Origin: an uncultured Planctomycetia bacterium | Lineage (GTDB): Bacteria > Omnitrophota > Gorgyraeia > 2-02-FULL-51-18 | Assembly: GCA_964606485.1 (NCBI GenBank) | Contig: CAZSGP010000003.1 | Span: 130,481 to 194,480 of the forward strand | Reading direction: 5' to 3' | DNA: 64,000 bases | Shown: piece after piece, positions 1-64,000 of the stretch | How positions within the stretch are numbered: the stretch's first letter is position 1 | Layout of the letters: each line of letters opens with the position of its first letter | Translations under genes and position numbers: made by a program | The notes under the pieces: model-generated | What the model saw: only the letters and a program-made list of their open reading frames with translations | What the model was told of the DNA's origin: nothing | Database searches by the model: none

Positions 1-57
1 AAAGTCTATGGCATTGCGATTAAATTTTCGGAAGAAGGGGTAGATTAAAGCCTTAGC

Positions 58-558
58 TTAACCGCAGGTCATGCAGGCGCTGAGCGGAGTGTTGCTTCTT
101 GCGCTGACCGGATAGTTTTTGGCTTGCCACGCTTGAAAACCATTTTCCATAGCACGCGAATATTTGTAACCTAATTTTTTAAGTTTAAATACTAAAACGG
201 CGCTGGCCTGACAGCCATCGCTGCAATAAGTTACTATTTCCACGTCTTTCGGATACATTTTCATTGCCTGCTCAAGAAATGCGTCGCTCTCCGGGAGTTC
301 TTTTAAGCGCCCCTGCCGAAAAAGTTCTTCTTTTTCATAATATTCTGGTGCGTAGGGAAGGAGTGCGCCCGGAATGTGCCCCTCATAAAAACTTTTACTG
401 CTACGGGCGTCGAACAGAACAAAACGAACGTTGTTCAGTTGTTTGGTGTGAACAGTTTCCATAGAGACTAGCTCGTTCTCATAAAGACCTGCCCATTTCG
501 GCTGACGAGGCACCGCTGCTCCGGCATCCCCTAAAAACAGGGAAGCCGTGAAGAGCAT
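58..558 (-). CDS. Rhodanese-domain sulfurtransferase
   Basis: Rhodanese fold with a catalytic Cys loop, 'CSDGCQASAV'. The N-terminus is hydrophobic. Confidence 0.6.
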   Translation of the reverse strand: MLFTASLFLGDAGAAVPRQPKWAGLYENELVSMETVHTKQLNNVRFVLFDARSSKSFYEGHIPGALLPYAPEYYEKEELFRQGRLKELPESDAFLEQAMKMYPKDVEIVTYCSDGCQASAVLVFKLKKLGYKYSRAMENGFQAWQAKNYPVSARSNTPLSACMTCG

Positions 559-584
559 GAGCAGGGTGACAGATTTTAAAATAA

Positions 585-1865
585 CTACCGAACCTCAATA
601 ACTGCTTCGGGCTGAGAGTTCGCGTTGGCTACAAACGAATCGCTAGATTGATCACAGTCGCTGCCCGATGCATCCTTAACCGTGAGCACAACCCGGTAGT
701 TGCCGGGTTTTACGTAAGCATGCTCAGTCTTGATGCCTTCGGCGGACGTCCCATCACCAAAATCCCAGTGATAGTTTAAGTCGGATCCCGTTGACTTGGA
801 ACCGTCAAAAGACGTGTTCCTCCCGATGCAGCAAACGAGGTTTTCGCCCGCATTTGCGATTGGCGATTCGTAAACCCTCACGGTGGTTTTATCGGTGGCC
901 ACGGAACAGCTTGAGTCTTGGCCATTGTCTGCAGTCACCGTAACCGTATAATCCCCGCCCTTGGAGTAGGAATGGGTAGCGCTCGAGCCACCCTCTGAAA
1001 CAGCTCCGTCACCAAAATCCCAGCGGTATTTTGCGTTGCCGGTGCCGTTGGCATCAAAACGAATCGATTTGTTCGCGCAGATAGAGTTTCTAGTCTGCGT
1101 AAGCTTGATAGTGACTTTGTCTGTGATTTGCGCTTGTGTCGAAGCGGATGCGACCGAACACTCTGTCTTTTTCCCGTCATCCACGATCAGATGAACGCGA
1201 TAGTTTCCTGCCTTTTGATAAGCGTGGGATATTTGCACACCCTCACCCTTTTGGCCGTCCCCGAAATCCCAGGTAAAGTTCGCGGGACCTGAAGCTGTGG
1301 ATCTGGAAGCGGAAAATAAAGCTTCTTCGCTCACACAAGCCTTGACGGGTGCGCCTGCGTCCGCAGTCGGAGGAAAATTGGAATACACTTTCGTGTTCGC
1401 AACCCCATTGCCGCAGATTTCTCCCGAGCTATCTCTTACCGTCAACACAGCGTTGTATTCGCCAGCTTTGTCGTAACAGTGCCTGGTGACAGCTTGGTCG
1501 CTTGTTTGTCCATCTCCAAAATCCCAAGTGTAAGTGAGTTTTTGCTTGTCCTGATCATAGGACTTGGTACCGTCAAAAGTAAAACAGTTGCATTTGCCCA
1601 TCGAAGTTTGTGGTTCTTTTCTGATGACGGGGGCAGGGGCTTCTTGGGTATTTCCGCCGTAATCAAACGGACTCGTATAAGATCCGCGGCCGGAATGCTT
1701 ATAGTAATTATGAGGGTCGTTCGAGTGGCTGCTTTTATTGGTGTAGCCGTTCCCAGTCTCATCTTGGCCCACTGTCGCTGCCGACGCGTTGGCCCCAAAA
1801 GAAATCATTATAGCAATGGCCGTTACACCCAACCCAACTCTCATACTTTTTTTAAAAATAATCAT
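585..1865 (-). CDS. Secreted protein with four PKD-domain repeats
   Basis: Four repeats of the PKD signature 'W[DH]FGDG', for example 'YTWDFGDGQTS' and 'YHWDFGDGTSAEG'. An N-terminal signal peptide is present. Confidence 0.7.
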   Translation of the reverse strand: MIIFKKSMRVGLGVTAIAIMISFGANASAATVGQDETGNGYTNKSSHSNDPHNYYKHSGRGSYTSPFDYGGNTQEAPAPVIRKEPQTSMGKCNCFTFDGTKSYDQDKQKLTYTWDFGDGQTSDQAVTRHCYDKAGEYNAVLTVRDSSGEICGNGVANTKVYSNFPPTADAGAPVKACVSEEALFSASRSTASGPANFTWDFGDGQKGEGVQISHAYQKAGNYRVHLIVDDGKKTECSVASASTQAQITDKVTIKLTQTRNSICANKSIRFDANGTGNAKYRWDFGDGAVSEGGSSATHSYSKGGDYTVTVTADNGQDSSCSVATDKTTVRVYESPIANAGENLVCCIGRNTSFDGSKSTGSDLNYHWDFGDGTSAEGIKTEHAYVKPGNYRVVLTVKDASGSDCDQSSDSFVANANSQPEAVIEVR

Positions 1866-1981
1866 ACGAACCTCCCGTGGTCAAAAAAATATTTAAATAC
1901 TGTGCGTCCAAGATAACAGGTCATGCTTTGCCGCTAAATAAGGGGAATTACTATTTTTTTTATAGGGGCGACGCCTTATAT

Positions 1982-2007
1982 ATGCTTCCGGGATGCAGAC
2001 AGGGTTC
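1982..2007. repeat. Repeat family A, copy 1 (consensus 'ATGCTTCCGGGATGCATACTGGGTTC')
   Basis: 26/29 match to the copies at 3149, 4655 and 5487. It sits just upstream of the first cassette-like gene. Confidence 0.7.
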
Positions 2008-2038
2008 TGGTAGAATGGTCTGATCAACAGGAGACGCA

Positions 2039-2566
2039 ATGTTTAAAAAATTACTATTGAGTGTAATCACAGTTTTGATTTTGGTTGTAGCTTATGCAGC
2101 AACGAAGCCTTCGGAGTACATGGTGTTTCGGGAAGTTTCTATCAATGCACCAGCCGAAAAGATTTTTACACTGATCAACAATTCCCGTGAAACCGAGCGG
2201 TGGATGCCTTGGGCCGAGACCGATCCAAAAATGAAGATGAGCTATTCTGGTCCGGAGTCGGGAGTCGGATCGAAAGCCTCCTGGGAGAGTCCTGGGCAGA
2301 TGGGTGTCGGATCGTCGACGATTTCTGAAAGCGCTCCGAATCAGTCCGTGAAGTACAGTCTCGAATACACAAAGCCTTTTCAAATGAAACAGACAGCTGA
2401 GATATCGATTACCCCTTCAGGCGGCAAGAACGTTGTGCGTTGGTCGGTGTGGGGTCACAATAAATTATTCTGCCGTGTGGTTTGCCTATTTATGGATATG
2501 GATAAGATGGTGGGTGGAAGTTTTGAGCAGGGGTTGAATAAGCTTAAAGTTATTGCGGAGGGATAG
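2039..2566 (+). CDS. SRPBCC (polyketide cyclase/START-like) family protein with an N-terminal transmembrane helix
   Basis: Size and sequence pattern ('INAPAEKIF...W..W') fit the SRPBCC fold. The match is weak. Confidence 0.4.
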
Positions 2567-2567
2567 A

Positions 2568-2990
2568 ATGAACAATATGCTCAAAGAGTTTAGAGATTTT
2601 GCCGTCAAAGGGAACGTGATCGACATGGCGGTGGGTGTGATCATCGGCGCGTCGTTTGGAAAAATCGTAACATCGCTCGTGTCCGATGTGCTAATGCCTC
2701 CGATTGGCCGGATTGTCGGCGGGGCGGATTTTTCAAATTATTTTTTGCTTTTAGGCGAAGGTTCTTTTACGACGCCGGAAGCTGCCAAGGCTGCGGGTGT
2801 GGCGACGCTAAACTACGGCGTGTTCATTAATAATATTATCAATTTTTTAATCGTCGCTTTTTGCGTTTTTATGATGGTCAAGGCAATCAATATGGCCAAA
2901 AAGAAAGAAGCCGAAGCGCCAAAGCCCGCTCCGGTGACACCGCCGGATGTGCTGTTGTTACAGGAAATCCGAGATTTATTGAAAAAATAA
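2568..2990 (+). CDS. mscL: Large-conductance mechanosensitive channel MscL
   Basis: The N-terminus '[31 protein letters not shown]' is near-canonical for MscL. A GGAGGG ribosome-binding site precedes the ATG at 2568. Confidence 0.9.
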
Positions 2991-3098
2991 TCCTTCAAGA
3001 TCACAAATTGTGACCAGTTCGCTTAATTCATTTTTCGTCAGTTGAAACAAAAAATCAGATGGAAAGCGGCCGCTATTTCTTTTAACTGCTTGGTTTAT

Positions 3099-3148
3099 TC
3101 CTCCCACTACACAAGACGTCAGACCCTTCGATTTTTACCAAAAATATT
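3099..3148. repeat. Repeat family D, copy 1 (50 bp)
   Basis: 49/50 identical to 5367..5416. At that second copy the reverse complement supplies the GGGAGG ribosome-binding site and 5'UTR of the ORF6N gene. Here no ORF follows, so it is an orphan copy. Confidence 0.8.
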
Positions 3149-3182
3149 GATTTTGTATGCTTCCGGGATGCATACTGGGTTC
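3149..3182. repeat. Repeat family A, copy 2 (34 bp 'GATTTTGTATGCTTCCGGGATGCATACTGGGTTC')
   Basis: Identical to 5487..5520. It is followed by the near-palindrome 'CAGATCCGGGATCTG'. Confidence 0.85.
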
Positions 3183-3247
3183 TAATTCAGATCCGGGATC
3201 TGAACTGGGTTTTGGTTTACCTATCACCACCTCAGGGCTGAAATTTT

Positions 3248-3436
3248 ATGGAAGTAGTACTTCTTATAGCGCTTTGCGTATTAGGATTGTACTTATTTTT
3301 TCTGCCCTCGATAATTGCTTATAACAAACAAAAGAAGAGGGCGGGTATGATTTTCTTGCTCAATTTTTTTGTTGGAGCAACAGGCGTTGGCTGGGTGGTT
3401 CTTCTAATTTGGTCTTGCGGAAACGATAGCAGCTGA
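3248..3436 (+). CDS. Superinfection-immunity-like small membrane protein (Imm_superinfect-like)
   Basis: 62 aa with two transmembrane helices. The motif 'AYNKQKKRAGMIFLLNFFVGATGVGWVVLLIWS' matches the Imm family consensus (A..R.H.N..IF.LN...G.TGIGW..ALIW). Confidence 0.6.
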   Translation: MEVVLLIALCVLGLYLFFLPSIIAYNKQKKRAGMIFLLNFFVGATGVGWVVLLIWSCGNDSS

Positions 3437-3518
3437 TTGGTGATTACGATATTTTTTAAGTTGTGTGTACCTGGACATCGGGAATATCCGATCCAGACTT
3501 GATGGAGAAAAATGCAGA

Positions 3519-3884
3519 ATGTCTAAATCTGTAACGACATATTGGAATCCGTTGATGCCGGATAAAGCGTCTTCCTGGACGCCCGTTAAGGGGCTTGAGG
3601 GAATTGCTGAAGAGTTGACCCTGAGCATGGATTCCGAATCTGGCGAGTATACCCGCTTAACTCGCTTTCTCCCTGGAGCCGATACCACTTCCTTTGGTGG
3701 AAAAACCCACAATTATCCTGAAGAAGTTTTTGTTGTGAGTGGGCGATTGTTTGACGTGGCTTTCGGCAAATGGCTTGAACAGGGACACTACGCTAGTCGT
3801 CCTCCCGGTGAAATCCACGGACCATTTAGGACGGATATTGGTTGTGTGGTTTTGGAAGTTTCTTTTCCGGGCAGGAAAGACTAA
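3519..3884 (+). CDS. Cupin-domain protein (ChrR-like cupin)
   Basis: A small beta-barrel-type sequence with a GGAGA ribosome-binding site before the ATG at 3519. The family assignment is tentative. Confidence 0.4.
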   Translation: MSKSVTTYWNPLMPDKASSWTPVKGLEGIAEELTLSMDSESGEYTRLTRFLPGADTTSFGGKTHNYPEEVFVVSGRLFDVAFGKWLEQGHYASRPPGEIHGPFRTDIGCVVLEVSFPGRKD

Positions 3885-3914
3885 GGGAATCAGGCGACCT
3901 GATATTTAATTCAG

Positions 3915-3940
3915 CAATTAAGTTATGTGTCCCTGGAATT
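3915..3940. repeat. Repeat family C, copy 1 ('AATTAAGTTATGTGTCCCTGGAATT')
   Basis: Recurs at 4754, 7095 and 7911. Its reverse complement resembles family A (TTCC[A]GGGA.CATA), so A and C behave as imperfect inverted partners. Confidence 0.8.
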
Positions 3941-4066
3941 CCCGGACGTGGTCCGGTAAAAACGGTAAAATGAGAAAATGGTAAAAAGGCAAACCGTAAG
4001 TATTGCTATTGGTAGCGGGCTCAGGTATACTTATTGTAGTTACAAATATGACTACAGGAGATACAC

Positions 4067-4354
4067 ATGACTTTAGCGACGGAGCTTCTTAGAGCCAGAC
4101 ATGTTGGGGTGAGGGATTTAAAAGCGCATCTGTCAGAAAGAATTAAGACCCGAAAGCCGCTCATTGTCACTGAGCATGGGGAGCCTAAACAGGTCATAAT
4201 TCCTTATGACGTGATTGTTGGAATCGCAGAAGTGCTGCAGGAGCTAGATGATAAGGAGCTCGTTAAAGCAGTGCGGCTTTCCCGCGCAGCCACAAAAAAA
4301 GGGAATGGCATTCCTGTAGAAATACTTTTTAACAAGATGAGATCTAAAAGGTAA
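4067..4354 (+). CDS. Type II antitoxin, Phd/YefM family
   Basis: 95 aa. The N-terminus ('VGVRDLKAHLSERI...PLIVTEHGEPKQVIIPYD') is Phd-like. It lies immediately upstream of a RelE-like toxin. Confidence 0.7.
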   Translation: MTLATELLRARHVGVRDLKAHLSERIKTRKPLIVTEHGEPKQVIIPYDVIVGIAEVLQELDDKELVKAVRLSRAATKKGNGIPVEILFNKMRSKR

Positions 4355-4357
4355 ATC

Positions 4358-4651
4358 TTGAACTACCGGGTTATTTTTGCTCATCCATCGATTAAAAGAA
4401 ATTTTGAAAAAACCCTCCTAACCGCTTCAGCGGAGCTTCGAGATGCAATCGTGCGCAGCGTCGTCAATTTGTCGAATAATCCACGGCCCCATGGGGTCAT
4501 AAAAATAAAACCCCCTTTGGATATTTATCATTCTTTGGCCGGATACCGTATTCGCATTCAAAACTACAGAGTGTTCTACGATATTGATGAAGAAAGAAAA
4601 ACTGTGTCAGTGATTGCTTTAAGAAGGCGCAATGAAGGCACTTATAAATAA
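4358..4651 (+). CDS. Type II toxin, RelE/ParE family
   Basis: 97 aa, overlapping or abutting the antitoxin. The C-terminus 'YRIRIQNYRVFYDIDEERKTVSVIALRRR' is typical of RelE/ParE. It probably starts with TTG. Confidence 0.7.
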   Translation: MNYRVIFAHPSIKRNFEKTLLTASAELRDAIVRSVVNLSNNPRPHGVIKIKPPLDIYHSLAGYRIRIQNYRVFYDIDEERKTVSVIALRRRNEGTYK

Positions 4652-4654
4652 CCG

Positions 4655-4682
4655 CTTGCTTCCGGGATGCATACTGGGTTCC
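4655..4682. repeat. Repeat family A, copy 3
   Basis: Starts 4 nt after the RelE stop codon. Together with the hairpin at 4697-4733 and C copy 2 it makes a compact ~126-bp element. Confidence 0.8.
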
Positions 4683-4696
4683 AATTCGGGTGCACG

Positions 4697-4733
4697 CAGA
4701 TCCCGGATCTGGCCTTTGAAGATCCGGGATCTT
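4697..4733. repeat. Perfect 13-bp inverted repeat hairpin (AGATCCCGGATCT-N9-AGATCCGGGATCT)
   Basis: Read directly from the sequence. It forms the centre of the A-C element. Confidence 0.85.
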
Positions 4734-4753
4734 CACGAGGTCGGTGTGGCCCG

Positions 4754-4780
4754 CTAAATTAAGTGTGTGTCCCCGGAATT
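4754..4780. repeat. Repeat family C, copy 2 (variant 'AATTAAGTGTGTGTCCCCGGAATT')
   Basis: ~22/25 match to the other C copies. Confidence 0.75.
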
Positions 4781-4832
4781 TCTGCGGAATTTCACGGAAT
4801 TTCAAAATCATCGCAGAGGCTTGAACCCATAA

Positions 4833-5360
4833 TTAGATCGCATGAAACCCGATTGACCTCTTAGGTTTTGGAGCGGGCGTTTCTAGCAGTTCCCGAATCG
4901 CTTCAAAAACTATCTTAAACTGCTTATCATGTTTTTCGTATTTTTGCTCAAGCTCTTCAATTTTTTGTCGAATTAGTTCATTGCTTGAGATCATTTCCCT
5001 TAACTTAGTAAACGTGCGCATAATTTGAATGTTGACTTGAATCGCGCGTCTACTATTTAAAACCGAAGACAACATTAGGATGCCGTGTTCGGTAAAAGCG
5101 TGTGGCAGGTATCTCTGACCGCCCCATCTTGAGGTTCCAATTTGGAACCTCAAGATTTCAGCCTCATCCTTAGAAAGCTTAAACATGAAATCCGCAGGAA
5201 ACCGGTCACGGTTTCGAGCTACAGCCTTATTTAGTTCCTTGGTTCTGACTCCATAAAGCTCAGCCAATTCCTTGTCGAGCATCACTTTCTTACCCCTGAT
5301 GATGTAGATTTTATTTTCCACAGCAACACCTGAAATTGGTCCAAATACCTGCTTAGTCAT
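4833..5360 (-). CDS. ORF6N-domain (KilA-N/antirepressor-like) protein
   Basis: The block 'IRGKKVMLDKELAELYGVRTKELNKAVARNRDRFPADFMF...RYLPHAFTEHGILMLSSVLNSRRAIQVNIQIMRTF' is a strong ORF6N signature. The ATG at 5358-5360 is preceded by GGGAGG, which lies inside repeat D. Confidence 0.85.
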   Translation of the reverse strand: MTKQVFGPISGVAVENKIYIIRGKKVMLDKELAELYGVRTKELNKAVARNRDRFPADFMFKLSKDEAEILRFQIGTSRWGGQRYLPHAFTEHGILMLSSVLNSRRAIQVNIQIMRTFTKLREMISSNELIRQKIEELEQKYEKHDKQFKIVFEAIRELLETPAPKPKRSIGFHAI

Positions 5361-5366
5361 AAATAA

Positions 5367-5416
5367 TCCTCCCACTACACAAGACGTCAGACCCCTCGAT
5401 TTTTACCAAAAATATT
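5367..5416. repeat. Repeat family D, copy 2
   Basis: Direct copy of 3099..3148. It contains the ORF6N ribosome-binding site and leader on the minus strand. Confidence 0.8.
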
Positions 5417-5486
5417 TTCAACATTTTTTAAACTCTTAACGTTTTGAGAGGGGAAGATGAGTTGGTGCACCTCAATCTCGGTAGTT

Positions 5487-5520
5487 GATTTTGTATGCTT
5501 CCGGGATGCATACTGGGTTC
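5487..5520. repeat. Repeat family A, copy 4
   Basis: 34/34 identical to 3149..3182. Confidence 0.85.
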
Positions 5521-5522
5521 AC

Positions 5523-5590
5523 GTGGTCCGGTCTACTCGGCCTTGCGGTCAGAGGAGCAAGTAGTCAGTTGGAGACTTGACCCCTTATTT
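5523..5590. repeat. Repeat family B, copy 1 (68 bp)
   Basis: 67/68 identical to 6857..6924. It contains an internal hairpin (CTACTCG...CAAGTAG). Confidence 0.9.
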
Positions 5591-5622
5591 ATTTGTATTT
5601 GCAGCATGAAAAAGGAGATAAA

Positions 5623-6012
5623 TTGAAAAAAACTATACCGTTTATACTAGTTATATTTGTTTGCCGGATGGGATGGGCGGAAAGTATCGTTTTTGAAGGT
5701 GCGCCGGATATCAAGGGTGTAAATACTCTGCAGGATGTATTTAATGAGCCGGTCAATGATGAGAACAAGAAAACTTCACGCCTAGTAATAACCAAGGAGA
5801 ATGGCCAATATATTTGGTTCTCTAGAGAAAAAAATAAGCTTCGATTTTATAAAGATGATAATTTTATATATTTTGTTCGGGAGGATAGACCGGATTATAT
5901 AAAAATTTCAAAGCCGCCCCAATCGGAAGGAAAATATATTTATATGGAACATATGTCCGATGGTATGAAGACGCTCACTTATTGGGGGAAATCCGATAAA
6001 TTAGAATTATAG
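5623..6012 (+). CDS. Hypothetical secreted protein (~129 aa)
   Basis: TTG start with an AAAGGAG ribosome-binding site 5 nt upstream. It has an N-terminal signal-like hydrophobic segment. No recognisable domain. Confidence 0.45.
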   Translation: MKKTIPFILVIFVCRMGWAESIVFEGAPDIKGVNTLQDVFNEPVNDENKKTSRLVITKENGQYIWFSREKNKLRFYKDDNFIYFVREDRPDYIKISKPPQSEGKYIYMEHMSDGMKTLTYWGKSDKLEL

Positions 6013-6091
6013 GCAGCGCAACGGGCAAGAAGTGGTTTATGTAAAACTCTTAAGAGAAGGGAGGTAAGGTCGAGCAAATCGACATAGTTTT

Positions 6092-6733
6092 ATGTCTCAA
6101 GAATATTTCGAAAAAATCAACGAAGCTCTTGAAATTCAGAAAAAATATTCAGCGCTAAAAATACCGGTTTTTGATCAGATTGGTTCTCAAAGCGCTTTAA
6201 GTCCCAATTTTTGGATTAAAGGACAAGCCCAGAACTACATTTTTGCGAGCACGCATTTATCTGGGCAGATTATCGAGGCTCTCCAAAAAGCACATCTTCA
6301 ACTTGCAGTTGTAGGAAGCAGAACGCTTTTTGAAATGGCAGTAAATGCGACTTATATTTACAATCATCCAAAAAAAAGAAAAAGACTTTCTCCAATTCAA
6401 ATGAGAGAAGTTTGTAAAAAAATTGTTTGGTTGGCAAATAAAAGGCGAGGACATGTAAATCATTCCAAAATCGAAGGAACTATCAAAAGTCGATTAGAAT
6501 CGATGGGAATGGGATCTTCATATAGAACTACCTACAGAGTTATGAGCGACTGGGCGCACTTACAATCACGGGCAATTCAGATTTCTGCAGATCCACAAAA
6601 GGCCACGAAATTTGGCATACAAATAGCAGAAGTTACCTTACGAGGCCTCCACAACACTTTCGATTCGATATGCACATATTTCAAGTACGCGCTTGATCCG
6701 GCGTTGGAGCAAGAGGTGATTGGCTTTAAGTAA
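6092..6733 (+). CDS. Hypothetical protein (213 aa), mostly helical by composition
   Basis: Clean ORF in the cassette region with no family recognised. The segment 'KRRGHVNH' loosely fits an R-x4-6-H (HEPN-like) motif, but this is very tentative. Confidence 0.4.
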   Translation: MSQEYFEKINEALEIQKKYSALKIPVFDQIGSQSALSPNFWIKGQAQNYIFASTHLSGQIIEALQKAHLQLAVVGSRTLFEMAVNATYIYNHPKKRKRLSPIQMREVCKKIVWLANKRRGHVNHSKIEGTIKSRLESMGMGSSYRTTYRVMSDWAHLQSRAIQISADPQKATKFGIQIAEVTLRGLHNTFDSICTYFKYALDPALEQEVIGFK

Positions 6734-6856
6734 GACGCTAGGTAACACCGATATCGAAAAGCGGGCGGCTTATAGAGCATATTTGATGCAACCTAGGCGA
6801 AATGAAATGCTACTGGAGATGAAAAGCTAACGTGTCCCCAAAAGGGCGTTTCGGAG

Positions 6857-6924
6857 GTGGTCCGGTCTACTCGGCCTTGCGGTCAGCGGAGCAAGTAGTC
6901 AGTTGGAGACTTGACCCCTTATTT
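6857..6924. repeat. Repeat family B, copy 2
   Basis: Direct repeat of 5523..5590. The two B copies bracket the two-gene module 5623-6733. Confidence 0.9.
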
Positions 6925-7094
6925 TCAAAAAACGAGCTGCAAAAATTGGCGCAAATGGTGTGTTGCTAACAACCACAGGAACTCAGACATCTGCGATGGC
7001 TGGTGGTTATGGGACTGGCGCGATGTGGGTTATACCAGTAAATGCTAAAGTTGTTAAGGGGACGGCAATTTTTGTAAGTGAGGAGTAGTGGTTT

Positions 7095-7120
7095 AAATTA
7101 AGTTATGTGTCCCTGGAATT
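7095..7120. repeat. Repeat family C, copy 3
   Basis: 25/25 match to copy 1. Confidence 0.85.
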
Positions 7121-7140
7121 ATGTGCCGAGGTTGACGAGG

Positions 7141-7809
7141 ATGTCAAATGTCAAAGACCAAACTTCCCCTTATTTTATGAACAAATGCATTAGGTTTGCG
7201 GTCGGAGCAAAAACAGGCCTAAAATCCTCAATATATAACATCACTGTCTGTAAAAATGATATTTACATCTCTGCAGGTATATTAACGAGAGAGACAAAGG
7301 TTAGCATTCATGAAAGCGGTTGTGGGCAATGGTCATACAGATCTGAGGTTTGGAAGGATCGGAAAAAGCCAAATAATGAAAGACATATAGTAAAATGGAA
7401 CTCCCTAATACCTACCGATCTAAAAGCAGTAAATGTTCTTCGAATACGAATACCACATACAACATTAACTCAATATTCTGCACCCTCATCAGAAGATAAG
7501 GTTAAATGGGTTTCCGGGTTACTGTCAGGAACATATCAATTTGATTTATGTCTAACACCACCATCTCAAACAGATCCAGCGCGAGACAGAAGTGACTTAC
7601 CACATGAAGTACTAGGTACATTACAATTGAATGACAAGCGGTGGTTGGTTGTATTTTACCAAGGAACCCCATCGTTAAGTATCCCGAAAGAAGATATCTT
7701 ACGAGAAATAGGAAATAAGGATATTAACCTTCAGGGAACGGGGGGTATGTGTCTTTTTGGTGCTAGTGATGATGGTGTCCCTGTAATGATTGAATGTGTA
7801 TTAAAATAA
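7141..7809 (+). CDS. Hypothetical protein (~222 aa)
   Basis: ORF with no recognisable domain, bracketed by C copies 3 and 4. Confidence 0.4.
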   Translation: MSNVKDQTSPYFMNKCIRFAVGAKTGLKSSIYNITVCKNDIYISAGILTRETKVSIHESGCGQWSYRSEVWKDRKKPNNERHIVKWNSLIPTDLKAVNVLRIRIPHTTLTQYSAPSSEDKVKWVSGLLSGTYQFDLCLTPPSQTDPARDRSDLPHEVLGTLQLNDKRWLVVFYQGTPSLSIPKEDILREIGNKDINLQGTGGMCLFGASDDGVPVMIECVLK

Positions 7810-7910
7810 GAGTTACACACATGACCTACACCAACAAAACACAACTAAAAAATAATGACCAAACCCCCTTTTAAATTCAGCAAAATCAGGGGACGCAATA
7901 CTCAATTCGA

Positions 7911-7936
7911 TAATTAAGTTATCTATTCCCCGGAAT
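7911..7936. repeat. Repeat family C, copy 4 (variant)
   Basis: The core 'TAATTAAGTTAT...CCCCGGAAT' matches. This copy is more diverged. Confidence 0.6.
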
Positions 7937-7980
7937 CCACGAAATTCATATTTGCACAGTACACGTTAATATGGTATTAT

Positions 7981-8277
7981 TTGACCGTGATCATCAGCTT
8001 TAAAGACCAGGCAACGGAAGACATTTTTAATGGAATATCTTCCAAGAAGGCTCTGAAGTTTCCTGTGGTTGTTTGGCAGGTGGGGAGTCGGAAGCTGGAC
8101 ATGATTAACGCGGCGCACGAACTAAAAGATCTTATGATTCCGCCCGGAAACCGCCTGGAAGCATTAAAAGGTGACTTGAAGGGATACCACAGCATTCGTA
8201 TTAATGAAAAATACAGGATTGTGTTTAAGTGGCTTGAGGCCAATGCATCTGAAGTCGAAATTAAAGATTACCACTAG
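7981..8277 (+). CDS. higB: HigB toxin (RelE/ParE superfamily, 'plasmid maintenance system killer')
   Basis: 98 aa. It is the HigB-type toxin of a HigB/HigA module and is encoded upstream of its antitoxin, as in higBA. The start codon (TTG or GTG) is uncertain. Confidence 0.7.
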   Translation: MTVIISFKDQATEDIFNGISSKKALKFPVVVWQVGSRKLDMINAAHELKDLMIPPGNRLEALKGDLKGYHSIRINEKYRIVFKWLEANASEVEIKDYH

Positions 8278-8285
8278 GGGGTAAA

Positions 8286-8558
8286 ATGATACCAACCAAT
8301 CGAAAACCAAATCATCCGGGGGAAATTCTATTAAAAGAGTTTCTGCAGCCGATGGGCTTAACTCAATTAGAGCTGGCAAAAAAAATGCATGTGCCCGTTC
8401 AAAGAGTCAACACGCTTATCAATGAAAAAAGAGGTGTGACTGCGGAGACGGCTATTTTGTTGAGCGAAATATTGAAAACCTCGGCAGAATTCTGGATGAA
8501 TTTGCAGGCAACATATGATCTTTATGAGGCGCGGCACCATCTCAAGATAGCGGCTTAA
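8286..8558 (+). CDS. higA: HigA antitoxin (XRE-family HTH)
   Basis: The N-terminus 'HPGEILLKEFLQPMGLTQLELAKKMHVPVQRVNTLINEKRGVTAETAILLSEIL' is canonical for HigA/VapI. Confidence 0.85.
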   Translation: MIPTNRKPNHPGEILLKEFLQPMGLTQLELAKKMHVPVQRVNTLINEKRGVTAETAILLSEILKTSAEFWMNLQATYDLYEARHHLKIAA

Positions 8559-8562
8559 CCCC

Positions 8563-9978
8563 ATGCGTCACCACAGCCGCTCGCTGCTAATCACCTTAAC
8601 CACCGTTTTGCTTTTGACTTCGCGAGTTTTTGCCCTCGAACCCGAACCCACCACCAAATCCCTTTCGCCTCGGGCGTATTTTAAAACCGCGTTGAATGAA
8701 ATCAATAAAGCCCAAGCTTCGGTTGATCTGTGCATGTATCTGATTAGTTTTTACCCCAAAGAAACAGACTCGCAGGTTTATCAGCTCATGAGCGCGCTTG
8801 CTAAGGCCAAAGCGCGTGGCGTCGCGGTGCGGGTGATTCTGGACCAAGATCCCACTCAAAAAAATTTGGCAGCGGCACAGTTTTTGAAACAGGCGGGTGT
8901 CCCGGTGTTTTGGGACTCGGAACTTGTGACCACGCACACCAAAGCGCTTGTGATGGACGGCGAAACGGTGCTGGTGGGTTCAACGAATTGGTCGGAGAGC
9001 GCATTTTCGCGCAACAATGAATCAAATGCGTTCATTCGGTCGAAAGAGTTTGCCGAAGACTTGCTTGCGGAATTTGCCAAAATTAAAACGGTGGAGGCGG
9101 CGGATCCGGATGGACTCGTGGTGAAGATTCCGGTGCATTTTTTGAGCGCGGACATCATGGGTGAGATGGTGAACGAATCCGACGACCGCGCGATGGACAC
9201 GTACTTGTGGCTTTTGAAGGAAGGAAAAAGTGAGCTCGATTATGAAAAACTCGCCGAGGCACTGGGACTTTCAACGGAGGAGCCCATCGGTTACCGCAGG
9301 CAGATCAACAAGACGCTTGAGAAGCTTGAGCAAAAATATTTATTAATCCAAGTGACGACCGAATACGGCAAGCCGGCTCAAGTGAAAATGGACAAACCAA
9401 ACGGCGGGGATTTTAGTGTGCCGCTCGATTACTGGACGCTTGGCTGGGACCGCGAGCTCTCATTTCCAGCGAAGGTGATGCTTCTTCTGAATCGGTATTA
9501 TTCCCAAGATTCGTCCAATTACCCCAAGTGGCGCAAGTCGGTCGCCGGGATTGCCGAGGAGCGGGGGATTTCTCAAGATTTTGTGAGCACGGGCACGATG
9601 AGTTTGCGGCGTTGGAATCTTATTGAAGTGCGTTATGACTCGCTATACGCGGATGATGCGCCGCGCGTTGCGAATGAATACACACCGAAGCCGCTTTATG
9701 ATCGTAAAGAGGAAGAGGTGAAGCTGAGGGCGCTGGTCACTCTCTATGGAAAAGAGGGGGTCGAGCGCGCCCGCGCTGCGGCGAATGCGGTTTATGAAGA
9801 TCACGACATGGATGGAGTGGAAAAGCTCGTCCAACTTGAGAATCGTTACAGTCTAAACATTGTGCAGGCGGCGCTTAAAGTCATCCTTGAGAAAAGCCCC
9901 GACAATCCGAAGCGCTCGCTGGCGTACCTGATCCGCACCATTGAGCGAATGGGCGAAAAAGGATTTCTCGCCGAATAA
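8563..9978 (+). CDS. Secreted phospholipase-D-like (single HKD motif) protein with a ~280-aa C-terminal region of unknown function
   Basis: N-terminal signal peptide. One HKD motif, 'HTKALVMDGETVLVGSTNWSESAF'. The C-terminal half has no family I can recognise. Confidence 0.65.
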   Translation: MRHHSRSLLITLTTVLLLTSRVFALEPEPTTKSLSPRAYFKTALNEINKAQASVDLCMYLISFYPKETDSQVYQLMSALAKAKARGVAVRVILDQDPTQKNLAAAQFLKQAGVPVFWDSELVTTHTKALVMDGETVLVGSTNWSESAFSRNNESNAFIRSKEFAEDLLAEFAKIKTVEAADPDGLVVKIPVHFLSADIMGEMVNESDDRAMDTYLWLLKEGKSELDYEKLAEALGLSTEEPIGYRRQINKTLEKLEQKYLLIQVTTEYGKPAQVKMDKPNGGDFSVPLDYWTLGWDRELSFPAKVMLLLNRYYSQDSSNYPKWRKSVAGIAEERGISQDFVSTGTMSLRRWNLIEVRYDSLYADDAPRVANEYTPKPLYDRKEEEVKLRALVTLYGKEGVERARAAANAVYEDHDMDGVEKLVQLENRYSLNIVQAALKVILEKSPDNPKRSLAYLIRTIERMGEKGFLAE

Positions 9979-9990
9979 AATCAGATTGCA

Positions 9991-10275
9991 GCGAGTCCTG
10001 TCCTCGGAGCTTCAGATGCGCGTCGAAGATATCCTGCTCGTTACGCTCCGCTGTTTGCGGGGGTACGGCGGATCAGACCTCTTGGTTTGAATGGGAAGCG
10101 CCTGCGCTAAAAAGACAATCCCGGCCTCGAGGTTCTAGAACTTCGCTACGCGCTTTACACTGCGCTGGATATTCTCCGCCGCGCATTCGGATGACCGATT
10201 AGCGGCGGGTGGCCGAGGCGAGATGAGCTCGTGCGCAACTGCACACGAGATCGCTCGCCGAAGGACAGGACCCGC
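9991..10275. repeat. GC-rich non-coding element bounded by 17-bp imperfect inverted repeats (GCGAGTCCTGTCCTCGG / CCGAAGGACAGGACCCGC)
   Basis: The terminal inverted repeats match 15/17 about 250 bp apart. There is an internal hairpin, 'CTCGTGCGCAACTGCACACGAG'. Local GC is higher than in the flanks. No plausible ORF is present. Confidence 0.5.
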
Positions 10276-10356
10276 CGCGTGTTTGGACGCATGAATTTGT
10301 TGGATTAAGCGGAATGCTCTGATAGAATAGCTCGCCAAAAGGGGAACTGCTTACAT

Positions 10357-10857
10357 ATGAAAAAATATCTTTTTGGCATCGTTTTTTCCGCACTACTTCT
10401 GCACTCCACTAGCGCGTTCGCGCTCGACAAAAAAACAATCGAAGCAAAGGGTGAAATTGTTTCAACGAGTCCAATCAGCTCGTCTGTCACAATTAAACAC
10501 GGCGTGATCAAAGGATTTTCTGACGCCGGGGAAACTAATTTCGTTGTCGCCTCAAAAGATCTTTTAAATAATTTGTCGCGTTTCGATCTTGTGAATTTTA
10601 CGATCGTGGACGACAAGGGCAATGCGCAGATTGAAAAAATTTCGAAGACCGGTGTCGCGGAGCCTGAGAAGAATGGCCTCGCGATCGGTGAAGCCGCGCG
10701 TGACGTTTTGAAAGCCACCAGTGAAACGGCGAGTTTTGTGACAAGCCCCATTCCTCCGGCGCAGGGCTTGGTCAATGACACGGTTGGTGCGGTGGCGAAT
10801 GGAACAGGCGAAGCGGTGCAAGACGCCTCGGTTCCGAATACGAAAAACAAATTTTAA
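10357..10857 (+). CDS. Secreted OB-fold protein, CusF-like (the metal ligands are not conserved)
   Basis: Signal peptide. The pattern 'GEIVS...VTIKHGVIKGF....NFVV.....L..L..FDLVNFTIV' resembles the CusF/DUF fold. The match is weak. Confidence 0.35.
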   Translation: MKKYLFGIVFSALLLHSTSAFALDKKTIEAKGEIVSTSPISSSVTIKHGVIKGFSDAGETNFVVASKDLLNNLSRFDLVNFTIVDDKGNAQIEKISKTGVAEPEKNGLAIGEAARDVLKATSETASFVTSPIPPAQGLVNDTVGAVANGTGEAVQDASVPNTKNKF

Positions 10858-10920
10858 AACTTAGAAAAGATCCTTCGGCGAAAAAACGCCTCAGGATGAC
10901 AGGGAAAAAAGGAGATTAGA

Positions 10921-12084
10921 ATGGGTTTTTGGCTGGGTCGCGGTAGAAAAGCACGGCGTTCGTACGGATTTGACGAGATCGCTCTCGTTCCGGGAAATGT
11001 AACCATTAATCCCAACGAAGTTGATACGTCCTGGGAAATTGGAAAGAAAAAATTTCGCGTTCCGATTTTAGCCAGCGCCATGGACGGCGTGGTCGACGTG
11101 AATTTTGCGGTCAAGATGTCGAAGCTTGGCGGCATTGCGGTGCTGAACCTCGAAGGCGTGCAGACGCGTTACGATAACCCAGGCGAAGTGCTAAAGAAAA
11201 TTGCTGCGGCGACCCCTGAAGAATCGGGTCCGCTCTTGCAAGCCATTTACAAACAACCCATCAAGCCAAAACTCATCGCAAAGCGCATTAAAGAGATCAA
11301 GCAGCGCGGCGGAACAGCGGTTGTGTCGAGCATTCCACAACGCGCAGAAGAGTTTGGAAAAATTGCGCAAGGCGCGGGCTGCGACATTTTTGTGGTGCAA
11401 TCCACGGTGTCGACGGTGAAACACATCTCGAGTGAATACAAGACGATTGATTTCTTTAAATTCTGCCAGAAGATGATGAAGATTCCGGTGATCATTGGAA
11501 ACTGTGTAACGTACCAAACCACACTGGAGCTTATGGAAACCGGTGTCTCGGCGCTTTTGATTGGTGTGGGGCCCGGAGCTGCGTGCACGTCTCGCGGCGT
11601 TCTCGGACTGGGTGTGCCGCAAGTCACGGCCATTTGTGACGCGGCAGCGGCGCGCGATGCGTACTTTAAACGCACGAAGAAATACATTCCGATTATTGGC
11701 GATGGCGGAATGTCGTCCGGTGGAGACATTTGTAAGGCATTTGCTTGCGGGTCGGACGCAGTGATGGTGGGTTCTGCTTTTGCGCGCGCCAAAGAAGCGC
11801 CGGGCGGCGGCTACCACTGGGGCATGGCGACTCCGCACGCGAACTTGCCGCGCGGGACTCGGATTCGGGTGAGCACGACGGGAACCTTAGAAGAAATTTT
11901 GTACGGACCGGCCAAACTCGATGATGGATCGCAAAACCTCATGGGCGCTCTGCAAACCTGCATGGGCAATGTCGGTGCGATGACGGTGAAAGAATTGCAA
12001 CTTGTGGATCTTGTGATTGCGCCGTCGATCAAGACTGAAGGAAAAGTGTTTCAACAAGCCCAACGCGTCGGAATGGGCAAGTAA
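10921..12084 (+). CDS. IMP dehydrogenase-family protein lacking the CBS pair (GuaB3-like)
   Basis: A TIM-barrel IMPDH/GMP-reductase-like sequence ('FDEIALVPG', 'ASAMDGV', 'IGDGGMSSGGDI'). At 387 aa there is no CBS insert. Confidence 0.7.
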   Translation: MGFWLGRGRKARRSYGFDEIALVPGNVTINPNEVDTSWEIGKKKFRVPILASAMDGVVDVNFAVKMSKLGGIAVLNLEGVQTRYDNPGEVLKKIAAATPEESGPLLQAIYKQPIKPKLIAKRIKEIKQRGGTAVVSSIPQRAEEFGKIAQGAGCDIFVVQSTVSTVKHISSEYKTIDFFKFCQKMMKIPVIIGNCVTYQTTLELMETGVSALLIGVGPGAACTSRGVLGLGVPQVTAICDAAAARDAYFKRTKKYIPIIGDGGMSSGGDICKAFACGSDAVMVGSAFARAKEAPGGGYHWGMATPHANLPRGTRIRVSTTGTLEEILYGPAKLDDGSQNLMGALQTCMGNVGAMTVKELQLVDLVIAPSIKTEGKVFQQAQRVGMGK

Positions 12085-12095
12085 ACGGTATTTGT

Positions 12096-13763
12096 GTGGG
12101 TAATTTAAGCACGCTCGAAATTGCCCACAAAGCCAAGCCTCTTCGGATTGCGGATATTGCCACGCAAAATGGCATCCGCGCCGAAGAGGTGGAGCTTTAC
12201 GGTAGTAGCAAAGCCAAGATCTCCCTAAAAGTTCTCGAAAGACTCTCCTCCAAGCCAAACGGCAAACTCATTTGCGTCACCGGGATGACTCCCACCAAAG
12301 AAGGTGACGGAAAAACCACAACGAGCATTGGGCTCACCCAGGGACTCGGTAAGCTTAAGAAAAAAGTATTTCTCTGCTTAAGACAACCGTCGCTTGCTCC
12401 GATTTTTGGATTTAAGGGTGGAGCGACCGGTGGCGGCTACTCGCAAGTGGTGCCGATGGAAGAAATTAATCTTCATTTTACCGGCGACATTCACGCCATT
12501 CAGACTGCGCACAATTTGCTCGCGGCCATCATGGAAAATCACCTTCATTTTGGAAACAAGCTCGGCATTGACCCTGAGCAAATTTTTTGGCGCCGCTCGA
12601 TGGACATGAGCGACCGGCAGCTTCGGGAAATTGTCGTCGGCGTGTCCAAGGCGAGTAAATTTCAAAAATACAAAACCGGCTTTGACATTACGGCGGCGTC
12701 GGAAGTGATGGCGGCGTTGTCGTTATCGGATTCGATTAAAACTTTAAAGCAGAAGCTTGGAAAAATTGCGGTGGCGATGACGAAAGACGGAAAACTGGTT
12801 ACGGCTAAAGATTTGAAAGCGTCGGGAGCGATGGCGCTTTTGTTAAAAGAGGCGGTGAAGCCGAATTTGGTTCAGACTTTAGAAGGACAACCGGTGTTCA
12901 TGCACATGGGGCCGTTTGCAAACGTGTCGCACGGCAACAATAGTCTTATTTCGACGCAGATGGCGCTCAAACTGGCTAATTACGTCGTGACCGAGTCCGG
13001 TTTCGCGACGGATCTCGGAATGGAAAAACTTTTTGATCTCGTGCTTCGCGGAAGCGATGTGAAGCCGAGTGTGGTGGTGCTGGTGGTGTCGGTGAAGGCG
13101 CTAAAGTCTCACGCCGGAGAAAACGCAGCGGGGAAAGCACAAGACGCGTTTCGCGAGGGGTTTGCGAATGTGGCGCGGCACATTCAAAACATTCGCCGCT
13201 TTGGAGTGGAGCCGGTGATTGCGATTAACCGCTTTCCGCAGGACACCGACGAAGAAATTAAAGCTGTGCGCAATCATTTTGCGATGCAAAACGTCGAGTG
13301 CGCAGTGTCGGAAGGCGTGCGGCTCGGTGGCGAAGGATGTGTGGAGCTTGCCGAGAAAGTCTTGAAAGTGATTACCGAGAAGCCGGCCAATTTTAAACCG
13401 TTGTATGAGCTGTCGCTGAGTCCCGAAGAAAAAATTTTAAAGATCGCTCAAGAATTGTATGGCGCCTCGTCGGTGACGTATACCGAGGAAGCTAAAAAAG
13501 ATTTGGAAAAAATTCATGCGCTGAAACTGGACGAGCTGCCAGTGTGTGTCGCGAAAACGCCGTACTCGTTTTCGGACGATCTTTTGCTGAAGGGCGCTCC
13601 AACGAATTTCAAAATCAAAGTGCGGCGCGTGCATGCGTACACGGGCGCCGGATTTCTCGTGGTGCTCGCTGGAAAAATGATGCTGATGCCGGGCTTGCCC
13701 GAGCAGCCAACTCTTGAACACATGGATCTTACTGACGACGGCCGCGCTGTAGGCCTATTCTAA
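12096..13763 (+). CDS. fhs: Formate--tetrahydrofolate ligase
   Basis: The signature 'PTKEGDGKTTTSIGL' is present. Full-length at ~555 aa. Confidence 0.9.
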   Translation: MGNLSTLEIAHKAKPLRIADIATQNGIRAEEVELYGSSKAKISLKVLERLSSKPNGKLICVTGMTPTKEGDGKTTTSIGLTQGLGKLKKKVFLCLRQPSLAPIFGFKGGATGGGYSQVVPMEEINLHFTGDIHAIQTAHNLLAAIMENHLHFGNKLGIDPEQIFWRRSMDMSDRQLREIVVGVSKASKFQKYKTGFDITAASEVMAALSLSDSIKTLKQKLGKIAVAMTKDGKLVTAKDLKASGAMALLLKEAVKPNLVQTLEGQPVFMHMGPFANVSHGNNSLISTQMALKLANYVVTESGFATDLGMEKLFDLVLRGSDVKPSVVVLVVSVKALKSHAGENAAGKAQDAFREGFANVARHIQNIRRFGVEPVIAINRFPQDTDEEIKAVRNHFAMQNVECAVSEGVRLGGEGCVELAEKVLKVITEKPANFKPLYELSLSPEEKILKIAQELYGASSVTYTEEAKKDLEKIHALKLDELPVCVAKTPYSFSDDLLLKGAPTNFKIKVRRVHAYTGAGFLVVLAGKMMLMPGLPEQPTLEHMDLTDDGRAVGLF

Positions 13764-14321
13764 TTGCTGCTTGCCTTTCATAAACCTTACGGCGTTTTGT
13801 CTCAATTCACCAAAGAAGCGCCGGATCATCACACGCTTGCGGAATTTGGATTTCCTAAACACGTTTATCCGATTGGAAGGCTCGACTGGGACAGCGAAGG
13901 CTTGCTTTTACTCAGCAACGAACGCGACTGGACCGAGTGGCTACTCAATCCTAAAAACCGGCATGAGCGGGTGTATCACGCGCAAGTGGACCGGGTGGTG
14001 ACGCCGGAAGCGATTGCCCAGCTCCAAAAAGGGGTGTTGATTGACGGCGAAATGACGCGGCCTGCCAAAGCTAAAATTTTAGAGAACCCCGGTTACCCCG
14101 AGCGCGTGCCGCCGGTCCGGTTTCGCAAAACCGTTCCAACGAGTTGGCTCGAGCTCAAACTCACCGAAGGAAAAAATAGACAAGTGCGGCGCATGACGGC
14201 GGCGGTGGGTTTTCCGACGCTGAGACTTTTGCGTGTGTCGATTGGGACGATTCCGCTCGGGGATCTGGCGGCAGGGAAATGGCGGGAGCTTTCGGAAAAA
14301 GAACAGTTATCTTTACGATGA
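13764..14321 (+). CDS. rRNA pseudouridine synthase, RsuA/RluE-type
   Basis: Motifs 'LLAFHKPYGVLSQFT' and 'PIGRLDWDSEGLLLLSNE' with the catalytic Asp. Starts with TTG right after the fhs stop. Confidence 0.75.
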   Translation: MLLAFHKPYGVLSQFTKEAPDHHTLAEFGFPKHVYPIGRLDWDSEGLLLLSNERDWTEWLLNPKNRHERVYHAQVDRVVTPEAIAQLQKGVLIDGEMTRPAKAKILENPGYPERVPPVRFRKTVPTSWLELKLTEGKNRQVRRMTAAVGFPTLRLLRVSIGTIPLGDLAAGKWRELSEKEQLSLR

Positions 14322-14378
14322 ACCAACCTCGCACTGTAGTTTTGTTCGATTATCACCACCTCCGGGGTGGTATTGGTT

Positions 14379-15137
14379 ATGACTAGGCTGCATACGCACC
14401 CAAATTTTTACATCGATACGGATTACCGTGTGCTTTTTGAAGATGATGCGCTGCTTGTGATCAATAAGCCAGCGCCGCTCGCGGTTCATCCGGTAGGCTC
14501 GTACGTTGAGCTGAATATTCACTCGCTTGTCAAAAAAGATCCGCGCTGGGAGGGGATATCCATGAAAATGGTGCACCGGCTCGATGCAGAAACGAGCGGC
14601 GTGCTGGTGATGGCTAAAACGTATGAGGCGGCGCGAAGCCTAGGAAAACAATTTTTAGCGGGAACGATTGAAAAAGAATACGAAGCGGTGGTGTTTGGGA
14701 CACCGAACCCTTCTGAAGGCTTGATTGATTTTCCGCTCGGCCATGACGAGAGCTCTGGATTTCAAAGTGTGCGCACGCATGATGCGGAAAATGGGGAGAA
14801 GGCACAAACTCAGTTTAAAGTTTTAAAATCGGGCGCGGAATATTCCAGAGTACTGCTCAAGCCTTTAACCGGACGCACGCATCAACTGCGCGTGCACATG
14901 GCGCTCATCGGACATCCGATTGTGGGGGATAAAATTTACATCGATTTGAAAATTTTTGCCAAATACGTGGTGGAAGGGTTAAACGACGAGATGATGGAGA
15001 GACTGAAGCTTAAGCGTTTGGCGTTGCACGCGGGGAAAATTACGTTTACACACCCGCATACGCGCGAACTTCTCAGTGTTAGCGCCCCACTTCCTAAAAT
15101 TTTAAGTGATTTTGTCGAGTTTTCGGGGCTTTCCTAG
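14379..15137 (+). CDS. RluA-family pseudouridine synthase
   Basis: Catalytic motif 'HRLDAETSGVLVMAKT' and 'GRTHQLRVHMA'. Confidence 0.8.
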   Translation: MTRLHTHPNFYIDTDYRVLFEDDALLVINKPAPLAVHPVGSYVELNIHSLVKKDPRWEGISMKMVHRLDAETSGVLVMAKTYEAARSLGKQFLAGTIEKEYEAVVFGTPNPSEGLIDFPLGHDESSGFQSVRTHDAENGEKAQTQFKVLKSGAEYSRVLLKPLTGRTHQLRVHMALIGHPIVGDKIYIDLKIFAKYVVEGLNDEMMERLKLKRLALHAGKITFTHPHTRELLSVSAPLPKILSDFVEFSGLS

Positions 15138-15244
15138 AGCGAAAATACCTGAGATAGCGCTCGCTTTTGAGAGCGGAAGCTGTTAGAATGCCCCCAACGC
15201 AATACAGGCTCTGTCGTTTTTAATGCAGTCAATAATTTTGAAAA

Positions 15245-15284
15245 CCGCGAATCCTAAACTAAAAGGGTTCGCGGATTTTTTTTG
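15245..15284 (+). terminator. Rho-independent terminator after the rluA-like gene
   Basis: Stem CCGCGAATCC/GGTTCGCGG followed by ATTTTTTTT. Confidence 0.6.
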
Positions 15285-15306
15285 TTTGGCTCACCCCGGA
15301 GATCAA

Positions 15307-16302
15307 ATGGTGGAAATAGGCCGCAGTAAAGAAATTATTGATCAGCTAGAAGTTTTTATGGGCACCCAACTTGGGATGCTCAAGTCCGTTGATGAGTCCT
15401 GGCAGGCGTGTGATTTTTTGCCGGATATGTCCAAAGACAATTGGGTAGACGGTGTGAAGGATTTGCGTTTGCAATCCGCCGGGTTATCGGACGATGCGCT
15501 GGTGGTTTTAGCGGGAAACATGGTCACCGAAGAAGCGTTGCCGTCGTACCAAACCTGGATTAATCGCAACGAAGGAATCAGCGATGAGACCGGTGCGAGC
15601 GATAGCTCGTGGGGACAGTGGTCGCGTGGATGGACCGCCGAAGAAAAGCGCCACGGTGAACTGCTGAGTCACTATCTTTATCTGACGGGGCGGGTAGACA
15701 TGCGCTCGGTGGAAGTGACGATTCAGCATTTAATCCGTAATGGATTTGATGTGAAATCGGACAGAGATCCGTACCGTTCAATGGTTTATGTTTCGTTTCA
15801 AGAGCGAGCCACCAAAGTGTCGCACGCGAATATGGGTCGTCTAGCCGAGCGCTGCGGGGATAGTCGGCTTGCGAAAATTTGCTCGATGATTGCATCTGAC
15901 GAAGCGCGTCACGAAGAAGTCTATAAACGCGTGTTTGAGAAGGTGATTCAGCTGGACCCCAGCGAAGCGGTGATTGCTTTTGCATTTATGATGAAACAAA
16001 AAGTAGTGATGCCGGCGCGACTCATGTCCGACGGAAGCGAACGCGATCTTTTTACGAATTTTGCCATTGTGGCACAGAGAAGCAAGGTTTACACGACGAC
16101 CGACTACGCGGGAATCGTTTCACATTTGTTGGAATTTTGGAAAATCGGGTCGCTGACAGGCTTGTCAGCGGAAGCGACCGAGGCGCAAGAATTTTTGTGC
16201 GGGCTGCCGGAACGATTTTTGTCCAAGGCAGAAAAAACAGAGCGAATCATCTCTAAAATCCCCAAAGAACCGTTTCGTTGGATTTTCGAAAGGAGCGCGT
16301 AA
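15307..16302 (+). CDS. Soluble acyl-ACP desaturase (ferritin-like di-iron, DesA/plant stearoyl-ACP desaturase type)
   Basis: Di-iron ligand motifs 'EEKRHGELL' and 'DEARHEEVY', plus 'QERATKVSHANMG'. The start is set at the ATG 5 nt after GGAGA. The ATG at 15223 lies upstream of the terminator and was rejected. Confidence 0.75.
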   Translation: MVEIGRSKEIIDQLEVFMGTQLGMLKSVDESWQACDFLPDMSKDNWVDGVKDLRLQSAGLSDDALVVLAGNMVTEEALPSYQTWINRNEGISDETGASDSSWGQWSRGWTAEEKRHGELLSHYLYLTGRVDMRSVEVTIQHLIRNGFDVKSDRDPYRSMVYVSFQERATKVSHANMGRLAERCGDSRLAKICSMIASDEARHEEVYKRVFEKVIQLDPSEAVIAFAFMMKQKVVMPARLMSDGSERDLFTNFAIVAQRSKVYTTTDYAGIVSHLLEFWKIGSLTGLSAEATEAQEFLCGLPERFLSKAEKTERIISKIPKEPFRWIFERSA

Positions 16303-16495
16303 CCGTTTATGGCGAGGAGATTTTCTGTGAAATCTAAAAAGATATCGGCATCCAGCAAGGGGAGGCGCTGCAAATTTCCTTCTTGCAAGAGACTGCTTAG
16401 CATTTATAATCACGAAACAAACTGTCATATTCACTTGAATAAAATGGCGCGCAAGGCGCACGCCATGAACCCGGCTTAAAAATAAGGAGCAACCC

Positions 16496-16636
16496 ATGAA
16501 ACCTCAACAAAAAACAACCTTCGTTCAAAAGCGCGTCGTTAAAATCGGAAAAGCCGAAAAAGTTTTTAATGCCGGTGAAAAGATGAAAGCCAAGCTCGTC
16601 CGCGATAAAGAAGCACAAGCCAAAGCCTCCGCCTAA
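16496..16636 (+). CDS. Small basic protein (46 aa), hypothetical
   Basis: Strong AAGGAG ribosome-binding site 5 nt before the ATG. Lys-rich. No family assigned. Confidence 0.35.
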   Translation: MKPQQKTTFVQKRVVKIGKAEKVFNAGEKMKAKLVRDKEAQAKASA

Positions 16637-16663
16637 ACAACGGTTTATACTAATAATAATAGT

Positions 16664-16694
16664 TGTTTAATTAACAATCTATTTGTTGTATAAT
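16664..16694 (+). promoter_or_regulatory. Putative sigma70-type promoter (TTGTTT-N19-TATAAT) for the small secreted peptide gene
   Basis: Perfect TATAAT at 16689-16694 with TG immediately upstream. The -35 box is weak and the spacing is long. Confidence 0.3.
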
Positions 16695-16738
16695 GCTTAA
16701 CGTTGTTAGGATTAATTCATCTACACGTAGGAGGTTTG

Positions 16739-16912
16739 ATGCGTAAGAATACTCTGTTGTTTGTGGCTCTGTTCATTGTTGCGGCGGCGTTTTGTGCCAA
16801 CGCGTTTGCGGCGGATGGCGATACTTGCGCGCTCGGCGGTTTTTTTAATTCCGTGGGCGGCTTTTTGTACAACGCGCTTCCCTGGAACTGGGGAAATTGG
16901 TTCGGTAAATAA
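16739..16912 (+). CDS. Small secreted Gly/Trp-rich peptide (57 aa)
   Basis: AGGAGG ribosome-binding site and a signal peptide 'MRKNTLLFVALFIVAAAFCANAFA'. The mature ~30-aa peptide is 'ADGDTCALGGFFNSVGGFLYNALPWNWGNWFGK'. Confidence 0.5.
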   Translation: MRKNTLLFVALFIVAAAFCANAFAADGDTCALGGFFNSVGGFLYNALPWNWGNWFGK

Positions 16913-16983
16913 GCACGATCTTTTGTTTTGTTAAACGGGGGGCATGGGAAACCATGCTCCCCGTTTCCTTTCCTGTCTGATTT

Positions 16984-17574
16984 TTGGTAAAATACCCGCC
17001 TATGAATTTTTCTAAGACGAGTCTTCAGAACTATTTAAAACTTTTGGGATCTAGCGCTCCTGCACCCGGCGGCGGAAGCGGGGCAGCACTGGTCTCGGCA
17101 ACGGGTGTGGCGTTGGCGGAGATGGTGGCGGCGATCAACGAGAAAAAGCCGAAGGCGGTAGGCGGTAGGCAGAATTCGAAGGAGCTAAAAAAAATTAAGA
17201 ACAAACTTCTGTCGCTTGTGACCAAAGATGCCCAGGTGTTTGAAAAAATAAAAAAGGCGTTTGCGAAGGATCGTAATAGTGTGGAATACCAGAAAGCCTT
17301 GAAAATGGGGGCTGAGAGTCCGCTTGAGATTTGCGAGTGGTGTTTAAAGGCGGCGAAACTCGCGGTGCTCGAAAAAGAACGCACGAGCAAATGGTTGATC
17401 AGTGATTTGAAAGAGTCGCTCATCTTGCTTGAAGCAGGATACCGCTCGGCACGGCTGAATGTTGAAATTAATTTAAACGCAGTAACGGACCATCATTTTA
17501 AAAATAAAACGGCGGCACAACTTGAAAAAATTGGAAACGCTCTTCATGAATACCAAACAAGCCTCGCTGCTTGA
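16984..17574 (+). CDS. Methenyl-THF cyclohydrolase / formimino-THF cyclodeaminase-domain protein
   Basis: Motif 'SSAPAPGGGSGAALVSATGVALAEMV', typical of the FTCD C-terminal/FchA fold. The start may be at 17002. Confidence 0.75.
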   Translation: MVKYPPMNFSKTSLQNYLKLLGSSAPAPGGGSGAALVSATGVALAEMVAAINEKKPKAVGGRQNSKELKKIKNKLLSLVTKDAQVFEKIKKAFAKDRNSVEYQKALKMGAESPLEICEWCLKAAKLAVLEKERTSKWLISDLKESLILLEAGYRSARLNVEINLNAVTDHHFKNKTAAQLEKIGNALHEYQTSLAA

Positions 17575-18391
17575 TGGCTCGCGGATTGCCGCGAAACATC
17601 TAGAGTTGGCCAAGCAAAAAATTGCAGGGCTGTCGAATGCGGGAAAAAAGCTGACTCTCGGAACGATTCAGATCGGCCAATCCAAAGATGCGACGATTTA
17701 TTCGAATTATTTAAAAAGAATTTTAGGGGGCATTGGCATTCAGTACCAACCCGCGCTGCTGAGTGAAAACGCGATTGAAAAAGATGTGCTTGAGCAGATT
17801 CGAAAATTCAACCAAGACGCGGCGGTGACGGGGATTATGATTTTTGCGCCTCTGCCAAAACATTTGGATTCGACGGTTATTTTTGATCACATTTCTGCCG
17901 CCAAAGATGTGGAAGGCCGCACGTTTTTAAAAAGTCACTTCGGCGTGTTTTCGCCGACGGCGCATTCGGTGATGGCGCTGATTGATGAGACGGGCGTGGA
18001 TTTAAAAGGAAAAGAAGCGGTGGTGGTGGGCCACAGCGATCTCGTGGGGAAGCCCACGGCTGTGCTTTTGATGGACCGGTTTGCAACAGTGACGGTTTGT
18101 CACAAAGAAACTAAAGACCTGGCGTCTCATTTGGCCAAAGCGGATATCGTGGTGGTGGCGGTCGGAAAAGCGCATGTGATTAAAGGGGAGTGGATTAAGC
18201 CGGGGGCGGTCGTGATTGACGTGGGCGAGAACACGCTGGATGGAAAAATTGTGGGAGATGTGGAGTTTGAAACCGCACGGCAGCGAGCGGCGTTCATCAG
18301 CCCGGTTCCGGGGGGCGTTGGGCCTCTCACCAATGTGATGTTGATTTGCAATCTCATTCGAATGGCGGAAACAAAAAATGGAAACCGTTAA
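17546..18391 (+). CDS. folD: Bifunctional 5,10-methylene-THF dehydrogenase/methenyl-THF cyclohydrolase
   Basis: Motifs '[15 protein letters not shown]' and '[15 protein letters not shown]'. The start is taken at the internal ATG '[11 protein letters not shown]'. Confidence 0.85.
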
Positions 18392-21119
18392 AGAAACAAT
18401 TCAAGACCCGTCGCACAATATCTGGGGCTCTCCCGCAGGAGAGCTAGACGCTTTTTTTAAACCAAAAGTAGTGGCGGTGATTGGTGCGACCGAAAAAGAA
18501 CACAGTGTCGGTCGCACGATTTTATCGAATTTACTCAAAACCCCGTTTGGTGGAACCGTTTTTCCGGTAAATCCCAATCGCACGAGCGTTCTAGGGATTC
18601 AATCCTTTCCGAGCATTAGCCGCTTGCCGCTCAAGCCTGATTTAGCGGTGATTGTAACTCCCGCTAAAACTGTGCCGGGTGTGGTGGCCGAGTGTGTGCA
18701 GGCTGGAATCAAAAACGCAATCATCATATCTGCCGGATTCAAAGAGCTTGGAGCGCCGGGCATTGCGCTTGAACAAGAAATTTTAAAAATTGCCGGTGGA
18801 AAAATGCGCATCATCGGCCCGAACTGCTTAGGCGTGATGAGCCCTGTGACGGGACTGAACGCGACCTTTGCAAGCCGGATGGCGCTGCCGGGACGTGTGG
18901 CGTTCATTAGCCAAAGTGGAGCGCTCTGCACGTCGGTGCTCGACTGGAGCATTGAAGAAAAAGTGGGTTTTAGTTTTTTTGCGTCGATCGGCTCGATGCT
19001 CGACGTGGACTGGGGTGATCTCATCAATTATCTCGGCGATGACCCGAAAACAAAAAGCATTTTGATTTACATGGAAACCGTTGGCGACGCTCGCGCATTT
19101 TTGTCGGCGGCGCGCGAAGTAGCTCTCACCAAACCCATTATTGTTTTAAAACCCGGACGCAGTGACGCGGCGATGAAAGCGGCGGCGTCTCACACGGGTT
19201 CGATTGCGGGGAGTGACCGGGTGTTGGACGCAGCGTTTCGCCGGTGCGGCGTGTTGCGTGTGAATGAAATTCGCGATTTGTTTAACGTGGCTGAAATTTT
19301 AGCCAAGCAACCAGCCCCCAATGGGCCGAGACTCACGATTTTAACGAATGCCGGCGGACCCGGAGTGCTTGCAACGGACGCCTTGATTCAATACGGCGGA
19401 AAGCTTGCCGCTCTTAGCGATAAAGCGCAGGCGGAACTGAACGCATTTTTGCCGGAACACTGGAGTCACGCTAACCCGGTGGACATCTTGGGAGACGCGG
19501 ACCCGGAACGATTTGCAAAAGCGCTTTCGGTGCTTGTGAATGATTCGGAAACCGACGGACTTTTGGTGGTGCTCACGCCTCAAGCGATGACGGACCCGAC
19601 GGTCACAGCGGAAAAACTAGCGGAAACCGCCAAAAAAAGCGACAAGCCTGTTTTGGCAAGCTGGATGGGCGAAGACGATGTGTTGCGCGGTCGAAAAGTT
19701 TTACGCAAAGCGGGGATTCCTGATTTTCCGTACCCTGACGAAGCGGCGAAATTGTACGACTACATGTGGCAATACAAAGACAATCTGCGCTCGCTTTACG
19801 AAACGCCGGTACTTCCCAAAACGTGTAGGCTTGATAATCAAAAAATTGCGCAGTCGGCGGATGAAATATTGTCTCGTGTGCGCAAAGACAAACGAACGAT
19901 TTTAACCGAAGACGAATCAAAAACCATTTTGTCCTCCTACGGCATACCGGTGACAGAAACTTTGATCGCCGAGAGCGCGGAAAAAGCGGTTGAGGCTGCT
20001 AAGAAAATCGGTTTCCCGGTGGTTCTAAAGCTTAATTCGCATGTGATCACGCACAAAACCGATGTGGGCGGCGTGGTTTTAAATTTAAACACCGACGCGC
20101 AGGTCAAAGCGGCGTTTGTGGAGATTGAAAAAAGGGCGGAAGCCAAACAAAAAGGCGCGTTTGGCGGAGTGAGTGTGCAGCCGATGATTACCGAAAAAGG
20201 ATTTGAACTTATTTTGGGCAGCAGTGTGGACGCGCAGTTTGGTCCGGTGATTTTGTTTGGAGCGGGCGGGATAGCGGTTGAAGTGTTTAAAGACTTTGAA
20301 CTGGGACTTCCGCCGCTCAACACAACGCTTGCGCGGCGAATGATTGAGCGCACAAAAATTTCAAAAGTGCTGGGCGGATTTCGAGGGGAAGCGCCAATTA
20401 ATCAAGAGCTCGTCGAAGAAATCATGGTGCGGTTTAGCCAGCTTGTGGCCGAACAAGCGTGGATTAAAGAAATTGATGTGAACCCGCTTTTTGTGTCGTC
20501 CAAGCGCTGTGTGGCGCTGGATGCACGCATTGTTCTGCACGAACCCGGAACGGCGGAAAAAAATTTATCGAAGCCGGCGATTCGTCCGTACCCGATTGAG
20601 TACATTCAAAGTTTAGAGCTTAAAAACGGGCAAAAAGCGTCGGTGCGGCCGATTCGCCCGGAAGATGAGCCGATGCTGGTGCAATTTCACAAAGCGCTTT
20701 CGGAAAAAAGCGTGCAGACGCGTTACATGGGCGTGATGAGTTTGGACCGGCGCATTGCGCACGAGAGACTGGTGCGCGTGTGTTTCAATGACTACGACCG
20801 CGACTTGGCGCTCGTGGTGGATGTGGCGAACGAAAAAACCAAGGATCATGAAATAGTGGCGATTGCGCGGCTTTCGATTGACCCGCTGACGCGCGAAGCC
20901 GAATACTCGATGATTGTGAGCGACTCGCACCAAGGCCAGGGTTTAGGCAGTAAGCTCGCTGCACTTTCGATGGAAATCGCCCGAAAAGAAAATTTAAAAA
21001 AAGTGTGGGCCGAAATGCTGACCGAAAACGTGGCGATGCGGAAAATTTTACAGAAACTGAAATTTAAAATACGCGAAGATTTAAAAGACGGACTCGTGAA
21101 GGCGGTTTTTGAAAAATGA
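18378..21119 (+). CDS. Pat-like protein: NDP-forming acyl-CoA synthetase (alpha+beta fused) with a C-terminal GNAT acetyltransferase
   Basis: CoA-binding N-terminus '[16 protein letters not shown]', then succinyl-CoA-synthetase-like and ATP-grasp regions. The C-terminal GNAT carries '[10 protein letters not shown]'. Length 913 aa. Confidence 0.8.
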
Positions 21120-21916
21120 AACCTAAAAAAACGGTAATCCTAACCTGTTACGACGCGCCAACTGCGGAAATTTTGGAGCGGATGGGTGTGGACATGTTGC
21201 TTGTGGGAGATTCGGTGGGGATGGTGCTCTTGGGTTACCCCACGACTGAGCCTGTGACGATGGACGAGATGATTCACCACGCCAAAGCCGTGCGGCGCGG
21301 GGCGCCCAAGGCACATGTGATTGGCGACTTGCCGCTACGCGGAGTCAATCATGGGGTGAAACATGCCGTTGAGTCGGCAAAGCGTTTTTTAAAAGAGGCG
21401 CGCTGCAATTCGGTGAAAATGGAATGGCGTGAGGATGCGCCCGAAATCGCCCGCGCGTTCCGGAAAAATAAAATTCCACTCATGGGCCACGTGGGTTTGA
21501 CGCCACAGACACTAGGCACGGCAAAATTTGGAGTGCGGGGCGCTACGGCTGAAGGCGCCAAGGAAGTGCTGAGACAGGCGCTGGCGTTTCAAGAAAATGG
21601 CGCGTACGCAGTGCTTCTTGAGTGCGTACCAGCCAAAGTAAGCCGCGTGATTAGCGAGACTTTAAAAATACCGACGATTGGAATTGGTTCGGGGCCGGAC
21701 TGCGCGGGGCAGGTGCTGGTCTTTCATGACATTGTAGGGATTTTCCGGAAATTTAAACCGCGATTTGCCAAACGCTACGCGAAACTTGGCGTTCAAATGG
21801 ACCGGGCGGTTGAAAAATTTTCAAGCGAGGTGCGCGAAGGAAAGTTCCCAAGCCGTAAATATGAATTTAAAATCGATCCGGTGGAATTTAAAAATTTTCA
21901 AAGGGACCTACCATGA
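21116..21916 (+). CDS. panB: 3-methyl-2-oxobutanoate hydroxymethyltransferase
   Basis: Motifs '[29 protein letters not shown]' and 'GHVGLTPQ'. Confidence 0.9.
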
Positions 21917-22737
21917 CAATTTATGATTATGGATTTTTAGGTTCGTGCGCGTTTTACTTTCTCTGCTTGTGCGCTACTTTTTTGAACTTTGAGTTAAAGA
22001 ACGACCTCGTTTCAATCTGGGGCCGGCGATTTTTGTGGGCAGGATTCATTGCTCAAAGCGCCTGGTTTTCGTTTCGCTGTATGCACGGACACTCTCCGCG
22101 CCTTGCGACGCTGTCGGGCGAGCTCTACATCACGTCATTTTTGATCGTGCTCGCCACGCTTTTCATGGAATGGCGTTTTAAGACCTGGTTTTTGACTCTT
22201 TTTTCCATGCCGCTGTCGCTCGCGCTTCTTTTTACGGGGATTTTGTTGTCCGACAGAGCGCAAAGCGTTTCGCCGGAGCTTCGCGAGAAATGGATTATCG
22301 TGCACGCCACGCTCATCTTGACGGGCTTTGCGGCGCTCGTGATATCGGCGGCGAGTGCGGCGATGTACTTGCTGCAGGCGAAGCAGCTGAAGTCGAAGCA
22401 CCTCGGAAGAATTTTTTCCAAATTACCGTCGCTTTCAAAGCTTGATCGGATGCATTTTTTGACACTATTTTTTGGAGTGGTGTTTTTTACGGCCGGAATT
22501 TTAGGCGGATTTTTGAGAGCGGGGCAACTGAAAGGCTTATCTAATCTTTTGGCGGACCCGAAAGTGCTGCTCTCGATCTGGACCTGCTTTTTGTACTGGG
22601 TGGTGCTCGGTGTGCGCTTAAGCACGCTTCGCAAGGAACAAAAAATTGCGATGAGCACGGTAGCGCTTTGCATTTTTTTGGTTTTGACGCTGGTGAGTGA
22701 GCTTGGCTCGCGCGGCGGGTTTCATAAAGGGATTTAG
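21913..22737 (+). CDS. CcsA/HemX-like cytochrome c assembly-family membrane protein
   Basis: Polytopic membrane protein immediately upstream of hemA, as hemX is in hemAXCDBL operons. The W-rich motif is only weakly visible. Confidence 0.55.
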   Translation: MTIYDYGFLGSCAFYFLCLCATFLNFELKNDLVSIWGRRFLWAGFIAQSAWFSFRCMHGHSPRLATLSGELYITSFLIVLATLFMEWRFKTWFLTLFSMPLSLALLFTGILLSDRAQSVSPELREKWIIVHATLILTGFAALVISAASAAMYLLQAKQLKSKHLGRIFSKLPSLSKLDRMHFLTLFFGVVFFTAGILGGFLRAGQLKGLSNLLADPKVLLSIWTCFLYWVVLGVRLSTLRKEQKIAMSTVALCIFLVLTLVSELGSRGGFHKGI

Positions 22738-22739
22738 TG

Positions 22740-23783
22740 ATGCGCGTTTCGGTTTTAGGGCTTAATTTTAAAACAGCGTCCGTAGACATACGGGAGCGGC
22801 TCTCTGTGCCCGCGCATAAAATGCCGGAACTTTTTAAGAGGCTCGAAGAAAAAAAGATTTTTGACGAGCGTTTGGTGCTTTCAACCTGCAACCGCACGGA
22901 AATTTACGGCGTGGACGCAAACGGAAAGTCGTCGGTCGAAGAGACAAAAGCATTTTTATGCGAATACTCGTCGCTGTCGAAGGCGGAGATTGACCACGCG
23001 CTCTATGTGCTGGACGGACCACAATCGGTGGATCACTTGTTTCGCGTGGCGTCGGGCCTCGACTCCATGATCATTGGGGAAACAGAAATTACGGGACAGG
23101 TGAAGAACGCGTATAAATTAGCCCAGGAACATCACCAGACCGGGAAAGTGTTGAATCATTTATTTCAAAAATCGTTGAAAGTTGCCAAAGACTTGCGCAC
23201 GAAGACAGAAATAGGCGCGGGGCGCGTGAGTGTAGCGTCGGTGGCGGTGGATTTGGCGGAGAAAATATTTGAAGATTTGAAAAATTCGCGCGTGATGGTG
23301 GTGGGAACCGGTGAAATGTCGACCCAAGTGGCGAAGGCGCTGATTTCCAAAGAAGCAAAGGCAGTGATTGTGTCGAGCCGGCATTTTGAACGCGCAAAAG
23401 AGCTCGCCAAAGAGTTGGGTGGCGAGGCGCTGGATTTTCGGGAATTTGAAGCACATGCGCCGGCGGCGGACATCATTGTGACGGCCACCGAAGCGCCGTG
23501 TTCCTTGATACGCGAAGAGCATGGGCGGGCGTGGATGAAAATGCGGCGCGAGCGGCCTTTGTTTTTAATTGATATTGCCGTACCCAGAAACATAGATCCA
23601 GCGATCAACGAGCTGGATGGTGTGTTTTTGTACAACATTGATGACCTGCAAAATATTTCCAATAAAAATTTGGCAATTCGGGAAAGTCATCTGGAGAAAT
23701 GCATGGAGATGGTGTCGGTGCAGACGGCGCATTGCATGAGCTGGATTAAAAAAGAATTTGGCGGGGCAAGTCATGGCGCCTAA
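22740..23783 (+). CDS. hemA: Glutamyl-tRNA reductase
   Basis: Motif 'LSTCNRTEIYG' and an NADPH-binding 'VVGTGEMS' segment. Confidence 0.9.
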   Translation: MRVSVLGLNFKTASVDIRERLSVPAHKMPELFKRLEEKKIFDERLVLSTCNRTEIYGVDANGKSSVEETKAFLCEYSSLSKAEIDHALYVLDGPQSVDHLFRVASGLDSMIIGETEITGQVKNAYKLAQEHHQTGKVLNHLFQKSLKVAKDLRTKTEIGAGRVSVASVAVDLAEKIFEDLKNSRVMVVGTGEMSTQVAKALISKEAKAVIVSSRHFERAKELAKELGGEALDFREFEAHAPAADIIVTATEAPCSLIREEHGRAWMKMRRERPLFLIDIAVPRNIDPAINELDGVFLYNIDDLQNISNKNLAIRESHLEKCMEMVSVQTAHCMSWIKKEFGGASHGA

Positions 23784-24774
23784 AAAAATCATACGGATTG
23801 GATCGCGGGGAAGCTTGCTTGCGCTCGCGCAAAGTAAAAATATTTTAAAAATACTTCAAAAAAAGTTTAAACAGTACCGATTTAAACTGGTGATCATTAA
23901 AACAACCGGTGATGAATTTCAGAGCGTTGAGCTTTTTAAGACGGCGAATATTGGTGTTTTTACGAAAGAATTGGAAAAAAAGCTGCTGGCTAGACAGATT
24001 GATATTGCGGTGCATAGCCTAAAAGACTTGCCGACTAATCTAGCGCCAGGGCTCGTGCTTGGCGGCTACCCGAAGCGCGAAGATTCACGCGATGTGCTGG
24101 TCACGAAAAAAAATTATACGCTTAAAACCATTCCTGAAGGCGGCGTCGTGGGGACGGGGAGTTTGCGGCGGCAAAGGCAGATTAAACTCGTGCGGCCGGA
24201 TTTAAATGTGGTGGCGATTCGTGGGAATTTGAATACGCGGATTCTGAATGTGATCCGCGAAAATCAGTACCACGGGGTCGTGGTCGCGCGCGCGGGTCTC
24301 GTGCGGGTTAAAAAATATTTGAAATACGCATGGCCGATCCCGCCAAAAATTATGATGACGGCGGTAGCGCAGGCAGTGCTCGGAGTGCAGGTGCGCGCAG
24401 AGGATGAAGTCAGCTTAAAAATGGCGCAGAGCTTGAATCACAAGCCGACCGAACTTGCGGCGAGAATCGAGAGACACTTCTTAAACGCGCTCGAAGGCGG
24501 TTGCCGCGTGCCGGTAGGGGTCGAGACAAAGATTAGTGGAAAAAATATTTCGCTCAAGGCCGCGGTGTTTTCGGTGAAGACGAAGGCGGTGATTCGGGGG
24601 GAGATTAAGGGATCTGCTGAGAAATTGGAAGTGTTGGCTGAGACGCTAGCAAAGCAAATGCTTAAAAAAGGGGCGGACGGGTTTTTGAAGGAAGCTAGGG
24701 AAGGCGTTGCCACTCAAGAACACAGGTTCGGCAGGGAAGTGTGGGGAAAACCCATGGGGCGAGAAGTTTGGTGA
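23773..24774 (+). CDS. hemC: Porphobilinogen deaminase (hydroxymethylbilane synthase)
   Basis: 'IRIGSRGSLLALAQS' N-terminus. The annotated 3' end and stop lie inside a 33-bp direct repeat, so the C-terminal ~15 aa are repeat-encoded. Confidence 0.85.
   Translation: MAPKKIIRIGSRGSLLALAQSKNILKILQKKFKQYRFKLVIIKTTGDEFQSVELFKTANIGVFTKELEKKLLARQIDIAVHSLKDLPTNLAPGLVLGGYPKREDSRDVLVTKKNYTLKTIPEGGVVGTGSLRRQRQIKLVRPDLNVVAIRGNLNTRILNVIRENQYHGVVVARAGLVRVKKYLKYAWPIPPKIMMTAVAQAVLGVQVRAEDEVSLKMAQSLNHKPTELAARIERHFLNALEGGCRVPVGVETKISGKNISLKAAVFSVKTKAVIRGEIKGSAEKLEVLAETLAKQMLKKGADGFLKEAREGVATQEHRFGREVWGKPMGREVW
24742..24774. repeat. Direct repeat copy 1 (TGGGGAAAACCCATGGGGCGAGAAGTTTGGTGA) at the 3' end of hemC
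   Basis: Repeated at 26111..26142 with a single 1-nt indel. Confidence 0.9.
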
Positions 24775-24780
24775 TATCGA

Positions 24781-25503
24781 ATGTTGGGGATTGACCCAAT
24801 GAGAAGAGCGTTCCCATTTCTGCTTATCGGAATCGCTTATTGTTTGGTGCGCGGTTGGGTTTACTCGGTTTTGCCGGTTCGAACTTTTGAAGATTGGTTC
24901 TGGCGGGATACGTGGATGAATTTTCCGCGAATTGTCGGAGCTGTTTTGTGTTTATGGTTCGGCTTGAAGTTTTGGGGTCGAAAAAATTTCGGGTTTCACT
25001 CAAGCTCACTGCTTGCGGCACTAATTGCCGGGGCGATTTGTGTGGGGGATATTTTTTCGAGAACCCTCTACCCAATTCAGTGTAAGATTCTCCTGAATAT
25101 TGGACTTGTGATTTTTATAGGCAGTAGCCTGTGTGTGGCTTTATTTGAAGAGCTCCTTTTTCGGGGAGGGTTGCTACAATCACTTAAAGAGCGGCACGGG
25201 AATTTTATTGCGATTTGGATTTCGTCGTTTTTATTTACAATTTTTCATATTCAGGCCCAAGAGTTTCATGGTTGGCCATTTATTTTTATGAGCGGGCTCT
25301 TTTGGGCCGGATTAAGAATTTACCAAAGGGTTTCGCTGGTGTGGTTGATTGTTATTCATTGGGTGGTGGATGTGGTGTGGATTTTCAGACAGACTCCAGA
25401 ATATTTTATGGGGTACTCGCTCTATTCTTTGAGGGTTTTGGCGTGGGTCGTTGTTTTGGGGGCCTACTACTTGTGGGTGTGGAGGCGTAGGGCAATTTCA
25501 TGA
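24781..25503 (+). CDS. CPBP-family (CAAX protease/Abi) intramembrane metalloprotease
   Basis: Motifs 'EELLFRG' and 'FxxxH' ('FLFTIFHIQ') in a polytopic membrane protein. Confidence 0.75.
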   Translation: MLGIDPMRRAFPFLLIGIAYCLVRGWVYSVLPVRTFEDWFWRDTWMNFPRIVGAVLCLWFGLKFWGRKNFGFHSSSLLAALIAGAICVGDIFSRTLYPIQCKILLNIGLVIFIGSSLCVALFEELLFRGGLLQSLKERHGNFIAIWISSFLFTIFHIQAQEFHGWPFIFMSGLFWAGLRIYQRVSLVWLIVIHWVVDVVWIFRQTPEYFMGYSLYSLRVLAWVVVLGAYYLWVWRRRAIS

Positions 25504-25602
25504 TGCGAGCGAAGGTTTATTTGGTAGGGGCGCACCTTATTTTAGAGCAGGCGTTGAAATTATAACGTTATAATGTTATAATGTTACTCATGGAGAGCAG
25601 AC

Positions 25603-25827
25603 ATGACAAAAGCCACGACTGTTTATATTGATAACCGCCTTTTGCAGGCGGCGAAGCTTAAAGCGATTCAGGTGCATCAGAGCGTTTCGCATCTCATTAA
25701 CGATGCCTTGCGAATGGCTCTAAAAGAAGATGCGATGGATTTAGAAGCGATCCGTAAGCGTAAAAAGGAACCGACTATTTCGTTTGAAGCCGCACTCAAA
25801 GACCTAGAGAAGAATGGCCTCTTATAA
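25603..25827 (+). CDS. Type II antitoxin (RHH/ParD-like)
   Basis: 74 aa, directly upstream of and overlapping a RelE/ParE toxin gene. Confidence 0.6.
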   Translation: MTKATTVYIDNRLLQAAKLKAIQVHQSVSHLINDALRMALKEDAMDLEAIRKRKKEPTISFEAALKDLEKNGLL

Positions 25828-26074
25828 ACTGTCTCTAAAAGTTTCGGCGCAAAAAGAGCTTAAGAAAATTCATAAACCGCTTATCGCGCAGATCGTCAAA
25901 CGCATTCAGGCGTTGGCGGCTGATCCGCGTCCGCATAACTGCCAGATGCTTAATCAGGATGAGGGGTATTTCCGTGTGCGTCAGGGGGATTACCGGATTA
26001 TTTATGAAATTGATGATGAGGCGGGGCTCGTTGTGATTCTTAAAATCGGCCATCGCAGTGATGTTTATAAATAG
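25814..26074 (+). CDS. Type II toxin, RelE/ParE family
   Basis: 'YRIIYEIDDEAGLVVILKIGHRSDVY' C-terminus. Confidence 0.8.
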   Translation: MASYKLSLKVSAQKELKKIHKPLIAQIVKRIQALAADPRPHNCQMLNQDEGYFRVRQGDYRIIYEIDDEAGLVVILKIGHRSDVYK

Positions 26075-26110
26075 AAAATTGGGTCTAGTTTAAATGAAAT
26101 CAAAAGTTTA

Positions 26111-26142
26111 TGGGGAAACCCATGGGGCGAGAAGTTTGGTGA
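26111..26142. repeat. Direct repeat copy 2
   Basis: 32/33 identical to 24742..24774. This copy is intergenic. Confidence 0.9.
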
Positions 26143-26216
26143 GTATTCCTTTGACTGGTCTTGAAATAACCCTTCAATTATACTATAATACTACTATATT
26201 AAATTAGGGGGTTTGG

Positions 26217-26459
26217 ATGCACAACAAGGCACATATCAATATTACTTTGGATGCCGCGATTTTAAACTGGATTGACCGGTTACGCGGACAAAAGCCAAGA
26301 TCAACGTTTATTAATTCTATCTTGGATCAATTCTGCGAAAAAGAGCAGGCTGTTTTTGATTGGGCTCATGAAGGCAAGAAAGCGGATGAGGACATCCAAA
26401 AGGGCCGGGTTCATAAATTTACGGATTCCAAGAAAGCGGCTAAGTGGCTAAAGAGTTAG
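26217..26459 (+). CDS. Type II antitoxin (RHH/CopG-like)
   Basis: 'INITLDAAILNWIDRL' ribbon-helix-helix-like N-terminus. It overlaps the downstream toxin. Confidence 0.55.
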   Translation: MHNKAHINITLDAAILNWIDRLRGQKPRSTFINSILDQFCEKEQAVFDWAHEGKKADEDIQKGRVHKFTDSKKAAKWLKS

Positions 26460-26713
26460 TCTACACGGCAACTTTTAAGGAAAACTATCAGCGCCTGCCC
26501 AAAAAAATACAAGAAACCTTTGATCGGAAGCAGGAGTTGTTTCTGAAAGATCCAAAGCACCCCTCATTAAATATTCACCGATACCATGGGAAAGACGGCG
26601 TGTGGGAGGCTTATGTGAACGAAAAATACCGCTTCACTTTTGCGGTAACGGAAAACAGTCTTATTTTTCGTAATATCGGTTCTCATGGAATAATTGACAA
26701 GGGAAAGGTTTGA
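26444..26713 (+). CDS. Type II toxin, RelE/ParE (YafQ-like) family
   Basis: 'LPKKIQETF...DPKHPSLNIHRYHGKDGVWEAYVNEKYRFTF' matches the RelE/YafQ pattern. Confidence 0.65.
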   Translation: MAKELVYTATFKENYQRLPKKIQETFDRKQELFLKDPKHPSLNIHRYHGKDGVWEAYVNEKYRFTFAVTENSLIFRNIGSHGIIDKGKV

Positions 26714-26722
26714 AATAATCGC

Positions 26723-28252
26723 ATGAACAGCAAGGTCTATCTTGTCGGTGCAGGTCCCGGAGACCCGGGGCTTTTGACGCTCAAGGCGTGTCGGGCGCTG
26801 GAAGAAGCGGATCTTGTGATCTATGACTATCTCTCAAACACAGAGCATTTGAATCACTGTAAGAGCACCGTGCAAAAAGTGGCGGTGGGGAAAGGGTTCC
26901 GTCACAAGGCGATTTCCCAGCAAAAAATTAACCGTTTGATTGTGAGTGCGGCACAAAAAAATCAAACTGTGGTGCGGCTTAAGGGCGGAGACCCGTACTT
27001 GTTTGGCCGCGGCGGCGAAGAGGCGCTTTTTTTACACGAGCACAAAATTCCATTTGAAGTGGTGCCGGGCGTCACCAGTGCGACGGCTTGTGCGGCGTAC
27101 GCGGGGATTCCGCTCACACACCGCGACCACAACCAAAGTGTGACGTTTCTCACCGGACACCGGGCCGAAGACGGGCACCTGGACACGCTGCCGTGGAAAA
27201 AGATCGTAGAGATGGGCGGAACGCTTGCTATTTACATGGGGTTTTATAATTTAAAATCGATTGCCGAGAATTTGATTAAAAACGGAATGAACACGGATAT
27301 GCCTGTTGCCGTTGTGGAATGGGGAACGCTGCCGACGCAAAAAAGTGTGGTGGGAGCGCTTAAAAATATTGGGACGCTGGTTGAAAAAAAGAATTTGAAG
27401 CCGCCAGCGATGATTTTTATAGGCGAAGTGGTTGGTTTAAGCGCAAAACTCAACTGGTACGAGCGGCTGCCGCTCTTTGGTAAAAAAATTGTGATTACCC
27501 GCACCAAAGAACGCGCCGGTGCGATGACAGAAAAACTGAGAAACCTGGGTGCGGAGGTCGTGGAGTTTCCGGTGATTGAGATTGGAAAGCCCAAAAGTTT
27601 TACCGGGCTTGATGGGGCGCTCAGAGAAATTCAAAAATTTGATTGGGTGGTGTTTTCAAGCACGTATGGAGTCGAAAGTTTTTTTGAACGCCTTGCGGCG
27701 CAAAAAAAAGACGCACGGGCTTTGAGCGGCATAAAATTTGCCTGTGTGGGGCCGGGAACAGCAATGGCGCTTAAAAGTTTTGGAGTGAGCACGGATTTAC
27801 TGCCGGATCACTACGAGACGTCGGCGATTGTTGAAAAATTTAGAACGGCTAAAATAAATTTAAAAGAAAAAAGAGTGCTTTTGCCGCGGACGGACATTGC
27901 ACCCCCGGCGCTTCAAGTGGGGCTTAAAAAACTGGGAGCGCTTGTCACCCAGGTGACGGCGTACACGACGCGGACGCCAAAAATAATTTCGGCGGAATTT
28001 AAAAAAGAAATTTTAACAAATGGCGCCGACTTTGTGACGTTTACAAGCTCGTCGACGGTGGATAATTTTGTTAAGATCATGGGGCTTCGCGAGGTGAAAC
28101 GGCTTTCAAAAAAGGCGAAACTGGCGAGCATAGGCCCGGTGACAAGTGAAGCGATGCGGCGATACGGACTCAAACCCGCGGTAGAGGCAAAAATTTTTAC
28201 GGTAGAAGGACTAGTGAATGCGATAAAGAATTGTCATTCCCGCAAGTTTTAA
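26723..28252 (+). CDS. Bifunctional uroporphyrinogen-III C-methyltransferase / uroporphyrinogen-III synthase
   Basis: N-terminal 'VYLVGAGPGDPGLLTLKA' (CobA/CysG methyltransferase). The C-terminal ~250 aa are HemD-like. Confidence 0.8.
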   Translation: MNSKVYLVGAGPGDPGLLTLKACRALEEADLVIYDYLSNTEHLNHCKSTVQKVAVGKGFRHKAISQQKINRLIVSAAQKNQTVVRLKGGDPYLFGRGGEEALFLHEHKIPFEVVPGVTSATACAAYAGIPLTHRDHNQSVTFLTGHRAEDGHLDTLPWKKIVEMGGTLAIYMGFYNLKSIAENLIKNGMNTDMPVAVVEWGTLPTQKSVVGALKNIGTLVEKKNLKPPAMIFIGEVVGLSAKLNWYERLPLFGKKIVITRTKERAGAMTEKLRNLGAEVVEFPVIEIGKPKSFTGLDGALREIQKFDWVVFSSTYGVESFFERLAAQKKDARALSGIKFACVGPGTAMALKSFGVSTDLLPDHYETSAIVEKFRTAKINLKEKRVLLPRTDIAPPALQVGLKKLGALVTQVTAYTTRTPKIISAEFKKEILTNGADFVTFTSSSTVDNFVKIMGLREVKRLSKKAKLASIGPVTSEAMRRYGLKPAVEAKIFTVEGLVNAIKNCHSRKF

Positions 28253-28303
28253 GCGGGAATCAGGCTGATCCCCGATAAAAGATTTCGGGGATGACAGGAG
28301 AAG

Positions 28304-29281
28304 ATGAAACCTTTAAAAATCAGACCACGTCGTTTAAGAGAAAATCCACTCGTGCGGAGCTTTGTGTCGGAAAACTCCATTTTGGCAAAGGATTTGATTC
28401 AGCCGATTTTTATAAAAGAAGGGCTCACGAAGCCGGTTGAAATAGCGTCCATGCCGGGACAGTTTCAGCAAACGCTTGCGAGTGCGGTGACAGAAGCGAA
28501 GATTTTAGAGAAGCTTGGGGTGTCGGGCGTGATTTTATTTGGCATACCGACTAAAAAAGATTTGAACGGACGCGCGGCGTTTGCGGGAAATGGAATTACT
28601 CAAAAAGCGATAGCACAGATTAAAAAAGCGGCGCCAAAACTACTGGTGATTGCGGATGTTTGTTTATGTGAATACTTAAGCCATGGACACTGTGGAATTA
28701 TAAAAAATAAAAGCGTTCAAAACGACGAGACGCTGGACGTTTTGGCCAAGGTGGCGATCAGTTACGCGCGGGCGGGAGCGGACATTGTGGCGCCGTCGGA
28801 CATGATGGATGGACGCGTGGCGGCAATCCGTGAGGCGCTCGATAAAAATAATTTTAAAAATGTGCCGATTTTGTCGTATGCGGTGAAGTACGCTTCTAGT
28901 TTTTACGCGCCGTTTCGGGACGCGGCGGAGAGCGCGCCGGCATTTGGAGACCGCAAGAGCTACCAGATGAACCCGGCGAATATTCGAGAGGCTTTGAAAG
29001 AAGCGGCACTCGACGTAGCTGAGGGCGCGGACATGCTTTTGGTGAAACCGGCGCTGACGTACGGGGACATTCTTTCAAAATTGCAGGAAAAATATTCGAT
29101 CCCAGTGGGAGCCTATAGCGTGAGCGGAGAGTACGCAATGATCAAAGCGGCGGTGGTGATGGGATGGCTCGACGAGCAAAAAACGGTGCTAGAGACGCAT
29201 TTGTCGCTGAAGCGCGCGGGAGCGGATTTCATTGTGACGTACTGGGCAAAAGACATTGCAAAATGGGGAGTGGGGTTATGA
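28304..29281 (+). CDS. hemB: Porphobilinogen synthase (ALA dehydratase)
   Basis: 'RPRRLRENPLVRSFV' N-terminus and an active-site Lys region 'VKPAL'. Confidence 0.9.
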   Translation: MKPLKIRPRRLRENPLVRSFVSENSILAKDLIQPIFIKEGLTKPVEIASMPGQFQQTLASAVTEAKILEKLGVSGVILFGIPTKKDLNGRAAFAGNGITQKAIAQIKKAAPKLLVIADVCLCEYLSHGHCGIIKNKSVQNDETLDVLAKVAISYARAGADIVAPSDMMDGRVAAIREALDKNNFKNVPILSYAVKYASSFYAPFRDAAESAPAFGDRKSYQMNPANIREALKEAALDVAEGADMLLVKPALTYGDILSKLQEKYSIPVGAYSVSGEYAMIKAAVVMGWLDEQKTVLETHLSLKRAGADFIVTYWAKDIAKWGVGL

Positions 29282-30528
29282 GCCAGCAGTGGGTGGACGC
29301 GCAAAATCATTTGGCGGGTGGAGTCAATAGTCCAGTTCGCGCGTTTCGCGCGGTGGGTGGAGAGCCGGTGTTCATGAAAAGCGGCAAAGGGGCCGAGCTT
29401 ACAGACACGGCTGGAAAAAAATACGTCGACTACTGCATGTCGTGGGGCGCGCTTTACTTTGGCCACGCGGACCCAGTGACGGTGAAAGCGGTGCAAGCGC
29501 AGGCTAAGAAGGGTTTGAGTTTTGGCGCGTGCACGACGCTTGAAACGGAGCTCGCGACTGAAATTCAAAAAGTGTTTCCGAATATGGAGCGCATTCGTTT
29601 TACGAGTTCGGGTACGGAAGCGGTGATGAGTGCGATTCGTTTGGCGCGTGGATTCACCAAAAAAGAGCGGGTCGTGAAATTTGAGGGGTGCTACCACGGC
29701 CACGCAGACAGTTTGCTTGTGAAGGCGGGAAGCGGGCTTGCGACATTTGGAACTCCAGACTCGGGGGGAATTCCAAAGGAACTTGCGAAGCTCACGACGG
29801 TTTTGGAATACAACAACAGTGACGCTGTGCGAGCGCATTTTAGAAAATCAAAAGACACGGCGTGTGTGATTGTGGAGCCGGTTGCCGGAAACATGGGAGT
29901 GGTGCCGGGGAAAACAGAATTTTTAGAGACACTCAAAAAGGAATGCAAAAAGGCCGGGGCGCTTTTGATATTTGATGAAGTGATGAGCGGATTTCGGGTG
30001 GCGTACGGCGGGGCGCAACATTTGCACGGCATAACGCCGGATATGGTGGTTTTGGGGAAAGTGATTGGCGGGGGCTTGCCGGTGGGTGCGTTTGGCGCGC
30101 GGCGCGAAATCATGGAAAATTTGTCGCCGCTGGGTGCCGTGTACCAAGCGGGAACGCTGTCGGGGAACCCGCTTTCAATGGCGGCGGGACTCTCTGTGCT
30201 AAAACGTCTTTCCAAAAAAAATCACAATGATGCTGAGAAAAAACAAAAGACGCTGCTCGCGGGGGCGCAGGAAATATTTGCGCGGAAAAAAATAGAGGTT
30301 GTGATTCAGAGCGTGGGGCTCATGTTTACGGTATTTTTTAGAAGCGGTAAGGTTGAAAATTGGAACGACGTTTCGAGATCTGACAAAGAAGCTTTTAAGA
30401 AATATTTTAACCGGATGCTGGCCGCGGGAATTTACCTGCCGCCGTCGGCGTTTGAAGCGGCATTTTTTTCTCAAGCGCATGGGAAAAATGAAATTGAAAA
30501 AACATTGAAGGCGATCGAGCGATGCTAA
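29278..30528 (+). CDS. hemL: Glutamate-1-semialdehyde 2,1-aminomutase
   Basis: 'GGVNSPVRAF' and a PLP-Lys region 'LGKVIGGGLPVGAFG'. The start is taken at the ATG overlapping the hemB stop. Confidence 0.9.
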   Translation: MSQQWVDAQNHLAGGVNSPVRAFRAVGGEPVFMKSGKGAELTDTAGKKYVDYCMSWGALYFGHADPVTVKAVQAQAKKGLSFGACTTLETELATEIQKVFPNMERIRFTSSGTEAVMSAIRLARGFTKKERVVKFEGCYHGHADSLLVKAGSGLATFGTPDSGGIPKELAKLTTVLEYNNSDAVRAHFRKSKDTACVIVEPVAGNMGVVPGKTEFLETLKKECKKAGALLIFDEVMSGFRVAYGGAQHLHGITPDMVVLGKVIGGGLPVGAFGARREIMENLSPLGAVYQAGTLSGNPLSMAAGLSVLKRLSKKNHNDAEKKQKTLLAGAQEIFARKKIEVVIQSVGLMFTVFFRSGKVENWNDVSRSDKEAFKKYFNRMLAAGIYLPPSAFEAAFFSQAHGKNEIEKTLKAIERC

Positions 30529-31553
30529 AGCGAATTGGTTTTTTGTGTTTAGCGGTACTTCTGATGGGGGCCGACTATTTGGGTGAAGAAACGGCGCGTT
30601 TCATGGAGAACGCGGAGGGCGTGAGTTTTGAGCTTGCTCTTTCCGATGAGCGCGTCAACGACGCGAAGTTTCACGCGGTTGCGGACGAAACATTTAAAAT
30701 TATTAGCGAGACGAAGAAAAAATTTTCCGAAACGGAGCCCACGAGCGTGGTGAGCCGGATCAACGCGGCAGCGACCGGTGAAAGTTTTGTGCTAGACGAG
30801 GATGTCTGGACAGCGGTTAAAGAAGCGCAGAGAATTTCGCGGCTTTCAGACGGCGCTGTGGATTTTGGATCGGGGCGTTTGGAAGCGCTTTGGAAAGCGG
30901 CGAAAGAAAAAGCGGCGAGGCCTACCGACGAAGAAATAGGGCTTGCGCTGGCAGAGTCGGGGCAAAATCATTTCGAATTAAACGCAGAGAAAAAAACGCT
31001 GACCGTTGTGAAGGCTGGCGCGCGGCTTTCGCTCGGCGAGCTGTCGACAGCGGTTGCGGTGGACAAGGCGTGTGCGTATTTGAAAGACCAGAATTTGCGG
31101 TCGGCAGTTTTAAGTGCGGACGAGGACGTGCGGCTCGTGGGTTTGGGAGCTGAGGGGCGGTTTCGGCAGGTGGCGATTGAGCACCCCAGAGACATTGAAG
31201 AAAATGCTGCGGTTTTAAAATTAGATAAAGAGTGCGTGGTGTCGACCGCGAGCGATACGGAGAATTTTTTCATGGTTCAAGGGAAGCGGGTTTCGTGCTC
31301 ACCCGACCCAAAAACCGGAAAAGAACCTAAAAGCGGTGTGTTGAGCGTAACAGTGATCACTAAGAAAGCGCTTTTGGCGCGGCTCCTGTCGAAGGCATTT
31401 TTTGTAATGGGCGAAGAAAAAGGTTATACTCTGCTGGATTCACTTAAGAATGAAGGGGTGGATGCGGTATTTATAACGCAAATTGTCGGCGGGCCGATAC
31501 TGCTCAGCAGTTCGGATGACATTCGCCCGGCGATGAAAGACATTAATCTATGA
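30522..31553 (+). CDS. ApbE-like FAD:protein FMN transferase (divergent)
   Basis: 'SDGAVDFGSGRLEALW' resembles the ApbE 'DGAFDPT.G.L..LW' motif. Signal peptide or lipoprotein-like N-terminus. Confidence 0.45.
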   Translation: MLKRIGFLCLAVLLMGADYLGEETARFMENAEGVSFELALSDERVNDAKFHAVADETFKIISETKKKFSETEPTSVVSRINAAATGESFVLDEDVWTAVKEAQRISRLSDGAVDFGSGRLEALWKAAKEKAARPTDEEIGLALAESGQNHFELNAEKKTLTVVKAGARLSLGELSTAVAVDKACAYLKDQNLRSAVLSADEDVRLVGLGAEGRFRQVAIEHPRDIEENAAVLKLDKECVVSTASDTENFFMVQGKRVSCSPDPKTGKEPKSGVLSVTVITKKALLARLLSKAFFVMGEEKGYTLLDSLKNEGVDAVFITQIVGGPILLSSSDDIRPAMKDINL

Positions 31554-32542
31554 GAACAACTTCGATGAATTTGGAAGAAATTTACGCGCCGGCGCAAAAA
31601 GATTTGGAGCGCTTTTCGGACATTTTAAAGAAAGAGCTTGCGTCGGACGATGCGCTGATTACGAACATTCATAATCATTTGCTCAAGATGACGGGGAAAT
31701 TTTTAAGACCCGCGCTCACACTTTTAAGCTCCAAACTTGGCCCCAAAGATAAGCCTGTGGAAGCAGCGAAGCTTTCAGCGGCGATTGAGCTGATTCATAC
31801 GGCGACGCTCATTCATGATGATATCATCGACAATTCGGAATTGAGACGCAACATGCCGTCGGTGCATTCGAAATGGGGACGGGATATTTCGATTGTGTCG
31901 GGGGACTATTTGTACGCGAAGGCGTTTATGCTGCTTGCGTCGCTCAAGGATGTGTACCTAAACCAGGCGCTCGCGGCGTGTGCTCATGTGATGTGCGAAG
32001 GCGAGATGAAGCAGATTGAAAAGCGCACAGACTTTTTGATGACTGAGGAAGAGTATTTGAAAATTATTCACCAAAAAACGGCGGCACTCTTTCAGGCGTC
32101 GTGCATGGGCGGGGCGTATTTGGCGGGACTGGATTTGACGCATGTGCGCAAGCTTGGCGACTACGGATACAATTTGGGAATGGCGTTTCAGATTGTGGAC
32201 GACTGTTTGGATTTGGTCGGCGAGACTCAGACGCTCGGGAAAACGGCGGGGCTTGATGTTTACAAAAACGATGTGACGCTGCCGCTTTTATATTTATTTC
32301 AAAATATTAATTTGTCAAGACGGGCGGAGCTGTTGCGTCAAATTGAAACAGGGCATCCGGACCCAGGGATTTTGTCGGAAATTCAAAAATTAGCCAAAGA
32401 AACGCGCGCCATTGAGCAAGCGATGGCAAAAGCCCGGCAATACATTGAAAAAGCACATGAGGCGCTGCAAGGTATAGCCGCAAGCCCATCCAAAGACAGC
32501 CTGGAAAACCTGGCGCTTTTCTGTATTGAAAGAGCTCGTTAA
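31550..32542 (+). CDS. Long-chain polyprenyl diphosphate synthase (IspB/HepT type)
   Basis: First and second Asp-rich motifs: 'LIHDDIIDN' and 'FQIVDDCLD'. Confidence 0.85.
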   Translation: MRTTSMNLEEIYAPAQKDLERFSDILKKELASDDALITNIHNHLLKMTGKFLRPALTLLSSKLGPKDKPVEAAKLSAAIELIHTATLIHDDIIDNSELRRNMPSVHSKWGRDISIVSGDYLYAKAFMLLASLKDVYLNQALAACAHVMCEGEMKQIEKRTDFLMTEEEYLKIIHQKTAALFQASCMGGAYLAGLDLTHVRKLGDYGYNLGMAFQIVDDCLDLVGETQTLGKTAGLDVYKNDVTLPLLYLFQNINLSRRAELLRQIETGHPDPGILSEIQKLAKETRAIEQAMAKARQYIEKAHEALQGIAASPSKDSLENLALFCIERAR

Positions 32543-32576
32543 TCTGCTAGAATAAACCTTTCGCGAGGATAAGCGT

Positions 32577-32735
32577 ATGTTTGGAGTTGGTTTCCCCGAG
32601 TTGTTGGTTATTTTGTTGATTGCTCTGCTTCTTTTTGGTGCTAACCGCCTCCCTGAGATTGGAAAAAGTCTGGGTGAGGGTATTAAAGAATTCAAAAAGG
32701 CACTCAAAGACGGTCAAGGCGACAAAAAAAGCTAA
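32577..32735 (+). CDS. tatA: Twin-arginine translocase subunit TatA/E
   Basis: 52 aa. '[42 protein letters not shown]' is canonical for TatA. It is absent from the ORF track because it is shorter than 60 aa. Confidence 0.85.
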
Positions 32736-32760
32736 ACCCACCTGTTTCATCTTTTAAGTT

Positions 32761-33837
32761 ATGAAATCCCATAAACAAAAACGCGTTGTAGTTGCCATGT
32801 CCGGCGGAGTGGATAGCTCTGTTTGTGCCTATCTCTTAAAAAAAGAGGGCTGGGACGTTGTGGGCGTGACGATCAAGACTTGGGGGGATGATTCTTGTCG
32901 GGACGAAAAGTCGAAGGGGTGTTGCTCGCTGAGGGACATTGATGATGCGCGGTCGGTGGCGAGAAAGTTGGACATTCCATTTTATGTGATGGACCTCTCG
33001 GTGGATTTCAAAGAGAAGGTGATTGATTATTTTGTGGATGAATATTTCGCGGGGCGCACACCCAATCCGTGCATTGAGTGCAATCGGCACATCAAGTTTG
33101 GAATTCTCATGAATAAGGCCAAGGAGCTTGAGGCGGATTTTGTGGCCACGGGCCATTACGCGCGAAAAGGTTATGATGAGGTTCAGAAACGATTCACCAT
33201 TTACGAAGCGGTGGACCTGAACAAAGATCAATCGTATGTGTTGTTTGGACTCACTCAAGAGCAGCTTAAGAAAACGCTGCTCCCAATCGGCGAGCTTGAA
33301 AAGTCGAAGGTGCGTGAAATTGCGGAGGAGTTGGGATTGCGCGTGCATGACAAGCCGGACAGCCAGGAAATTTGCTTCGTTAAAAATAAGTACATCGACT
33401 TCGTGAAGGAATACGCCCCGAACCGTTTACCAGGAAACGGCGCGTTTGTCACCGCGGAGGGTCGCGAAGTTGGGCAGCATCACGGCAGTCAGGAATTTAC
33501 AATTGGGCAAAGAAAGCGCATTAAGATTAATGGGGATGAGCCTTATTTTGTGACGAAGATCGATGCGGCGAACAACCGAGTGGTTATTGGTCCCGAAAAA
33601 GATCTGCTTGCGAAAGAGATGCGCGTTCAGCGCGTCAATTGGATTTTAAATCCTCGCTTAGGGGCTGTTTCTGTTAAAATACGGTCCCGAAATTCCAAGT
33701 CTGCAGCTGAAATAGTTGGCGTGGAGAGCGGGGGAGTCCATCTCAGATTTACGGTGGCTCAAAAGGCTATTACGCCCGGTCAGGCGGCCGTCTTTTATGA
33801 TGGCCCGAATGTATTGGGAGGCGGTTGGATTGAATAG
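32761..33837 (+). CDS. mnmA: tRNA-specific 2-thiouridylase
   Basis: 'VVVAMSGGVDSSV' PP-loop and a conserved Cys region. Confidence 0.9.
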   Translation: MKSHKQKRVVVAMSGGVDSSVCAYLLKKEGWDVVGVTIKTWGDDSCRDEKSKGCCSLRDIDDARSVARKLDIPFYVMDLSVDFKEKVIDYFVDEYFAGRTPNPCIECNRHIKFGILMNKAKELEADFVATGHYARKGYDEVQKRFTIYEAVDLNKDQSYVLFGLTQEQLKKTLLPIGELEKSKVREIAEELGLRVHDKPDSQEICFVKNKYIDFVKEYAPNRLPGNGAFVTAEGREVGQHHGSQEFTIGQRKRIKINGDEPYFVTKIDAANNRVVIGPEKDLLAKEMRVQRVNWILNPRLGAVSVKIRSRNSKSAAEIVGVESGGVHLRFTVAQKAITPGQAAVFYDGPNVLGGGWIE

Positions 33838-33881
33838 TTAAGGTAGATTTGTTTAGATATATTTAAATTGTTGACTCGTTT

Positions 33882-33953
33882 GGCGGCGTAGCTCAGTGGT
33901 AGAGCGCGGGACTCATAAGCCCAAGGTCGGTGGTTCGATCCCACCCGCCGCCA
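33882..33953 (+). tRNA. tRNA with anticodon CAT (Met, or Ile2 if lysidine-modified)
   Basis: Acceptor stem GGCGGCG/CGCCGCC. D-arm GCTC/GAGC. T-arm GGTGG-TTCGATC-CCACC. The anticodon loop CTCATAA gives anticodon CAT. The anticodon stem has only 3 central G-C pairs with mismatched outer positions. Confidence 0.75.
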
Positions 33954-34018
33954 TGTTTTTTTGACAAAAGCTGAAAAATCATTATAATTACCTCTTATAT
34001 CACCTTATGGAGTTTAAA

Positions 34019-34573
34019 ATGAAAAAAGCTAGCGTTTCTGTACTTGCAATTGCATTACTGTTCATATCATCGTATTGCTTTTCTGAAGAATCGACCACTG
34101 CGAAAACAGAGGTTGTAACTACGACTCAAACTACAACCCAAGAACCTAATGCGATTGAAACCGTGGTTGCAACACCCGCAGAGACGCCAGTGATTGCTAC
34201 GCAACCTTTTGCCAGCGAGCAGCCCGTTGTCGATGAGGCGCCGGTTCAATCTGCGCCTGTTGCGGTGGAATCTCCAGTTGAAACACAGTTAGCCCCCGTG
34301 ACGACAAAGGAAACTGAGATTTCTGAGAACGTTGAGTTTGTTTCGGGTGAAGTCAGCTCCATCGATGCCGCTGCAAAGACCGTCACCGTTAAACTTTATG
34401 GCGAAGCGGATGATAAGGCAGGCGATAAAGTAATCACCGTTAAGGTTGATGAATCCACCGATATTACCGATGGGGATAAAGACCGTGATTTGGGCTCGCT
34501 GTCTACCGGAACCGAAGTGGATGTGGAGTACGACCCAGCATCCAACAAAGCAACGTATATTTTCGTTTATTAA
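34019..34573 (+). CDS. Secreted Thr/Pro/Glu-rich hypothetical protein
   Basis: Signal peptide 'MKKASVSVLAIALLFISS' and a low-complexity linker. The C-terminal ~80 aa look globular. Confidence 0.5.
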   Translation: MKKASVSVLAIALLFISSYCFSEESTTAKTEVVTTTQTTTQEPNAIETVVATPAETPVIATQPFASEQPVVDEAPVQSAPVAVESPVETQLAPVTTKETEISENVEFVSGEVSSIDAAAKTVTVKLYGEADDKAGDKVITVKVDESTDITDGDKDRDLGSLSTGTEVDVEYDPASNKATYIFVY

Positions 34574-34596
34574 TTTAAACGCCATCTTAACTTTAA

Positions 34597-34632
34597 CGGA
34601 TAAGAGCAGCTGCTCTTATCCGTTTTTGTTTT
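34597..34632 (+). terminator. Rho-independent terminator
   Basis: Perfect 13-bp palindrome CGGATAAGAGCAG/CTGCTCTTATCCG followed by TTTTTGTTTT. Confidence 0.85.
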
Positions 34633-34636
34633 AGAT

Positions 34637-35656
34637 ATGCAAATTTTTAGAAGTCTCCTTCAGGAAGTTGAAGTTCTAAACCGCCGTCATAATCTCTTCG
34701 AGAGAGGGGATCGGATCGTTTTGGGTTTATCTGGTGGTGCGGACTCCTTGTTTTTGCTGGAAACTCTAAAAGCACTAACCCATAAGTACTCCCTAGGGAT
34801 CACGGCTGCTCATTTAGATCACGGGATTCAGCATAAGCAAAATTCGAAGCATCTCCTTTTCTGCAAAGAATATTGTCGCAGAATCGGTGTGAGTTTTTTT
34901 TCAGCGCGAGTGAGTGTGCCTGCAGTCGCTAGGCGGTTGAAATTATCACTGGAGGAGGCCGGTCGAAATGAGCGGTATCAATTTTTTAGGGATGTCGCTC
35001 AAAAGACCCGATCAAATAAAATCGCAACCGCTCACACACTTGACGATCAGGCTGAAACGGTTTTGCTTCGCTTATTGAGAGGGACGGGCTTGAGAGGGCT
35101 TGGAGGAATTCCCGTTAAAAGGGTAGAAGGGGGCGCTTATGAAGTGATTCGTCCTCTGGCAAGTTGCGAAAAAAAAGATATTTTAAGGTACTTCGATAAA
35201 ACTAAGGAAAAATATTGCATTGATTCGAGCAATCACTCAAATGATTATTTACGTAATCGCGTACGGAACTCTCTTTTACCAGAACTCCAAAAAAATTATA
35301 ACCCCAAAATTAAAACCGCGTTGTGTCAACTGGCTGAAATTAGTTTAAATGCCCACAAACACTTGGAAATGGAAGCTTCAAGGATTCTCTCGAAACAGAA
35401 AGTCCTGCTTGGTGGGAAAGGTAGAATCCGGCTAGAGGTTAAGAATTTTTGCCTCCAAGCAAGGAGCATTCAGTCTGAGATAGTCGCTCAAGTTTATACC
35501 TCTTTGAAAGGCGACCTAAGGCAACTTGCGTACTCGCACATAGATTCGACTATTTTGGCAGCGCAGTCGGTGGAGTCGGGGCTTGAAATTCACTTGCCTC
35601 ACGGAATAACCATGAAAAAGAGCAGGGGTTTGCTTGTTTTTTCAAGAGCGCTCTAA
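34637..35656 (+). CDS. tilS: tRNA(Ile)-lysidine synthetase
   Basis: PP-loop 'VLGLSGGADSLFL'. Size and architecture fit TilS. Confidence 0.85.
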   Translation: MQIFRSLLQEVEVLNRRHNLFERGDRIVLGLSGGADSLFLLETLKALTHKYSLGITAAHLDHGIQHKQNSKHLLFCKEYCRRIGVSFFSARVSVPAVARRLKLSLEEAGRNERYQFFRDVAQKTRSNKIATAHTLDDQAETVLLRLLRGTGLRGLGGIPVKRVEGGAYEVIRPLASCEKKDILRYFDKTKEKYCIDSSNHSNDYLRNRVRNSLLPELQKNYNPKIKTALCQLAEISLNAHKHLEMEASRILSKQKVLLGGKGRIRLEVKNFCLQARSIQSEIVAQVYTSLKGDLRQLAYSHIDSTILAAQSVESGLEIHLPHGITMKKSRGLLVFSRAL

Positions 35657-35717
35657 AAATTGACAGGCTCCAGGATTACCGTTATAATCGCCGCCATTCA
35701 CAACAGAAAGGTATTGC

Positions 35718-35894
35718 ATGTCACGAGTTGAAGTTGGGCCGAACGAGCCGTTAGAGAAGGCGCTGAGACGCTTCAAAAAGAAGATCGAGCGTGAAGGTAT
35801 TCTTAAAACATTGAAAGCTCGTAAACACTACGAAAAGCCCAGTGAAATAAAGCGCCGCAAAGCCCGTTCTAGTAAAAACCGCAGCCGCTTCTAA
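35718..35894 (+). CDS. rpsU: 30S ribosomal protein S21
   Basis: 58 aa. 'MSRVEVGPNEPLEKALRRFKKKIEREGILKTLKARKHYEKPSE..RRKARS' is canonical S21. It is not in the ORF track (under 60 aa). The antisense ORF 35751-35936 is spurious. Confidence 0.9.
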   Translation: MSRVEVGPNEPLEKALRRFKKKIEREGILKTLKARKHYEKPSEIKRRKARSSKNRSRF

Positions 35895-35954
35895 ATCATT
35901 GATTGGAAAGGGGTCTATGCACAAAAACCCCAACAATAAGAAGAGCGTGATCTC

Positions 35955-37169
35955 ATGACTCTTCTGACGATTTCTTCGTTAGCCCTGATCGCCGCTTCAA
36001 TTGTGGCGATTTTTTTTATGTGGAGTTTCAAAAAAAGCGCCCGAGAAAGTTCGGTCCTTATTGAATCCCAACTCCAGAAACTTTCCGGTGAGCTTTCACA
36101 AAACCGCTCCGAGTCGTCCGTAGTGAGTCGTCAATTGCGTGAAGAGGTTGCAAACTCTTTCACCAATCTCACTCAGATCAACGAGGCGAAGCTTGAAAAC
36201 TTGCGCCAGTCGGTGGAGCATCGCCTCAAATCCCTGCAGGATGACAACTCACAAAAATTAGAACTGATGCGCTCAACAGTAGATGAAAAATTAAATTCTA
36301 CACTTGAAAAAAGACTTGGAGATTCTTTTAAAACAGTAAGAGATCAACTTGACCAGGTACACAGAGGTCTTGGGGAAATGCAGGCGCTAGCGTCAGGAGT
36401 GGGGGATTTAAAAAAAGTTCTGACGAATGTAAAGGTGCGAGGGACTCTCGGAGAGGTTCAGTTGGAAGCTATTTTAGAGCAATTTTTATCGCCAGAGCAG
36501 TACGGTAAAAATGTATCCACCAAAGAAGGCTCGCGTGAGAATGTGGAGTTTGCAGTTAAATTTCCGGGTTCGCGGGAAGGGGAGCCGGTCTGGCTTCCGA
36601 TTGATGCTAAGTTTCCCGTGGAGGATTACCAGCGTCTCATGGAGGCTCAGGAAAATGCGGATGCTGATAAAATTGAAGAATGTCAAAAGGCGCTGGAGAA
36701 CCGAATTAAAAGCGAAGCTAAAGACATTCGAGATAAATACATTAACCCTCCATTTACAACCGACTTTGCGATTCTTTTTTTGCCGTTCGAGGGCTTATTT
36801 GCAGAAGTGTTGAGACGGCCCGGCCTTTACGAATCTATTCAGCGAAATTTTAACACCACAATCGCAGGTCCAACGACAATCGCGGCTATTTTAATCGGGT
36901 TTCAGATGGGCTTTAAAACGCTTGCGATTGAAAAAAGATCTAGCGAAGTTTGGGGGCTCCTCAGCCAAGTCAAATCAGAATTTGGAAAATTTGGCGATGT
37001 GCTGGATCGAGCGAATAAGCAGCTGCGGACGGTGGCAGACACAATGGAATCTGCCACGCGCAAAACAAGAACCATTGAAAGACGCCTAAAAGAAGTTCAA
37101 GTTCTTCCGACGCTCGCCGACGAAAGCCTTTTGGTTGCCGACGAAACTGAAATGGAAATTAATCCTTAA
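35955..37169 (+). CDS. rmuC: DNA recombination protein RmuC
   Basis: N-terminal transmembrane helix, a long coiled coil, and a C-terminal RmuC nuclease-like region ('FAILFLPFEGLFAEVL'). Confidence 0.75.
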   Translation: MTLLTISSLALIAASIVAIFFMWSFKKSARESSVLIESQLQKLSGELSQNRSESSVVSRQLREEVANSFTNLTQINEAKLENLRQSVEHRLKSLQDDNSQKLELMRSTVDEKLNSTLEKRLGDSFKTVRDQLDQVHRGLGEMQALASGVGDLKKVLTNVKVRGTLGEVQLEAILEQFLSPEQYGKNVSTKEGSRENVEFAVKFPGSREGEPVWLPIDAKFPVEDYQRLMEAQENADADKIEECQKALENRIKSEAKDIRDKYINPPFTTDFAILFLPFEGLFAEVLRRPGLYESIQRNFNTTIAGPTTIAAILIGFQMGFKTLAIEKRSSEVWGLLSQVKSEFGKFGDVLDRANKQLRTVADTMESATRKTRTIERRLKEVQVLPTLADESLLVADETEMEINP

Positions 37170-37303
37170 ATTCTATTGCAGTAAAATATTTTTTTGATAT
37201 ACTGATCCGTAATGGCTCAACTCATTGAGATAAATGCAGCCCGCAATTCATCTCAATTCCCGCCGCAAGATACCACCAAACATTTTAAAACTTTTTTTCT
37301 GAG

Positions 37304-38131
37304 ATGCGCCTTATGAGCAAACTCATTGAAACGCTAAGAGCGAGCGCTCAAGAATTTACGAAGCGTCAAACCAAAGACTCAACTGTCTCCAACGCCCAAA
37401 AAACTCAGTACGAGTTAACACAAGAGCAGTTGGCCGATATCTATTTTTCTAATACTCAAAAAACTCAAAAATCAGAGATGCCGATGGTGATCAAGGTCAT
37501 TGAAAAGTCTAAACCGTCGGCTTCGATTGGTCCGTGGATTATCAGTTTGATCGCTATCATAATCACAGCGTTCAGTCTTTTTTCTTCGAAGCGCGTTTTT
37601 GTAGACATTAAGGTTATTGATGATCGCGCCATGTACGCGCCATCTAGTTACGATTCATCTATTTATGGGCGGGGAGATGTATCTCGATCTGCACCACGGA
37701 ACCTTAGTCCGGCAGATTTTTGGTTTGAGGGTGCCGCTCTATTAAAAAGTTCAAAATCCAAAGATCTTTTGACGCTATCCAATAGCTCCGTTGCTAGTTT
37801 TGCCAAAGCGGCAACATCGTTTGAGCCTCCGCTCAATCTCACGACCTCTAAGCTTTGTTTTATGGTGAAGGGTGTGAAGGGCCAAGAAAATATTGCAGTA
37901 GCCATGAAAGACCGAGAAAATCGCACGGCTTTCCCAAAAGGAAAATTTTACCCTTATCCAACCGGACTCACCAATGACTGGCAAAGAGTTGAAATTAGCT
38001 CCCAGGATTTTTTAAGCGAGTTTGATTCTAAGAATATTACAGGGCTGCGCTTTGAGTTTGGCACCAAGGAAATTGGCAATAAACCGGGCGACTCGATTTT
38101 AATCAAGGATCTTCATATCGAAACCCCATAA
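37304..38131 (+). CDS. Membrane-anchored hypothetical protein with a C-terminal beta-rich (possibly CBM-like) domain
   Basis: One transmembrane helix (~residues 75-95). The stop codon lies 2 nt before the ParA-like gene, so the two are probably co-transcribed. Confidence 0.45.
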   Translation: MRLMSKLIETLRASAQEFTKRQTKDSTVSNAQKTQYELTQEQLADIYFSNTQKTQKSEMPMVIKVIEKSKPSASIGPWIISLIAIIITAFSLFSSKRVFVDIKVIDDRAMYAPSSYDSSIYGRGDVSRSAPRNLSPADFWFEGAALLKSSKSKDLLTLSNSSVASFAKAATSFEPPLNLTTSKLCFMVKGVKGQENIAVAMKDRENRTAFPKGKFYPYPTGLTNDWQRVEISSQDFLSEFDSKNITGLRFEFGTKEIGNKPGDSILIKDLHIETP

Positions 38132-38133
38132 AA

Positions 38134-39213
38134 ATGCATATTATCGCAATTTCCAATCAAAAAGGGGGGTGCGGTAAAACGACAGCCGCGATAAACATCG
38201 CGGCGAGCCTCGCGTCTCTTGGCAAAAAAACTCTTCTTGTCGATCTAGATCCTCAAGCCCACGCAACTTTCGGAGTGGGCATTCGTACCGAAAACCTAGA
38301 AGGTTCTATATACAACGTTCTTACGCTTCAAGAGGAGCGCCGGAAACCTTTCCTAGAAGATGTGATCATGCCCATTGAAGATAATTTAGACATAGCGCCC
38401 TCACACGTGCTTCTAACGACGATCGAGCAAGAGTTTACAAATAGAGATGAGTCGGTTTCTCGGCTTCACGAGGTTTTTTTAGGACTTTCGTTTCCTTATG
38501 ACTACGTCGTTATTGACTGCCCGCCTAGCCTTGGATTTTTAACGTTCAACGCGCTTCGTGCAGCTCGTACGGTGATTGTGCCGGTAGAGCTTGGTTCATT
38601 CTCATTGATGGGCGTCACTAAATTACTTAGTATGGCCGAGCTATTGCGAGTAAAACTATCTCACACGCCCCGAATTTTTGCACTTCCATCCCTTGTGGAT
38701 ATGAGAACGCGTTTTGCTAAGCATATGCTCAGCGAAATTCGATCCGCATTCGGAGAAAATGTTTTTGATAGCACCATTCGCCAAACTATTTCAGTCAAAG
38801 AATCTCAGGCGAAGGGCGTGTCTCTGTTTCGATATGACCGAAAATCAAAGGGAGCTCTTGATTTTCTGCTTTTAGCGCAAGAGATTCTAGGCAAGACAGG
38901 CGGCAAAATAGATGAATCAACCGCGCTCGCAAACCCAGAATCGCTTCCCTCGCAACGCTTAAAAGATTTTATTGTGAAGGTTCAGGGTGCGCGTGAAGTG
39001 CACATTGTTGGAGATTTTAACAACTGGAGAATGTCCGATCAGTCTTTGTTGTGGCAAAAAGAAGAGGGGCTCTGGCAAAAAAGAGTGTTCTTGGAACCGG
39101 GAAAATATCGGTACAAATTTATTATTGACGGTCAATGGACCACTGATCCTTCGAATGACTTTCTAGAGTCCAACCCTTACGGGGGCGTCGATTCCGTTCT
39201 TGAAATCCAGTAA
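38134..39213 (+). CDS. ParA/MinD-family ATPase fused to a C-terminal CBM48/AMPK-beta glycogen-binding module
   Basis: Deviant Walker A 'NQKGGCGKTTAAINIA'. The C-terminus 'VHIVGDFNNWRMSD...GKYRYKFIIDGQWTTDPSN' closely matches the AMPK1_CBM/CBM48 signature (GSFNNW...G.Y.YKF.VDGQW..DP). Confidence 0.8.
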   Translation: MHIIAISNQKGGCGKTTAAINIAASLASLGKKTLLVDLDPQAHATFGVGIRTENLEGSIYNVLTLQEERRKPFLEDVIMPIEDNLDIAPSHVLLTTIEQEFTNRDESVSRLHEVFLGLSFPYDYVVIDCPPSLGFLTFNALRAARTVIVPVELGSFSLMGVTKLLSMAELLRVKLSHTPRIFALPSLVDMRTRFAKHMLSEIRSAFGENVFDSTIRQTISVKESQAKGVSLFRYDRKSKGALDFLLLAQEILGKTGGKIDESTALANPESLPSQRLKDFIVKVQGAREVHIVGDFNNWRMSDQSLLWQKEEGLWQKRVFLEPGKYRYKFIIDGQWTTDPSNDFLESNPYGGVDSVLEIQ

Positions 39214-39742
39214 ACTACCGTACAAGATTGTTGAATCCAGCACGCATTACAACGGGCACATCATCCAGCTTCGGAAAGACCGTTTCACCTTAAACGCCGT
39301 TCCCGGAAAGATTGTGACGCGCGAACTCGTGGTCCACCCTGGGGCGGTTGTGATTTTGCCGTTTATAGATAAAAACAAAATTGTTCTAATTAGGCAATTC
39401 CGCTATGCCGCAAAAGGGGATTTGTGGGAAATTCCGGCGGGGACTTTGGAGGCAGGCGAGAACCCGCTCGTTTGCGCGAAGCGTGAACTCGAAGAAGAGA
39501 TTGGTTTTAAAGCTAAAAAATTTAAGCTTCTGACACGCTTTTTCTCTGCCCCCGGAATTAGCGATGAGGTGATGACTCTTTACTCTGCCCACCAACTTTA
39601 CCCGGGACTTAAAAACCTGGATCACGACGAATGGATAGAGCACCGTATTACACCCCTTAAAGATGCGCTTCGAATGATTCGCACCGGTCAGATCAAAGAC
39701 GCAAAAACCATCATAGGAATTCTTTGGGTTTCCCAATTTTAA
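39200..39742 (+). CDS. NUDIX hydrolase (ADP-ribose pyrophosphatase-like)
   Basis: Nudix box 'GTLEAGENPLVCAKRELEEEIGF'. TTG start. Confidence 0.8.
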   Translation: MKSSKLPYKIVESSTHYNGHIIQLRKDRFTLNAVPGKIVTRELVVHPGAVVILPFIDKNKIVLIRQFRYAAKGDLWEIPAGTLEAGENPLVCAKRELEEEIGFKAKKFKLLTRFFSAPGISDEVMTLYSAHQLYPGLKNLDHDEWIEHRITPLKDALRMIRTGQIKDAKTIIGILWVSQF

Positions 39743-40245
39743 AAGTCCGCGCGCTAACCGCTCTTGCGGTGATCGGATTTACGGCAGCGGCCTACGCCTC
39801 TGATCGCCGTGAAGTCACGGTGCGCCGAACCGTCGACGGAGACACCTTCGAAACAACCAATCGAGAAAAAATTCGTTTCATCGGAATCAACTGCCCGGAA
39901 TATCAACCCCAAAACAATAAAGTAGACCCCTACGGCAAAGAAGCGGCGGATTTTCTTAAAAAAATTTTAACCCGTAAGAAAGTTTTTTTGGAGTCTGACG
40001 TAGAGCCTCGAGATAAATACACTCGGACACTGGCTTACGTCTACGACGAGAATGGACGCTTCATTAATCAGCTCTTGGTTGAAGAGGGGTATGCCCGCGC
40101 AAAAGCCTATCCACCCAATCTGAAGCATCAAAATCTATTCAAAGAAGCGGAAGCAACTGCCCAAGAACAGCAAAAGGGGCTTTGGGATCGCAGAAAGAAT
40201 TCTGCTATGCGTTCCTGGCTTGATAAATTTCTGCCAAGAGCTTAG
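39724..40245 (+). CDS. Secreted thermonuclease (SNase-like)
   Basis: 'VDGDTFET...IRFIGINCPE' and an 'LVEEGYARA' SNase fold. Signal peptide present. Confidence 0.75.
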   Translation: MGFPILKVRALTALAVIGFTAAAYASDRREVTVRRTVDGDTFETTNREKIRFIGINCPEYQPQNNKVDPYGKEAADFLKKILTRKKVFLESDVEPRDKYTRTLAYVYDENGRFINQLLVEEGYARAKAYPPNLKHQNLFKEAEATAQEQQKGLWDRRKNSAMRSWLDKFLPRA

Positions 40246-40268
40246 AATATTCAAAACAAAGGAGTTGC

Positions 40269-40790
40269 GTGCTCAGGGAAGCAAAAATTTCTTCAGTAGT
40301 GTCACTATTTCCGCTCCCTCAGTACGTGGTGGTTCTCGAGGATCTTCAGAGAACAAGGCTTGTGCCTATTTGGATTGGCGTCAGCGAGGGAAATGCTATT
40401 GCCCTTGAAATGCAGGGGGAGAAATTTCCGCGACCCTTGACGCACGACTTGATTTTGAATTTTTTAACAGCCCTAAACGCTAAGGTTGCTAAAGTAGTTA
40501 TTAGTGATCTCAAAGATAATAGCTACTACGCGCTCATCACCCTTGAATCTGGGGGCAAGGCGCTAGAGATTGATGCGCGGCCCTCTGATTCGCTGGCGAT
40601 TGCAGTGCGGGCAAAATGCCCGATATTTATTGAAGATAAAGTTTTGAAAAAATGTCCCAAAATTGAGAACACCATCAGTGAAGGGGAAATTGAAAATTTT
40701 AAAGAAGAGCTGAAGACGATGTCCCCGGAAGATTTTTTTAAGAAGCTCGAAGAAGAGCCTTTCGACGAAGATGAAAACGAAGAACAATAA
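40269..40790 (+). CDS. Bifunctional nuclease (DUF151/BFN domain) with an acidic C-terminal tail
   Basis: 'VVVLEDLQRTRLVPIWIGVSEGNAIALEMQGEKFPRPLTHDLI' is the BFN signature. Confidence 0.75.
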   Translation: MLREAKISSVVSLFPLPQYVVVLEDLQRTRLVPIWIGVSEGNAIALEMQGEKFPRPLTHDLILNFLTALNAKVAKVVISDLKDNSYYALITLESGGKALEIDARPSDSLAIAVRAKCPIFIEDKVLKKCPKIENTISEGEIENFKEELKTMSPEDFFKKLEEEPFDEDENEEQ

Positions 40791-40803
40791 GGAGAAACGC
40801 CGA

Positions 40804-41187
40804 ATGATCAGCAAAAAGAGTTTATTTTTTATAATGTTTGCGGCTGCTTTAGTTGTATTTTCAGATGCATATGCATTTGCTGAAGAAGCAATGACGATTC
40901 CGGGAGAGCGCGTTGATTACGGAACGGGTGTTGGAAAAAAATTAGGTCGCGGACTTTCTAATGCGGCATTCGGTTGGATGGATGTCTTGAAGGGTATTGA
41001 AGATGTGGGTGACAACCAAAATTTTATTGCGGGAATCACTTGGGGACCCATCTACGGGGCGGGTCGCGCTATCCAGAGAACCGCGGCGGGGGTTGTTGAA
41101 GTAGCCACGTTTCCAATCCCGGCTCCAAACAACAATTTTGAGCCTCTTGTGAAGCCTGAGTTTGTCATGCAAGATGACGAGTCGTGA
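40804..41187 (+). CDS. Exosortase-system-associated small secreted protein (TIGR04073-like)
   Basis: Signal peptide. 'KKLGRGLSNAAFGWMDV' resembles the family's KL.RG..N...GW.E motif. Moderate confidence. Confidence 0.45.
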   Translation: MISKKSLFFIMFAAALVVFSDAYAFAEEAMTIPGERVDYGTGVGKKLGRGLSNAAFGWMDVLKGIEDVGDNQNFIAGITWGPIYGAGRAIQRTAAGVVEVATFPIPAPNNNFEPLVKPEFVMQDDES

Positions 41188-42760
41188 GACTTGGGAAGCG
41201 GAAAACGGTCTAAGCGTTCACGCAGAGTTTCTCGAGCCGCTTGCTGATGCGCTCGCCGAGCGCTGGTGCGAGCTATACCTGGTTTCGTTTGGCCGATACG
41301 CTTTCTTTTCGAAGCAGCGTGTAGAAAAAATCTTTAAAGAGCTTACTCAACTTTTCATTTCCTCGCTCAAAGGAAAAAATCTAGACTTCTACTTTGAGAA
41401 CCTGCAAGAAAAGGGCCGTATTTTTTCTAGTCTCGGCGTCCCTTTTGAAGAGGTGATTATTTCAATGCATCTTTTCGAAGAGACTTGCACCGAACAATTC
41501 CTATCGTCTTATCCTCAACGCTCGAAGCTTCCTGAAATGATTTTGGCTATGGAAGCCCTACAGAGCGAAGCGCTGTCGGTTCTTGCCAGTAGTTATTTTG
41601 AGGCTAGCAAAGAACACTTACTTAAAATTAGCGAATCTCTAAAAGAGGAAAACGAATCCCTAAAAGCGGAGGCGTCTCAACTGCGCGAATCTTTTTTTGG
41701 ATCCGCCAAACGAGATCTATCTTCCATGCAGCTTGTCATTAGCGGCCTAAGCCAAAAACTTAAAAACCGAGCATCCGCCTTGAGCCGAGTTCAAAAAATA
41801 TCGGAATCCCTGGAAAACGAATCGGACCCGGAGCGTCTAATGTTGATTGCGTCAAATCAGCTCAAGCATTTGCTGCCGCGAAACTCCGAGGTCATTTTTG
41901 GATGGCTCGACGAATCAAAAAACAAAGTGAATACCTATTGCCAGGATGCTGTAGATCCGCGACAAGTTCAAATGACCGCATCATTTTTTTCTTCAGAATT
42001 TATGAATGATTTTCGGGAATTATTGTTTCGTCCGGATGCGCGATACGCCCATTTCCAGGACCCGCGCAGCATTCCTCTTAGTGTTCGACAAGTTCTAGGA
42101 ATCAAGCCTCCATGGGATTTTTTTGTAGTTCCTATCAGGCTTTATCAGGAGTCGACCGGTTTTATTATTTTGGCGGCAGGTGCGTCGGATTTTTTTTGCA
42201 AGGGCACGCATAAGTTTTTCTGGAGATCTTGTCAAAGCGTCTCAAAAGCATTGACCACCGCGAAACTGTTTGGCGTTCAAAAAAAACAAGATGAATTTGA
42301 AATGATCTTAGACCGGCTCAAAGGCGAAAAGCATTTGCAGCAACCCATTGAAACGACGCTCGATTTTTGCCTTGGTTCTTTAATTAAGCTTTTGGGTGCC
42401 GAACGCTCATCGCTGATGCGCTATGACGAATCTGAAAAATCCCTGAAGGTTTGCGCAGCCAAAGGTTATAAAGTTTATCCGATCTCCGGCTCCTCTATTC
42501 GTTGGGGGGAGGGCGTTGCGGGTCTAGCGCTTAAGGAGAGTAAAATTATTTCGATTGCACGAATGCACGAGCCGCAGACTAAAAATTCATCAGAGATTAA
42601 AGTAAAATCCCTTTTATGCGTTCCGCTTCACGATATGAGCGTCCCTATAGGTGTCGTGAACATTTCGACCATTAATTTTTATAAAAACTTTGACCGTGCA
42701 GAAGTGGACATGGTTCAAAAAATTGCCGCACGCCTTTCGGGCCTCCTAAAAGAATTTTAA
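41162..42760 (+). CDS. GAF-domain protein with a long helical N-terminal region
   Basis: C-terminal GAF: 'LGAERSSLMRYDESEKSLKVCAAKGY...GEGVAGLALKE...LCVPLH'. No output domain. Confidence 0.6.
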   Translation: MSCKMTSRETWEAENGLSVHAEFLEPLADALAERWCELYLVSFGRYAFFSKQRVEKIFKELTQLFISSLKGKNLDFYFENLQEKGRIFSSLGVPFEEVIISMHLFEETCTEQFLSSYPQRSKLPEMILAMEALQSEALSVLASSYFEASKEHLLKISESLKEENESLKAEASQLRESFFGSAKRDLSSMQLVISGLSQKLKNRASALSRVQKISESLENESDPERLMLIASNQLKHLLPRNSEVIFGWLDESKNKVNTYCQDAVDPRQVQMTASFFSSEFMNDFRELLFRPDARYAHFQDPRSIPLSVRQVLGIKPPWDFFVVPIRLYQESTGFIILAAGASDFFCKGTHKFFWRSCQSVSKALTTAKLFGVQKKQDEFEMILDRLKGEKHLQQPIETTLDFCLGSLIKLLGAERSSLMRYDESEKSLKVCAAKGYKVYPISGSSIRWGEGVAGLALKESKIISIARMHEPQTKNSSEIKVKSLLCVPLHDMSVPIGVVNISTINFYKNFDRAEVDMVQKIAARLSGLLKEF

Positions 42761-44802
42761 TGCCTGAAAACATAGCCCCTAAAAAATATATTCTAAAATC
42801 TTCGCCTGGGCCTGAGTCCTTTAAAATTGATTATGCAAAGGAGTTGAACGCTGAGCAACTGGAAGTCATTCGCAAGGCCGAGGGAGCTTGTCTCGTGCTT
42901 GCGGGAGCCGGTAGCGGAAAAACGAGAACCCTAATTTATAGGGTAGCTTATTTGCTGGAAAAAGGAGTTCACCCGGAAGAGATTCTGCTTGTCACGTTTA
43001 CCAACAAGGCCGCTCAAGAGATGCGCTCGCGAGTGGAGGCGCTTCTCAAAGGGGAGGCAAAAGGGCTTTGGTGTGGGACCTTTCACCACATCGGCAACCG
43101 GGTGCTTCGTCGATACGGCAAGTCGATGGGGCTGAGTGAAGATTTTGGGATTTTGGATGAAGAAGATAGCCGCGATCTCATTAAAGCGTGCATGAAATCT
43201 CTCGAAATTTCATCTACTAAAAACGCTTTTCCAAAACCTTCAGCGGTTCAATCGCTGCTAAGCTTCGCGGCTAACACGCGCTTAAAAACAGGGGATGCTC
43301 TCGCTAAACACGCGCCTCACTTTTTAAGCTTTTCATCTAGCTTTGAAAAAATTCGAGTTTTGTATGAAGAAAAAAAACGCAAAACAAACAATCTTGATTA
43401 CGATGACCTGATCTTGAGATGGATCGAGCTTTTAGAAAAATCTCCGGAGGTGCGTGAGCGCTTGACGCGTCAATTCCGCTACTGTCTAGTTGATGAATAT
43501 CAAGATACGAATCGCCTCCAAAATGAGGTGATTCGAATTTTATCTAGTCATCATAAAAATATTCTCGTAGTTGGTGATGATGCGCAATCAATTTATTCGT
43601 TTCGCGGAGCGGAAATTAGAAATATCTTGGATTTTCCGGAGGTTTATTCCGGATCTAAAATTTTTAAATTGGAAACCAATTATCGCTCCGTAAAACCAAT
43701 TCTGGATCTTGCCAACGAAAGTATCCGCAACAATGTGCATCAATTCCCCAAAACACTTAAAACGGTTCTGACTAGTGGCAAGGTTCCTCAATTTGTGCGG
43801 GTGCGCGACGGCCGACAAGAGGCTCGTTTTGTGGTTCAGCGGATTCAGGAAATGGTAGATTCGGGGATTGATCTAAATCAGATCGCCGTTTTATTCCGCG
43901 CTCATTATCAGGCCGCAGAACTCGAAATGGAATTAGCCAAAAGTGGTATTAACTACATCGTTCGTGGGGGCGTTCGTTTTTTTGAGCAAGCGCACATCAA
44001 AGATGTCCTCGCTTATTTGAGGCTCGTGCAAAATCCAATGGATGAGATTGCCTGGATCCGAGCCTTAACGCTTTATCCTGGGATAGGCGGTGTTTCTGCG
44101 GAAAAAATTTTCCGCTTAATTGAGCAATCTTCTGGGAATCTAGAGAAAATTCTAGCACCTGGATTTGAGTCTGCTATGCCATCCAAAGCCAGGGAAAGCT
44201 TTCTATCATTCAAGAAAACACTTAAAAGTTTATCCAAGGACGTAGCGCTTGACCGTCCGGACTCGCTCATCGAAACAGTTCTTGAAAAAGGTTACAACCA
44301 ACACGTTCTCTTGAATTTTGAAAACGCACAAGAGCGGCTTGAAGATTTGAGAGAGCTTGTTAACTTCGCTCACACGTATAAATCTCTCAAAAGTTTTTTA
44401 TCGGATACGGCTTTGCGAGAGGGTTTTGCTGGGGAATCGTTCGCTAACGCAAGCGCACAGGATGAGGCGGTGGAGCAGCTGGTTTTATCAACCATTCACC
44501 AAGCCAAGGGTCTTGAGTGGAAAGCGGTTTTTGTGATTCGATTGTCCGAAGGTCAGTTTCCTCACGCAAAAGCAATGGACAATGAAATCCAGATCGAAGA
44601 AGAACGGCGCTTGTTTTACGTTGCTTCCACCCGCGCTAAAGAGGAGTTGATTCTGGTTCACCCCATGACCCGTTATGACTATAATGTCGGCACGGTGATC
44701 TCAAGAGAATCGCCGTTTGTCGCCGAACTTTCTCACCGACTCTATGAAGAGTTGGAGATCGAGGAAGAGGCGGAGCAAGAAGAAACGATCTACCTGGATT
44801 AA
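42760..44802 (+). CDS. UvrD/PcrA-family ATP-dependent DNA helicase
   Basis: Walker A 'LVLAGAGSGKTRTL'. Helicase motifs 'VDEYQDTN', 'VGDDAQSIYSFRGA' and 'STIHQAKGLEW'. Confidence 0.9.
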   Translation: MPENIAPKKYILKSSPGPESFKIDYAKELNAEQLEVIRKAEGACLVLAGAGSGKTRTLIYRVAYLLEKGVHPEEILLVTFTNKAAQEMRSRVEALLKGEAKGLWCGTFHHIGNRVLRRYGKSMGLSEDFGILDEEDSRDLIKACMKSLEISSTKNAFPKPSAVQSLLSFAANTRLKTGDALAKHAPHFLSFSSSFEKIRVLYEEKKRKTNNLDYDDLILRWIELLEKSPEVRERLTRQFRYCLVDEYQDTNRLQNEVIRILSSHHKNILVVGDDAQSIYSFRGAEIRNILDFPEVYSGSKIFKLETNYRSVKPILDLANESIRNNVHQFPKTLKTVLTSGKVPQFVRVRDGRQEARFVVQRIQEMVDSGIDLNQIAVLFRAHYQAAELEMELAKSGINYIVRGGVRFFEQAHIKDVLAYLRLVQNPMDEIAWIRALTLYPGIGGVSAEKIFRLIEQSSGNLEKILAPGFESAMPSKARESFLSFKKTLKSLSKDVALDRPDSLIETVLEKGYNQHVLLNFENAQERLEDLRELVNFAHTYKSLKSFLSDTALREGFAGESFANASAQDEAVEQLVLSTIHQAKGLEWKAVFVIRLSEGQFPHAKAMDNEIQIEEERRLFYVASTRAKEELILVHPMTRYDYNVGTVISRESPFVAELSHRLYEELEIEEEAEQEETIYLD

Positions 44803-44804
44803 AC

Positions 44805-46022
44805 ATGGCCCTGTTTACCGTTTTCTTTGTCGTGCTCATCGATCTTATGGGTTTTGGGATTGTTTTACCGCTTCTGCCATTCTATGCGGAAAAATTCCAA
44901 GCCACTGGGCTCATGATCGGTCTTTTGTACAGCGTCTACTCGTTTTCACAGCTTATTTTTTCGCCAATTTGGGGAAATTTATCAGATCGCATTGGAAGGC
45001 GGCCGATAATGATCCTAAGCACATTCGGTTCATTTTTATCTTATCTGCTCTTTTCTTTTTCAGGATCATTCCTCGTTTTGTTTATCTCGCGTTTAATGGC
45101 CGGCGTGATGGGTGGAAATATTTCCACTGCTCAAAGCTACGTTGCGGATGTGACGACTCCGGAAAACAGGGCAAAGGGGATGGGTTTAATTGGCGCAGCG
45201 TTTGGAATCGGCTTTGTGCTTGGACCCGCGCTGTCCACGCTTCTTATTCATCCAACGTTTACCCAGTTTATTAAAATGGAAAATCCTTATGCTTTACCTG
45301 GAATGGTGGCCGCTGGTTTATCGCTAATCAGCTTTCTGCTTATTATTTTTAAGCTCCCAGAAACCGTAAATGTAAAGACGGGCCAGGCTGTTAAACAAGA
45401 TTCAACTCGCATCATCAAGGCGAGTTTGTTTTCCGGATCTTTTTGGAGAAATATTTTTCATGAGTCGCACATGGAACGAGCGAAGCATTTGCCCTGGCTT
45501 TTAGGGTGTACGTTTCTTTTGTCTTTTGCCCACTCCACGCTGTACAGCGCGTTTCCTCTTTTTTGTAAAAAGGTTCTGGGTCTTTCGGCGGCCAACGTAG
45601 GCATGCAATTTGTATGGATGGGGCTTATCGCTGTTGTTATACAGGGCGGGCTCATCCGTGTTCTCGTTAAAAGATTTCCGGAACAAAAAATATTTTTTGC
45701 AGGAAATATTTTAATGGTGGTAGGACTCTTGCTTATCCCATTCGCCAAAAATCCTACCGAGCTCACCGCGTTTCTTGCGGTGATGGCTGTTGGCGCTAGT
45801 TTAAATGGCCCAACACTGACAAGCCTGGTTTCAAAATGCGCAGACCCTTCGCGAGTAGGTGTGATGATGGGCACTTCTCAGGGTCTTGCCGCACTCGGCA
45901 GAGTTGCGGGACCTGCTTGGGGAGGACTCCTTATCGGCTACTCTACACACCTTCCTTTTATGGCGACAGCGGCGGTCGCAGCTTTGTCAATTTTTGCAGG
46001 TTTTGTCCTTTTAAAAAATTGA
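44805..46022 (+). CDS. MFS transporter (DHA1/tetracycline-efflux-like)
   Basis: 12 transmembrane helices and the MFS motif 'GNLSDRIGRRPIM'. Confidence 0.8.
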   Translation: MALFTVFFVVLIDLMGFGIVLPLLPFYAEKFQATGLMIGLLYSVYSFSQLIFSPIWGNLSDRIGRRPIMILSTFGSFLSYLLFSFSGSFLVLFISRLMAGVMGGNISTAQSYVADVTTPENRAKGMGLIGAAFGIGFVLGPALSTLLIHPTFTQFIKMENPYALPGMVAAGLSLISFLLIIFKLPETVNVKTGQAVKQDSTRIIKASLFSGSFWRNIFHESHMERAKHLPWLLGCTFLLSFAHSTLYSAFPLFCKKVLGLSAANVGMQFVWMGLIAVVIQGGLIRVLVKRFPEQKIFFAGNILMVVGLLLIPFAKNPTELTAFLAVMAVGASLNGPTLTSLVSKCADPSRVGVMMGTSQGLAALGRVAGPAWGGLLIGYSTHLPFMATAAVAALSIFAGFVLLKN

Positions 46023-46064
46023 CAGCAAAGCCTCATTTTGTAATAATCTGATCTTTCAAATTTC

Positions 46065-46916
46065 ATGGAAACGCCCACATCTAAACGCAAACTTTTTTTT
46101 GGACTGTTCATATTTCCGCTGCTCATTGCAGTTGGGATGGCAATCCTTCTGTGTTCCGTTGTGCTTCTAACACACGAAGAACAAACCCCCGAAACCCTTG
46201 TGAGCGCCATTAAAACGGGCTCTGCCTCCAAGCGCTGGCAAAAAGCCTTTGAACTTTCGAACGAACTCAATCGCTCCAAAGATACACTTCGAAACGAAAG
46301 CCTATTAAAAGAAATGATCTCAATTCTCAAGGATTCTGAGCGGTACGATTCTAAAACTCGCGGATACATGGCACTTGCGATTGGTCGCTTTCAAAATGAA
46401 ACGGCTGAGCAGGCTCTGGCGGACGCGCTAGGAAGCTCTGATGAGGATGTTCAGGTTTATGCGCTTTGGTCTTTGGGTGGGATGTCCGCTAAAAACTCAG
46501 CCCCTCAGGTTGCGGAACTTTTAAAGAGTGATAGCGCGGAACTTAGAAAAATTTCAGCCTATGTCTTGGGTGCAATTGGGGACAAAAAATACTCGGTTGA
46601 TTTACGTAAATTATTAAATGACCCATCCACCGAAGTTCGGTGGAACGCCGCTCTGGGCTTAGCTCGACTAGGGGATAAGACCAGTCTGGACACTCTCTCG
46701 CAAATGGTGAAGCGCGAAACTTATTCACAGGAACTTTTGATGGACGAAGAAAATATTGAAACGGTGATGATCAATGCGGTCAAAGGACTTTCCTTGATCG
46801 CAACAACGGATTCTGGAAAAATTCTTGAAGATTTATCTAAAAATGATAAAAGTCTAAAAGTCCGCCAAGCGGCACTGGATGCGCTACGGCTATATAAGGA
46901 AGGCTTAGTTCGATGA
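46065..46916 (+). CDS. Membrane-anchored HEAT/PBS-lyase-like repeat protein
   Basis: N-terminal transmembrane helix. Repeated 'VR..A..ALG.IGD' HEAT-like units. Confidence 0.6.
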   Translation: METPTSKRKLFFGLFIFPLLIAVGMAILLCSVVLLTHEEQTPETLVSAIKTGSASKRWQKAFELSNELNRSKDTLRNESLLKEMISILKDSERYDSKTRGYMALAIGRFQNETAEQALADALGSSDEDVQVYALWSLGGMSAKNSAPQVAELLKSDSAELRKISAYVLGAIGDKKYSVDLRKLLNDPSTEVRWNAALGLARLGDKTSLDTLSQMVKRETYSQELLMDEENIETVMINAVKGLSLIATTDSGKILEDLSKNDKSLKVRQAALDALRLYKEGLVR

Positions 46917-47452
46917 GCGAAACACCTACACCCGTCCAGGCGACAACCCAGAACCCTTCAAACCCCACGATGAATCGGCGGAAATTTATTTCCTGGTTTG
47001 GTGTGGCATGGGTAAGTTTTGCTGCGGCAACAACCGGAGCTCTTTCGATCGTGCTTCGCTACTTATTTCCAAACGTTGTTTTTGAGCCACCCACCAGTTT
47101 CAAGGCTGGGTTTCCAGCGGATTATGAAGTCGGTGTTGTGGATGAGCGCTGGAAAGAAAAATATGGCGTCTGGATGATGAGAACAGCGGAGGGGATATAC
47201 GCGCTGTCGACCATCTGCACGCATTTAGGCTGCACACCCAATTGGCTCGCCACCGAAAATAAATTCAAATGCCCTTGCCATGGCAGCGGCTTTTATAAAA
47301 CCGGTATTAATTTTGAAGGGCCCGCACCACGACCGCTCGAACGCTACCGCATCTCGCTCGCCGATGACGGACAAATTTTAATTGATAAGTCAAAAAAATT
47401 TCAGCAGGAAAAAGGCGAGTGGAATAATCCGGAATCGTTTTTAAACTGCTAA
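46913..47452 (+). CDS. Rieske [2Fe-2S] subunit of a cytochrome bc/b6f-type complex, Tat-exported
   Basis: Twin-arginine motif 'NRRKFIS'. Rieske boxes 'CTHLGC' and 'CPCHGS'. Confidence 0.9.
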
Positions 47453-47462
47453 AGGAAAAATA

Positions 47463-48266
47463 ATGGCCGACGCGACACCTCCTAAACCTAAATTTGATCT
47501 CGGAAAATACATCACCGAGACTCAGCTCTACAAATCGATGTTCCGCCATGGGTACACGACAAGCGACCGCGACCGAGCGCTTTCGGTAATGACAAACGTG
47601 TTTTTTCATTTGCATCCAGTCAAGGTGCGCAAGTCTGGGGCGCGTCTCGGGTTTACGTGGTGCGCGGGCGGATTGTCATTTTTTGTATTCTTGACTCTTG
47701 TTGTGAGCGGAATTCTTTTGATGTTTTACTACCGCCCAACCGTTGAACATGCTTACAACGACATCATGGCCCTCCGCGAACACGTTCCGTTTGGAATTAT
47801 GCGTGAGCTGCACCGCTGGGGAGCACACGCGATGATTATCACAGTTTGGCTCCACATGTTTCGTGTGTTCATGACCGGCTCTTATAAGCCGCCCAGGGAA
47901 TTCAACTGGGTGATCGGTGTTATTCTTTTGGTATTGACCATGCTTCTTAGCTTCACCGGATACTTGCTTCCCTGGGACCAGCTCGCGATGTGGGCAATCA
48001 CAGTGGGTAGTAATATGGCTCGCGCCACTCCATTTTTAGGTCACGAAGGTCCAGGGGCGGCACTGCTTGCCATTGGAGACATTCAGCTCGTGCATGCAGG
48101 GAGTGACGTTCGTTTCGCGCTTCTTGGGGGTCGTTTTGTTGGGGCGGGGACCTTGCTTCGGTTCTACATTCTTCACTGTGTTGCCATTCCAACCCTTGTA
48201 GTTGTTTTGATGTCGGTTCACTTCTGGCGCATCCGTAAAGATGGGGGAATCAGCGGACCCTTATAA
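47463..48266 (+). CDS. Cytochrome b (b6-like N-terminal half)
   Basis: '[20 protein letters not shown]' and '[13 protein letters not shown]' with the bis-His heme ligands. Confidence 0.9.
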
Positions 48267-48267
48267 T

Positions 48268-49347
48268 ATGGAAGCCTTCAAAGTACTCCTCAACTCAATA
48301 GCGTCGCCCACCACTATTTTTACAGCGGCTTTGTTTATTTTTGGTCTCTTCGTTTCGTTTCCGCGCTTTTTCTCATCGAAGCCAGCGGGCTTCGTCATGC
48401 TTGCTGTGGTGGCTGGTTTTCTGGGATTCGGACTAACGGATAAGCATTTCCGCTCCATCATTAGCACGCCCGATAACGTTCCGATTGTCGGCATGATTTT
48501 TATTTTTGGATTTTTCACGTGGTACGCCATGCACAAGGCGACTGCGAACGATGCTCGCATTGAAAAAGGTGAGCCCACCTGGGAAGCAACTGAAACAAAC
48601 GACAAGGTGCTGGTGTTTCCGTATCTAATTTTCATCGAATTTGTCATGGCCTTAGCGTATGCGCTTGTGCTCGTTGTCTGGTCTATCTATTTGAAGGCGC
48701 CGCTCGAGGAACCCGCGAATCCGACCGTGTCACCAAACCCCAGCAAAGCTCCTTGGTATTTCTTGGGTCTTCAGGAAATGCTTGTCTATTTTGATCCGTG
48801 GATCGCGGGCGTGCTTTTGCCGACGCTCATCATCATCGGTCTTTGCGCGATTCCGTATATCGACCGCGATACGTCTACTTCAGGATTTTTTTCATTTAAA
48901 AAGAGAAAAGGTGTGATCACGACCTATCTTTTCGGATTCTGGCTTCTCTGGATTTTGCTCGTTATCATGGGAACATTTTTACGCGGACCAAACTGGAATT
49001 TCTTCGGTCCTTTTGAAGTTTGGGATGTACGAAAAGTGGTCCCGCTTTTAAACGTGAACCTTTCTGAAATTATTTTCATCAAGATGTTGGGGGTTGGGTT
49101 GCCAAAACTCTGGTTTATTCGTGAAGCGCCGGGCATTTTGCTGGTGCTCGCATATTTGGTTTTACCGCCAGCAATCCTCGCCAAAACAATTTTTAAAGAG
49201 CATTACAAAAAAATGGGGCCTGAGCGATACGCTCTCATGGTATTTTTGTTTCTCATGATGTTGGCACTTCCCATTAAAATGTATTTGCGCTGGGGTTTTA
49301 ATTTAAAATACATCGTCGCCATCCCTGAATTCTTTTTTAACATCTAA
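48268..49347 (+). CDS. Cytochrome b C-terminal half (subunit IV-like) with extra transmembrane helices
   Basis: 'PWYFLGLQEMLVYFDPWIAGVLLP' corresponds to the PEWY region. Length 359 aa. Confidence 0.8.
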   Translation: MEAFKVLLNSIASPTTIFTAALFIFGLFVSFPRFFSSKPAGFVMLAVVAGFLGFGLTDKHFRSIISTPDNVPIVGMIFIFGFFTWYAMHKATANDARIEKGEPTWEATETNDKVLVFPYLIFIEFVMALAYALVLVVWSIYLKAPLEEPANPTVSPNPSKAPWYFLGLQEMLVYFDPWIAGVLLPTLIIIGLCAIPYIDRDTSTSGFFSFKKRKGVITTYLFGFWLLWILLVIMGTFLRGPNWNFFGPFEVWDVRKVVPLLNVNLSEIIFIKMLGVGLPKLWFIREAPGILLVLAYLVLPPAILAKTIFKEHYKKMGPERYALMVFLFLMMLALPIKMYLRWGFNLKYIVAIPEFFFNI

Positions 49348-49348
49348 T

Positions 49349-52135
49349 ATGCCTCCCAAACCAAACCCAACGCTGTACAGCATCCCCAAAACCTTTATGT
49401 GGTTTGCAATCGTCAGCATTCTCTTGACCGGCAGCCTTGTGGCGATTATATGGCTCGACTACTCAAGGGAGTGGAAAACATACCAAAAAGCCTTTATCGA
49501 ATTAAAAATTAAAAATGCGCAGAGCGAGCTAAAGGCGGCTTCATCAAAAATCGACAAAAAGAAGCTGGCTGATTTGGAAGCTGTTAAAAATGCAACTGAA
49601 GAGGCTCTTAAGATCCACCGGACTGAAATGGCTACTTTGCAAAAGGAGATAGGCTCTCTTTCAACAACGCTGATTAAAAAGAAAAATGCGTATCAAGACT
49701 TGAAGCAGTTCCAAGATTCGTATCGCTATTTCTTTGAAGATTACACCGAACACAAAGATCCGAAAGCCAAGGAATACGAAAAGAAGTTGGCGGAAGTGAG
49801 CCCGAAGGTGGTTGCGGCCAAAATTGCTTTTGATGAAGCCGAAAAAGCAAAGGCGGACAAAGAGTCAGCGCTAAATGAATACTTGGCCAAAGAAAAAGCT
49901 GCGCAAAAAGACCTCGATAAAATTCTGGATGAACAAACTCGGACTCAAAAGAAAATAAGTAAACTAATGCCAAGCCTTGCAAAGGCTGCCTTAAACGCCC
50001 CAATGCTTGATTTTGTGGCGCCTACTTATAAAGTTCAACAAATTGTTCTCGACAATCTTTACGACGACTACCATTTCGCGAAAACTCAAAAAGTTGACCG
50101 TTGCACCACGTGCCACCTGGGAATCGATCAAAAAGGTTACGAAGATGCACCTCAACCTTTCAAAACACATCCAAACCTAGACCTTTACTTGGGGTCATCT
50201 TCTCCGCATCAAATTGAAAAAGTGGGTTGCACAAGTTGCCACGGCGGCAACGGTCATTCCGTTTCGTTTAAAGACTCAGCCCATATGCCCCAGAGCGCCG
50301 AGCAGGCTGAGCAGTGGCATAAGAAATATAATTGGGAGATGCTTGAAAAATGGGACAACAAGATGCTTCCCATGAACTACGTGCAAGCGTCATGCGCCAA
50401 ATGCCATCAGCAAACCACCGATGTGCCGAAAGCTAATAAATTGAACGAGGGTAGAGCTCTCGCAAACCGCTATGGCTGTATCAATTGCCACAAGATTTCG
50501 GGCTATGAAAATCGTTGGAAAGTTGGCCCGAGCCTTGAAAGCATCTCTTCCAAACTTGATAAGGACTGGATCGTGAAATGGACTCACAACCCGCAACATT
50601 TCCGTGAGTCCACAAAAATGCCCCGGATTTTTAATCTTGGCAATACCTCAAACCCTGAAGATCTGGCTAAAAATGCCGCTGCGATTGAGAGTATTGCGGT
50701 ATATCTTCTCAAACATTCAAGCCCTGTAACTTTAGCTGCGCCCCCCTCTAAGGGCAACGCAGAAAGCGGTGAGAAGCTCATTAAGGAACGTGGTTGCTTG
50801 GGCTGTCACAGCTTGTCAAATGTGCAAGCGGATCATCATGCGCCAGAACTTTCTGGACTTGGCAGCAAAGTAAAACCCGAATGGCTTTATTCTTGGGTTA
50901 AGAATCCGAAGCACTTTTCACCAAGCACTCGCATGCCCAATCTTCGTCTGACTGACAGCGAGGCGGCGGATATCACGGCCTATTTATTAAGCCAGAGAAA
51001 CGAAAAATTTGAGTCGGAGAAGGCGCCGCAAGCGGACCCCGCTGTGCGAGATGCTCTTATTTTAGAAGGCCTGCTCGGCACGCTCACTAGAGATCAGGCC
51101 CAAGAAAAAATAAATTCCCTCAAAGAGGATGAAAAGTGGGAATTTTTAGGCAAAAAAACGATTAGCCAACAAGGCTGTTACTCTTGCCATCAAATCAAAG
51201 GATTTGAAGACGCTAAAGCGATTGGCGCTGAGCTCACCAAAGAAGGGCGTAAAGACTTGCATCAGTTTGATTTTGGTTTTATCGATATTGAGCACACACG
51301 GCATGACTGGATTACCCAGAAGCTAAAAGAACCTCGGATTTTTGATCACGGAAAAGTTAAGGCTTACTACGAAAAGCTTCGCATGCCACAGTTTAATTTA
51401 ACGCCCGCTGAAATTGAGTCTATTACGACATTTGTTTTGAGCTTGACCGATGAGCAGATTCCTTACGAGATGCAAAAGCGGCTTTCGCCTAATGAAGCCA
51501 AGGTCGAAAAGGGAAGATTGCTCGTCCAAAAATTAAATTGTGCCGGCTGCCATGCTCTTGACGGAAAACCCGGAACATTAAGAGAGATTATGGAAGATAA
51601 GGGCCAGGCGCCTCCTGTTTTGGATGGTGAGGGAGCAAAGGTTCAGGAGAAATGGCTTCATGAATTTTTGAAAGCCCCATATCCCGTGCGCCCATGGCTT
51701 CAAATTCATATGCCTACATTTGATTTGAGCGAGGATGAGGTAAAGTCTATCGTCGAGTATTTCACCTACATGGCGCATCAGGAAATTTCATACAACGGCC
51801 TCGACCTCCCGGAAACATCGAAGGAGAAATTAGAGGGCGGAAAAGTGTTGTTTGAAAAATTCCAGTGCACGAAGTGTCACCAGGTCAACGCCGAAGCCCT
51901 GGCCATGGGAACTTCCTTCTTGGCGCCGGATCTCACGCTCACCAAACACCGCCTGAAGCCCGAATGGGTGCGGCAGTGGCTCGTTGACCCTCAAATGGTG
52001 CAAGAGGGGACTATGATGCCCACCTTCTTCGCAGACGGGACAACGCCAGTAGAGGACATTTTGAGCGGCGATGCCAACAAGCAGATCGAAGCCATTCGTG
52101 ATTACCTCTACACCTACGAAACCCAAAAGTCTTAG
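49349..52135 (+). CDS. Membrane-anchored octaheme cytochrome c with an N-terminal coiled coil
   Basis: Eight CxxCH motifs: CTTCH, CTSCH, CAKCH, CINCH, CLGCH, CYSCH, CAGCH, CTKCH. N-terminal transmembrane helix and a ~170-aa coiled coil. Confidence 0.85.
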   Translation: MPPKPNPTLYSIPKTFMWFAIVSILLTGSLVAIIWLDYSREWKTYQKAFIELKIKNAQSELKAASSKIDKKKLADLEAVKNATEEALKIHRTEMATLQKEIGSLSTTLIKKKNAYQDLKQFQDSYRYFFEDYTEHKDPKAKEYEKKLAEVSPKVVAAKIAFDEAEKAKADKESALNEYLAKEKAAQKDLDKILDEQTRTQKKISKLMPSLAKAALNAPMLDFVAPTYKVQQIVLDNLYDDYHFAKTQKVDRCTTCHLGIDQKGYEDAPQPFKTHPNLDLYLGSSSPHQIEKVGCTSCHGGNGHSVSFKDSAHMPQSAEQAEQWHKKYNWEMLEKWDNKMLPMNYVQASCAKCHQQTTDVPKANKLNEGRALANRYGCINCHKISGYENRWKVGPSLESISSKLDKDWIVKWTHNPQHFRESTKMPRIFNLGNTSNPEDLAKNAAAIESIAVYLLKHSSPVTLAAPPSKGNAESGEKLIKERGCLGCHSLSNVQADHHAPELSGLGSKVKPEWLYSWVKNPKHFSPSTRMPNLRLTDSEAADITAYLLSQRNEKFESEKAPQADPAVRDALILEGLLGTLTRDQAQEKINSLKEDEKWEFLGKKTISQQGCYSCHQIKGFEDAKAIGAELTKEGRKDLHQFDFGFIDIEHTRHDWITQKLKEPRIFDHGKVKAYYEKLRMPQFNLTPAEIESITTFVLSLTDEQIPYEMQKRLSPNEAKVEKGRLLVQKLNCAGCHALDGKPGTLREIMEDKGQAPPVLDGEGAKVQEKWLHEFLKAPYPVRPWLQIHMPTFDLSEDEVKSIVEYFTYMAHQEISYNGLDLPETSKEKLEGGKVLFEKFQCTKCHQVNAEALAMGTSFLAPDLTLTKHRLKPEWVRQWLVDPQMVQEGTMMPTFFADGTTPVEDILSGDANKQIEAIRDYLYTYETQKS

Positions 52136-52244
52136 TTTTTATACCGCTTGCTAATTTAAGCTAAGAAAATTAAAATACTTCTGTTTCTGTTTGAGTCTAT
52201 TTTTTATCAATTTTAGAACATCTTTTACAAAGGGAGATAGAGCC

Positions 52245-52949
52245 ATGAAGTTCAAATTAACTGCGCTTATCGCAGGGGTCTTGTTTGTGTTTTCTACGCA
52301 CGCTTTCGCGGCAAATGTTACCGGTAAAATTACACTCGACGGCGCATCACCCGCAGTCGAAAAAATCAAAACAGATGCTGATCCTAATTGCAAAGCCATG
52401 CACCCCGCAGGCCTTGAAAATGACGAGGCCATTGTGTCCGCTGATGGCAGCATCAAGGACGTATTTGTGTATGTGAAAACCGGTTTAGAGGGGCAGAAAT
52501 TTGAGGCTCCTAAAGAAGCGGTGACCCTGGACCAGCATGGCTGCCAGTACAATCCAAAAGTATTCGGAATTCAAGTGGGTCAACCCCTAGAAATCAAAAA
52601 TAGCGACAACACTCTTCACAATGTGCATTCGCTGAGCGCTAATAGCCCTCAGTTCAATCTGGGAATGCCTTTACAGAATATGAAACTCAAAAAAACATTC
52701 GCCAAGCCTGAAGTCATGGTTAAAATGAAGTGCGAGGTGCACCCTTGGATGCACGCCTACGCAGGTGTATTGGATAATCCTTTTTATGCGGTTACCAATG
52801 CGGATGGATCGTTTGAAATTAAAAATCTTCCCGTTGGCAAATATACGATCGAAGCTTGGCATGCAAAATTTGGAACAATCACCCAAGAGGTGACCATCGC
52901 GGCTGACACCGACGCTCCGAATCTTGCTTTAAAACTCAAAGCGGCCTAA
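52245..52949 (+). CDS. Periplasmic cupredoxin-like (type-1 copper) protein with a carboxypeptidase-regulatory-like beta-sandwich
   Basis: Signal peptide. Candidate T1Cu ligands 'HNVH ... CEVHPWM' (His...Cys-x2-His-x2-Met). AGGGAG ribosome-binding site. Confidence 0.5.
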   Translation: MKFKLTALIAGVLFVFSTHAFAANVTGKITLDGASPAVEKIKTDADPNCKAMHPAGLENDEAIVSADGSIKDVFVYVKTGLEGQKFEAPKEAVTLDQHGCQYNPKVFGIQVGQPLEIKNSDNTLHNVHSLSANSPQFNLGMPLQNMKLKKTFAKPEVMVKMKCEVHPWMHAYAGVLDNPFYAVTNADGSFEIKNLPVGKYTIEAWHAKFGTITQEVTIAADTDAPNLALKLKAA

Positions 52950-52964
52950 ACCTTCTTTAAAATA

Positions 52965-53819
52965 ATGCGTCGTTTCGGCCTTTTTTTAACGGCCTGGGTA
53001 TTTATCCTAATCTTCGCGGGAGGACTGGTCACAAGCACGGACTCCGGACTTTCGGTTCCGGATTGGCCGTTGTCTTATGGGCAAGTCTTCCCGCCGATGA
53101 TTGGTGGAATTCGCTATGAGCACACGCATCGAGTCATTGCGGGTTTCGCTGGCATCTTTACTCTCCTTTTTTTCTTAGGTTCGCTCAAATTTGATTCCCG
53201 TAAATGGTTTAAAGTTTTTATGGGTATCTGTGTTTTGGTTGTGGCGCTTCAGGCGGTTTTGGGCGGGTTAACCGTAATTTATCTGCTTCCTACCTGGATA
53301 TCCGTATTTCACGCGACACTCGCACAGACTTTTTTTTGTTTGATTCTTCTGTCGACTTATTTCATGTCCCGCGAGTGGAAAAGCGAAGCTGTTTGCTTAG
53401 AGTCGAAAAATAGCGGTTCGCTCAAACGATTACTCATAATGACTATTGCGTTTATTTATGCTCAACTCATCATCGGGTCGCTCGTTCGTCATACCGGAGA
53501 AGCACAGACAGGGCTAAGCACCCACTTTGTAGTCGCTTTTTTAGTCGTTTTGCATATTATTTTGAGTGCGCTTAAAATCGCCAGAGACCCTGCATTTAAA
53601 ACGCTTCTAGGTCACGCCTTTTTTGCACTAAGCCTCGTGCTAGGACAGGTTTTTTTGGGAATTGGCTCTTGGCTTATCACCCGCACTCATGAAGTGGCGG
53701 ACTCAACCGTCACCTTTTTTATTCTACTTCGAACAGCCCACCAAACAAATGGAGCGCTAATCCTTGGTGTTATGGTGTTGTTAGCCGTAAGAGCCTTTCG
53801 CTTAACTCGAAATACCTGA
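52965..53819 (+). CDS. ctaA: Heme A synthase (COX15/CtaA)
   Basis: 'FAGGLVTSTDSGLSVPDWPLSYGQ' in a polytopic protein with His pairs. Confidence 0.8.
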   Translation: MRRFGLFLTAWVFILIFAGGLVTSTDSGLSVPDWPLSYGQVFPPMIGGIRYEHTHRVIAGFAGIFTLLFFLGSLKFDSRKWFKVFMGICVLVVALQAVLGGLTVIYLLPTWISVFHATLAQTFFCLILLSTYFMSREWKSEAVCLESKNSGSLKRLLIMTIAFIYAQLIIGSLVRHTGEAQTGLSTHFVVAFLVVLHIILSALKIARDPAFKTLLGHAFFALSLVLGQVFLGIGSWLITRTHEVADSTVTFFILLRTAHQTNGALILGVMVLLAVRAFRLTRNT

Positions 53820-54661
53820 TGATTAAAAATTTCTTAGTCCTTACAAAGCCTAGACTTGTTTTTATGGCGCTCATCACGGCGGCATGCGGCTTTTTTCTGG
53901 CCGCTCGCAAACCAGTGGAGTGGACAGCTCTTTTTATTATGTTAGCCGGCTCCGCACTTCTAGGTGGCGGAGTGAACGCCCTCAACCAGTGGTGGGAAAG
54001 ACAGCCTGATTCAAAAATGCACCGCACTCAAAATCGCCCGGTTCCAGCAGGACAACTTTTACCCATTCACGCGCTTATATTTGGATGGGGGCTTTCTTTG
54101 AGTGGAGTTGCCGTTCTTTTTACTCTAAATCTATTATCAGGATTTCTGGCGCTCGCAACACTCGGTTCTTACGTTTTTATTTATACACCCATGAAACAGA
54201 AGACGGTGCTCAATACTTTTGTGGGTGCCATTCCAGGAGCAATGCCCGTTTTTTTAGGGTGGAGCGCCGCGCAAGGGGTGCTTGATTTTAAAGCCTGGGC
54301 TTTTTTTCTGCTGCTTTATTTTTGGCAGTTGCCTCATTTTTTTGCAATTGCATGGATGCACCGCACTGATTATGAAAACGCTGGTTTCAAGATGATGAGC
54401 GGCGGGGATAGAGGCGCTGAACGCACATCCCGTCAAATCTTTATCTGGAGCTGGGTATTTTTTGCGGCAACATTTTTGCCTGTGTTTTCGGAGCTTTCCG
54501 GAAGTCTTTATTTTTTAGGCGCATTTGTAACGGGAATTTTCTTTTTGGCGTTCGCGCTCTATGTCGCTTCCCATAGATTAAAAGACGCTAGAGCCTTAAT
54601 GGTCGCGTCGATTCTTCACTTGGGATTGCTTAACGTTTTTTTATTTTTTGATCGGATTTAA
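53819..54661 (+). CDS. ctaB: Protoheme IX farnesyltransferase (heme O synthase)
   Basis: UbiA-family motifs 'NQWWERQPDSKMHRTQNRP' and 'YFWQLPHFFAIAW'. Confidence 0.85.
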   Translation: MIKNFLVLTKPRLVFMALITAACGFFLAARKPVEWTALFIMLAGSALLGGGVNALNQWWERQPDSKMHRTQNRPVPAGQLLPIHALIFGWGLSLSGVAVLFTLNLLSGFLALATLGSYVFIYTPMKQKTVLNTFVGAIPGAMPVFLGWSAAQGVLDFKAWAFFLLLYFWQLPHFFAIAWMHRTDYENAGFKMMSGGDRGAERTSRQIFIWSWVFFAATFLPVFSELSGSLYFLGAFVTGIFFLAFALYVASHRLKDARALMVASILHLGLLNVFLFFDRI

Positions 54662-54665
54662 CTAG

Positions 54666-55277
54666 ATGAGCGGCAAAGAAAAAGATTCTCAAACAATTTT
54701 TTGGTGGATTGGATGGATTGTGCTGACCATCGTGTCGTTTTTCGTGAGCTGCTATTTCTGGACACCCTTCATCGCCAAACACGTCGGAGCCATTGATAAG
54801 CCTGGGGTTGCGGTGATTTGGATCGCGGCGGTGTTTGGGAGTTGGATGGTGCTTTTAGTTCCGCTCATCGTCGTGATGTACAACAAAGTGGACCGAGCCT
54901 ATGAGGATGCACGTCTATCGCGCGAAGCTCGGCAAATGGCTCAGGCTAAAACAGAATTAACGGATCTTGGGGTGCGCTCCATTCAAATCAATGAATCTGA
55001 GCGTTTACTCAGGCCCGATCTTCAAGAAAAGCTAAGCAAGTCGCCGGAGGCGATTTCGAGAGGGCATCTGGTAACGCTCACTTTGAGTAATGGAAAAAAA
55101 ATTCAGAACGTATTTATTTGCGATAAAAAAGAGGTGCTTGGAATTTATGATGCGAAGCACATGGATTTTAAAGTAGAAGACATCGCAGATCTAGCTCTTA
55201 CCGATTTGGACCGCCTACCCAATTTCAAGCCTGAGAAATGGTTGAGGCTTGATGGCGTGGGGCGTGAGAGTCTATAA
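54666..55277 (+). CDS. Hypothetical membrane protein
   Basis: Two N-terminal transmembrane helices and a soluble C-terminal domain. No family assigned. Confidence 0.4.
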   Translation: MSGKEKDSQTIFWWIGWIVLTIVSFFVSCYFWTPFIAKHVGAIDKPGVAVIWIAAVFGSWMVLLVPLIVVMYNKVDRAYEDARLSREARQMAQAKTELTDLGVRSIQINESERLLRPDLQEKLSKSPEAISRGHLVTLTLSNGKKIQNVFICDKKEVLGIYDAKHMDFKVEDIADLALTDLDRLPNFKPEKWLRLDGVGRESL

Positions 55278-55285
55278 TAGCCGCC

Positions 55286-55630
55286 ATGACTATCGAAGAA
55301 ATTAAACAAGCGCGCGCTGAAAAAGCACCTCGAAAAAAACAACCCCCTAAACTCGCCGTCATCAATCAAAATGGCTGCACGGGCTGCGAAGCGTGTATCG
55401 TGTTTTGCCCAGCGGATTGTATTGAGATTGTTCCGAATGCCGCAAACCCTGAGCTGCAGCGCGTGGTAGAAGTGGATTTGATTCGCTGCATTGGCTGCTC
55501 GCTCTGTGCGAAATACTGCCCCTGGGAAACCATCGATATGCTGCCTTACGAGCAGGCGCTTGCCGAAGCACCGGGCGTTACGCTTCGAAGCGTTTGCGAT
55601 CAAAAAACCGCAACCGAAGCCGCTGCTTAA
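55286..55630 (+). CDS. 2x[4Fe-4S] ferredoxin
   Basis: 'CTGCEACIVFCP' and 'CIGCSLCAKYCP'. Confidence 0.85.
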   Translation: MTIEEIKQARAEKAPRKKQPPKLAVINQNGCTGCEACIVFCPADCIEIVPNAANPELQRVVEVDLIRCIGCSLCAKYCPWETIDMLPYEQALAEAPGVTLRSVCDQKTATEAAA

Positions 55631-55633
55631 ATT

Positions 55634-56581
55634 TTATCCGCGTCCGCGGACTTTTCTTTCTATGAAATCAGCAACCTGAAGTTCAGGTTTGGTGTGGTTA
55701 AAATGATGAATCTCAGGAATTCCGGCAGGACTTGTCACATTAATTTCAGTGAGATAACCACCAATCACATCAATCCCAGTAAACCAAAGCCCGTTTTTTT
55801 GAAGCTCGGGCGTAATCGCTTTGACGAGTTGTTTTTCGCGGGGCGTAACATCGGCCGGATGCATCGAGCCGCCCAGGCTTAAATTTGCGCGAAATTCACC
55901 CTTGGCTGGTTTTCTTAAAAAAGCGCCTAAAATTTTTCCGTTTAAAATTAAAATTCGCTTATCTCCGTGAATAGCCGCCGACACAAAACGTTGAAGAATA
56001 ACACTTTTTTTGCCGCTAAGTGTGGCGCGTTCCAATAATTTTCCTGCACGCGGATTTTGCTTTGAGATCTCGATAATTCCAGCCCCACCTTTATTGTCCA
56101 GAGGCTTCACAACCATGTCAGAGCGTAAGACATTAAAGAAGCGTAAAGCGTCACCGGGATTGTTTGTCACAAGAGAGTCTGGCGCAAAACCGGGAAACCG
56201 GAGAACAAATGACTTCTCATTGCAAAGGGCGATGCCCGCTGGATCGTTGAGCACAAAAACCTTACTTTTCAGCGTTTCCAGGGCTTGGAGGCTGTAGAGA
56301 TATTCGGTGCCAAAAGGGGGCTCCTTTCGAATAAATAGGCAGTCTAGAGTCTCCAAATCGGTGTTTTTTGAGCTCTTGGGGGAGGGGAGGTAGCCTTTTT
56401 GGGGGTCTAGGCAGGCAGGGGTGAGTCTAGCGCTAATCCGCCCATTTTGACTAGAAAGATCCGCGCTTTCAAAATAACTCACGGAATGCCCGCGCCTTTG
56501 AAGCTCGAGCATGATCCAAAATGAGCTATCTTCATCCACTTTGACGCGAGCGGTTGGGTAGAGCAAAAAGGCTATTTTCAT
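55634..56581 (-). CDS. gshB: Glutathione synthetase (prokaryotic ATP-grasp GshB)
   Basis: Collinear with E. coli GshB: 'DSSF..LE.QRRG', 'RK.PPF.TE..Y', 'CNEK', 'KPLDG.GG', 'DKRVL', 'LTEINVTSP'. Confidence 0.8.
   Translation of the reverse strand: MKIAFLLYPTARVKVDEDSSFWIMLELQRRGHSVSYFESADLSSQNGRISARLTPACLDPQKGYLPSPKSSKNTDLETLDCLFIRKEPPFGTEYLYSLQALETLKSKVFVLNDPAGIALCNEKSFVLRFPGFAPDSLVTNNPGDALRFFNVLRSDMVVKPLDNKGGAGIIEISKQNPRAGKLLERATLSGKKSVILQRFVSAAIHGDKRILILNGKILGAFLRKPAKGEFRANLSLGGSMHPADVTPREKQLVKAITPELQKNGLWFTGIDVIGGYLTEINVTSPAGIPEIHHFNHTKPELQVADFIERKVRGRG
55646..55670. terminator. Putative bidirectional terminator between convergent genes
   Basis: Palindrome GTCCGCGGAC followed by TTTTCTTT. 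Weak. Confidence 0.35.
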
Positions 56582-56603
56582 AAGGTTCTGATATTATAGC
56601 ACC

Positions 56604-57893
56604 ATGTTGCGACACGAGGATTTGATTGATTACTTCCGAAAAGGCGAAAAGCCCCGCAAAGACTTTAAAGTGGGTGTTGAGTGGGAAAAAGTCGGCGTTT
56701 ACCGTGAAAATTTCAAAGCAATTTCTTATTCCGGACCGCGCGGCGTCGAAACCATTTTAAAAGCGCTGGTTCGTAAATTTAACTGGAAGCCAGTGCTAAA
56801 CGATGGGCGCATCATCGCCCTAAAACGCGGCAAAGCGTCCATTACGCTCGAACCCGGCGGACAAATCGAGCTAAGCGGTCAACCAGCCAAGCATTTAGAT
56901 GACAATATTTGCGAGCTCTGCTGCCATCTCAACGAAATCCGATCCATCTCCGAGCCCATGGGAATTATTTGGCTAGGTCTCGGATTGCAGCCCGTGAGCG
57001 GTCTTAAGGATATCGAATGGGTTCCCAAAAAACGCTACCGAGTCATGCGAGAACTTCTAAAAGATAAGGGCGAGCTCACCTTTTGGATGATGAAAAAAAC
57101 AGCTTCGATTCAAGTTTCGGTGGATTATGCGAACGAAAAAGACGCCATGGAAAAATTAAGGCTAGGGATGGCATTGTCACCGGTTTTTTCGTCACTATTT
57201 GCCAATTCACCGATTGAGCGCGGAAAGCCAAGTGGATTTTTGTCAAAACGCACAGACATTTGGATTCATACCGACCCATCACGCACTGGAATCATCCCGG
57301 CTATTTTCAAATCAGATGCAAGCTACGAAGACTACGCGGAGTTCGCGTTATCAGCGCCAATGCTTTTTATTGAGCGCGGGGGAAATTGGATTGCCGTTAA
57401 AAATTTAAATTTTAGAGAGTACGTGAAGAGGGGTTATAGGGGTTTGACGGCTACGTTAGCGGATTGGGAGCTGCATCTGTCTGGAATTTTTACGGATTGC
57501 CGATTAAAACAGTACATTGAAATCCGGTCCATCGACTGCCAGACAACGCCGCTCGCATTTTCAGCGCCGGCCCTAATCAAAGGAATTTTTTATAATGACA
57601 GCTCGCGGAAGAAGGCGTGGGATCTGGTTTTCGGACTTTCCTTGGGTGAGCTATCCAGGCTTCGATTGCAAGGGGCCCGATCAGGTTTGCGTGCGAAAGT
57701 AGGCAGGCACAATGTTCAAAAGGTTGCCGAGAAATTGATCCAACTTTCTAGAAACGGTCTTTTGAGTGGCGAGCAAAAATACCTGCAGCCGCTTGAGGAG
57801 ATACTATTTGAAAAAAAGAAGACTCCAGCCGATTCGGTCTTAAAGAATTTTCAAAAAAACGGACTTTGCAGTCTTCAGCTTCTGAGTTTGTAG
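56604..57893 (+). CDS. Glutamate--cysteine ligase, GCS2/plant-type family
   Basis: ~430-aa carboxylate-amine ligase. It is divergently paired with gshB. Confidence 0.6.
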   Translation: MLRHEDLIDYFRKGEKPRKDFKVGVEWEKVGVYRENFKAISYSGPRGVETILKALVRKFNWKPVLNDGRIIALKRGKASITLEPGGQIELSGQPAKHLDDNICELCCHLNEIRSISEPMGIIWLGLGLQPVSGLKDIEWVPKKRYRVMRELLKDKGELTFWMMKKTASIQVSVDYANEKDAMEKLRLGMALSPVFSSLFANSPIERGKPSGFLSKRTDIWIHTDPSRTGIIPAIFKSDASYEDYAEFALSAPMLFIERGGNWIAVKNLNFREYVKRGYRGLTATLADWELHLSGIFTDCRLKQYIEIRSIDCQTTPLAFSAPALIKGIFYNDSSRKKAWDLVFGLSLGELSRLRLQGARSGLRAKVGRHNVQKVAEKLIQLSRNGLLSGEQKYLQPLEEILFEKKKTPADSVLKNFQKNGLCSLQLLSL

Positions 57894-58648
57894 CCGATTC
57901 TAAACAAGTGCTCAACCGTTAGAAAAAGAGCTACCGCCAAGACGAAGGCGAGAACCATTCCGATCCAAACCGGAACGTCGGTAACACCGATCATTCCATA
58001 CCGCAAACCACTCACGAGATAAAAAATGGGGTTGAGTCGCGTAATGAATTGAAGTGGCGCCGGAACCATTGAGATCCCATGAAAAACACCGCCAAAATAA
58101 ATCAGTGGGGTCAACACGAACGTTCCCCAGACAGAGAGCTTCTCGAACCCTTCCGCCCACAAACCCACAATGAGGCCTAAGCAGGAAAAAATAATCGTCA
58201 CAAATATAAAAAAATACGCCACTATGAAAAAATTATGAAATGCAAACTGTGTAAAAAGAAGTGAGACACCGTAAACGCCCGTCGCCACGATTAGTCCGCG
58301 CGTCATGCTTCCAATGAGAAGTGCTAGCACCATTTCGAAATACGAAAGAGGGGACAAGAGAAGTTCTTGGATCATATTGTGCCAACGGGACATAAAAAGT
58401 GATGAGGAAGCGTTGGTGTAGGAGCTTTCAATCAAGTGCATCATCACAAGCCCCGGCACTAAAAACTCCAAGTAGCCCACGCCGTGAATCGAAACATTTA
58501 AATTACGCCCAACCGAATAACCGAACACAAAAATAAACAATGTCGAAGAGACGAGCGGCGGCAAAATAGTTTGCGTGAACACCACAAAATAGCGCAAAAT
58601 TTCGCGGCGGACTAGAGTTCTGAAGCCAATGAGCTTATTCACGGGCAT
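57875..58648 (-). CDS. ABC-2 type transporter permease
   Basis: Six transmembrane helices. It overlaps the upstream ATPase gene. Confidence 0.75.
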   Translation of the reverse strand: MPVNKLIGFRTLVRREILRYFVVFTQTILPPLVSSTLFIFVFGYSVGRNLNVSIHGVGYLEFLVPGLVMMHLIESSYTNASSSLFMSRWHNMIQELLLSPLSYFEMVLALLIGSMTRGLIVATGVYGVSLLFTQFAFHNFFIVAYFFIFVTIIFSCLGLIVGLWAEGFEKLSVWGTFVLTPLIYFGGVFHGISMVPAPLQFITRLNPIFYLVSGLRYGMIGVTDVPVWIGMVLAFVLAVALFLTVEHLFRIGYKLRS

Positions 58649-59402
58649 CCGTCTCCCGGGTAAGCTCTAAAAATTTTTGCTCGAGCGTTTTATCTCCCAC
58701 CAGAGTTTGTTTGTCGCCGTTGTGGACGATTTTTCCTTTATTCAAAATAATCACGTTTTTAGCGAGTGTTTCAGCCTCTTCCATGTAGTGCGTGGTGAGA
58801 ACGATGGTTTTTCCCTCAGCGTTCACTTGTTTTAAGTGGTCCCAGATGTGATGCTTAAGCTCGACGTCCGCTCCGGCCGTCGGCTCATCCAAAATTAAAA
58901 TTTTGGGATCGTGTGCGAGTGCGCGGCAAATAAGAAGCCTACGCTTCATGCCTCCTGATAATTTTCGGAAGTCCGTGCTTCTTTTTTCATAAAGCCGGAA
59001 ACGTTTGAGCAGTATTTCAGACCGTTTAATTGCTTCGGCGCGGGGCACACCAAAGTAACCGGCTTGATAGACCAGAATCTGCTCGATCGATAAAAAGGGG
59101 TCAAAATTAAATTCCTGAGGGCACAAACCAATGAGTCGGCGCGTTTGGCGGTAGTCACGAACGACGTCCATTCCAAAAACACGAACGCTTCCGCGAGCTT
59201 CAAAATTACAAAGACCTGTGATCGAGCCGATCGTCGTGGTTTTGCCAGCGCCATTGGGCCCCAGAAACGCCAGAAAATCGCCTTGCTTCACGCCAAAACT
59301 AATGTCATTTAGCGCCTGAAAGCCCTTATAGAATTTCGAAAGATTTTGTACGGTGATTGCGTCCACTGGATCTCCAAATAGTCGTGCTATAATACCGCGC
59401 AT
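58635..59402 (-). CDS. ABC transporter ATP-binding protein
   Basis: Walker A 'GPNGAGKTTT', signature 'LSGGMKRRL', Walker B 'ILDEPTAGAD'. The start is trimmed to 'MRGIIARLF'. Confidence 0.8.
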   Translation of the reverse strand: MRGIIARLFGDPVDAITVQNLSKFYKGFQALNDISFGVKQGDFLAFLGPNGAGKTTTIGSITGLCNFEARGSVRVFGMDVVRDYRQTRRLIGLCPQEFNFDPFLSIEQILVYQAGYFGVPRAEAIKRSEILLKRFRLYEKRSTDFRKLSGGMKRRLLICRALAHDPKILILDEPTAGADVELKHHIWDHLKQVNAEGKTIVLTTHYMEEAETLAKNVIILNKGKIVHNGDKQTLVGDKTLEQKFLELTRETDARE

Positions 59403-60012
59403 GTCGAAGCCAATAAAAGCGATATTATTCGATCTCGGTAAAGTCATTGTTGATTTTGACTTTACACCCGCATTTTCCAGACTTTCGCGGCACTGCGCGC
59501 TCAAACCCCATGAAATCAGTGATTACTTTACAAAATCTGGGCTTGAAGTGCTTTATGACGGGGGCAAAATTTCCTCGAAAGAATTTCACAGAGTGGTCAA
59601 AAAGTCACTCGGCCATTCACTGGATTACGACGGTTTTAAAAAAATTTGGAACGAAATTTTTAAGGCAAATGCGGAAACCGTTCGTCTCATTCAAAAACTT
59701 AAAAAAAATTACAGGCTGGTGCTTTTGTCGAACACGAACGCCATGCATTTTGAGTATATCCTTAAAAAATATAAAATTTTGGGAGCATTCGACGCGCACA
59801 TTCTTTCTTACAAAGAAAAACTGCGCAAACCCGATGAACGGCTGTACCGGATCGCGAGCCGCGCCTGCAAAGCTAAGCCTCATGAAATTTTATACATTGA
59901 CGACCGGGAAGATCTGACTGAGGCAGCCCGTGATCTGGGGTTTCACACACACACTTTTAAAAAAGACTACCCAAAACTTCGTTCTAAAATGAAAGCGCTA
60001 AAAATCATATGA
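59401..60012 (+). CDS. HAD-superfamily hydrolase
   Basis: 'AILFDLGKVIVDFD' motif I-like and 'LLSNTN' / 'YIDDRE' motifs. Confidence 0.6.
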   Translation: MSKPIKAILFDLGKVIVDFDFTPAFSRLSRHCALKPHEISDYFTKSGLEVLYDGGKISSKEFHRVVKKSLGHSLDYDGFKKIWNEIFKANAETVRLIQKLKKNYRLVLLSNTNAMHFEYILKKYKILGAFDAHILSYKEKLRKPDERLYRIASRACKAKPHEILYIDDREDLTEAARDLGFHTHTFKKDYPKLRSKMKALKII

Positions 60013-60827
60013 AATCAAACGCTCTGATTCTCAAAACCGCAATCAACGCCGCTGAAAAAGCTGGAAAAATTCTGATGGCGTCTTATGGAAAATTAAAAAC
60101 CTCCGAAATTAGCTCGAAGTCGAAGAATGATTTTGTGACGGTTGTTGACAAAAAATCTGAAGAAACGGTGATCCGGACCATTCAAAGAGTGTTTCCATCG
60201 CATGGAATTAAGGGCGAAGAAGGCGGGAGCAGTAAAGGTGATGGCACGACCTGGATCATTGACCCGCTCGACGGAACCTCTAACTACATTCATCAGTTTC
60301 CGATGTTTTCAGTTTCGATTGGCGTGGTTCAAGATGGGCGCTTGATTGCAGGGGTCGTGTACGATCCGCTGCACAAGGAAATGTTCACCGCGCTTCGTAA
60401 CCAGGGCGCTTATTTAAATAAAAAGCGAATCCACGTCACGAAAGTTCCACAGCTTGCGGACGCCCTGATGGCCACCGGAATTCCGTTTCGCGCCCGCGCT
60501 CGTTTTTCGGAATACATTAAAAGCTTAGAAATCATCTCACTTTCGAGTGCCGGTATGCGACGTGGCGGGTCGGCGGCGCTAGATCTAGCCTATGTGGCTT
60601 GCGGGCGCTTTGACGGTTTCTGGGAATTGGATCTGTCACCGTGGGATATTGCAGCGGGTGTCTGTCTCATTGAAGAAGCGGGTGGGAAAGTCACCGATAT
60701 GTGGAACCGGTCCGATTATCTAAAAAACGGCGATGTGCTGGGCTCCAACACTTTGATCCATGCTGAGCTATTAAAAATTACCTCCAAAACATTTACCCCG
60801 ACAACCGTGGACAAACTGTGTCTCTAG
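60009..60827 (+). CDS. Inositol monophosphatase family (SuhB-like)
   Basis: 'WIIDPLDGTSNYIHQFP' and 'WDIAAG'. Confidence 0.85.
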   Translation: MKSNALILKTAINAAEKAGKILMASYGKLKTSEISSKSKNDFVTVVDKKSEETVIRTIQRVFPSHGIKGEEGGSSKGDGTTWIIDPLDGTSNYIHQFPMFSVSIGVVQDGRLIAGVVYDPLHKEMFTALRNQGAYLNKKRIHVTKVPQLADALMATGIPFRARARFSEYIKSLEIISLSSAGMRRGGSAALDLAYVACGRFDGFWELDLSPWDIAAGVCLIEEAGGKVTDMWNRSDYLKNGDVLGSNTLIHAELLKITSKTFTPTTVDKLCL

Positions 60828-61261
60828 TTCTAGAAGACGACCGCATGTGTTATGTGTGCGGCGAAAAAAATCCCAAAGGACTTAAGCTAAAATTCGAACA
60901 TCCAAAGCCGGGTCTTTTGAAAGCCGTGGTCGTTTTCCAGAAAGAACACCAGGGTTATAACGGGGTCGTTCATGGCGGGATGATGGCGATGGTTTTAGAC
61001 GAAATGATGGTGAACTTGGCCTGGACCGAGGGTATTCCGACAGTCACAGGAGAGCTCATCACCCGCTTTAAAAAACCCGCCAAAATTGGCCAAAAGATCC
61101 ATTTTGAGGGTGTTTTAGACGCTTCCAAGCGAAAGGGGAGGGTTGTTTACGCTTCCGCCTCTGCAAAAACGGAATCCGGCGTGCTTCTAGCGAGCGCCAC
61201 AGCCACCTGCATCCAAATCACGCTTCATGAAAATATTGATCAAAAAAAGGATAGGAGATAA
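60818..61261 (+). CDS. PaaI-family (hotdog) thioesterase
   Basis: 'HGGMMAMVLDEMM' plus an N-terminal Cys pair. Start is GTG 60818 or ATG 60845. Confidence 0.7.
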   Translation: MSLVLEDDRMCYVCGEKNPKGLKLKFEHPKPGLLKAVVVFQKEHQGYNGVVHGGMMAMVLDEMMVNLAWTEGIPTVTGELITRFKKPAKIGQKIHFEGVLDASKRKGRVVYASASAKTESGVLLASATATCIQITLHENIDQKKDRR

Positions 61262-61270
61262 ACTAAAGCC

Positions 61271-61450
61271 ATGCCTTATATCAATCTGAAAGTCGTTGGA
61301 AAGCTCACCCGAGAACAAAAGCTGATCATCGCCAAAGAGTTCTCGGAAACGCTTGAACGCGTTGCCAACAAACCCAAGGATCACACTTATCTCGTGTTTG
61401 ATGAGGTAAACGGTGAAAATTGGGCTAAAGGCGAAAAGCTTTTTAGTTAA
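61271..61450 (+). CDS. 4-oxalocrotonate tautomerase-family protein
   Basis: 59 aa with Pro1: 'MPYINLKVVGKLTREQKLIIAKEFSETLERV'. Not in the ORF track. Confidence 0.75.
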   Translation: MPYINLKVVGKLTREQKLIIAKEFSETLERVANKPKDHTYLVFDEVNGENWAKGEKLFS

Positions 61451-61456
61451 ATTCTT

Positions 61457-61852
61457 ATGCCTATCGAAAAACAGCTTTCGGTTTTCATGGAAAACAAGCC
61501 CGGAAGATTGTCCGGTATTTGCAACACGCTCGCCGATAACTCTATCAACATTCATGCCATGTCCGTTCATGACACCGTTGACCACGCCATTGTAAGGCTA
61601 ATGGTAGACAATCCGAACAAGGCGCTCGTTATTCTCGAAGAAGAAGGTTTGTATATCGTTCCGCAGGATGTGGTTGTGCTTGAAACTGAAAATAAACCGG
61701 GCATTATTGCCGATATCGCCAAAAAACTATTTCGTGCGGACATCAACATTGAATACGCCTATTGCACCGCCACCAAAAATCAAGAGCTTGGCTGTGTTGT
61801 AATTAAAACTCGAGACCCCGAACAGACCCAGGAAATACTTGAAGCATTTTAA
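61457..61852 (+). CDS. Tandem ACT-domain protein
   Basis: Two ~60-aa ACT-like units ('RLSGICNTLADNSINIHAMSV', 'GIIADIAKKLFRADINIEYAY'). Confidence 0.55.
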   Translation: MPIEKQLSVFMENKPGRLSGICNTLADNSINIHAMSVHDTVDHAIVRLMVDNPNKALVILEEEGLYIVPQDVVVLETENKPGIIADIAKKLFRADINIEYAYCTATKNQELGCVVIKTRDPEQTQEILEAF

Positions 61853-62507
61853 GAGTTTTTTATTTTTCTACCTCGCCTTATTTTTCATCAGCTCAAATGC
61901 ATTTGCGGCACTCGAACGGCAGACCACTAGTGTTTCCGAAGTTCTCTCTGGTGACACCGTTCGTTTAAAAGGCGGTAAAACGCTTCGCTATACCGGTGTT
62001 AAAGCGCCACCCCTTCAAGATATCATTCCGCTTCTTCGGGAATACGGAAAAAATTCTTTGGAATTCAATAAGAAATTGGTCGAGGGAAAAACAATTACAA
62101 TTGAATGGGGAAATCAGATCAAAGACGCGCAGGGGAATCTCCTGGGATTTGTTTTTCTGGAGGACGGGACCTTTGTGAATGAATTAATTCTAAAAGAGGG
62201 TCAAGCGAAGTGGCGCAATGCCGTACCCAATACCCGATACGCCGAGGAACTCGAGAAAGCAGAGCTCTCCGCGAGGCGTTCTAAAAAAGGCTTGTGGGAA
62301 AAAGAGGCAAAAAATCCGTATCTCGAAAGCGCCTTTTTGGGTGAAAAAAGCACTCATATTTATCACAAACCTTCCTGTGTAAAACTAGAAAATATCCCCG
62401 AATCGAGCCTCGTAAAATTTGATTCGCGCGTAGAAGCTAAGGCTGCCGGGTTTTCGCCTTGCGCCTTTTGTAAGGGTAGCTCACAAAACCAGGAAGACGT
62501 TTTTTAG
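61839..62507 (+). CDS. Secreted SNase-like nuclease fused to an Ada-type Zn-binding C-terminal domain
   Basis: Signal peptide and an SNase region ('SGDTVRLKGG...RYTGVKAP'). The C-terminus 'YHKPSCVKLENIPESSLVKFDSRVEAKAAGFSPCAFC' matches the Ada_Zn_binding pattern. Confidence 0.6.
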   Translation: MKHFKSFLFFYLALFFISSNAFAALERQTTSVSEVLSGDTVRLKGGKTLRYTGVKAPPLQDIIPLLREYGKNSLEFNKKLVEGKTITIEWGNQIKDAQGNLLGFVFLEDGTFVNELILKEGQAKWRNAVPNTRYAEELEKAELSARRSKKGLWEKEAKNPYLESAFLGEKSTHIYHKPSCVKLENIPESSLVKFDSRVEAKAAGFSPCAFCKGSSQNQEDVF

Positions 62508-62599
62508 CTTGACGATAAAGGCCTTTTCTATTTTAATTTAAGGGTTGGCAGTTTGTTGCAAGCGTTAACAAAAGTAAGCAATGAGGAGATAGTGTCAGC

Positions 62600-62803
62600 A
62601 TGGCTAAAGGCGTTGTGAAATGGTTTAGCAATCAAAAAGGTTATGGATTTATTACTCCCGACGGCGGAGGAAAAGATGTGTTTGTCCACCATTCCGCCAT
62701 CTTAGGCGATGGGTACAAGACCCTAGACGAAGGGCAAAGCGTGGAATTTGAAGTCTCTCAAGGTCCCAAAGGGGAACAGGCTTCCAGCGTCCGCAAATTA
62801 TAA
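62600..62803 (+). CDS. cspA: Cold-shock protein (CspA family)
   Basis: '[31 protein letters not shown]' carries the RNP1 and RNP2 motifs. Confidence 0.95.
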
Positions 62804-62824
62804 AAGCCGATAGCTTTGTTATCA

Positions 62825-62863
62825 CCCCCGGAGTCCTATAAACGATTCCGGGGGTTTTTATTT
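62825..62863 (+). terminator. Rho-independent terminator after csp
   Basis: Stem CCCCCGGA/TCCGGGGG followed by a T-run. Confidence 0.8.
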
Positions 62864-62935
62864 GTCCAATCCCTTGAAAACGCAGTTTGTTATGGTATAC
62901 TCGCATTCACATTTGAAATTTAAGGAGCCTTAAGC

Positions 62936-63307
62936 ATGAGCGCTGAACGCAGAGAGTTTTTGAGATTGAACTTTAAGCAGCCTATTGAGTATAAGAAAAT
63001 TGCAGCAAACTCAGGAGCTGGTCTAGCCATCTCTAAAAATATCAGCGAATCAGGCATTTTGTTTAGCACGCCAACAAATCCACCAGACCTTTCAAGTATC
63101 GTGTTAATGGATTTGGACTACCGGACAGTTTCTATCTGTAAAGAGATTGAAAAAAGAGCGCTGATTTTCAATAACTCCGTGGTCGGGCGTGTGGTTCGAG
63201 TGGAAGAAAACCCAGAAAAGAACCAAACCTACGACATCGGCGTTTGCTTTGTAACTCAAGATCAAGCCGATACTCGAGACATCCAGCAAGCCCTGATCAA
63301 AGCCTAA
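62936..63307 (+). CDS. Stand-alone PilZ-domain protein
   Basis: The 'RREFLR' and 'NISESGILF' motifs (RxxxR ... D/NxSxxG) suggest c-di-GMP binding. Confidence 0.5.
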   Translation: MSAERREFLRLNFKQPIEYKKIAANSGAGLAISKNISESGILFSTPTNPPDLSSIVLMDLDYRTVSICKEIEKRALIFNNSVVGRVVRVEENPEKNQTYDIGVCFVTQDQADTRDIQQALIKA

Positions 63308-63496
63308 TAACCGTTTTTTTAACCCCTAGGACGGCTATCCCCATTCTTAATGTTATATAATGTATATTATGTTAAGTAACTAATGGGGCGACTATTTGAG
63401 CTTACTAGTATTTTGAAGGATTCGCAAATCTGGATTAATCAATAAGAAACCCTCGGAGAATTTCTTCCCCGAGGGTTCTTGGTTTGAATCTAGTTC

Positions 63497-64000
63497 TTAG
63501 AAAGTAACCGTTACTCTGGAGACGTACTCAGAGGCGGTGTCGTTATTCGGGTCATTGTAAAAATCACCCGGAATAAACCAGTTAGCCATAAAGCTAAAGG
63601 TCACGTCTTCTGTGTAAGCATACGTGATTTGTGTGTCAATTTCGTCACCCAAATCATCAGACAAGAAGCTCGTGGTGTTATTTGCAGGGGTTGTATGTAC
63701 CTCTTCATCGTTCCAGAAGTGATAATACGCTCCCCACAGCGTCAGGTCTTCCATGGGCTTCAAGGTTCCATAGAGGCTGACATGCTGCTGGTTCTGACCC
63801 GCAGGCTGATTTAGGCCATCGGCAGTGTCATAGGTAATTTCCTGATAATCGCGAATCCAGCCATAGGTCGGTGATCTAAAAAACCCGTTCCAGGCCTGGT
63901 AATCGTTCGTCGTTGAAGCATTTTGGTTGCCTTCACCCGACAAATAAACATACTGCAAGCCAACCATAGGCTTCCAGACGTTATCGAAGCGGTATTCGCC
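63497..64000 (-). CDS. Outer-membrane beta-barrel protein, C-terminal part (the gene continues beyond the window end)
   Basis: Alternating amphipathic beta-strands and a C-terminal '...VTVTF' with terminal Phe. The 5' end is outside the window. Confidence 0.55.
   Translation of the reverse strand, partial: GEYRFDNVWKPMVGLQYVYLSGEGNQNASTTNDYQAWNGFFRSPTYGWIRDYQEITYDTADGLNQPAGQNQQHVSLYGTLKPMEDLTLWGAYYHFWNDEEVHTTPANNTTSFLSDDLGDEIDTQITYAYTEDVTFSFMANWFIPGDFYNDPNNDTASEYVSRVTVTF

Follow-up and report, generated by a model that had tools for sequence, protein, structure and literature searches.

Does a row of small genes separated by recurring repeats, on a chromosome of the Omnitrophota, represent an integron-type cassette array, or do its repeats belong to another kind of element? 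The question is raised by a low-GC patch of accessory genes of 6.6 kb, here called the islet, in the 64-kb stretch of DNA that we analysed (the window). An earlier note had described it as a cassette island with the architecture of an integron-type array, a CALIN or an analogous recombination hotspot. A modular, low-GC islet rich in toxin-antitoxin (TA) modules, with co-oriented palindromic separators and footprints of rearrangement, was indeed found, but the integron attC/CALIN part of that description was not supported.

Gene content and repeat families of the islet

GC content was 36-47% inside the islet and about 50-53% in its flanks. All 12 gene calls made earlier were upheld, and these small accessory genes include TA modules (Table 1). 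Pfam confirmed the content with the families SRPBCC, MscL, Imm_superinfect, Cupin_7, Phd, ParE/RelE, ORF6N, HigB and HTH antitoxin, while the remaining genes gave one weak DUF5677 match and two ORFs without a Pfam match. The intact ORF6N gene contains a 31-nt perfect internal palindrome (5126-5156) and matches the PADLOC defence candidate PDC-S05 (E 5.5e-61). The PLD-family gene, which starts 4 nt past higA and is missing from relatives, probably still belongs to the accessory region as its right-hand part; synteny with relatives resumes only at CusF (10357). No A/C repeat was found left of A1, including 1.6 kb beyond the left edge of the window, and no repeat lies 3' of the HigB/HTH antitoxin pair (7981-8558).

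Table 1. Features of the islet from left to right, in positions of the window.
Feature	Position	Strand	Remarks
A1, single A arm	1983-2007	+	2 mismatches; left edge of islet; SRPBCC start codon 32 nt downstream
SRPBCC gene	2039-2566	+	Pfam PF10604
MscL gene	2568-2990	+	Pfam PF01741
ORF6N pseudogene remnant	2976-3107	-	adjoins mscL stop codon; translation compared with full ORF6N
D copy 1	3096-3148	+	ORF6N 5' leader/RBS region (minus strand), joined to remnant
A2 arm and inner hairpin	3158-3204	+	arm 3158-3182; hairpin TTCAGATCCGGGATCTGAA 3186-3204
Imm_superinfect-family membrane peptide, 62 aa	3248-3436	+	PF14373, E 1e-14; between A2 and C1
C1, single diverged C arm	3454-3478	+	76%
Cupin_7 gene	3519-3884	+	Pfam
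U3, complete short doublet	3885-3944	+	left arm GGGAATCAGGCGAC; right arm C2 3916-3940
Phd-like antitoxin	4067-4354	+	PF02604, below cut-off
ParE/RelE toxin	4358-4651	+	PF05016
U4, complete long doublet	4657-4803	+	A3 4657-4681; central hairpin arms 4698-4732; C3 4756-4780
ORF6N gene, intact	4833-5360	-	PF10543, E 1e-34
D copy 2	5364-5416	+	ORF6N leader
A4 arm fused directly with B1	5496-5590	+	A4 5496-5520; B1 5523-5590
Secreted-type ORF, 126-139 aa	5593-6012	+	no match in Pfam, NCBIfam, PHROGs, PADLOC
DUF5677-like ORF, 213 aa	6092-6733	+	weak DUF5677 match alone (Pfam, NCBIfam, PHROGs, PADLOC)
Degenerate C arm, then B2 at usual spacing	6828-6924	+	C arm TAACGTGTCCCCAAAAG 6828-6844; B2 6857-6924
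3' fragment of truncated gene (...GANGVLLTTTG...AIFVSEE*)	6927-7088	+	behind B2; ORF 6960-7088 plus in-frame reading
C4, single C arm	7096-7120	+	100% identical to C2; 7 nt past stop codon of fragment
222-aa ORF	7141-7809	+	start per Logan contig call; no family match
U6, complete short doublet	7884-7938	+	left arm AATCAGGGGACGCAATACT; right arm C5 7912-7936
HigB toxin	7981-8277	+	PF05015
HTH antitoxin (higA)	8286-8558	+	PF01381
PLD-family (DrmC/NucT-like) protein, 471 aa	8563-9978	+	PF13091; weak DrmC model matches

The four repeat families reported earlier, A to D, recur between the genes at the places given for them, and all copies (four A, five or six C, the B pair and the D pair) lie on the + strand and nowhere else in the 64-kb window. 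Family A (TGCTTCCGGGATGCATACTGGGTTC) has the claimed four copies with 0-2 mismatches, against 0 copies expected from shuffles. Family C (AATTAAGTTATGTGTCCCTGGAATT) is represented by two exact copies (C2 and C4), three copies diverged to 72-76% (C1, C3 and C5) and, by reading of the sequence, a degenerate one at about 6828-6844, so that the claimed count of four was slightly low. The 68-nt copies of B agree with their description and are 99% identical; the pair of D is real and 96% identical, with a length of 53 nt instead of the 50 bp reported.

A and C are imperfect inverted partners, as had been proposed, and are the left and right arms of a single family of imperfect palindromes made up of three complete units (55-124 nt) and six or seven half units. 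An alignment of A with reverse-complemented C spans about 22 nt (TTCC-GGGA..CATA..); the arms are two single-base indels apart, and C lacks a GGGTTC segment. The 25-nt arms are identical in three A copies, and likewise in two C copies, with differing flanking sequence. Doublets and single arms are all intergenic, at about one unit or arm per gene junction, and occupy nearly every junction of the islet. Three of them start 0-7 nt past a stop codon (U3 immediately past that of the cupin gene) and C1 starts 17 nt past one, while three A arms precede start codons by 32-90 nt. Three A...C pairs have genes between their arms, and the order arm, gene, inverted arm is seen in A2-Imm-C1 and A4-...-C4. 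U4 runs into three tandem CGGAATTTC motifs (4774-4803), and the GTGGTCCGGT with which B starts is also found after C2. Inspection of the unit ends, including those of U3, U4 and U6, revealed no target-site duplications, and no conserved crossover-type core is common to all A/C sites.

Folding of U4 (4657-4780) gave a long imperfect hairpin of -30.1 kcal/mol (z -4.0) with a perfect 13-nt arm pair, AGATCCCGGATCT/AGATCCGGGATCT, at its centre, in agreement with the central hairpin claimed for 4655-4780. Arm A folds by itself (stem GTATGC/GCATAC, loop TTCCGGGAT, then TGGGTTC; z -3.4), a U3 hairpin is predicted on both strands (z -2.1/-2.4), the fold of U6 is weak and family B has no significant fold. 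U6 and U3 are 74% identical over 58 nt, and a direct reading of U3 against U4 shows one compensatory difference, A-T versus C-G. Rfam gave no match, promoter and terminator scans remained at chance level, and searches of GTDB representative genomes, JGI metagenomes, IMG/VR, PLSDB and INPHARED did not find the A/C family.

Traces of rearrangement at the repeats

Two blocks, D+A and B, are duplicated at the repeats, and two genes are truncated at repeat joints: ORF6N, whose remnant has an internal deletion and breaks off precisely at the palindrome inside it, TCACAAATTGTGA (3001-3013), and the gene of the lipoprotein-like 6927-7088 fragment, which has no Pfam match. In a scaffold of another assembly, the left context of U3 is joined via C straight to the sequence downstream of C4; this junction is possibly a C2xC4 deletion, but the scaffold has 2x coverage, and homologous recombination or chimeric reads would equally give it. 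A cupin variant in another genome, 88% identical over 120/121 aa, adjoins a tRNA gene and is bounded by different repeats, two copies of a short hairpin; homology between the genomes is confined to the gene and leaves the sites out.

Tests for integron-type recombination

The islet resembles an integron or CALIN in that it has TA modules and that its small accessory genes, most of them in one orientation, are separated by imperfect palindromes that are co-oriented and of attC-like length; CALINs likewise occur without a nearby integrase (Cury et al. 2016, PMC4889954). However, every specific test of the attC/CALIN reading came out negative. No complementary RYYYAAC...GTTRRRY pair is present in any intergenic repeat. 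An attC covariance model trained on nine class 1 attCs, which recovered three attCs outside the training set at 28.7-59.1 bits, found no match in the islet, and its best match in the window (10 bits, E 4.6) lies outside it. As the earlier note had stated, the window holds no intI, xer or transposase gene: none was detected among 45 window ORFs scanned with Pfam, six-frame tblastn with IntI1 and XerD gave no match at E<=1, and no tyrosine recombinase gene or fragment was found in any frame of the 64 kb. Arm conservation runs past where an R box would end, and single arms make up half of the sites, which we counted against attC. Since attC recombination cannot yield A...C pairs that enclose genes, the three such pairs also argue against attC sites. 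A canonical CALIN or sedentary integron remnant with classical attC sites, although the general architecture is in its favour, is extremely unlikely given the absence of R''/R' box pairs and of an intI gene or fragment, and a model that was negative here and positive on its controls.

It is possible, but doubtful, that the islet is a non-canonical cassette array, an Omnitrophota analogue of integrons in which modules would be inserted and excised singly and the A..C units would act as folded or duplex sites of a recombinase encoded elsewhere, neither enzyme nor sites being of the classical IntI and attC kinds. Consistent with this are the presence of about one unit per junction, on a single strand and confined to the islet, unit sizes with bulged bases similar to attC geometry, a low-GC cargo of TA modules and small orphan genes, the compensatory difference between U3 and U4, the different context of the cupin gene elsewhere, and the possible, precise C2xC4 deletion junction. 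Nevertheless, the sites share no crossover-type core, six or seven of them are half sites and three pairs enclose genes, no recombinase occurs in the 64 kb, the inter-genome cupin homology excludes the sites, and the junction, on a scaffold of 2x coverage, could equally have the other origins given above.

A REP-RAYT system in relatives

At a locus of an Omnitrophota metagenome-assembled genome, an analogous mini-array bounded by repeats (PEGA lipoprotein, membrane proteins and ORF6N) sits just 5' of the same IMPDH-like gene. The repeat of this mini-array, GGTACCNNTTCCAAAAGTGCSGGG, is present in 111 metagenome stretches, among them six separate places on one 1.11-Mb contig; nearly all copies are intergenic and about 45% are single arms. 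Its hairpin doublets, 31 of them distinct, have 98.4% of cells paired and compensatory changes in five pairs. At no fewer than eight loci (at least), arms of this repeat in inverted orientation bracket a 195-aa REP-associated tyrosine transposase (PF01797/NF047646; an IS200-like RAYT), several homologues of which carry NCBI names as Omnitrophica transposases. These data demonstrate that a bona fide REP-RAYT system builds an analogous array in a relative, and the arm-gene-inverted-arm layout of the RAYT loci is that of A2-Imm-C1 and A4-...-C4. The window contains no RAYT homologue; comparison of A/C with the relatives' family by covariance model gave a best match of E 0.06, a generic hairpin, and a variant-arm profile gave E>1. 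Because homology is thus not detectable, the relatives support the islet reading by analogy only. More dispersed palindromic families were seen at other Omnitrophota loci.

Origin of the A/C family

Other origins were weighed for the repeats. MITEs, mobile insertion cassettes and intergenic palindromes of the Correia/ERIC type have inverted ends, lie between genes and in some copies carry passenger genes, and the islet units of 55-125 nt are similar to them in ends and location. A and C would then be terminal inverted repeats of a DDE-type IS with its transposase copy elsewhere, the short units MITEs, and A2-Imm-C1 and A4-...-C4 cargo-carrying derivatives. The alignment of A with the reverse complement of C and the same arms bounding empty and gene-bearing intervals agree with such an origin, which is nonetheless quite unlikely: flanking target-site duplications are missing from U3, U4 and U6, the arms differ by indels, the elements are clustered in uniform orientation with many solo ends, a transposase or matching IS end is absent from the window and the searched collections, and we know of no cognate IS for these ends. 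That the repeats have no mobility function and derive from a leader or 3'-UTR, as regulatory or RNA-stabilising hairpins that local tandem duplication and deletion spread within the islet, seems improbable; the D+A and B duplications show that local duplication happens, and three A arms upstream of start codons and several units or arms 0-17 nt past stop codons fit, but the 25-nt arms remain identical beside unrelated sequence and occur in two complementary, hairpin-making forms, and the promoter, terminator and Rfam searches gave no support. Acinetobacter plasmid pdif (XerC/D) modules are often TA pairs or small ORFs with short sites in alternation and the recombinase elsewhere, and the islet, too, has discrete TA/small-ORF modules bounded by short repeats in alternating orientation. 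If A and C are taken as opposite orientations of sites for the host XerCD, and one C was lost in the ORF6N truncation, alternation is strict and every module lies between inverted sites; the lack of a linked recombinase also agrees with this. Such an array is very unlikely, however, as A and C are not dif-like 28-mers and lack the dif layout (two partly palindromic 11-nt arms, 6-8-nt spacer), within A the arms around ATGCAT are complementary at 4/9, three 'modules' would be empty 30-75-nt hairpins, the context is chromosomal and no xer gene is present in the window.

The REP/REPIN system (Bertels & Rainey 2011, PMC3116915) offers the closer likeness in several respects: short extragenic imperfect palindromes, a replicative-looking unit that is an inverted-arm doublet hairpin (about 55-125 nt in the islet; REP doublets of 71 and 110 bp in P. 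fluorescens), single arms as decayed remnants, local clusters, the lack of target duplications and of a linked enzyme, and a demonstrable REP-RAYT system in relatives of the same phylum. In contrast to dispersed REPs, which would be expected elsewhere and in both orientations, all 10-11 arms share one orientation and lie within 6 kb, with none in the remaining 58 kb of the window. In addition, A and C differ in sequence, three arm pairs enclose non-RAYT genes with no RAYT in the window, and the family has no detectable homology to that of the relatives.

Generic REP/MITE elements, which the earlier note had named as the refuting alternative, appear, by analogy with the relatives, better supported than an integron or CALIN. 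In the mechanism that we propose, A/C units would fold into hairpins on one DNA strand, they would have been seeded or copied in trans by a RAYT-like HUH/Y1 transposase whose gene lies elsewhere, and the near-identical 25-nt arms would then have become joints for module duplication, deletion and truncation; the three doublets that form hairpins and the six or seven single arms, as products of decay, would constitute one REP/REPIN-type family. This family may depend on a RAYT and have further copies elsewhere in the genome. The islet itself is best read, short of proof, as a horizontally acquired, decaying accessory region of TA/defence type at a synteny break. Our tentative explanation, with a probability of roughly 0.45, is that a new lineage-specific REP/REPIN-like family populates this region and that its arms serve there as recombination joints.

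A family of inverted repeat arms at the gene junctions of the islet

The repeats that the earlier note had described between the small genes of the islet, a low-GC patch of ~6.6 kb (~1980-8560), are real and far beyond chance. All four copies claimed for A were recovered; C is likewise a repeat as proposed, but instead of four copies we found two exact, three diverged and one degenerate copy (C*). B is duplicated as a 68-nt sequence (two copies, 99% identical) and D as a 53-nt sequence (two copies, 96% identical). The + strand carries every copy of the four repeats, no copy occurs outside 1983-7938 in the whole 64-kb window, and the 1.6 kb past its left edge (L207) contains no A or C.

A forms the left arm and C the right arm of a single imperfect-palindrome family. 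Complete A..C units, 55-124 nt long, occur three times (U3, U4 and U6); they are accompanied by the single arms A1, A2, A4, C1, C* and C4, all of them intergenic, and units and half units are spaced 0.3-1.6 kb apart. The 25-nt arm cores are identical in three A copies and between C2 and C4, with unrelated flanking sequence, and U3 and U6 are 74% identical. A alone forms a small hairpin with the stem GTATGC/GCATAC, followed by TGGGTTC. From left to right the islet reads A1, SRPBCC-MscL, an ORF6N remnant with D, A2, Imm, C1, cupin, U3, Phd-ParE, U4, ORF6N with D, A4-B1, unk-DUF5677 (unk, unknown protein), C*-B2, a gene fragment, C4, unk, U6, HigBA and PLD. Every C arm ends in GGAAT(T), and the C3 arm runs straight on into three tandem copies of CGGAATTTC spaced 10-11 nt apart; GGAAT(T)/CGGAATTTC may be a protein-binding motif.

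Positions of repeats, palindromes, junctions and other features
Feature	Locus	Position	Strand	Remarks
A copies	window	1983, 3158, 4657, 5496	+	
C, exact copies	window	3916, 7096	+	
C, diverged copies	window	3454, 4756, 7912	+	
C*	window	~6828-6844	+	read by eye from the sequence
U3	window	3885-3944	+	short; left arm GGGAATCAGGCGAC, a diverged A arm
U4	window	4657-4780	+	124 nt; folds at -30.1 kcal/mol, z -4.0
U6	window	7884-7938	+	short; left arm AATCAGGGGACGCAATACT, a diverged A arm
CGGAATTTC tandem	window	4774-4803		
ORFs, no informative match	window	5593-6012, 6092-6733, 7141-7809		
R''/R' box pair	window	8356-8465		inside higA coding sequence
PLD gene	window	8563-9978		
ORF6N palindromes	window	5126-5156, 3001-3013		
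ORF6N palindromes	L036	7901-7931, 8226-8258		
ORF6N palindromes	L092	8219-8245, 8518-8543		
ORF6N palindrome	L088	8229-8253		
Junction stretches	L085	620-800, 2200-2330		compared with window 2423-2455, 3916-3940, 7096-7149
Mini-array	L036	6426-9170		2.8 kb
Cupin variant	L095	3030-3971		
X arms bracketing RAYT	L121	135-891		
X arms bracketing RAYT	L133	3243-4067		
X arms bracketing RAYT	L199	5598-6329		
X arms bracketing RAYT	L210	2860-3613		
Second insertion	window	13764-17100		
GGGAAAACCCATGGGGCGAGAAGTTTGGTGA direct repeat	window	24744-24774, 26112-26142		31 nt, 97% identical
AACGGATAAGAGCAGCTGCTCTTATCCGTT palindrome	window	34595-34624		30 nt, perfect

Cargo genes and decay of the islet

The gene calls made from the sequence alone hold for SRPBCC, MscL, Imm_superinfect, Cupin_7, Phd/ParE, ORF6N (on the minus strand) and HigB/HTH, as well as for two orphan ORFs and a weak DUF5677 match. 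GC content is 36-47% in the islet and ~50-53% around it. The islet is decaying; one ORF6N copy has an internal deletion and is cut off exactly at its own internal palindrome, and B2 is followed by a gene fragment. The duplications of D+A and of B are recent.

A defence or toxin-immunity role is plausible for part of the cargo. ORF6N matches the single-gene defence candidate PDC-S05 of PADLOC (E 5.5e-61), the PLD protein has weak matches to DrmC/NucT models, neither TA pair is unusual, and three ORFs gave no informative match in Pfam, NCBIfam, PHROGs and PADLOC. When proteins were clustered at 90%, all islet proteins except the cupin were singletons. The PLD gene starts 4 nt past the higA stop codon and is missing from relatives; its DrmC/NucT-like domain covers only residues ~45-175 of 471, and the long C-terminal part has no family match.

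The ORF6N coding sequences hold a perfect palindrome of 25-31 nt that encodes L-R-(S/F)-Q-(F/I)-(V/G)-T-S. Its halves covary between homologues (GGTTCCAA.TTGGAACC versus GGTCACAA.TTGTGACC), and in several genomes a second copy lies ~270-300 nt away, just past the stop codon. ORF6N is a very large family, with 7422 proteins at E<1e-30; in other genomes its genes usually stand alone among housekeeping genes, not in arrays.

Specific tests speak against integron attC sites

The earlier note had taken the islet for an integron-type cassette array or a CALIN. In geometry the islet does match such an array, for which two or more palindromic sites of attC-like size, with bulged bases and less than 4 kb apart on one strand, are required. 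However, no intergenic repeat contains a complementary pair of R'' (RYYYAAC) and R' (GTTRRRY) boxes 50-150 nt apart, in a search with compulsory AAC/GTT triplets and at most one mismatch, and the sole pair in 1900-8600 lies inside a coding sequence. We also built a small attC covariance model of our own (R2, distinct from the 96-site model of IntegronFinder) from nine class 1 attCs of plasmid integrons, with 79% of cells paired on the canonical R/L-box structure. Three attCs on which R2 had not been trained were recovered at 59.1, 40.8 and 28.7 bits; nothing in the islet scored, and the best match of R2 in the window reached 10 bits (E 4.6, at 20142).

The absence of intI, xer and transposase genes from the window, also claimed from the sequence, was borne out. 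A Pfam scan of 45 ORFs revealed neither integrase nor transposase, and six-frame tblastn of the window and L207 with IntI1 and XerD gave no match at E<=1. As controls, the IntI1 query was 100% identical to plasmid intI1, and the XerD query detected a xerD-like gene at another locus, L074 (1.6e-55). Recombination of the attC x attC type yields neither half sites nor genes enclosed by an A and its C. These results lead us to reject membership in the integron/CALIN class, and we regard a classical CALIN with attC sites as the least probable of all the explanations considered.

The islet lies at a synteny break and its repeats are missing from the collections searched

The organism belongs to Candidatus Omnitrophota; the best matches of the neighbouring IMPDH-like protein share 82-85% identity with it, and almost all of them carry the label of an Omnitrophota or 'uncultured Planctomycetia' MAG. 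Synteny with 80 relatives extends only from CusF/IMPDH/FTHFS rightwards, and since 1-10.3 kb is conserved in none of them, the islet, to which the PLD gene probably belongs, lies at a synteny break. Exact and degenerate patterns of A and C gave no matches in GTDB representative genomes, JGI metagenomes and IMG/VR, and their profiles detected no copies in ~1.4 Mb of relatives' loci. The sole blastn matches of the islet in PLSDB and INPHARED were to parts of the cupin and mscL coding sequences.

The cupin has a variant in another genome (L095), 88% identical over 120/121 aa and 80% in nucleotides, and DNA homology to the window ends at the gene. There it follows enolase-DivIC-tRNA(CAT) and is bounded by repeats different from A/C, with two X-type arms (see below) ahead of it. 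The gene is also flanked by a short hairpin, GGCCCGGTTCTTAAYTGAACCGGGCTTTTTT, in two nearly identical copies, as if it had been inserted at or with this hairpin.

Elsewhere in the window, a second small insertion relative to relatives carries two pseudouridine synthases and a fatty-acid desaturase and is missing in otherwise syntenic relatives. The copies of the direct repeat GGGAAAACCCATGGGGCGAGAAGTTTGGTGA lie 1.4 kb apart in the core region, and the palindrome AACGGATAAGAGCAGCTGCTCTTATCCGTT follows the DUF5666 gene. Both are unrelated to the A/C family.

A REP-RAYT system in relatives

Directly upstream of the same IMPDH-like gene, a different Omnitrophota MAG (L036) carries a mini-array of small genes encoding a PEGA lipoprotein, membrane proteins, ORF6N and orphan ORFs, with no recombinase within 21 kb. 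The repeat between these genes, X (GGTACCNNTTCCAAAAGTGCSGGG), is different from A/C. It was found in 111 metagenome stretches, among them six separate places on one 1.11-Mb contig. Its 31 distinct hairpin doublets have 98.4% of cells paired, with five pairs showing compensatory changes; single arms make up ~45% of copies, and hardly any copy lies outside intergenic DNA. At eight or more loci, X arms in inverted orientation bracket a 195-aa IS200-like protein, the inverted arm beginning at its stop codon. The protein has PF01797, is named Omnitrophica transposase in NCBI records, and matches the REP-associated tyrosine transposase (RAYT) family NF047646 of NCBIfam at E 4e-20 and 72 bits, just below the 80-bit cut-off. 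The X family is a textbook REP/REPIN-RAYT system by the definition of Bertels & Rainey (PMC3116915). It demonstrates that, in Omnitrophota, arms of the REP type do accumulate in small arrays of accessory genes, and that a layout of arm, gene and inverted arm occurs there naturally. Further Omnitrophota loci contain other dispersed palindromic families.

The family (arm GGTACCNNTTCCAAAAGTGCCGGGTTC), which is highly conserved, brackets IS200-like RAYT genes in Omnitrophota-type contigs (JGI metagenome loci L096-L206). In many X hairpins CCGGG is paired with CCTGG, which leaves a G-T mismatch. Long ORFs contain twelve of the X hairpin arm matches. In L162 the hairpin reads through in frame in a long helicase-like ORF (...VPLPKVPGS...). 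A by-eye alignment of A/C with X (TTCCGG..TGC..GGGTTC..AAT) was dropped for lack of statistical support.

Variant junctions in a second assembly

A scaffold of the same species from ENA ERZ4216102 (L085, ~2x coverage) leads from the cupin into the left arm of U3 and on through the C core, continues directly with the 29 nt found downstream of C4, and ends there. If genuine, this junction is the one expected from C2 x C4 recombination deleting 3941-7120. At a second junction, a novel 108-nt hairpin-rich, terminator-like sequence, ending in CAATTAACTTAA, is joined to position 2455 inside SRPBCC. Both junctions could be chimeric reads or assembly effects.

Possible origins of the repeat family

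Our preferred reading, to which we give a probability of about 0.45, is that A and C may form a new lineage-specific REP/REPIN-like family, whose arms would be the joints of a decaying accessory islet. It is consistent with the extragenic imperfect palindromes, which occur as inverted doublets (U3, U4 and U6) and as single arms. Since neither the X-hairpin covariance model nor a profile of variant X arms detected A/C, the link to the relatives is architectural, not homologous. Dispersal over the whole genome is the central property of REP families; the strict confinement of A/C to the islet within the 64 kb and 1.6 kb examined counts against it, as does the uniform orientation of the arms. No RAYT homologue flanked by A/C, or any other, is present in the window, and both candidate homologues examined for this genome came from other samples. 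Nearly all window genes are on the + strand, so uniform arm orientation might stem from a single-strand mechanism that is strand-specific, or from selection with respect to transcription.

A non-canonical cassette-recombination system, to which the array geometry and the putative C2 x C4 junction would also be suited, is unlikely. It is more doubtful still that Omnitrophota hairpin repeats are portable ends of gene cassettes. An HUH transposase acting in trans, or else an unknown recombinase, would then cut out any gene enclosed by a left arm and an inverted right one and insert it again as single-stranded DNA; candidate cargo would be the RAYT gene in relatives and, in the islet, Imm and the B-unk-DUF5677 block. 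Improbable, too, are UTR hairpins duplicated locally: U3, U4 and C4 start 0-7 nt and C1 17 nt after a stop codon, but promoter and terminator scans stayed at chance level, and Rfam gave only tRNA-Met at the gathering threshold, with no meaningful islet match at E<=5. Behind these ranks a MITE or mobile insertion cassette family, which the paired inverted arms might recall; the inverted ends are imperfect, and by reading the sequence we found neither target-site duplications nor other direct repeats flanking U3, U4 and U6. Xer-type modules are very improbable. A pdif site should resemble the host dif and span ~28 nt, a spacer of 6-8 nt separating two 11-nt arms that are partly palindromic. When A is read by eye as TGCTTCCGGG-ATGCAT-ACTGGGTTC, its arms are 4/9 complementary, and C lacks a dif layout.

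Implications

If the REP/REPIN-like reading is right, the islet adds a further REP-like family that is lineage-specific, and does so for a phylum of which little but metagenomes is known. It would also be a caution that co-oriented palindromes between TA genes are insufficient for an integron call. Its importance would rise sharply with module-level mobility at the arms; portable ends, if real, would mean integron-like TA/defence arrays built without an integrase. Possibly weightier are two by-products of the analysis: a widespread, highly conserved REP-RAYT system in Omnitrophota, and the concentration of such repeats in small accessory arrays. The latter suggests, as an idea open to testing, that accessory modules are assembled or shuffled with the help of REP arms.

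Follow-up and report, generated by a model that had tools for sequence, protein, structure and literature searches.

The pdif (XerC/D) modules of Acinetobacter plasmids are small, often carry toxin-antitoxin genes, are bracketed by inversely oriented short sites, are served by a remote recombinase and occur in mosaic contexts. A Xer/dif-type site comprises 28 bp, namely an 11-bp XerC arm, a 6-bp spacer and an 11-bp XerD arm. In integron attC sites, R'' (5'-RYYYAAC) and R' (5'-GTTRRRY) close the stem, the AAC and GTT triplets are near-invariant, and conservation to the right of GTT is limited to 6 nt. attC sites vary in sequence and are conserved in structure; the attC covariance model of IntegronFinder consists of an R box, an unpaired central spacer, an L box and extrahelical bases, and clusters of at least two model-detected attC sites without an integrase (CALINs) are common (PMC9024848). 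In Omnitrophota, lateral transfer of toxin-antitoxin pairs and KilA-N/ORF6N genes has been reported to be frequent (bioRxiv 10.64898/2026.05.20.726742). Integrons are, as far as the literature is searchable, undocumented in this phylum.

The window analysed here (the whole stretch of DNA, 64,000 nt) belongs to an uncultured Candidatus Omnitrophota, and its IMPDH-like protein is 82–85% identical to proteins of Omnitrophota MAGs. The G + C content is 0.38–0.46 across positions ~2500–8500 versus ~0.50–0.54 beyond, and relatives retain the CusF-IMPDH-FTHFS synteny and none of the genes upstream of CusF. The low-GC region encodes, in order, an ORF6N pseudogene, Imm_superinfect, a cupin, Phd/ParE, an ORF6N protein, o139 with DUF5677, o234, HigB/HigA and a PLD/DrmC-like protein with a signal peptide. 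As in cassette cargo, each of these modules is a single gene or an operon; they include two toxin-antitoxin pairs, the candidate defence family PDC-S05, Imm_superinfect and the cupin, and others are unassigned, among them o139 and o234 (222 aa). The region is best explained as a horizontally acquired, cassette-like toxin-antitoxin/defence island of ~6 kb. No integrase, transposase or RAYT domain was detected by Pfam in the flanking genes or in the ORFs of at least 150 aa in the 64 kb, from which obvious overlaps had been excluded. The features discussed below are listed in Table 1.

Table 1 Boundary boxes, palindromes, other repeats and gene modules of the island (positions in the 64-kb window).
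Feature	Positions	Strand	Context or basis
A box copy A1, two mismatches	1983-2007	+	between divergent PKD gene and SRPBCC-MscL genes
Repeat D8, ORF6N ribosome-binding site and upstream region, partner 5364-5416	3096-3148	-	attached to ORF6N pseudogene 2976-3107
A box copy A2, followed by TAATTC and one 13-nt palindrome AGATCCGGGATCT (3189-3201)	3158-3201	+	flanks shared with A4 (left) and A3 (right)
C box copy C1, 76% identical, no significant hairpin	3454-3478	+	18 nt past Imm_superinfect stop
J3, own left arm, 4-nt loop and C box C2 (3916-3940)	3883-3945		begins at cupin stop; z -2.5
Phd/ParE module, Phd-family antitoxin 4067-4354 and ParE-family toxin 4358-4651	4067-4651	+	ends at J4
J4, whole imperfect palindrome	4652-4787		DNA and RNA folds
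A box copy A3, J4 left arm, TGCTTCCGGGATGCATACTGGGTTC	4657-4681	+	100% identical to copies at 3158 and 5496
J4 inner inverted repeat, perfect 13 bp, 9-nt loop	4698-4732		inverted-repeat search
C box copy C3, J4 right arm	4756-4780	+	22 of 25 columns as in C2/C4 with one 1-nt gap
Tandem CGGAATTTCA, three copies, running on from the end of C3	4774-4804	+	sequence
ORF6N-domain protein, convergent with ParE, between C3 and A4	4833-5360	-	PADLOC candidate defence family PDC-S05, E 5.5e-61
A box copy A4, repeat B1 directly after	5496-5520	+	sequence
Repeat B1, 68 nt, 99% identical to B2	5523-5590	+	directly after A4
Repeat B2, 68 nt, 99% identical to B1	6857-6924	+	
C box copy C4, 100% identical to C2, no significant hairpin	7096-7120	+	21 nt ahead of o234 start
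J7, J3 homologue with C box C5 (7912-7936)	7874-7941		upstream of HigB/HigA
Inward-facing bracket C1 - cupin - J3 left arm			
Inward-facing bracket C2 - Phd/ParE - A3			
Inward-facing bracket C3 - ORF6N - A4			
Inward-facing bracket C4 - o234 - J7 left arm			

The original prediction had singled out positions 4655–4780, directly after a toxin gene, as a compact element in which an A repeat and a C repeat flank a hairpin. This element (J4) is real and all of its described parts are present, with small corrections. The preceding toxin is of the ParE family (Pfam ParE_toxin, E 1.3e-6), with its TAA stop codon at 4649–4651 and the A box starting six nucleotides further on. The outermost pairs of J4 are CCGC/GCGG, which makes the palindrome slightly longer than first described (126–136 bp); it contains no ORF. 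As predicted, it holds the only adjacent pair of boxes (4657–4780) among the four A and five C copies of the window. The 74 nt between A3 and C3 include the perfect inverted repeat, with arms AGATCCCGGATCT (4698–4710) and AGATCCGGGATCT (4720–4732), each of which is a 6 + 1 + 6 palindrome, AGATCC(S)GGATCT, in itself. By our own estimate, such a 13-bp repeat with a loop of up to 50 nt is expected by chance ~0.05 times per 64 kb. Two smaller details of the prediction needed amendment. A 5' end reading TAACC is found at 4649–4653, where it includes the ParE stop codon and precedes the proposed start of the element; and of two boxes placed in its 3' portion, GTGTGTG lies in C3 (4763–4769), whereas GTTATGT occurs only in the C copies at 3916 and 7096. 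J4 is also the sole junction of the island located between convergent genes (ParE and ORF6N).

The A box has four copies in the window (0.00 expected by chance), of which three are identical. When C2 was used as the sole query, the other four C copies were the four top matches in the window; C1, C3 and C5 are degenerate (72–76% identity, ungapped). All nine boxes are intergenic, on the + strand and within 1976–7940, and no A or C box was found in the remaining 58 kb. A palindrome of the form WTCC-S-GGAW stands at the centre of both boxes and of each 13-bp arm; in A3 this centre is the 9-mer TTCCGGGAT, and in A2 and A4 the A box forms a near-perfect 21-nt palindrome, GTATGCTTCC-G-GGATGCATAC. 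The 9-mer WTCCSGGAW is enriched in the window (9 observed, 2.8 ± 1.7 expected), with seven of the nine inside the island, and J4 itself contains four centres of this type and three tandem CGGAATTTCA half-sites.

Folding of both strands, the check proposed with the prediction, gave for J4 as DNA −30.1 kcal/mol (z −4.1) on the + strand and −27.4 kcal/mol (z −3.2) on the − strand, and as RNA −65.3 and −51.2 kcal/mol, respectively. The element folds as a single long hairpin, an imperfect palindrome with the A and C boxes as its arms. The 13-bp stem accounts for most of the folding signal: when this stem was replaced by a tetraloop, the long arms gave −16.4 kcal/mol against −13.6 ± 2.2 for shuffled sequences (z −1.3; 34 of 300 as good). 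The A and C cores alone paired at −11.0 against −5.7 ± 1.8 for shuffled sequences (z −2.9; 4 of 300 as good), a pairing that is partly expected because both boxes hold the same small palindrome. At the sequence level, the inverted arms resemble each other weakly (30 of 39 aligned positions, score z ~1.9), and a Smith-Waterman alignment of A with reverse-complemented C scores 8, short of the 99th percentile of the background (10).

Two further palindromes, J3 and J7, measure ~60 bp each and are homologous over ~55 nt (71% identity, E 5e-4); this homology ends sharply, and their flanks are unrelated. Each consists of a short left arm of its own, a 4-nt loop and a C box. J3 folds on both strands as RNA (about −19 kcal/mol, z −2.1), and its arms alone as DNA reach z −2.5; J7 as RNA is significant on the − strand (−21.9 kcal/mol, z −3.3) and not on the + strand. 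In the RNA folds, one aligned position of the C box is part of an A-U pair in J3 and of a G-C pair in J4. We rejected a strand-specific structure at the RNA level, since J4 folds better on the + strand, J7 does so on the − strand and J3 shows no preference, and also a local hairpin partner for every C box, since C1 and C4 lack a significant one. These palindromes bear on the proposal that the other A and C copies are split halves of an intact J4-like element. A2 agrees with it, retaining one arm of the inner hairpin (AGATCCGGGATCT), whereas C2 and C5 have left arms of their own and form distinct palindromes.

J3 and J4 begin 0–6 nt past a stop codon, and J4 lies at a boundary between gene modules in a cassette-like array, which agrees with the original prediction. 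Several modules are enclosed by inward-facing boxes or arms (Table 1), with unit sizes of 766 bp (C2 to A3), 765 bp (C3 to A4) and 815 bp (C4 to the J7 left arm). J3, J4 and J7 mark the points where successive modules adjoin, right box to left box; three A and two C boxes stand alone.

The original prediction had suggested an attC-like site, and the island shares several traits with integron arrays. J3, J4 and J7 are imperfect palindromes of ~60–135 bp, within the attC length range, and J3 and J4 lie at or just after the stops of small ORFs, most of which share one orientation. The right arm is conserved, in contrast to the variable left arms, toxin-antitoxin and defence-type genes are among the cargo, and no integrase is adjacent. 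A true attC in a CALIN that has lost its integrase would account for this ORF-palindrome-ORF architecture, and the sequence variability of attC sites and the frequency of CALINs would fit as well. We nevertheless consider it highly improbable. Clustered palindromes without an integrase are present, and the test of the core motif points against attC. Canonical attC boxes were not recovered, the sole AAC (4650) and the sole GTT (4678) of J4 lying 28 nt apart; J3 has no AAC, and in J7 the sequences flanking AAC (7862) and GTT (7918) are non-complementary and the stem extends outside both. The conserved stem TTCCGGG/CCCGGAA is located outside the position at which R'' and R' would close it, and ~12 nt are conserved to the right of the putative GTT, i.e. 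past the putative crossover point, compared with 6 nt in integrons. The island also differs from attC arrays in its solitary boxes and in the inconsistent strand asymmetry of its palindromes. A complete integron, which has an IntI tyrosine recombinase and attI beside the array, was rejected, as no IntI was found in the scanned ORFs of the 64 kb.

A second suggestion was a MITE. Like Correia/NEMIS and ERIC-like (126-bp) elements, J4 is short and non-coding, has inverted arms, folds into a long hairpin, lies in intergenic transcribed DNA by gene ends and has longer and shorter versions. J4 could thus be a non-autonomous element with A and C as terminal inverted repeats, mobilized by a transposase in trans, and the larger units from C2 to A3, C3 to A4 and C4 to the J7 left arm, with their inward-facing boxes, could carry passengers; Logan assemblies break at the A boxes, as repeats would cause. 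This is very unlikely in our view, as the arms are only weakly similar, the copies are all clustered within 6 kb, the other 58 kb containing none, no transposase was found in the window, and no copies were found in the relatives and public collections searched. Target-site duplications, too, are absent: J4 is flanked by ...ATAAATAA on the left and AATTTCAC... on the right, and J3 by ...GACTA and ACGTG..., and neither pair forms a direct repeat. A 7-bp direct repeat near J7, AAATTCA, was rejected as a duplication because it is displaced from the arms and belongs to a recurring AATTC motif. The boxes also recall REP/BIME/REPIN sequences in that the 21-nt A palindrome occurs singly or as inverted pairs within a larger hairpin, singlets beside doublets. 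REP families, by contrast, are genome-wide with tens to hundreds of copies, whereas A and C boxes were seen in a single island; moreover, no RAYT gene occurs in the window and the boxes lack a GTAG-type REP head.

The flanks of the boxes form a mosaic. A2, A3 and A4 are 100% identical in their cores, as are C2 and C4, with otherwise unrelated flanks. To the left, A2 and A4 share TTGATTTTGTA and the 53-nt D8 repeat at 96% (Smith-Waterman score 11); to the right, A2 and A3 share YAATTC ... AGATCCSGGATCT (score 13). The background for these comparisons, which involve short flanks, has a mean of 5.9 and a 99th percentile of 10, and the remaining flank pairs are at background. A2 thus shows a recombinant-like pattern, in which an identical 25-nt core is flanked as in A4 on the left and as in A3 on the right. 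C2 and C5 have common left arms and different right flanks, and C2 and C4 have the core alone in common. Homology that stops at the box edges is the pattern expected if crossovers fall within the boxes. In addition, the direct repeats B1 and B2 bracket two genes (o139 and DUF5677), and the truncated ORF6N pseudogene, joined to D8 and an A copy, shows that a rearrangement has taken place at the boxes in the past.

We tentatively interpret J4, in what is the likeliest of the readings considered but stops short of being probable, as a module-boundary recombination site of a cassette-like island, served by an unlinked recombinase and forming an incidental hairpin between convergent genes. It would be analogous to integron attC sites and CALINs in its logic and stand outside the attC family. 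A and C would be two variants of one island-specific boundary box of ~25 nt, both centred on TCC(S)GGA, and J4 would consist of two inverted boundary boxes with two further copies of AGATCC(S)GGATCT between them. A site-specific recombinase, encoded in another part of the genome, would bind to the boxes and cross over at them, and modules with inward-facing boxes (C, gene, A) may then be excised, inserted or reassorted. Where neighbouring modules meet, right box against left box, a palindrome (J3, J4, J7) would arise that could extrude as a hairpin and, between convergent genes, would probably also stop transcription. The repeats and their restriction to the island, the folds, the flank mosaic and the lack of attC cores, target-site duplications and nearby recombinases are observations, and recombination activity, the recognizing protein and any effect on transcription are inferred.

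This interpretation of J4 as a cassette junction draws on the confinement of the boxes to a low-GC island that relatives lack, on the cassette-type modules with three palindromic junctions, two of them (J3 and J4) at stop codons, and on identical cores with reassorted flanks, the B direct repeats and the ORF6N pseudogene. It is weakened by the lack of a recombinase among the scanned ORFs, of an attC core and of structural variants, and by the failure of searches in public collections and 1.45 Mb of relatives' loci to recover a related box. Hairpin support is modest outside the 13-bp stem and absent for C1 and C4, the strand preference is inconsistent (J4 +, J7 −), the solitary boxes are unlike a clean cassette array, and the mosaic depends on short flanks whose scores of 11–13 compare with a 99th percentile of 10.

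The pdif modules resemble the island in their small size, frequent toxin-antitoxin content, inverted short sites and mosaic contexts. A and C differ from pdif sites in having no recognizable dif-like 11-6-11 organization and in being doubled back-to-back, whereas pdif sites are shared singly. By eye, only TTATGT of the C boxes resembles an inner XerD arm, the arms show no dyad symmetry, and the window offered no Xer genes.

Alternatively, the repeats may be a functionless relic of duplications, deletions and inversions in a decaying island, in which J4 would have arisen from two juxtaposed fragments. Such decay would be in keeping with the truncated ORF6N pseudogene and its duplicated upstream region (D8 and an A copy), the 68-nt B duplicates, indels of 10 nt and 70 nt between repeat copies, the degenerate C1, C3 and C5, and the lack of a recombinase in the scanned ORFs. 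We regard it as unlikely. Plain segmental duplication hardly yields 25-nt cores that are 100% identical amid unrelated flanks, every A and C copy lies outside coding sequence in one strand orientation, J3 and J7 are discrete units with a clear-cut boundary between homologous and unrelated sequence, and the perfect 13-bp repeat is improbable by chance.

A regulatory function was considered as well. The boxes may be operators for a dimeric DNA-binding protein of the island (of the ORF6N/PDC-S05, HigA or Phd class), comparable to phage operators or 'stoperators', with J4 as a bidirectional terminator or insulator. Common to these systems and the island are short conserved palindromes between the genes of a mobile island and a strong hairpin between convergent genes; the 21-nt palindrome in A2 and A4, the enrichment of WTCCSGGAW mostly inside the island and the accumulation of its centres and half-sites in J4 agree with it, and the boxes lie 16–130 nt upstream of most island genes. 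The spacing between box and start codon is variable (21 to 127 nt), however, and A3 and C3 both face the 3' ends of genes, where an operator would have nothing to regulate. Past the inner hairpin of J4, the sequence reads TCACGAGG on the + strand and GCGTGCAC on the − strand, with no T/U run on either, and an intrinsic terminator scan did not flag J4. On the − strand only, TTATTTAT follows the complete palindrome, which makes some terminator activity towards ORF6N plausible. The operator model also leaves the recombinant-like flank mosaic and the B direct repeats unexplained, and we judge it to be on the unlikely side. Other candidates were rejected. An Rfam 15 scan of positions 1–12,000 gave nothing relevant (with two chance-level matches elsewhere), the sole tRNA, at 33,881, does not suggest a tRNA-derived att site, and sigma-70 or sigma-54 promoters do not fit the A and C boxes in their hexamers and spacing, the promoter scan being no better than shuffles.

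Further copies were sought beyond the window. The A-box pattern had no match in GTDB representative genomes and four in JGI metagenomes, all in unrelated coding sequence and with similarity limited to the pattern; in IMG/VR, the A and C patterns gave chance 16-mers or nothing. A blastn search of the island against plasmids and phages returned just two matches, both to coding sequence (cupin and ORF6N), and nhmmer and fuzzy searches of 1.45 Mb of relatives' loci recovered same-organism contigs only. The translated spurious ORF that spans A4 and B1 had no match among called ORFs elsewhere. Exact-protein look-ups with ParE, ORF6N, DUF5677 and HigA found only short Logan/ENA contigs, identical to the window; these same-organism contigs end within A boxes and include no second strain, circular junction or alternative arrangement. 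In other genomes, the surroundings of ORF6N and o234 homologues contained nothing comparable to the array.

If the boxes are recombination sites, they would represent cassette shuffling outside the integron paradigm in a poorly known uncultured phylum and would provide a concrete site for tracing the movement of small defence genes. If they are operators or terminators, they would reflect ordinary island-specific regulation. As a single locus in one genome, the finding carries limited weight.

One locus of another Omnitrophota genome (L040, nzgw285) has an island directly upstream of the same IMPDH-like gene; it carries an ORF6N gene and families of boxes of its own, Y (five copies, one inverted) and X (three copies). 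Together, the two loci hint at a recurring type of ORF6N island with private intergenic boxes, and are decisive for neither recombination nor regulation. A broader proposal would be that Omnitrophota have a non-integron gene-cassette system in which single-gene defence or toxin-antitoxin modules are moved by an unlinked recombinase at palindromic ~25-bp TCC-S-GGA sites, with J4 as an intact double site, the mosaic and the B-flanked insert as its footprints and L040 as a second instance with different sites; we hold this to be quite unlikely. Folding of the box junctions of L040 gave no long hairpins. Its direct-repeat Y boxes end in GGGTTAGAAT or GGGTTAAAAT and are located 16–29 nt ahead of start codons, which, together with the shared IMPDH-proximal position and the ORF6N gene, speaks for the operator explanation.

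The coding sequence of the ORF6N/PDC-S05 gene contains a perfect palindrome, and a further copy lies in the truncated ORF6N pseudogene, which ends about 8 nt past its own copy, at the MscL stop. The ORF6N homologue of the related Omnitrophota genome L040 carries such a palindrome at the same codons as the window gene, and a near-copy follows the homologue's stop codon, where it resembles an intrinsic terminator. A 10-mer, GGTTCCAATT, is common to the ORF6N palindrome site and the right end of A3, one of the A boxes (~25-nt intergenic repeats of the island). A 53-nt repeat spans the ORF6N ribosome-binding site and upstream region; each copy is joined to an A box, the two differ by a 70-nt indel, and one copy heads the pseudogene, the remaining coding part of which is divergent.

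Two genes are enclosed by 68-nt direct repeats, a pattern that is att-like or a recent duplication. Box A4 adjoins the first copy, and a degenerate stretch resembling the C boxes, the second repeat type of the island, was seen 5' of the second. Box A1 is followed by TGGTAGAAT, an extended -10-like sequence, then by an AGGAG ribosome-binding site and the SRPBCC-MscL genes; the matching stretch 3' of A4 has diverged (ACGTGGTCCGG). Two C boxes are directly trailed by short tandem repeats, which may represent clustered half-sites for a binding protein or may have arisen by slippage during replication.

The L040 island, with its ORF6N gene and private repeat boxes, lies directly upstream of the same IMPDH-like gene. 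Its box X (ATAACGGTACCGGGTACCGCGGGGACA) occurs in three copies and its box Y (GGTACCATTTCC....GTGCCGGGT..) in five, one of them inverted. Box Y terminates in GGGTTAGAAT or GGGTTAAAAT, 16–29 nt 5' of start codons, and this end is promoter-like.

A gene starting 4 nt past the HigA stop, where GC content climbs again, encodes a 471-aa PLD-family protein (PLDc_2; PADLOC DrmC-like, E 4.5e-12) with a signal-peptide-like segment at its N-terminus and a long C-terminal half without annotation. Another perfect palindrome lies in the gap separating a 188-aa ORF without annotation from a PP-loop (TilS-like) gene.

Coordinates of the palindromes, repeats and genes (window positions unless marked L040)
Feature	Position	Detail
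ORF6N/PDC-S05 palindrome	5126-5156	15+15 nt, ATCTTGAGGTTCCAA / TTGGAACCTCAAGAT
Pseudogene palindrome copy	2991-3020	
L040 in-gene palindrome and post-stop near-copy	L040 ~7897-7935 and 8226-8254	
ORF6N pseudogene	2976-3107 (-)	
53-nt repeat	3096-3148; 5364-5416	96% identity
68-nt direct repeats	5523-5590; 6857-6924	99% identity
Genes between 68-nt repeats		139-aa ORF with signal peptide; DUF5677 protein
C-like stretch	~6826-6845	by eye
A1 and downstream sequence	1983-2038	
Tandem repeat after C box	4774-4804	CGGAATTTCA x3
Tandem repeat after C box	3955-3987	GGTAAAAAT x3.9
L040 island	L040 6426-9169	
PLD-family gene	8563-9978	
Intergenic palindrome	34595-34624	17 nt, AACGGATAAGAGCAGCT / AGCTGCTCTTATCCGTT

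Follow-up and report, generated by a model that had tools for sequence, protein, structure and literature searches.

A low-GC two-gene module between near-identical 68-bp direct repeats in a toxin-antitoxin-rich accessory island

Results

The window analyzed here, i.e., the whole stretch of DNA of 64,000 nucleotides (64 kb), includes a low-GC accessory island, and within this island two genes are bracketed by the two copies of a direct repeat, which we refer to as repeat B. The features of the module and of its surroundings are the following, with position 1 being the first letter of the window:

About 1976-8558: accessory island of low GC (42.3%), rich in toxin-antitoxin (TA) modules and made of short gene units
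4652-4787: contiguous D2...D1, located between ParE and ORF6N and forming an imperfect palindrome of about 124-136 bp; the sole such element
5496-5526: junction repeat D2, TGCTTCCGGGATGCATACTGGGTTC..., whose extension enters the first bases of B copy 1
5523-5590: repeat B, copy 1, abutting D2 upstream and ending 32 nt before the TTG of gene 1; 54% GC
5611-5617, + strand: Shine-Dalgarno-like AAAGGAG, 5 nt before the TTG of gene 1 (read directly)
5623-6012, + strand: gene 1, 129 aa, TTG start, 35.6% GC
6069-6083, + strand: small hairpin GTCGAGCAAATCGAC with a T-rich tail, immediately upstream of gene 2; terminator-like in a consensus scan
6092-6733, + strand: gene 2, 213 aa, predicted all-alpha and divergent DUF5677 (PF18928) protein, 38.6% GC
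6826-6848: GCTAACGTGTCCCCAAAAGGGCG, possibly a degenerate D1-like motif, shortly before B copy 2 (weak, by eye)
6857-6924: repeat B, copy 2, beginning 123 nt past the stop of gene 2
6925-7095: unique spacer of 171 nt from B copy 2 to the next D1, with short ORFs of 42-45 aa whose coding status is doubtful
7096-7120: junction repeat D1, AATTAAGTTATGTGTCCCTGGAATT, the imperfect inverted partner of D2

The gene units of the island are arranged in the order SRPBCC and MscL, an ORF6N remnant, a superinfection-immunity-like protein of 62 aa, a cupin, Phd/ParE and ORF6N, followed by the B module, a 222-aa protein without assignment, and HigB/HigA; the first-pass annotation, which saw the sequence only, had described the island as full of TA modules, and the island is indeed rich in TA genes. 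Further copies of D2 are located at 1983, 3158 and 4657 and further copies of D1 at 3454, 3916, 4756 and 7912, and these repeats, together with a third one (D6), are found within the 64 kb in the island only. D2 had no match in JGI metagenomes or IMG/VR, and D1 had none in IMG/VR. The contiguous D2...D1 element folds, as single-stranded DNA, far better than shuffled sequences (z -4.0 and -3.3). The island also shows other segmental duplications, one of which is composed of the 53-nt D6 repeat and 36 nt of D2 and lies beside a truncated ORF6N copy. By eye, the D1-like motif at 6826-6848 resembles the junction at 3916-3959.

The two copies of B are identical at 67/68 positions (the sole mismatch being A at 5553 vs. 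C at 6887), with a spacing of 1334 bp from start to start, and each half of B has, at ≤3 mismatches, exactly two occurrences in the 64 kb, vs. zero expected based on 100 shuffles. The match between the copies is far above chance, and the arrangement described in the first pass, with 68-bp repeats around exactly two genes, was confirmed. Nor is this arrangement an assembly artefact, since it is seen in an independent assembly whose contig ends are those expected of a k-mer assembler that meets a repeat of this kind: an ENA contig (L017) corresponds to 4726-5689 at 100% identity, including D2 and B copy 1 as well as the beginning of gene 1, while one Logan contig (L001) corresponds to 5561-6917 and another (L018) begins at 6895. 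The possibility that the 1357-bp Logan contig is circular was entertained but abandoned, as its two ends lie exactly where k-mers become common to both B copies. The organism was found in only two samples, in both of which the B-module arrangement is identical, and a search for polymorphism or an empty site via the flanking proteins led to the same two samples only.

Outside these samples, a 31-mer of B had no match in 185,579 species genomes (the source genome was not among the DNA collections searched), a 24-mer had none in IMG/VR, and the DNA of the module had none among plasmids. The sole open frame that runs through D2 and B had, when translated, no match among 5.8 billion proteins. Reading of the sequence revealed no terminal inverted repeat in B, and its folds, both as RNA and as DNA, are no better than those of shuffled sequences; B with its flanks gave z-scores of -1.5, -2.2, 0.0 and 0.0 as single-stranded DNA, and B does not form a hairpin. 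The idea that B derives from an RNA or a tRNA was rejected as well: with E values up to 5, Rfam matched nothing within the module or close to it, and ARAGORN reported only a tRNA-Met at 33881. The lone Rfam match of the scan lies outside the module, at 522-577.

B is linked to the junction repeats of the island in three ways. Copy 1 abuts D2; the 12-mer ACGTGGTCCGGT (5519-5530), the last eight bases of which begin B, also follows a D1/D2-like junction at 3948-3959; and the D2 copy at 1983 runs on into a diverged form of the bases with which B begins (family D3, 78% identity over 46 nt). We therefore read B as a junction sequence, a status that rests on the two copies and the shared 12-mer since B was not found elsewhere. 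No recombinase is encoded in the module, and no recombinase domain was detected in the 20 ORFs scanned with Pfam (58-16302) or in the called genes of the 1.6-kb region that precedes the window. A second integrase-less module of like construction is present farther along the window, where a 31-nt repeat (30/31 identical) at 24744 and 26112, with a spacing of 1368 bp, duplicates the 3' end of hemC and encloses a CPBP protease and a ParE pair.

The protein encoded by gene 1 appears, by reading of the sequence, to carry an N-terminal signal peptide, probably cleaved after GWA. The TTG start and the AAAGGAG ribosome-binding site proposed in the first pass are both present, and the start is further backed by a homologue of 50% identity, whose aligned sequence opens with MKKTI. 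This homologue is the only one among 5.8 billion proteins, that is, gene 1 represents an orphan family, and it had no family match, with PADLOC and PHROGs giving nothing and NCBIfam yielding a weak, chance-level match only. The structure model of the protein is unreliable (beta-rich, pLDDT 50) and too poor for a structure search.

Gene 2 was previously described as encoding a helix-rich cytoplasmic protein of 213 aa, and we predict ten helices for it, with neither a signal peptide nor a membrane segment visible in the sequence. Its structure model is confident and all-helical (pLDDT 92), and had no significant match by Foldseek in PDB and BFVD; the structure prediction proposed as a check did deliver a good model, with no solved fold matched in PDB. 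A sequence-profile search of PDB returned nothing relevant, PADLOC, PHROGs and NCBIfam gave no match, and neither did plasmids and phages. The neither-protein-has-a-domain statement of the first pass stands for gene 1, which matched no family, but not for gene 2: judged by its homologues, the product of the latter is a divergent member of DUF5677 (PF18928). The direct Pfam match scores 25.9 bits (E 1.2e-05), below the gathering threshold of 27.1, and covers profile positions 116-156 only, i.e., the C-terminal part of the model. The demonstrable homologues of gene 2 are recognized members of the family: PF18928 matches 35 of the 39 sequences (best E 4.7e-13) in an alignment of the window protein with 38 relatives (A3). 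Precomputed annotation of an identical protein also lists PF18928, marked 'faint' at the encoding contigs, and hhalign of the profile vs. a single canonical DUF5677 member gave an uninformative probability of 6%. The residues of gene 2 conserved in the family are E81, Y88, H92, R134 and H156. The protein resembles DUF5677 proteins in that it is all-helical, has a single domain and is similar in size (about 215-225 aa in the family), but differs from typical members in scoring just under the gathering threshold and in belonging to a rare branch, with 53 representatives in 1.84 billion proteins; two relatives are genome-resolved, both from Planctomycetota MAGs. DUF5677 is an uncharacterized family without a solved structure.

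The string KRRGHVNH in gene 2 had been tentatively related to the Rx4-6H motif of HEPN RNases, a reading that our analysis does not sustain. In the model, this string lies in a coil (residues 117-130) between the helices 101-116 and 131-137; R119 is already variable in the ten closest relatives; KKR-KVNH, which amounts to Rx3H, stands in the nearest homologue; and the wider family has K at the position of H124. Further, the Foldseek search of PDB matched the model to no HEPN four-helix fold. That is, gene 2 resembles HEPN RNases only in its helicity and in the KRRGHVNH string of this single sequence, whereas the motif is variable and placed in a loop and no fold similarity to solved HEPN proteins was detected. 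The variable R119 and H124, the coil location and the absent fold match speak against gene 2 as a HEPN RNase.

Discussion

The B-flanked segment is best read as a compositionally foreign cassette: the GC content is 35.6% for gene 1 and 38.6% for gene 2 vs. 54% for B and 47.5% for the rest of the window. Our best reading of the island as a whole is that of a hypervariable patchwork in which short gene units sit between lineage-specific junction repeats. Under this hypothesis, B would be a junction sequence that is separate from the genes, and two adjoining junctions would hold the same B variant, most likely because an incoming DNA segment of ~1.3 kb brought its own B and recombined with the B already present (a Campbell-type insertion), either through homologous recombination or through the action of a recombinase whose gene lies elsewhere; unequal exchange between junctions may have had an equivalent outcome. 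We infer insertion by recombination at B, and we give about an even chance to the full account, namely that recombination brought an imported cassette in between two copies of one junction sequence. The 67/68 identity of the B copies suggests that the event would be recent, and a pair of repeats of 68 bp would also make RecA-mediated loss of the module possible, leaving a single B behind.

The module had previously been termed a discrete mobilisable cassette. It is discrete, and foreign by its GC content, but the part of this description that makes B the dedicated end of a mobile element is not supported, as B comes with no recombinase, hairpin, terminal inverted repeat or further copy. CIMEs are defined by the att sites of a known integrative element, with the integrase acting in trans. 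The B module is similar to CIMEs and Campbell-type insertions in that near-identical direct repeats bracket a short stretch of accessory genes and no recombinase is included, the hemC module being another example in the window, but differs from CIMEs in that neither a cognate integrase nor an element nor an empty site is known.

A different view of the two genes, put forward in the first pass, is that of a toxin/immunity or abortive-infection pair, with a secreted part and a HEPN-like RNase, moved as a B-bounded unit. The genes do adjoin each other on the same strand with 79 nt in between, the island around them is rich in TA modules, and relatives of gene 2 occur in defence-type neighbourhoods and often overlap or abut the upstream gene. 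Specifically, a relative of gene 2 adjoins an Eco57I-type methylase and a PifA-like KAP NTPase in one contig (L015), type I hsdM/hsdS in another (L008), a PDC-S45-like protease in a third (L003), a RES-domain gene in a fourth (L007), and a second DUF5677 gene in a fifth (L010). However, the pairing of genes 1 and 2 is conserved in none of the homologues retrieved; looking for the same pair elsewhere yielded homologues of each gene apart, in other company. The 50% homologue of gene 2 sits after a trypsin-like, PDC-S45-like protease (L003), the 50% homologue of gene 1 has an unrelated gene downstream (L004), and the relatives of gene 2 in L007-L015 are solitary or have different neighbours, including three contigs (L012-L014) in which the relative stands alone between queA-like and tgt-like genes (named from N-terminal sequences only). 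These different neighbours argue against an obligate toxin/immunity pair. The variable, loop-located Rx4-6H motif and the lack of a matched HEPN structure also count against it, as do PADLOC and PHROGs, with nothing for either protein, and NCBIfam, at chance level at most, and we consider the pair very unlikely. Rather, our best reading is that genes 1 and 2 are functionally independent passengers, and gene 2 may have a stand-alone or loosely partnered role in defence or stress, a suggestion made purely through guilt by association. In favor of such a role, besides the neighbours listed above, DUF5677 is reported to be enriched beside the serine recombinases that mark defence islands in Bacillota; against it, the five ORFs found to be protective in the single published test did not include the DUF5677 ORF (bioRxiv 10.1101/2025.10.07.681051), PADLOC and PHROGs gave no match, and the relatives in L012-L014 stand alone.

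Alternatively, B might be a functional cis-element, i.e., a promoter/leader or a terminator/insulator, required in both places and with its copies kept identical by selection or gene conversion, rather than the footprint of a recombination event. Copy 1 does sit 32 nt before gene 1, the TTGACC within B resembles a -35 hexamer when the sequence is read, and B RNA can fold into a long imperfect hairpin followed by CCUUAUUU(U), by which copy 2 could terminate a two-gene transcript. Yet the fold of B RNA does not stand out from shuffled sequence (z -0.4 to +0.2), a promoter/terminator scan places neither signal in either copy, Rfam has no match up to E = 5, and the same orientation at the two positions is incompatible with joint promoter and terminator roles, which makes a cis-element quite improbable. 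The island might also be a CALIN (a cluster of attC sites that lacks an integron-integrase), in which D2...D1 with a variable B centre would be an unusual attC, and the two genes would form one cassette, excised and inserted by an IntI encoded elsewhere. The gene content and layout are typical of chromosomal cassette arrays, the genes being short, mostly on the same strand, and comprising TA pairs together with cupin, SRPBCC and small unassigned proteins; the likeness to integron cassette or CALIN arrays further includes the mostly shared gene orientation, the related imperfect palindromes and the low GC content. Downstream of most gene units there is a D1 motif with GTTATGT or GTTGTGT, which agrees with GTTRRRY at 6/7 positions. 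D2 is the imperfect inverted counterpart of D1, and where the two are contiguous, at 4652-4787, the DNA folds into a long hairpin (z about -4). Integrons and CALINs have also been reported in Planctomycetes (PMC4889954), and the two genome-resolved relatives of gene 2 come from Planctomycetota MAGs. In contrast to integrons and CALINs, no canonical R''/R' and L boxes were found in the island: a scan of both strands with our own crude pattern (R''/R' as AAC...GTT, at least 6/7 complementary, plus L boxes; not the IntegronFinder covariance model) gave zero candidates on the + strand and four on the - strand of the window, with none in 1976-8558. In D2, TAC or GAC takes the place of the required AAC, B forms no hairpin and folds no better than shuffles, genes usually separate D2 from D1 instead of a compact site following each gene, and the scanned ORFs include no integrase. 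We regard a CALIN as unlikely.

It is also conceivable that D2 and D1 are the terminal inverted repeats of non-autonomous cassettes (MITE or MIC-like), with the B module as the cargo of one such cassette at 5496-7120. Three D2...D1 units could be delimited, namely 3158-3478 (with the 62-aa gene), 4657-4780 (empty) and 5496-7120, each bounded by inverted repeats of about 17 nt that match imperfectly. However, none of the three units (0/3) has a target-site duplication as read from the sequence, the copies are restricted to a single island of 6 kb and not scattered over the 64 kb, solo copies of D1 and D2 are present, the scanned ORFs include no transposase, and B would be left unexplained; we give this explanation hardly any credence. 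Finally, the island could represent an integron-like cassette-capture array with non-canonical D2/D1 sites that have B-type centres, served by a non-IntI recombinase encoded elsewhere, and the same system would account for the hemC-linked module, a broader proposal that we regard as a long shot. Overall, we favor the hypothesis of an imported cassette between two copies of one junction sequence.

The value of these results is mainly corrective, that is, the locus should not be recorded as a HEPN toxin or a toxin/immunity pair. What is new is a rare, well-modelled branch of DUF5677 with recurrent defence-gene neighbours, which makes it a candidate for probing the function of the family. Further, the genome has at least two recombinase-less accessory modules of about 1.3 kb, each between direct repeats, and a single mechanism for the B and hemC modules, if true, would be worth following up. 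Should the integron-like capture array turn out to be real, it would mean that 1.3-kb defence/TA modules are assembled by a mechanism not yet described.

Repeat B and the genes that it brackets

The arrangement consists of two copies of a 68-nt direct repeat (B) and the genes between them, which are exactly two:

Repeat B and the bracketed genes
5523-5590: repeat B, copy 1, 68 nt
5623-6012: gene 1, 129 aa
6092-6733: gene 2, 213 aa
6857-6924: repeat B, copy 2, 68 nt

The two copies are identical at 67 of 68 positions, the sole mismatch being an A at 5553 vs. a C at 6887, and are spaced 1334 bp apart (start to start). With up to three mismatches allowed, each half of B has two matches in the 64 kb and no more, and the number of matches expected by chance, based on 100 dinucleotide-preserving shuffles, is zero. 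An ENA contig (L017) matches 4726-5689 at 100% identity, one Logan contig (L001) spans 5561-6917 and another (L018) starts at 6895; the contig ends coincide with the points where k-mers become common to both B copies. These contigs and their break positions rule out an assembly artefact as the origin of the arrangement, which was identical in the only two samples where the organism is present. The first-pass annotation, which had reported 68-bp repeats around exactly two genes, is therefore confirmed by both the 67/68 identity and the agreement of independent contigs.

Relationship of B to the surrounding island

The surrounding accessory island (~1976-8558; 42.3% GC vs. 47.5%) is composed of the following units and repeats:

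Units of the island and the repeats associated with them
SRPBCC and MscL
Superinfection-immunity-like 62-aa protein
Cupin
Phd/ParE
ORF6N protein and truncated second copy
B module
222-aa protein of no assigned family
HigB/HigA
1983, 3158, 4657, 5496: D2 (TGCTTCCGGGATGCATACTGGGTTC), four copies
3454, 3916, 4756, 7096, 7912: D1 (AATTAAGTTATGTGTCCCTGGAATT), five copies
D6: 53-nt island repeat

Within the 64 kb, the repeats between units are confined to the island, and searches of public collections gave no copy of D1 or D2. D1 and D2 are imperfect inverted partners; at 4652-4787 they form one contiguous D2-D1 palindrome with a strong single-stranded DNA hairpin (z about -4), and their junction-repeat family spans 1976-7940.

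B copy 1 adjoins D2, and the final eight bases of a 12-mer at 5519-5530 (ACGTGGTCCGGT) are the start of B. The same 12-mer was also found after a D1/D2-like junction (3948-3959), its bases recur in diverged form after the D2 copy at 1983, and a degenerate D1-like motif (6826-6848, by eye) precedes B copy 2. These sequences tie B to the junction-repeat set of the island. Further, the GC content of B is 54% vs. 35.6% for gene 1 and 38.6% for gene 2, and because of this contrast and the island context we take B for one of the island's junction sequences, with two genes between its copies that look like imported cargo.

B is unstructured: with or without flanks, all RNA folds and the single-stranded DNA folds of three out of four strands were no better than shuffles, and the fourth strand (minus, copy 1) reached a z of only -2.2. 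B has no terminal inverted repeats, Rfam and ARAGORN gave no match there, and a consensus promoter/terminator scan placed none within it. Neither folds nor scans support B being a cis-element (promoter, leader or terminator). No additional copies were found in searchable collections, nor as a translated ORF.

Several other features of the region were recorded. A segmental duplication (2976-3188 vs. 5364-5526) covers the ORF6N gene start, present a second time in truncated form (2976-3107, minus strand), the 53 nt upstream of it (D6, 96% identical) and a stretch of D2 (36 nt, 100% identical), with the downstream copy carrying an extra 68 nt (5417-5484) between the D6 and D2 blocks. The 62-aa membrane protein (3248-3436), flanked by D2 and D1, matches phrog_1039, the 'immunity to superinfection' family of phages, at E 3.5e-15. 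The 222-aa protein gene (7141-7809, 38% GC) comes directly after the B module and had no match in Pfam, NCBIfam, PADLOC or PHROGs. Beginning 4 nt after HigA, a gene that may belong to the island (8563-9978) encodes a 471-aa protein whose N-terminus resembles a signal peptide (by reading) and whose nuclease domain is PLD-like and akin to DrmC/NucT models; its C-terminal half (~290 aa) matched no family significantly. Adjacent ORFs at 13764-14321 and 14367-15137 both match pseudouridine synthase (PseudoU_synth_2) and may represent either a pair of paralogues or a single gene that has been split.

Identity and partners of the two genes

Gene 1 starts with a TTG, 5 nt downstream of AAAGGAG, and this start is supported by alignment with a 50%-identical homologue beginning MKKTI, the only homologue besides gene 1 itself among 5.8 billion proteins searched. 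Its hydrophobic N-terminus ending GWA looks, by reading, like a signal peptide. As no family in Pfam, NCBIfam, PADLOC or PHROGs matches it significantly and its structure model is unreliable (pLDDT 50), gene 1 is close to an orphan.

Neither a signal peptide nor a membrane segment is visible in gene 2, and its AlphaFold2 model comprises ten helices (mean pLDDT 92.3, pTM 0.90). While its own score against Pfam DUF5677 (PF18928) was 25.9 bits, slightly below the 27.1-bit cut-off, 53 relatives were recovered when 1.84 billion representatives were searched exhaustively with HMMER, and 35 of the 39 sequences in an alignment of the window protein with 38 of these match DUF5677 (best E 4.7e-13), with L56, E81, Y88, H92, R134 and H156 nearly invariant. 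Because so many relatives match, gene 2 is a divergent member of this uncharacterised family, contrary to the earlier view that the second protein has no recognisable domain. Foldseek against 350,542 PDB chains gave at best E 0.08 and TM 0.43, all to generic helical bundles; BFVD gave no match to the model and a PDB sequence-profile search nothing relevant.

The HEPN Rx4-6H motif proposed for this protein, KRRGHVNH (residues 117-124), does not hold among relatives: the closest homologue has KKR-KVNH at the same place, breaking the spacing, R119 is not constant among the ten relatives closest to gene 2, and the wider family has K in place of H124. The model places these residues in the coil that separates helix 101-116 from helix 131-137. 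Hence, with the motif failing and no known fold matched, the HEPN idea is unsupported.

Homologues of both genes have other neighbours. The gene 1 homologue (50%, L004) is followed by an unrelated gene, and a 50% gene 2 homologue (L003) begins 5 nt after a trypsin-like protease, not a small secreted protein. Other gene 2 relatives stand alone between queA-like and tgt-like genes (L012-L014; named from N-terminal sequences only), come after genes for a methylase of Eco57I type and a KAP NTPase resembling PifA (L015; the same Planctomycetales locus as L007, where a RES-domain gene lies downstream), precede type I hsdM/hsdS (L008), or form a tandem with another DUF5677 gene, a canonical one (L010). 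Because these settings vary, we judge that the gene pair does not function as a unit; the pattern suits a solitary or loosely partnered defence-island gene and not the obligate toxin/immunity pair suggested previously. In the only published test that we found, DUF5677 is reported to be enriched beside serine recombinases marking defence loci in Bacillota, and the ORFs that protected against six phages did not include the DUF5677 one (bioRxiv 10.1101/2025.10.07.681051). It is therefore solely the neighbourhood that points to a defence role for gene 2.

The tandem genes of L010 overlap (2466-3152, 228 aa, of the window protein's branch; 3103-4029, 308 aa, canonical, PF18928 E 6.8e-20), which suggests that the family can act as paralogous pairs. 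L008, a Planctomycetia MAG, represents another case of repeated junction sequences separating small genes: a ~83-nt repeat (78% identical; 5208-5290, 6251-6333 and 7225-7256, with a 32-nt core three times) lies between consecutive genes with hydrophobic, signal-peptide-like N-termini.

Origin of the arrangement

The simplest route would be that a resident B recombined with a B on an incoming ~1.3-kb segment, either by a Campbell-type insertion or by junctions exchanging unequally to the same effect; given the 67/68 identity, the event would be recent. No recombinase was found among the ORFs scanned (58-16302), nor in the 1.6 kb upstream of the window. The earlier interpretation is supported in part: given the low GC and the flanking B copies, it is plausible that the two genes form a discrete foreign cassette, whereas the HEPN motif and the toxin/immunity pair have no support.

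A parallel exists in a hemC-linked module:

The hemC-linked module
24744-24774: 31-nt direct repeat, first copy (the end of hemC itself)
24781-25503: CPBP/Rce1-like membrane protease
25603-26074: ParE-type toxin-antitoxin pair
26112-26142: 31-nt direct repeat, second copy

These repeats (30/31 identical, spacing 1368 bp) duplicate the hemC 3' end, including the stop codon, and the module parallels that of B in its ~1.3-kb size class, direct repeats and lack of a recombinase. It is followed by a small two-gene pair (26217-26713) and a long ORF starting at 26723.

The most attractive alternative, because of the gene content, the co-orientation of the genes, a GTTATGT-containing D1 motif that follows most units and the contiguous D2-D1 hairpin, is that the island is an integron-type array without a nearby integrase. 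We consider this unlikely, however: a crude pattern scan found no complementary AAC...GTT R boxes with L boxes on either strand of the island, D2 has TAC or GAC in place of the required AAC, B is not a hairpin, and genes mostly intervene between D2 and D1. Read as transposable cassettes, the D2/D1 units lack target duplications, copies dispersed in the 64 kb and a transposase among the ORFs scanned. Recombination at B remains our preferred route. The B module resembles integrase-less, att-flanked modules (cis-mobilisable elements), with direct repeats at both ends, and cassette arrays, but shows none of their defining features beyond the flanking repeats.

In conclusion, given the hemC-linked parallel, at least two small accessory modules in this genome have a duplicated piece of their target on either side. 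The gene 2 protein is a new member, on a rare branch, of a family that is known but uncharacterised, and no new kind of system is needed for anything at the locus. The sole reading here that would be new, namely that cassette capture by a mechanism other than IntI produced both the island and the hemC module, is highly improbable.
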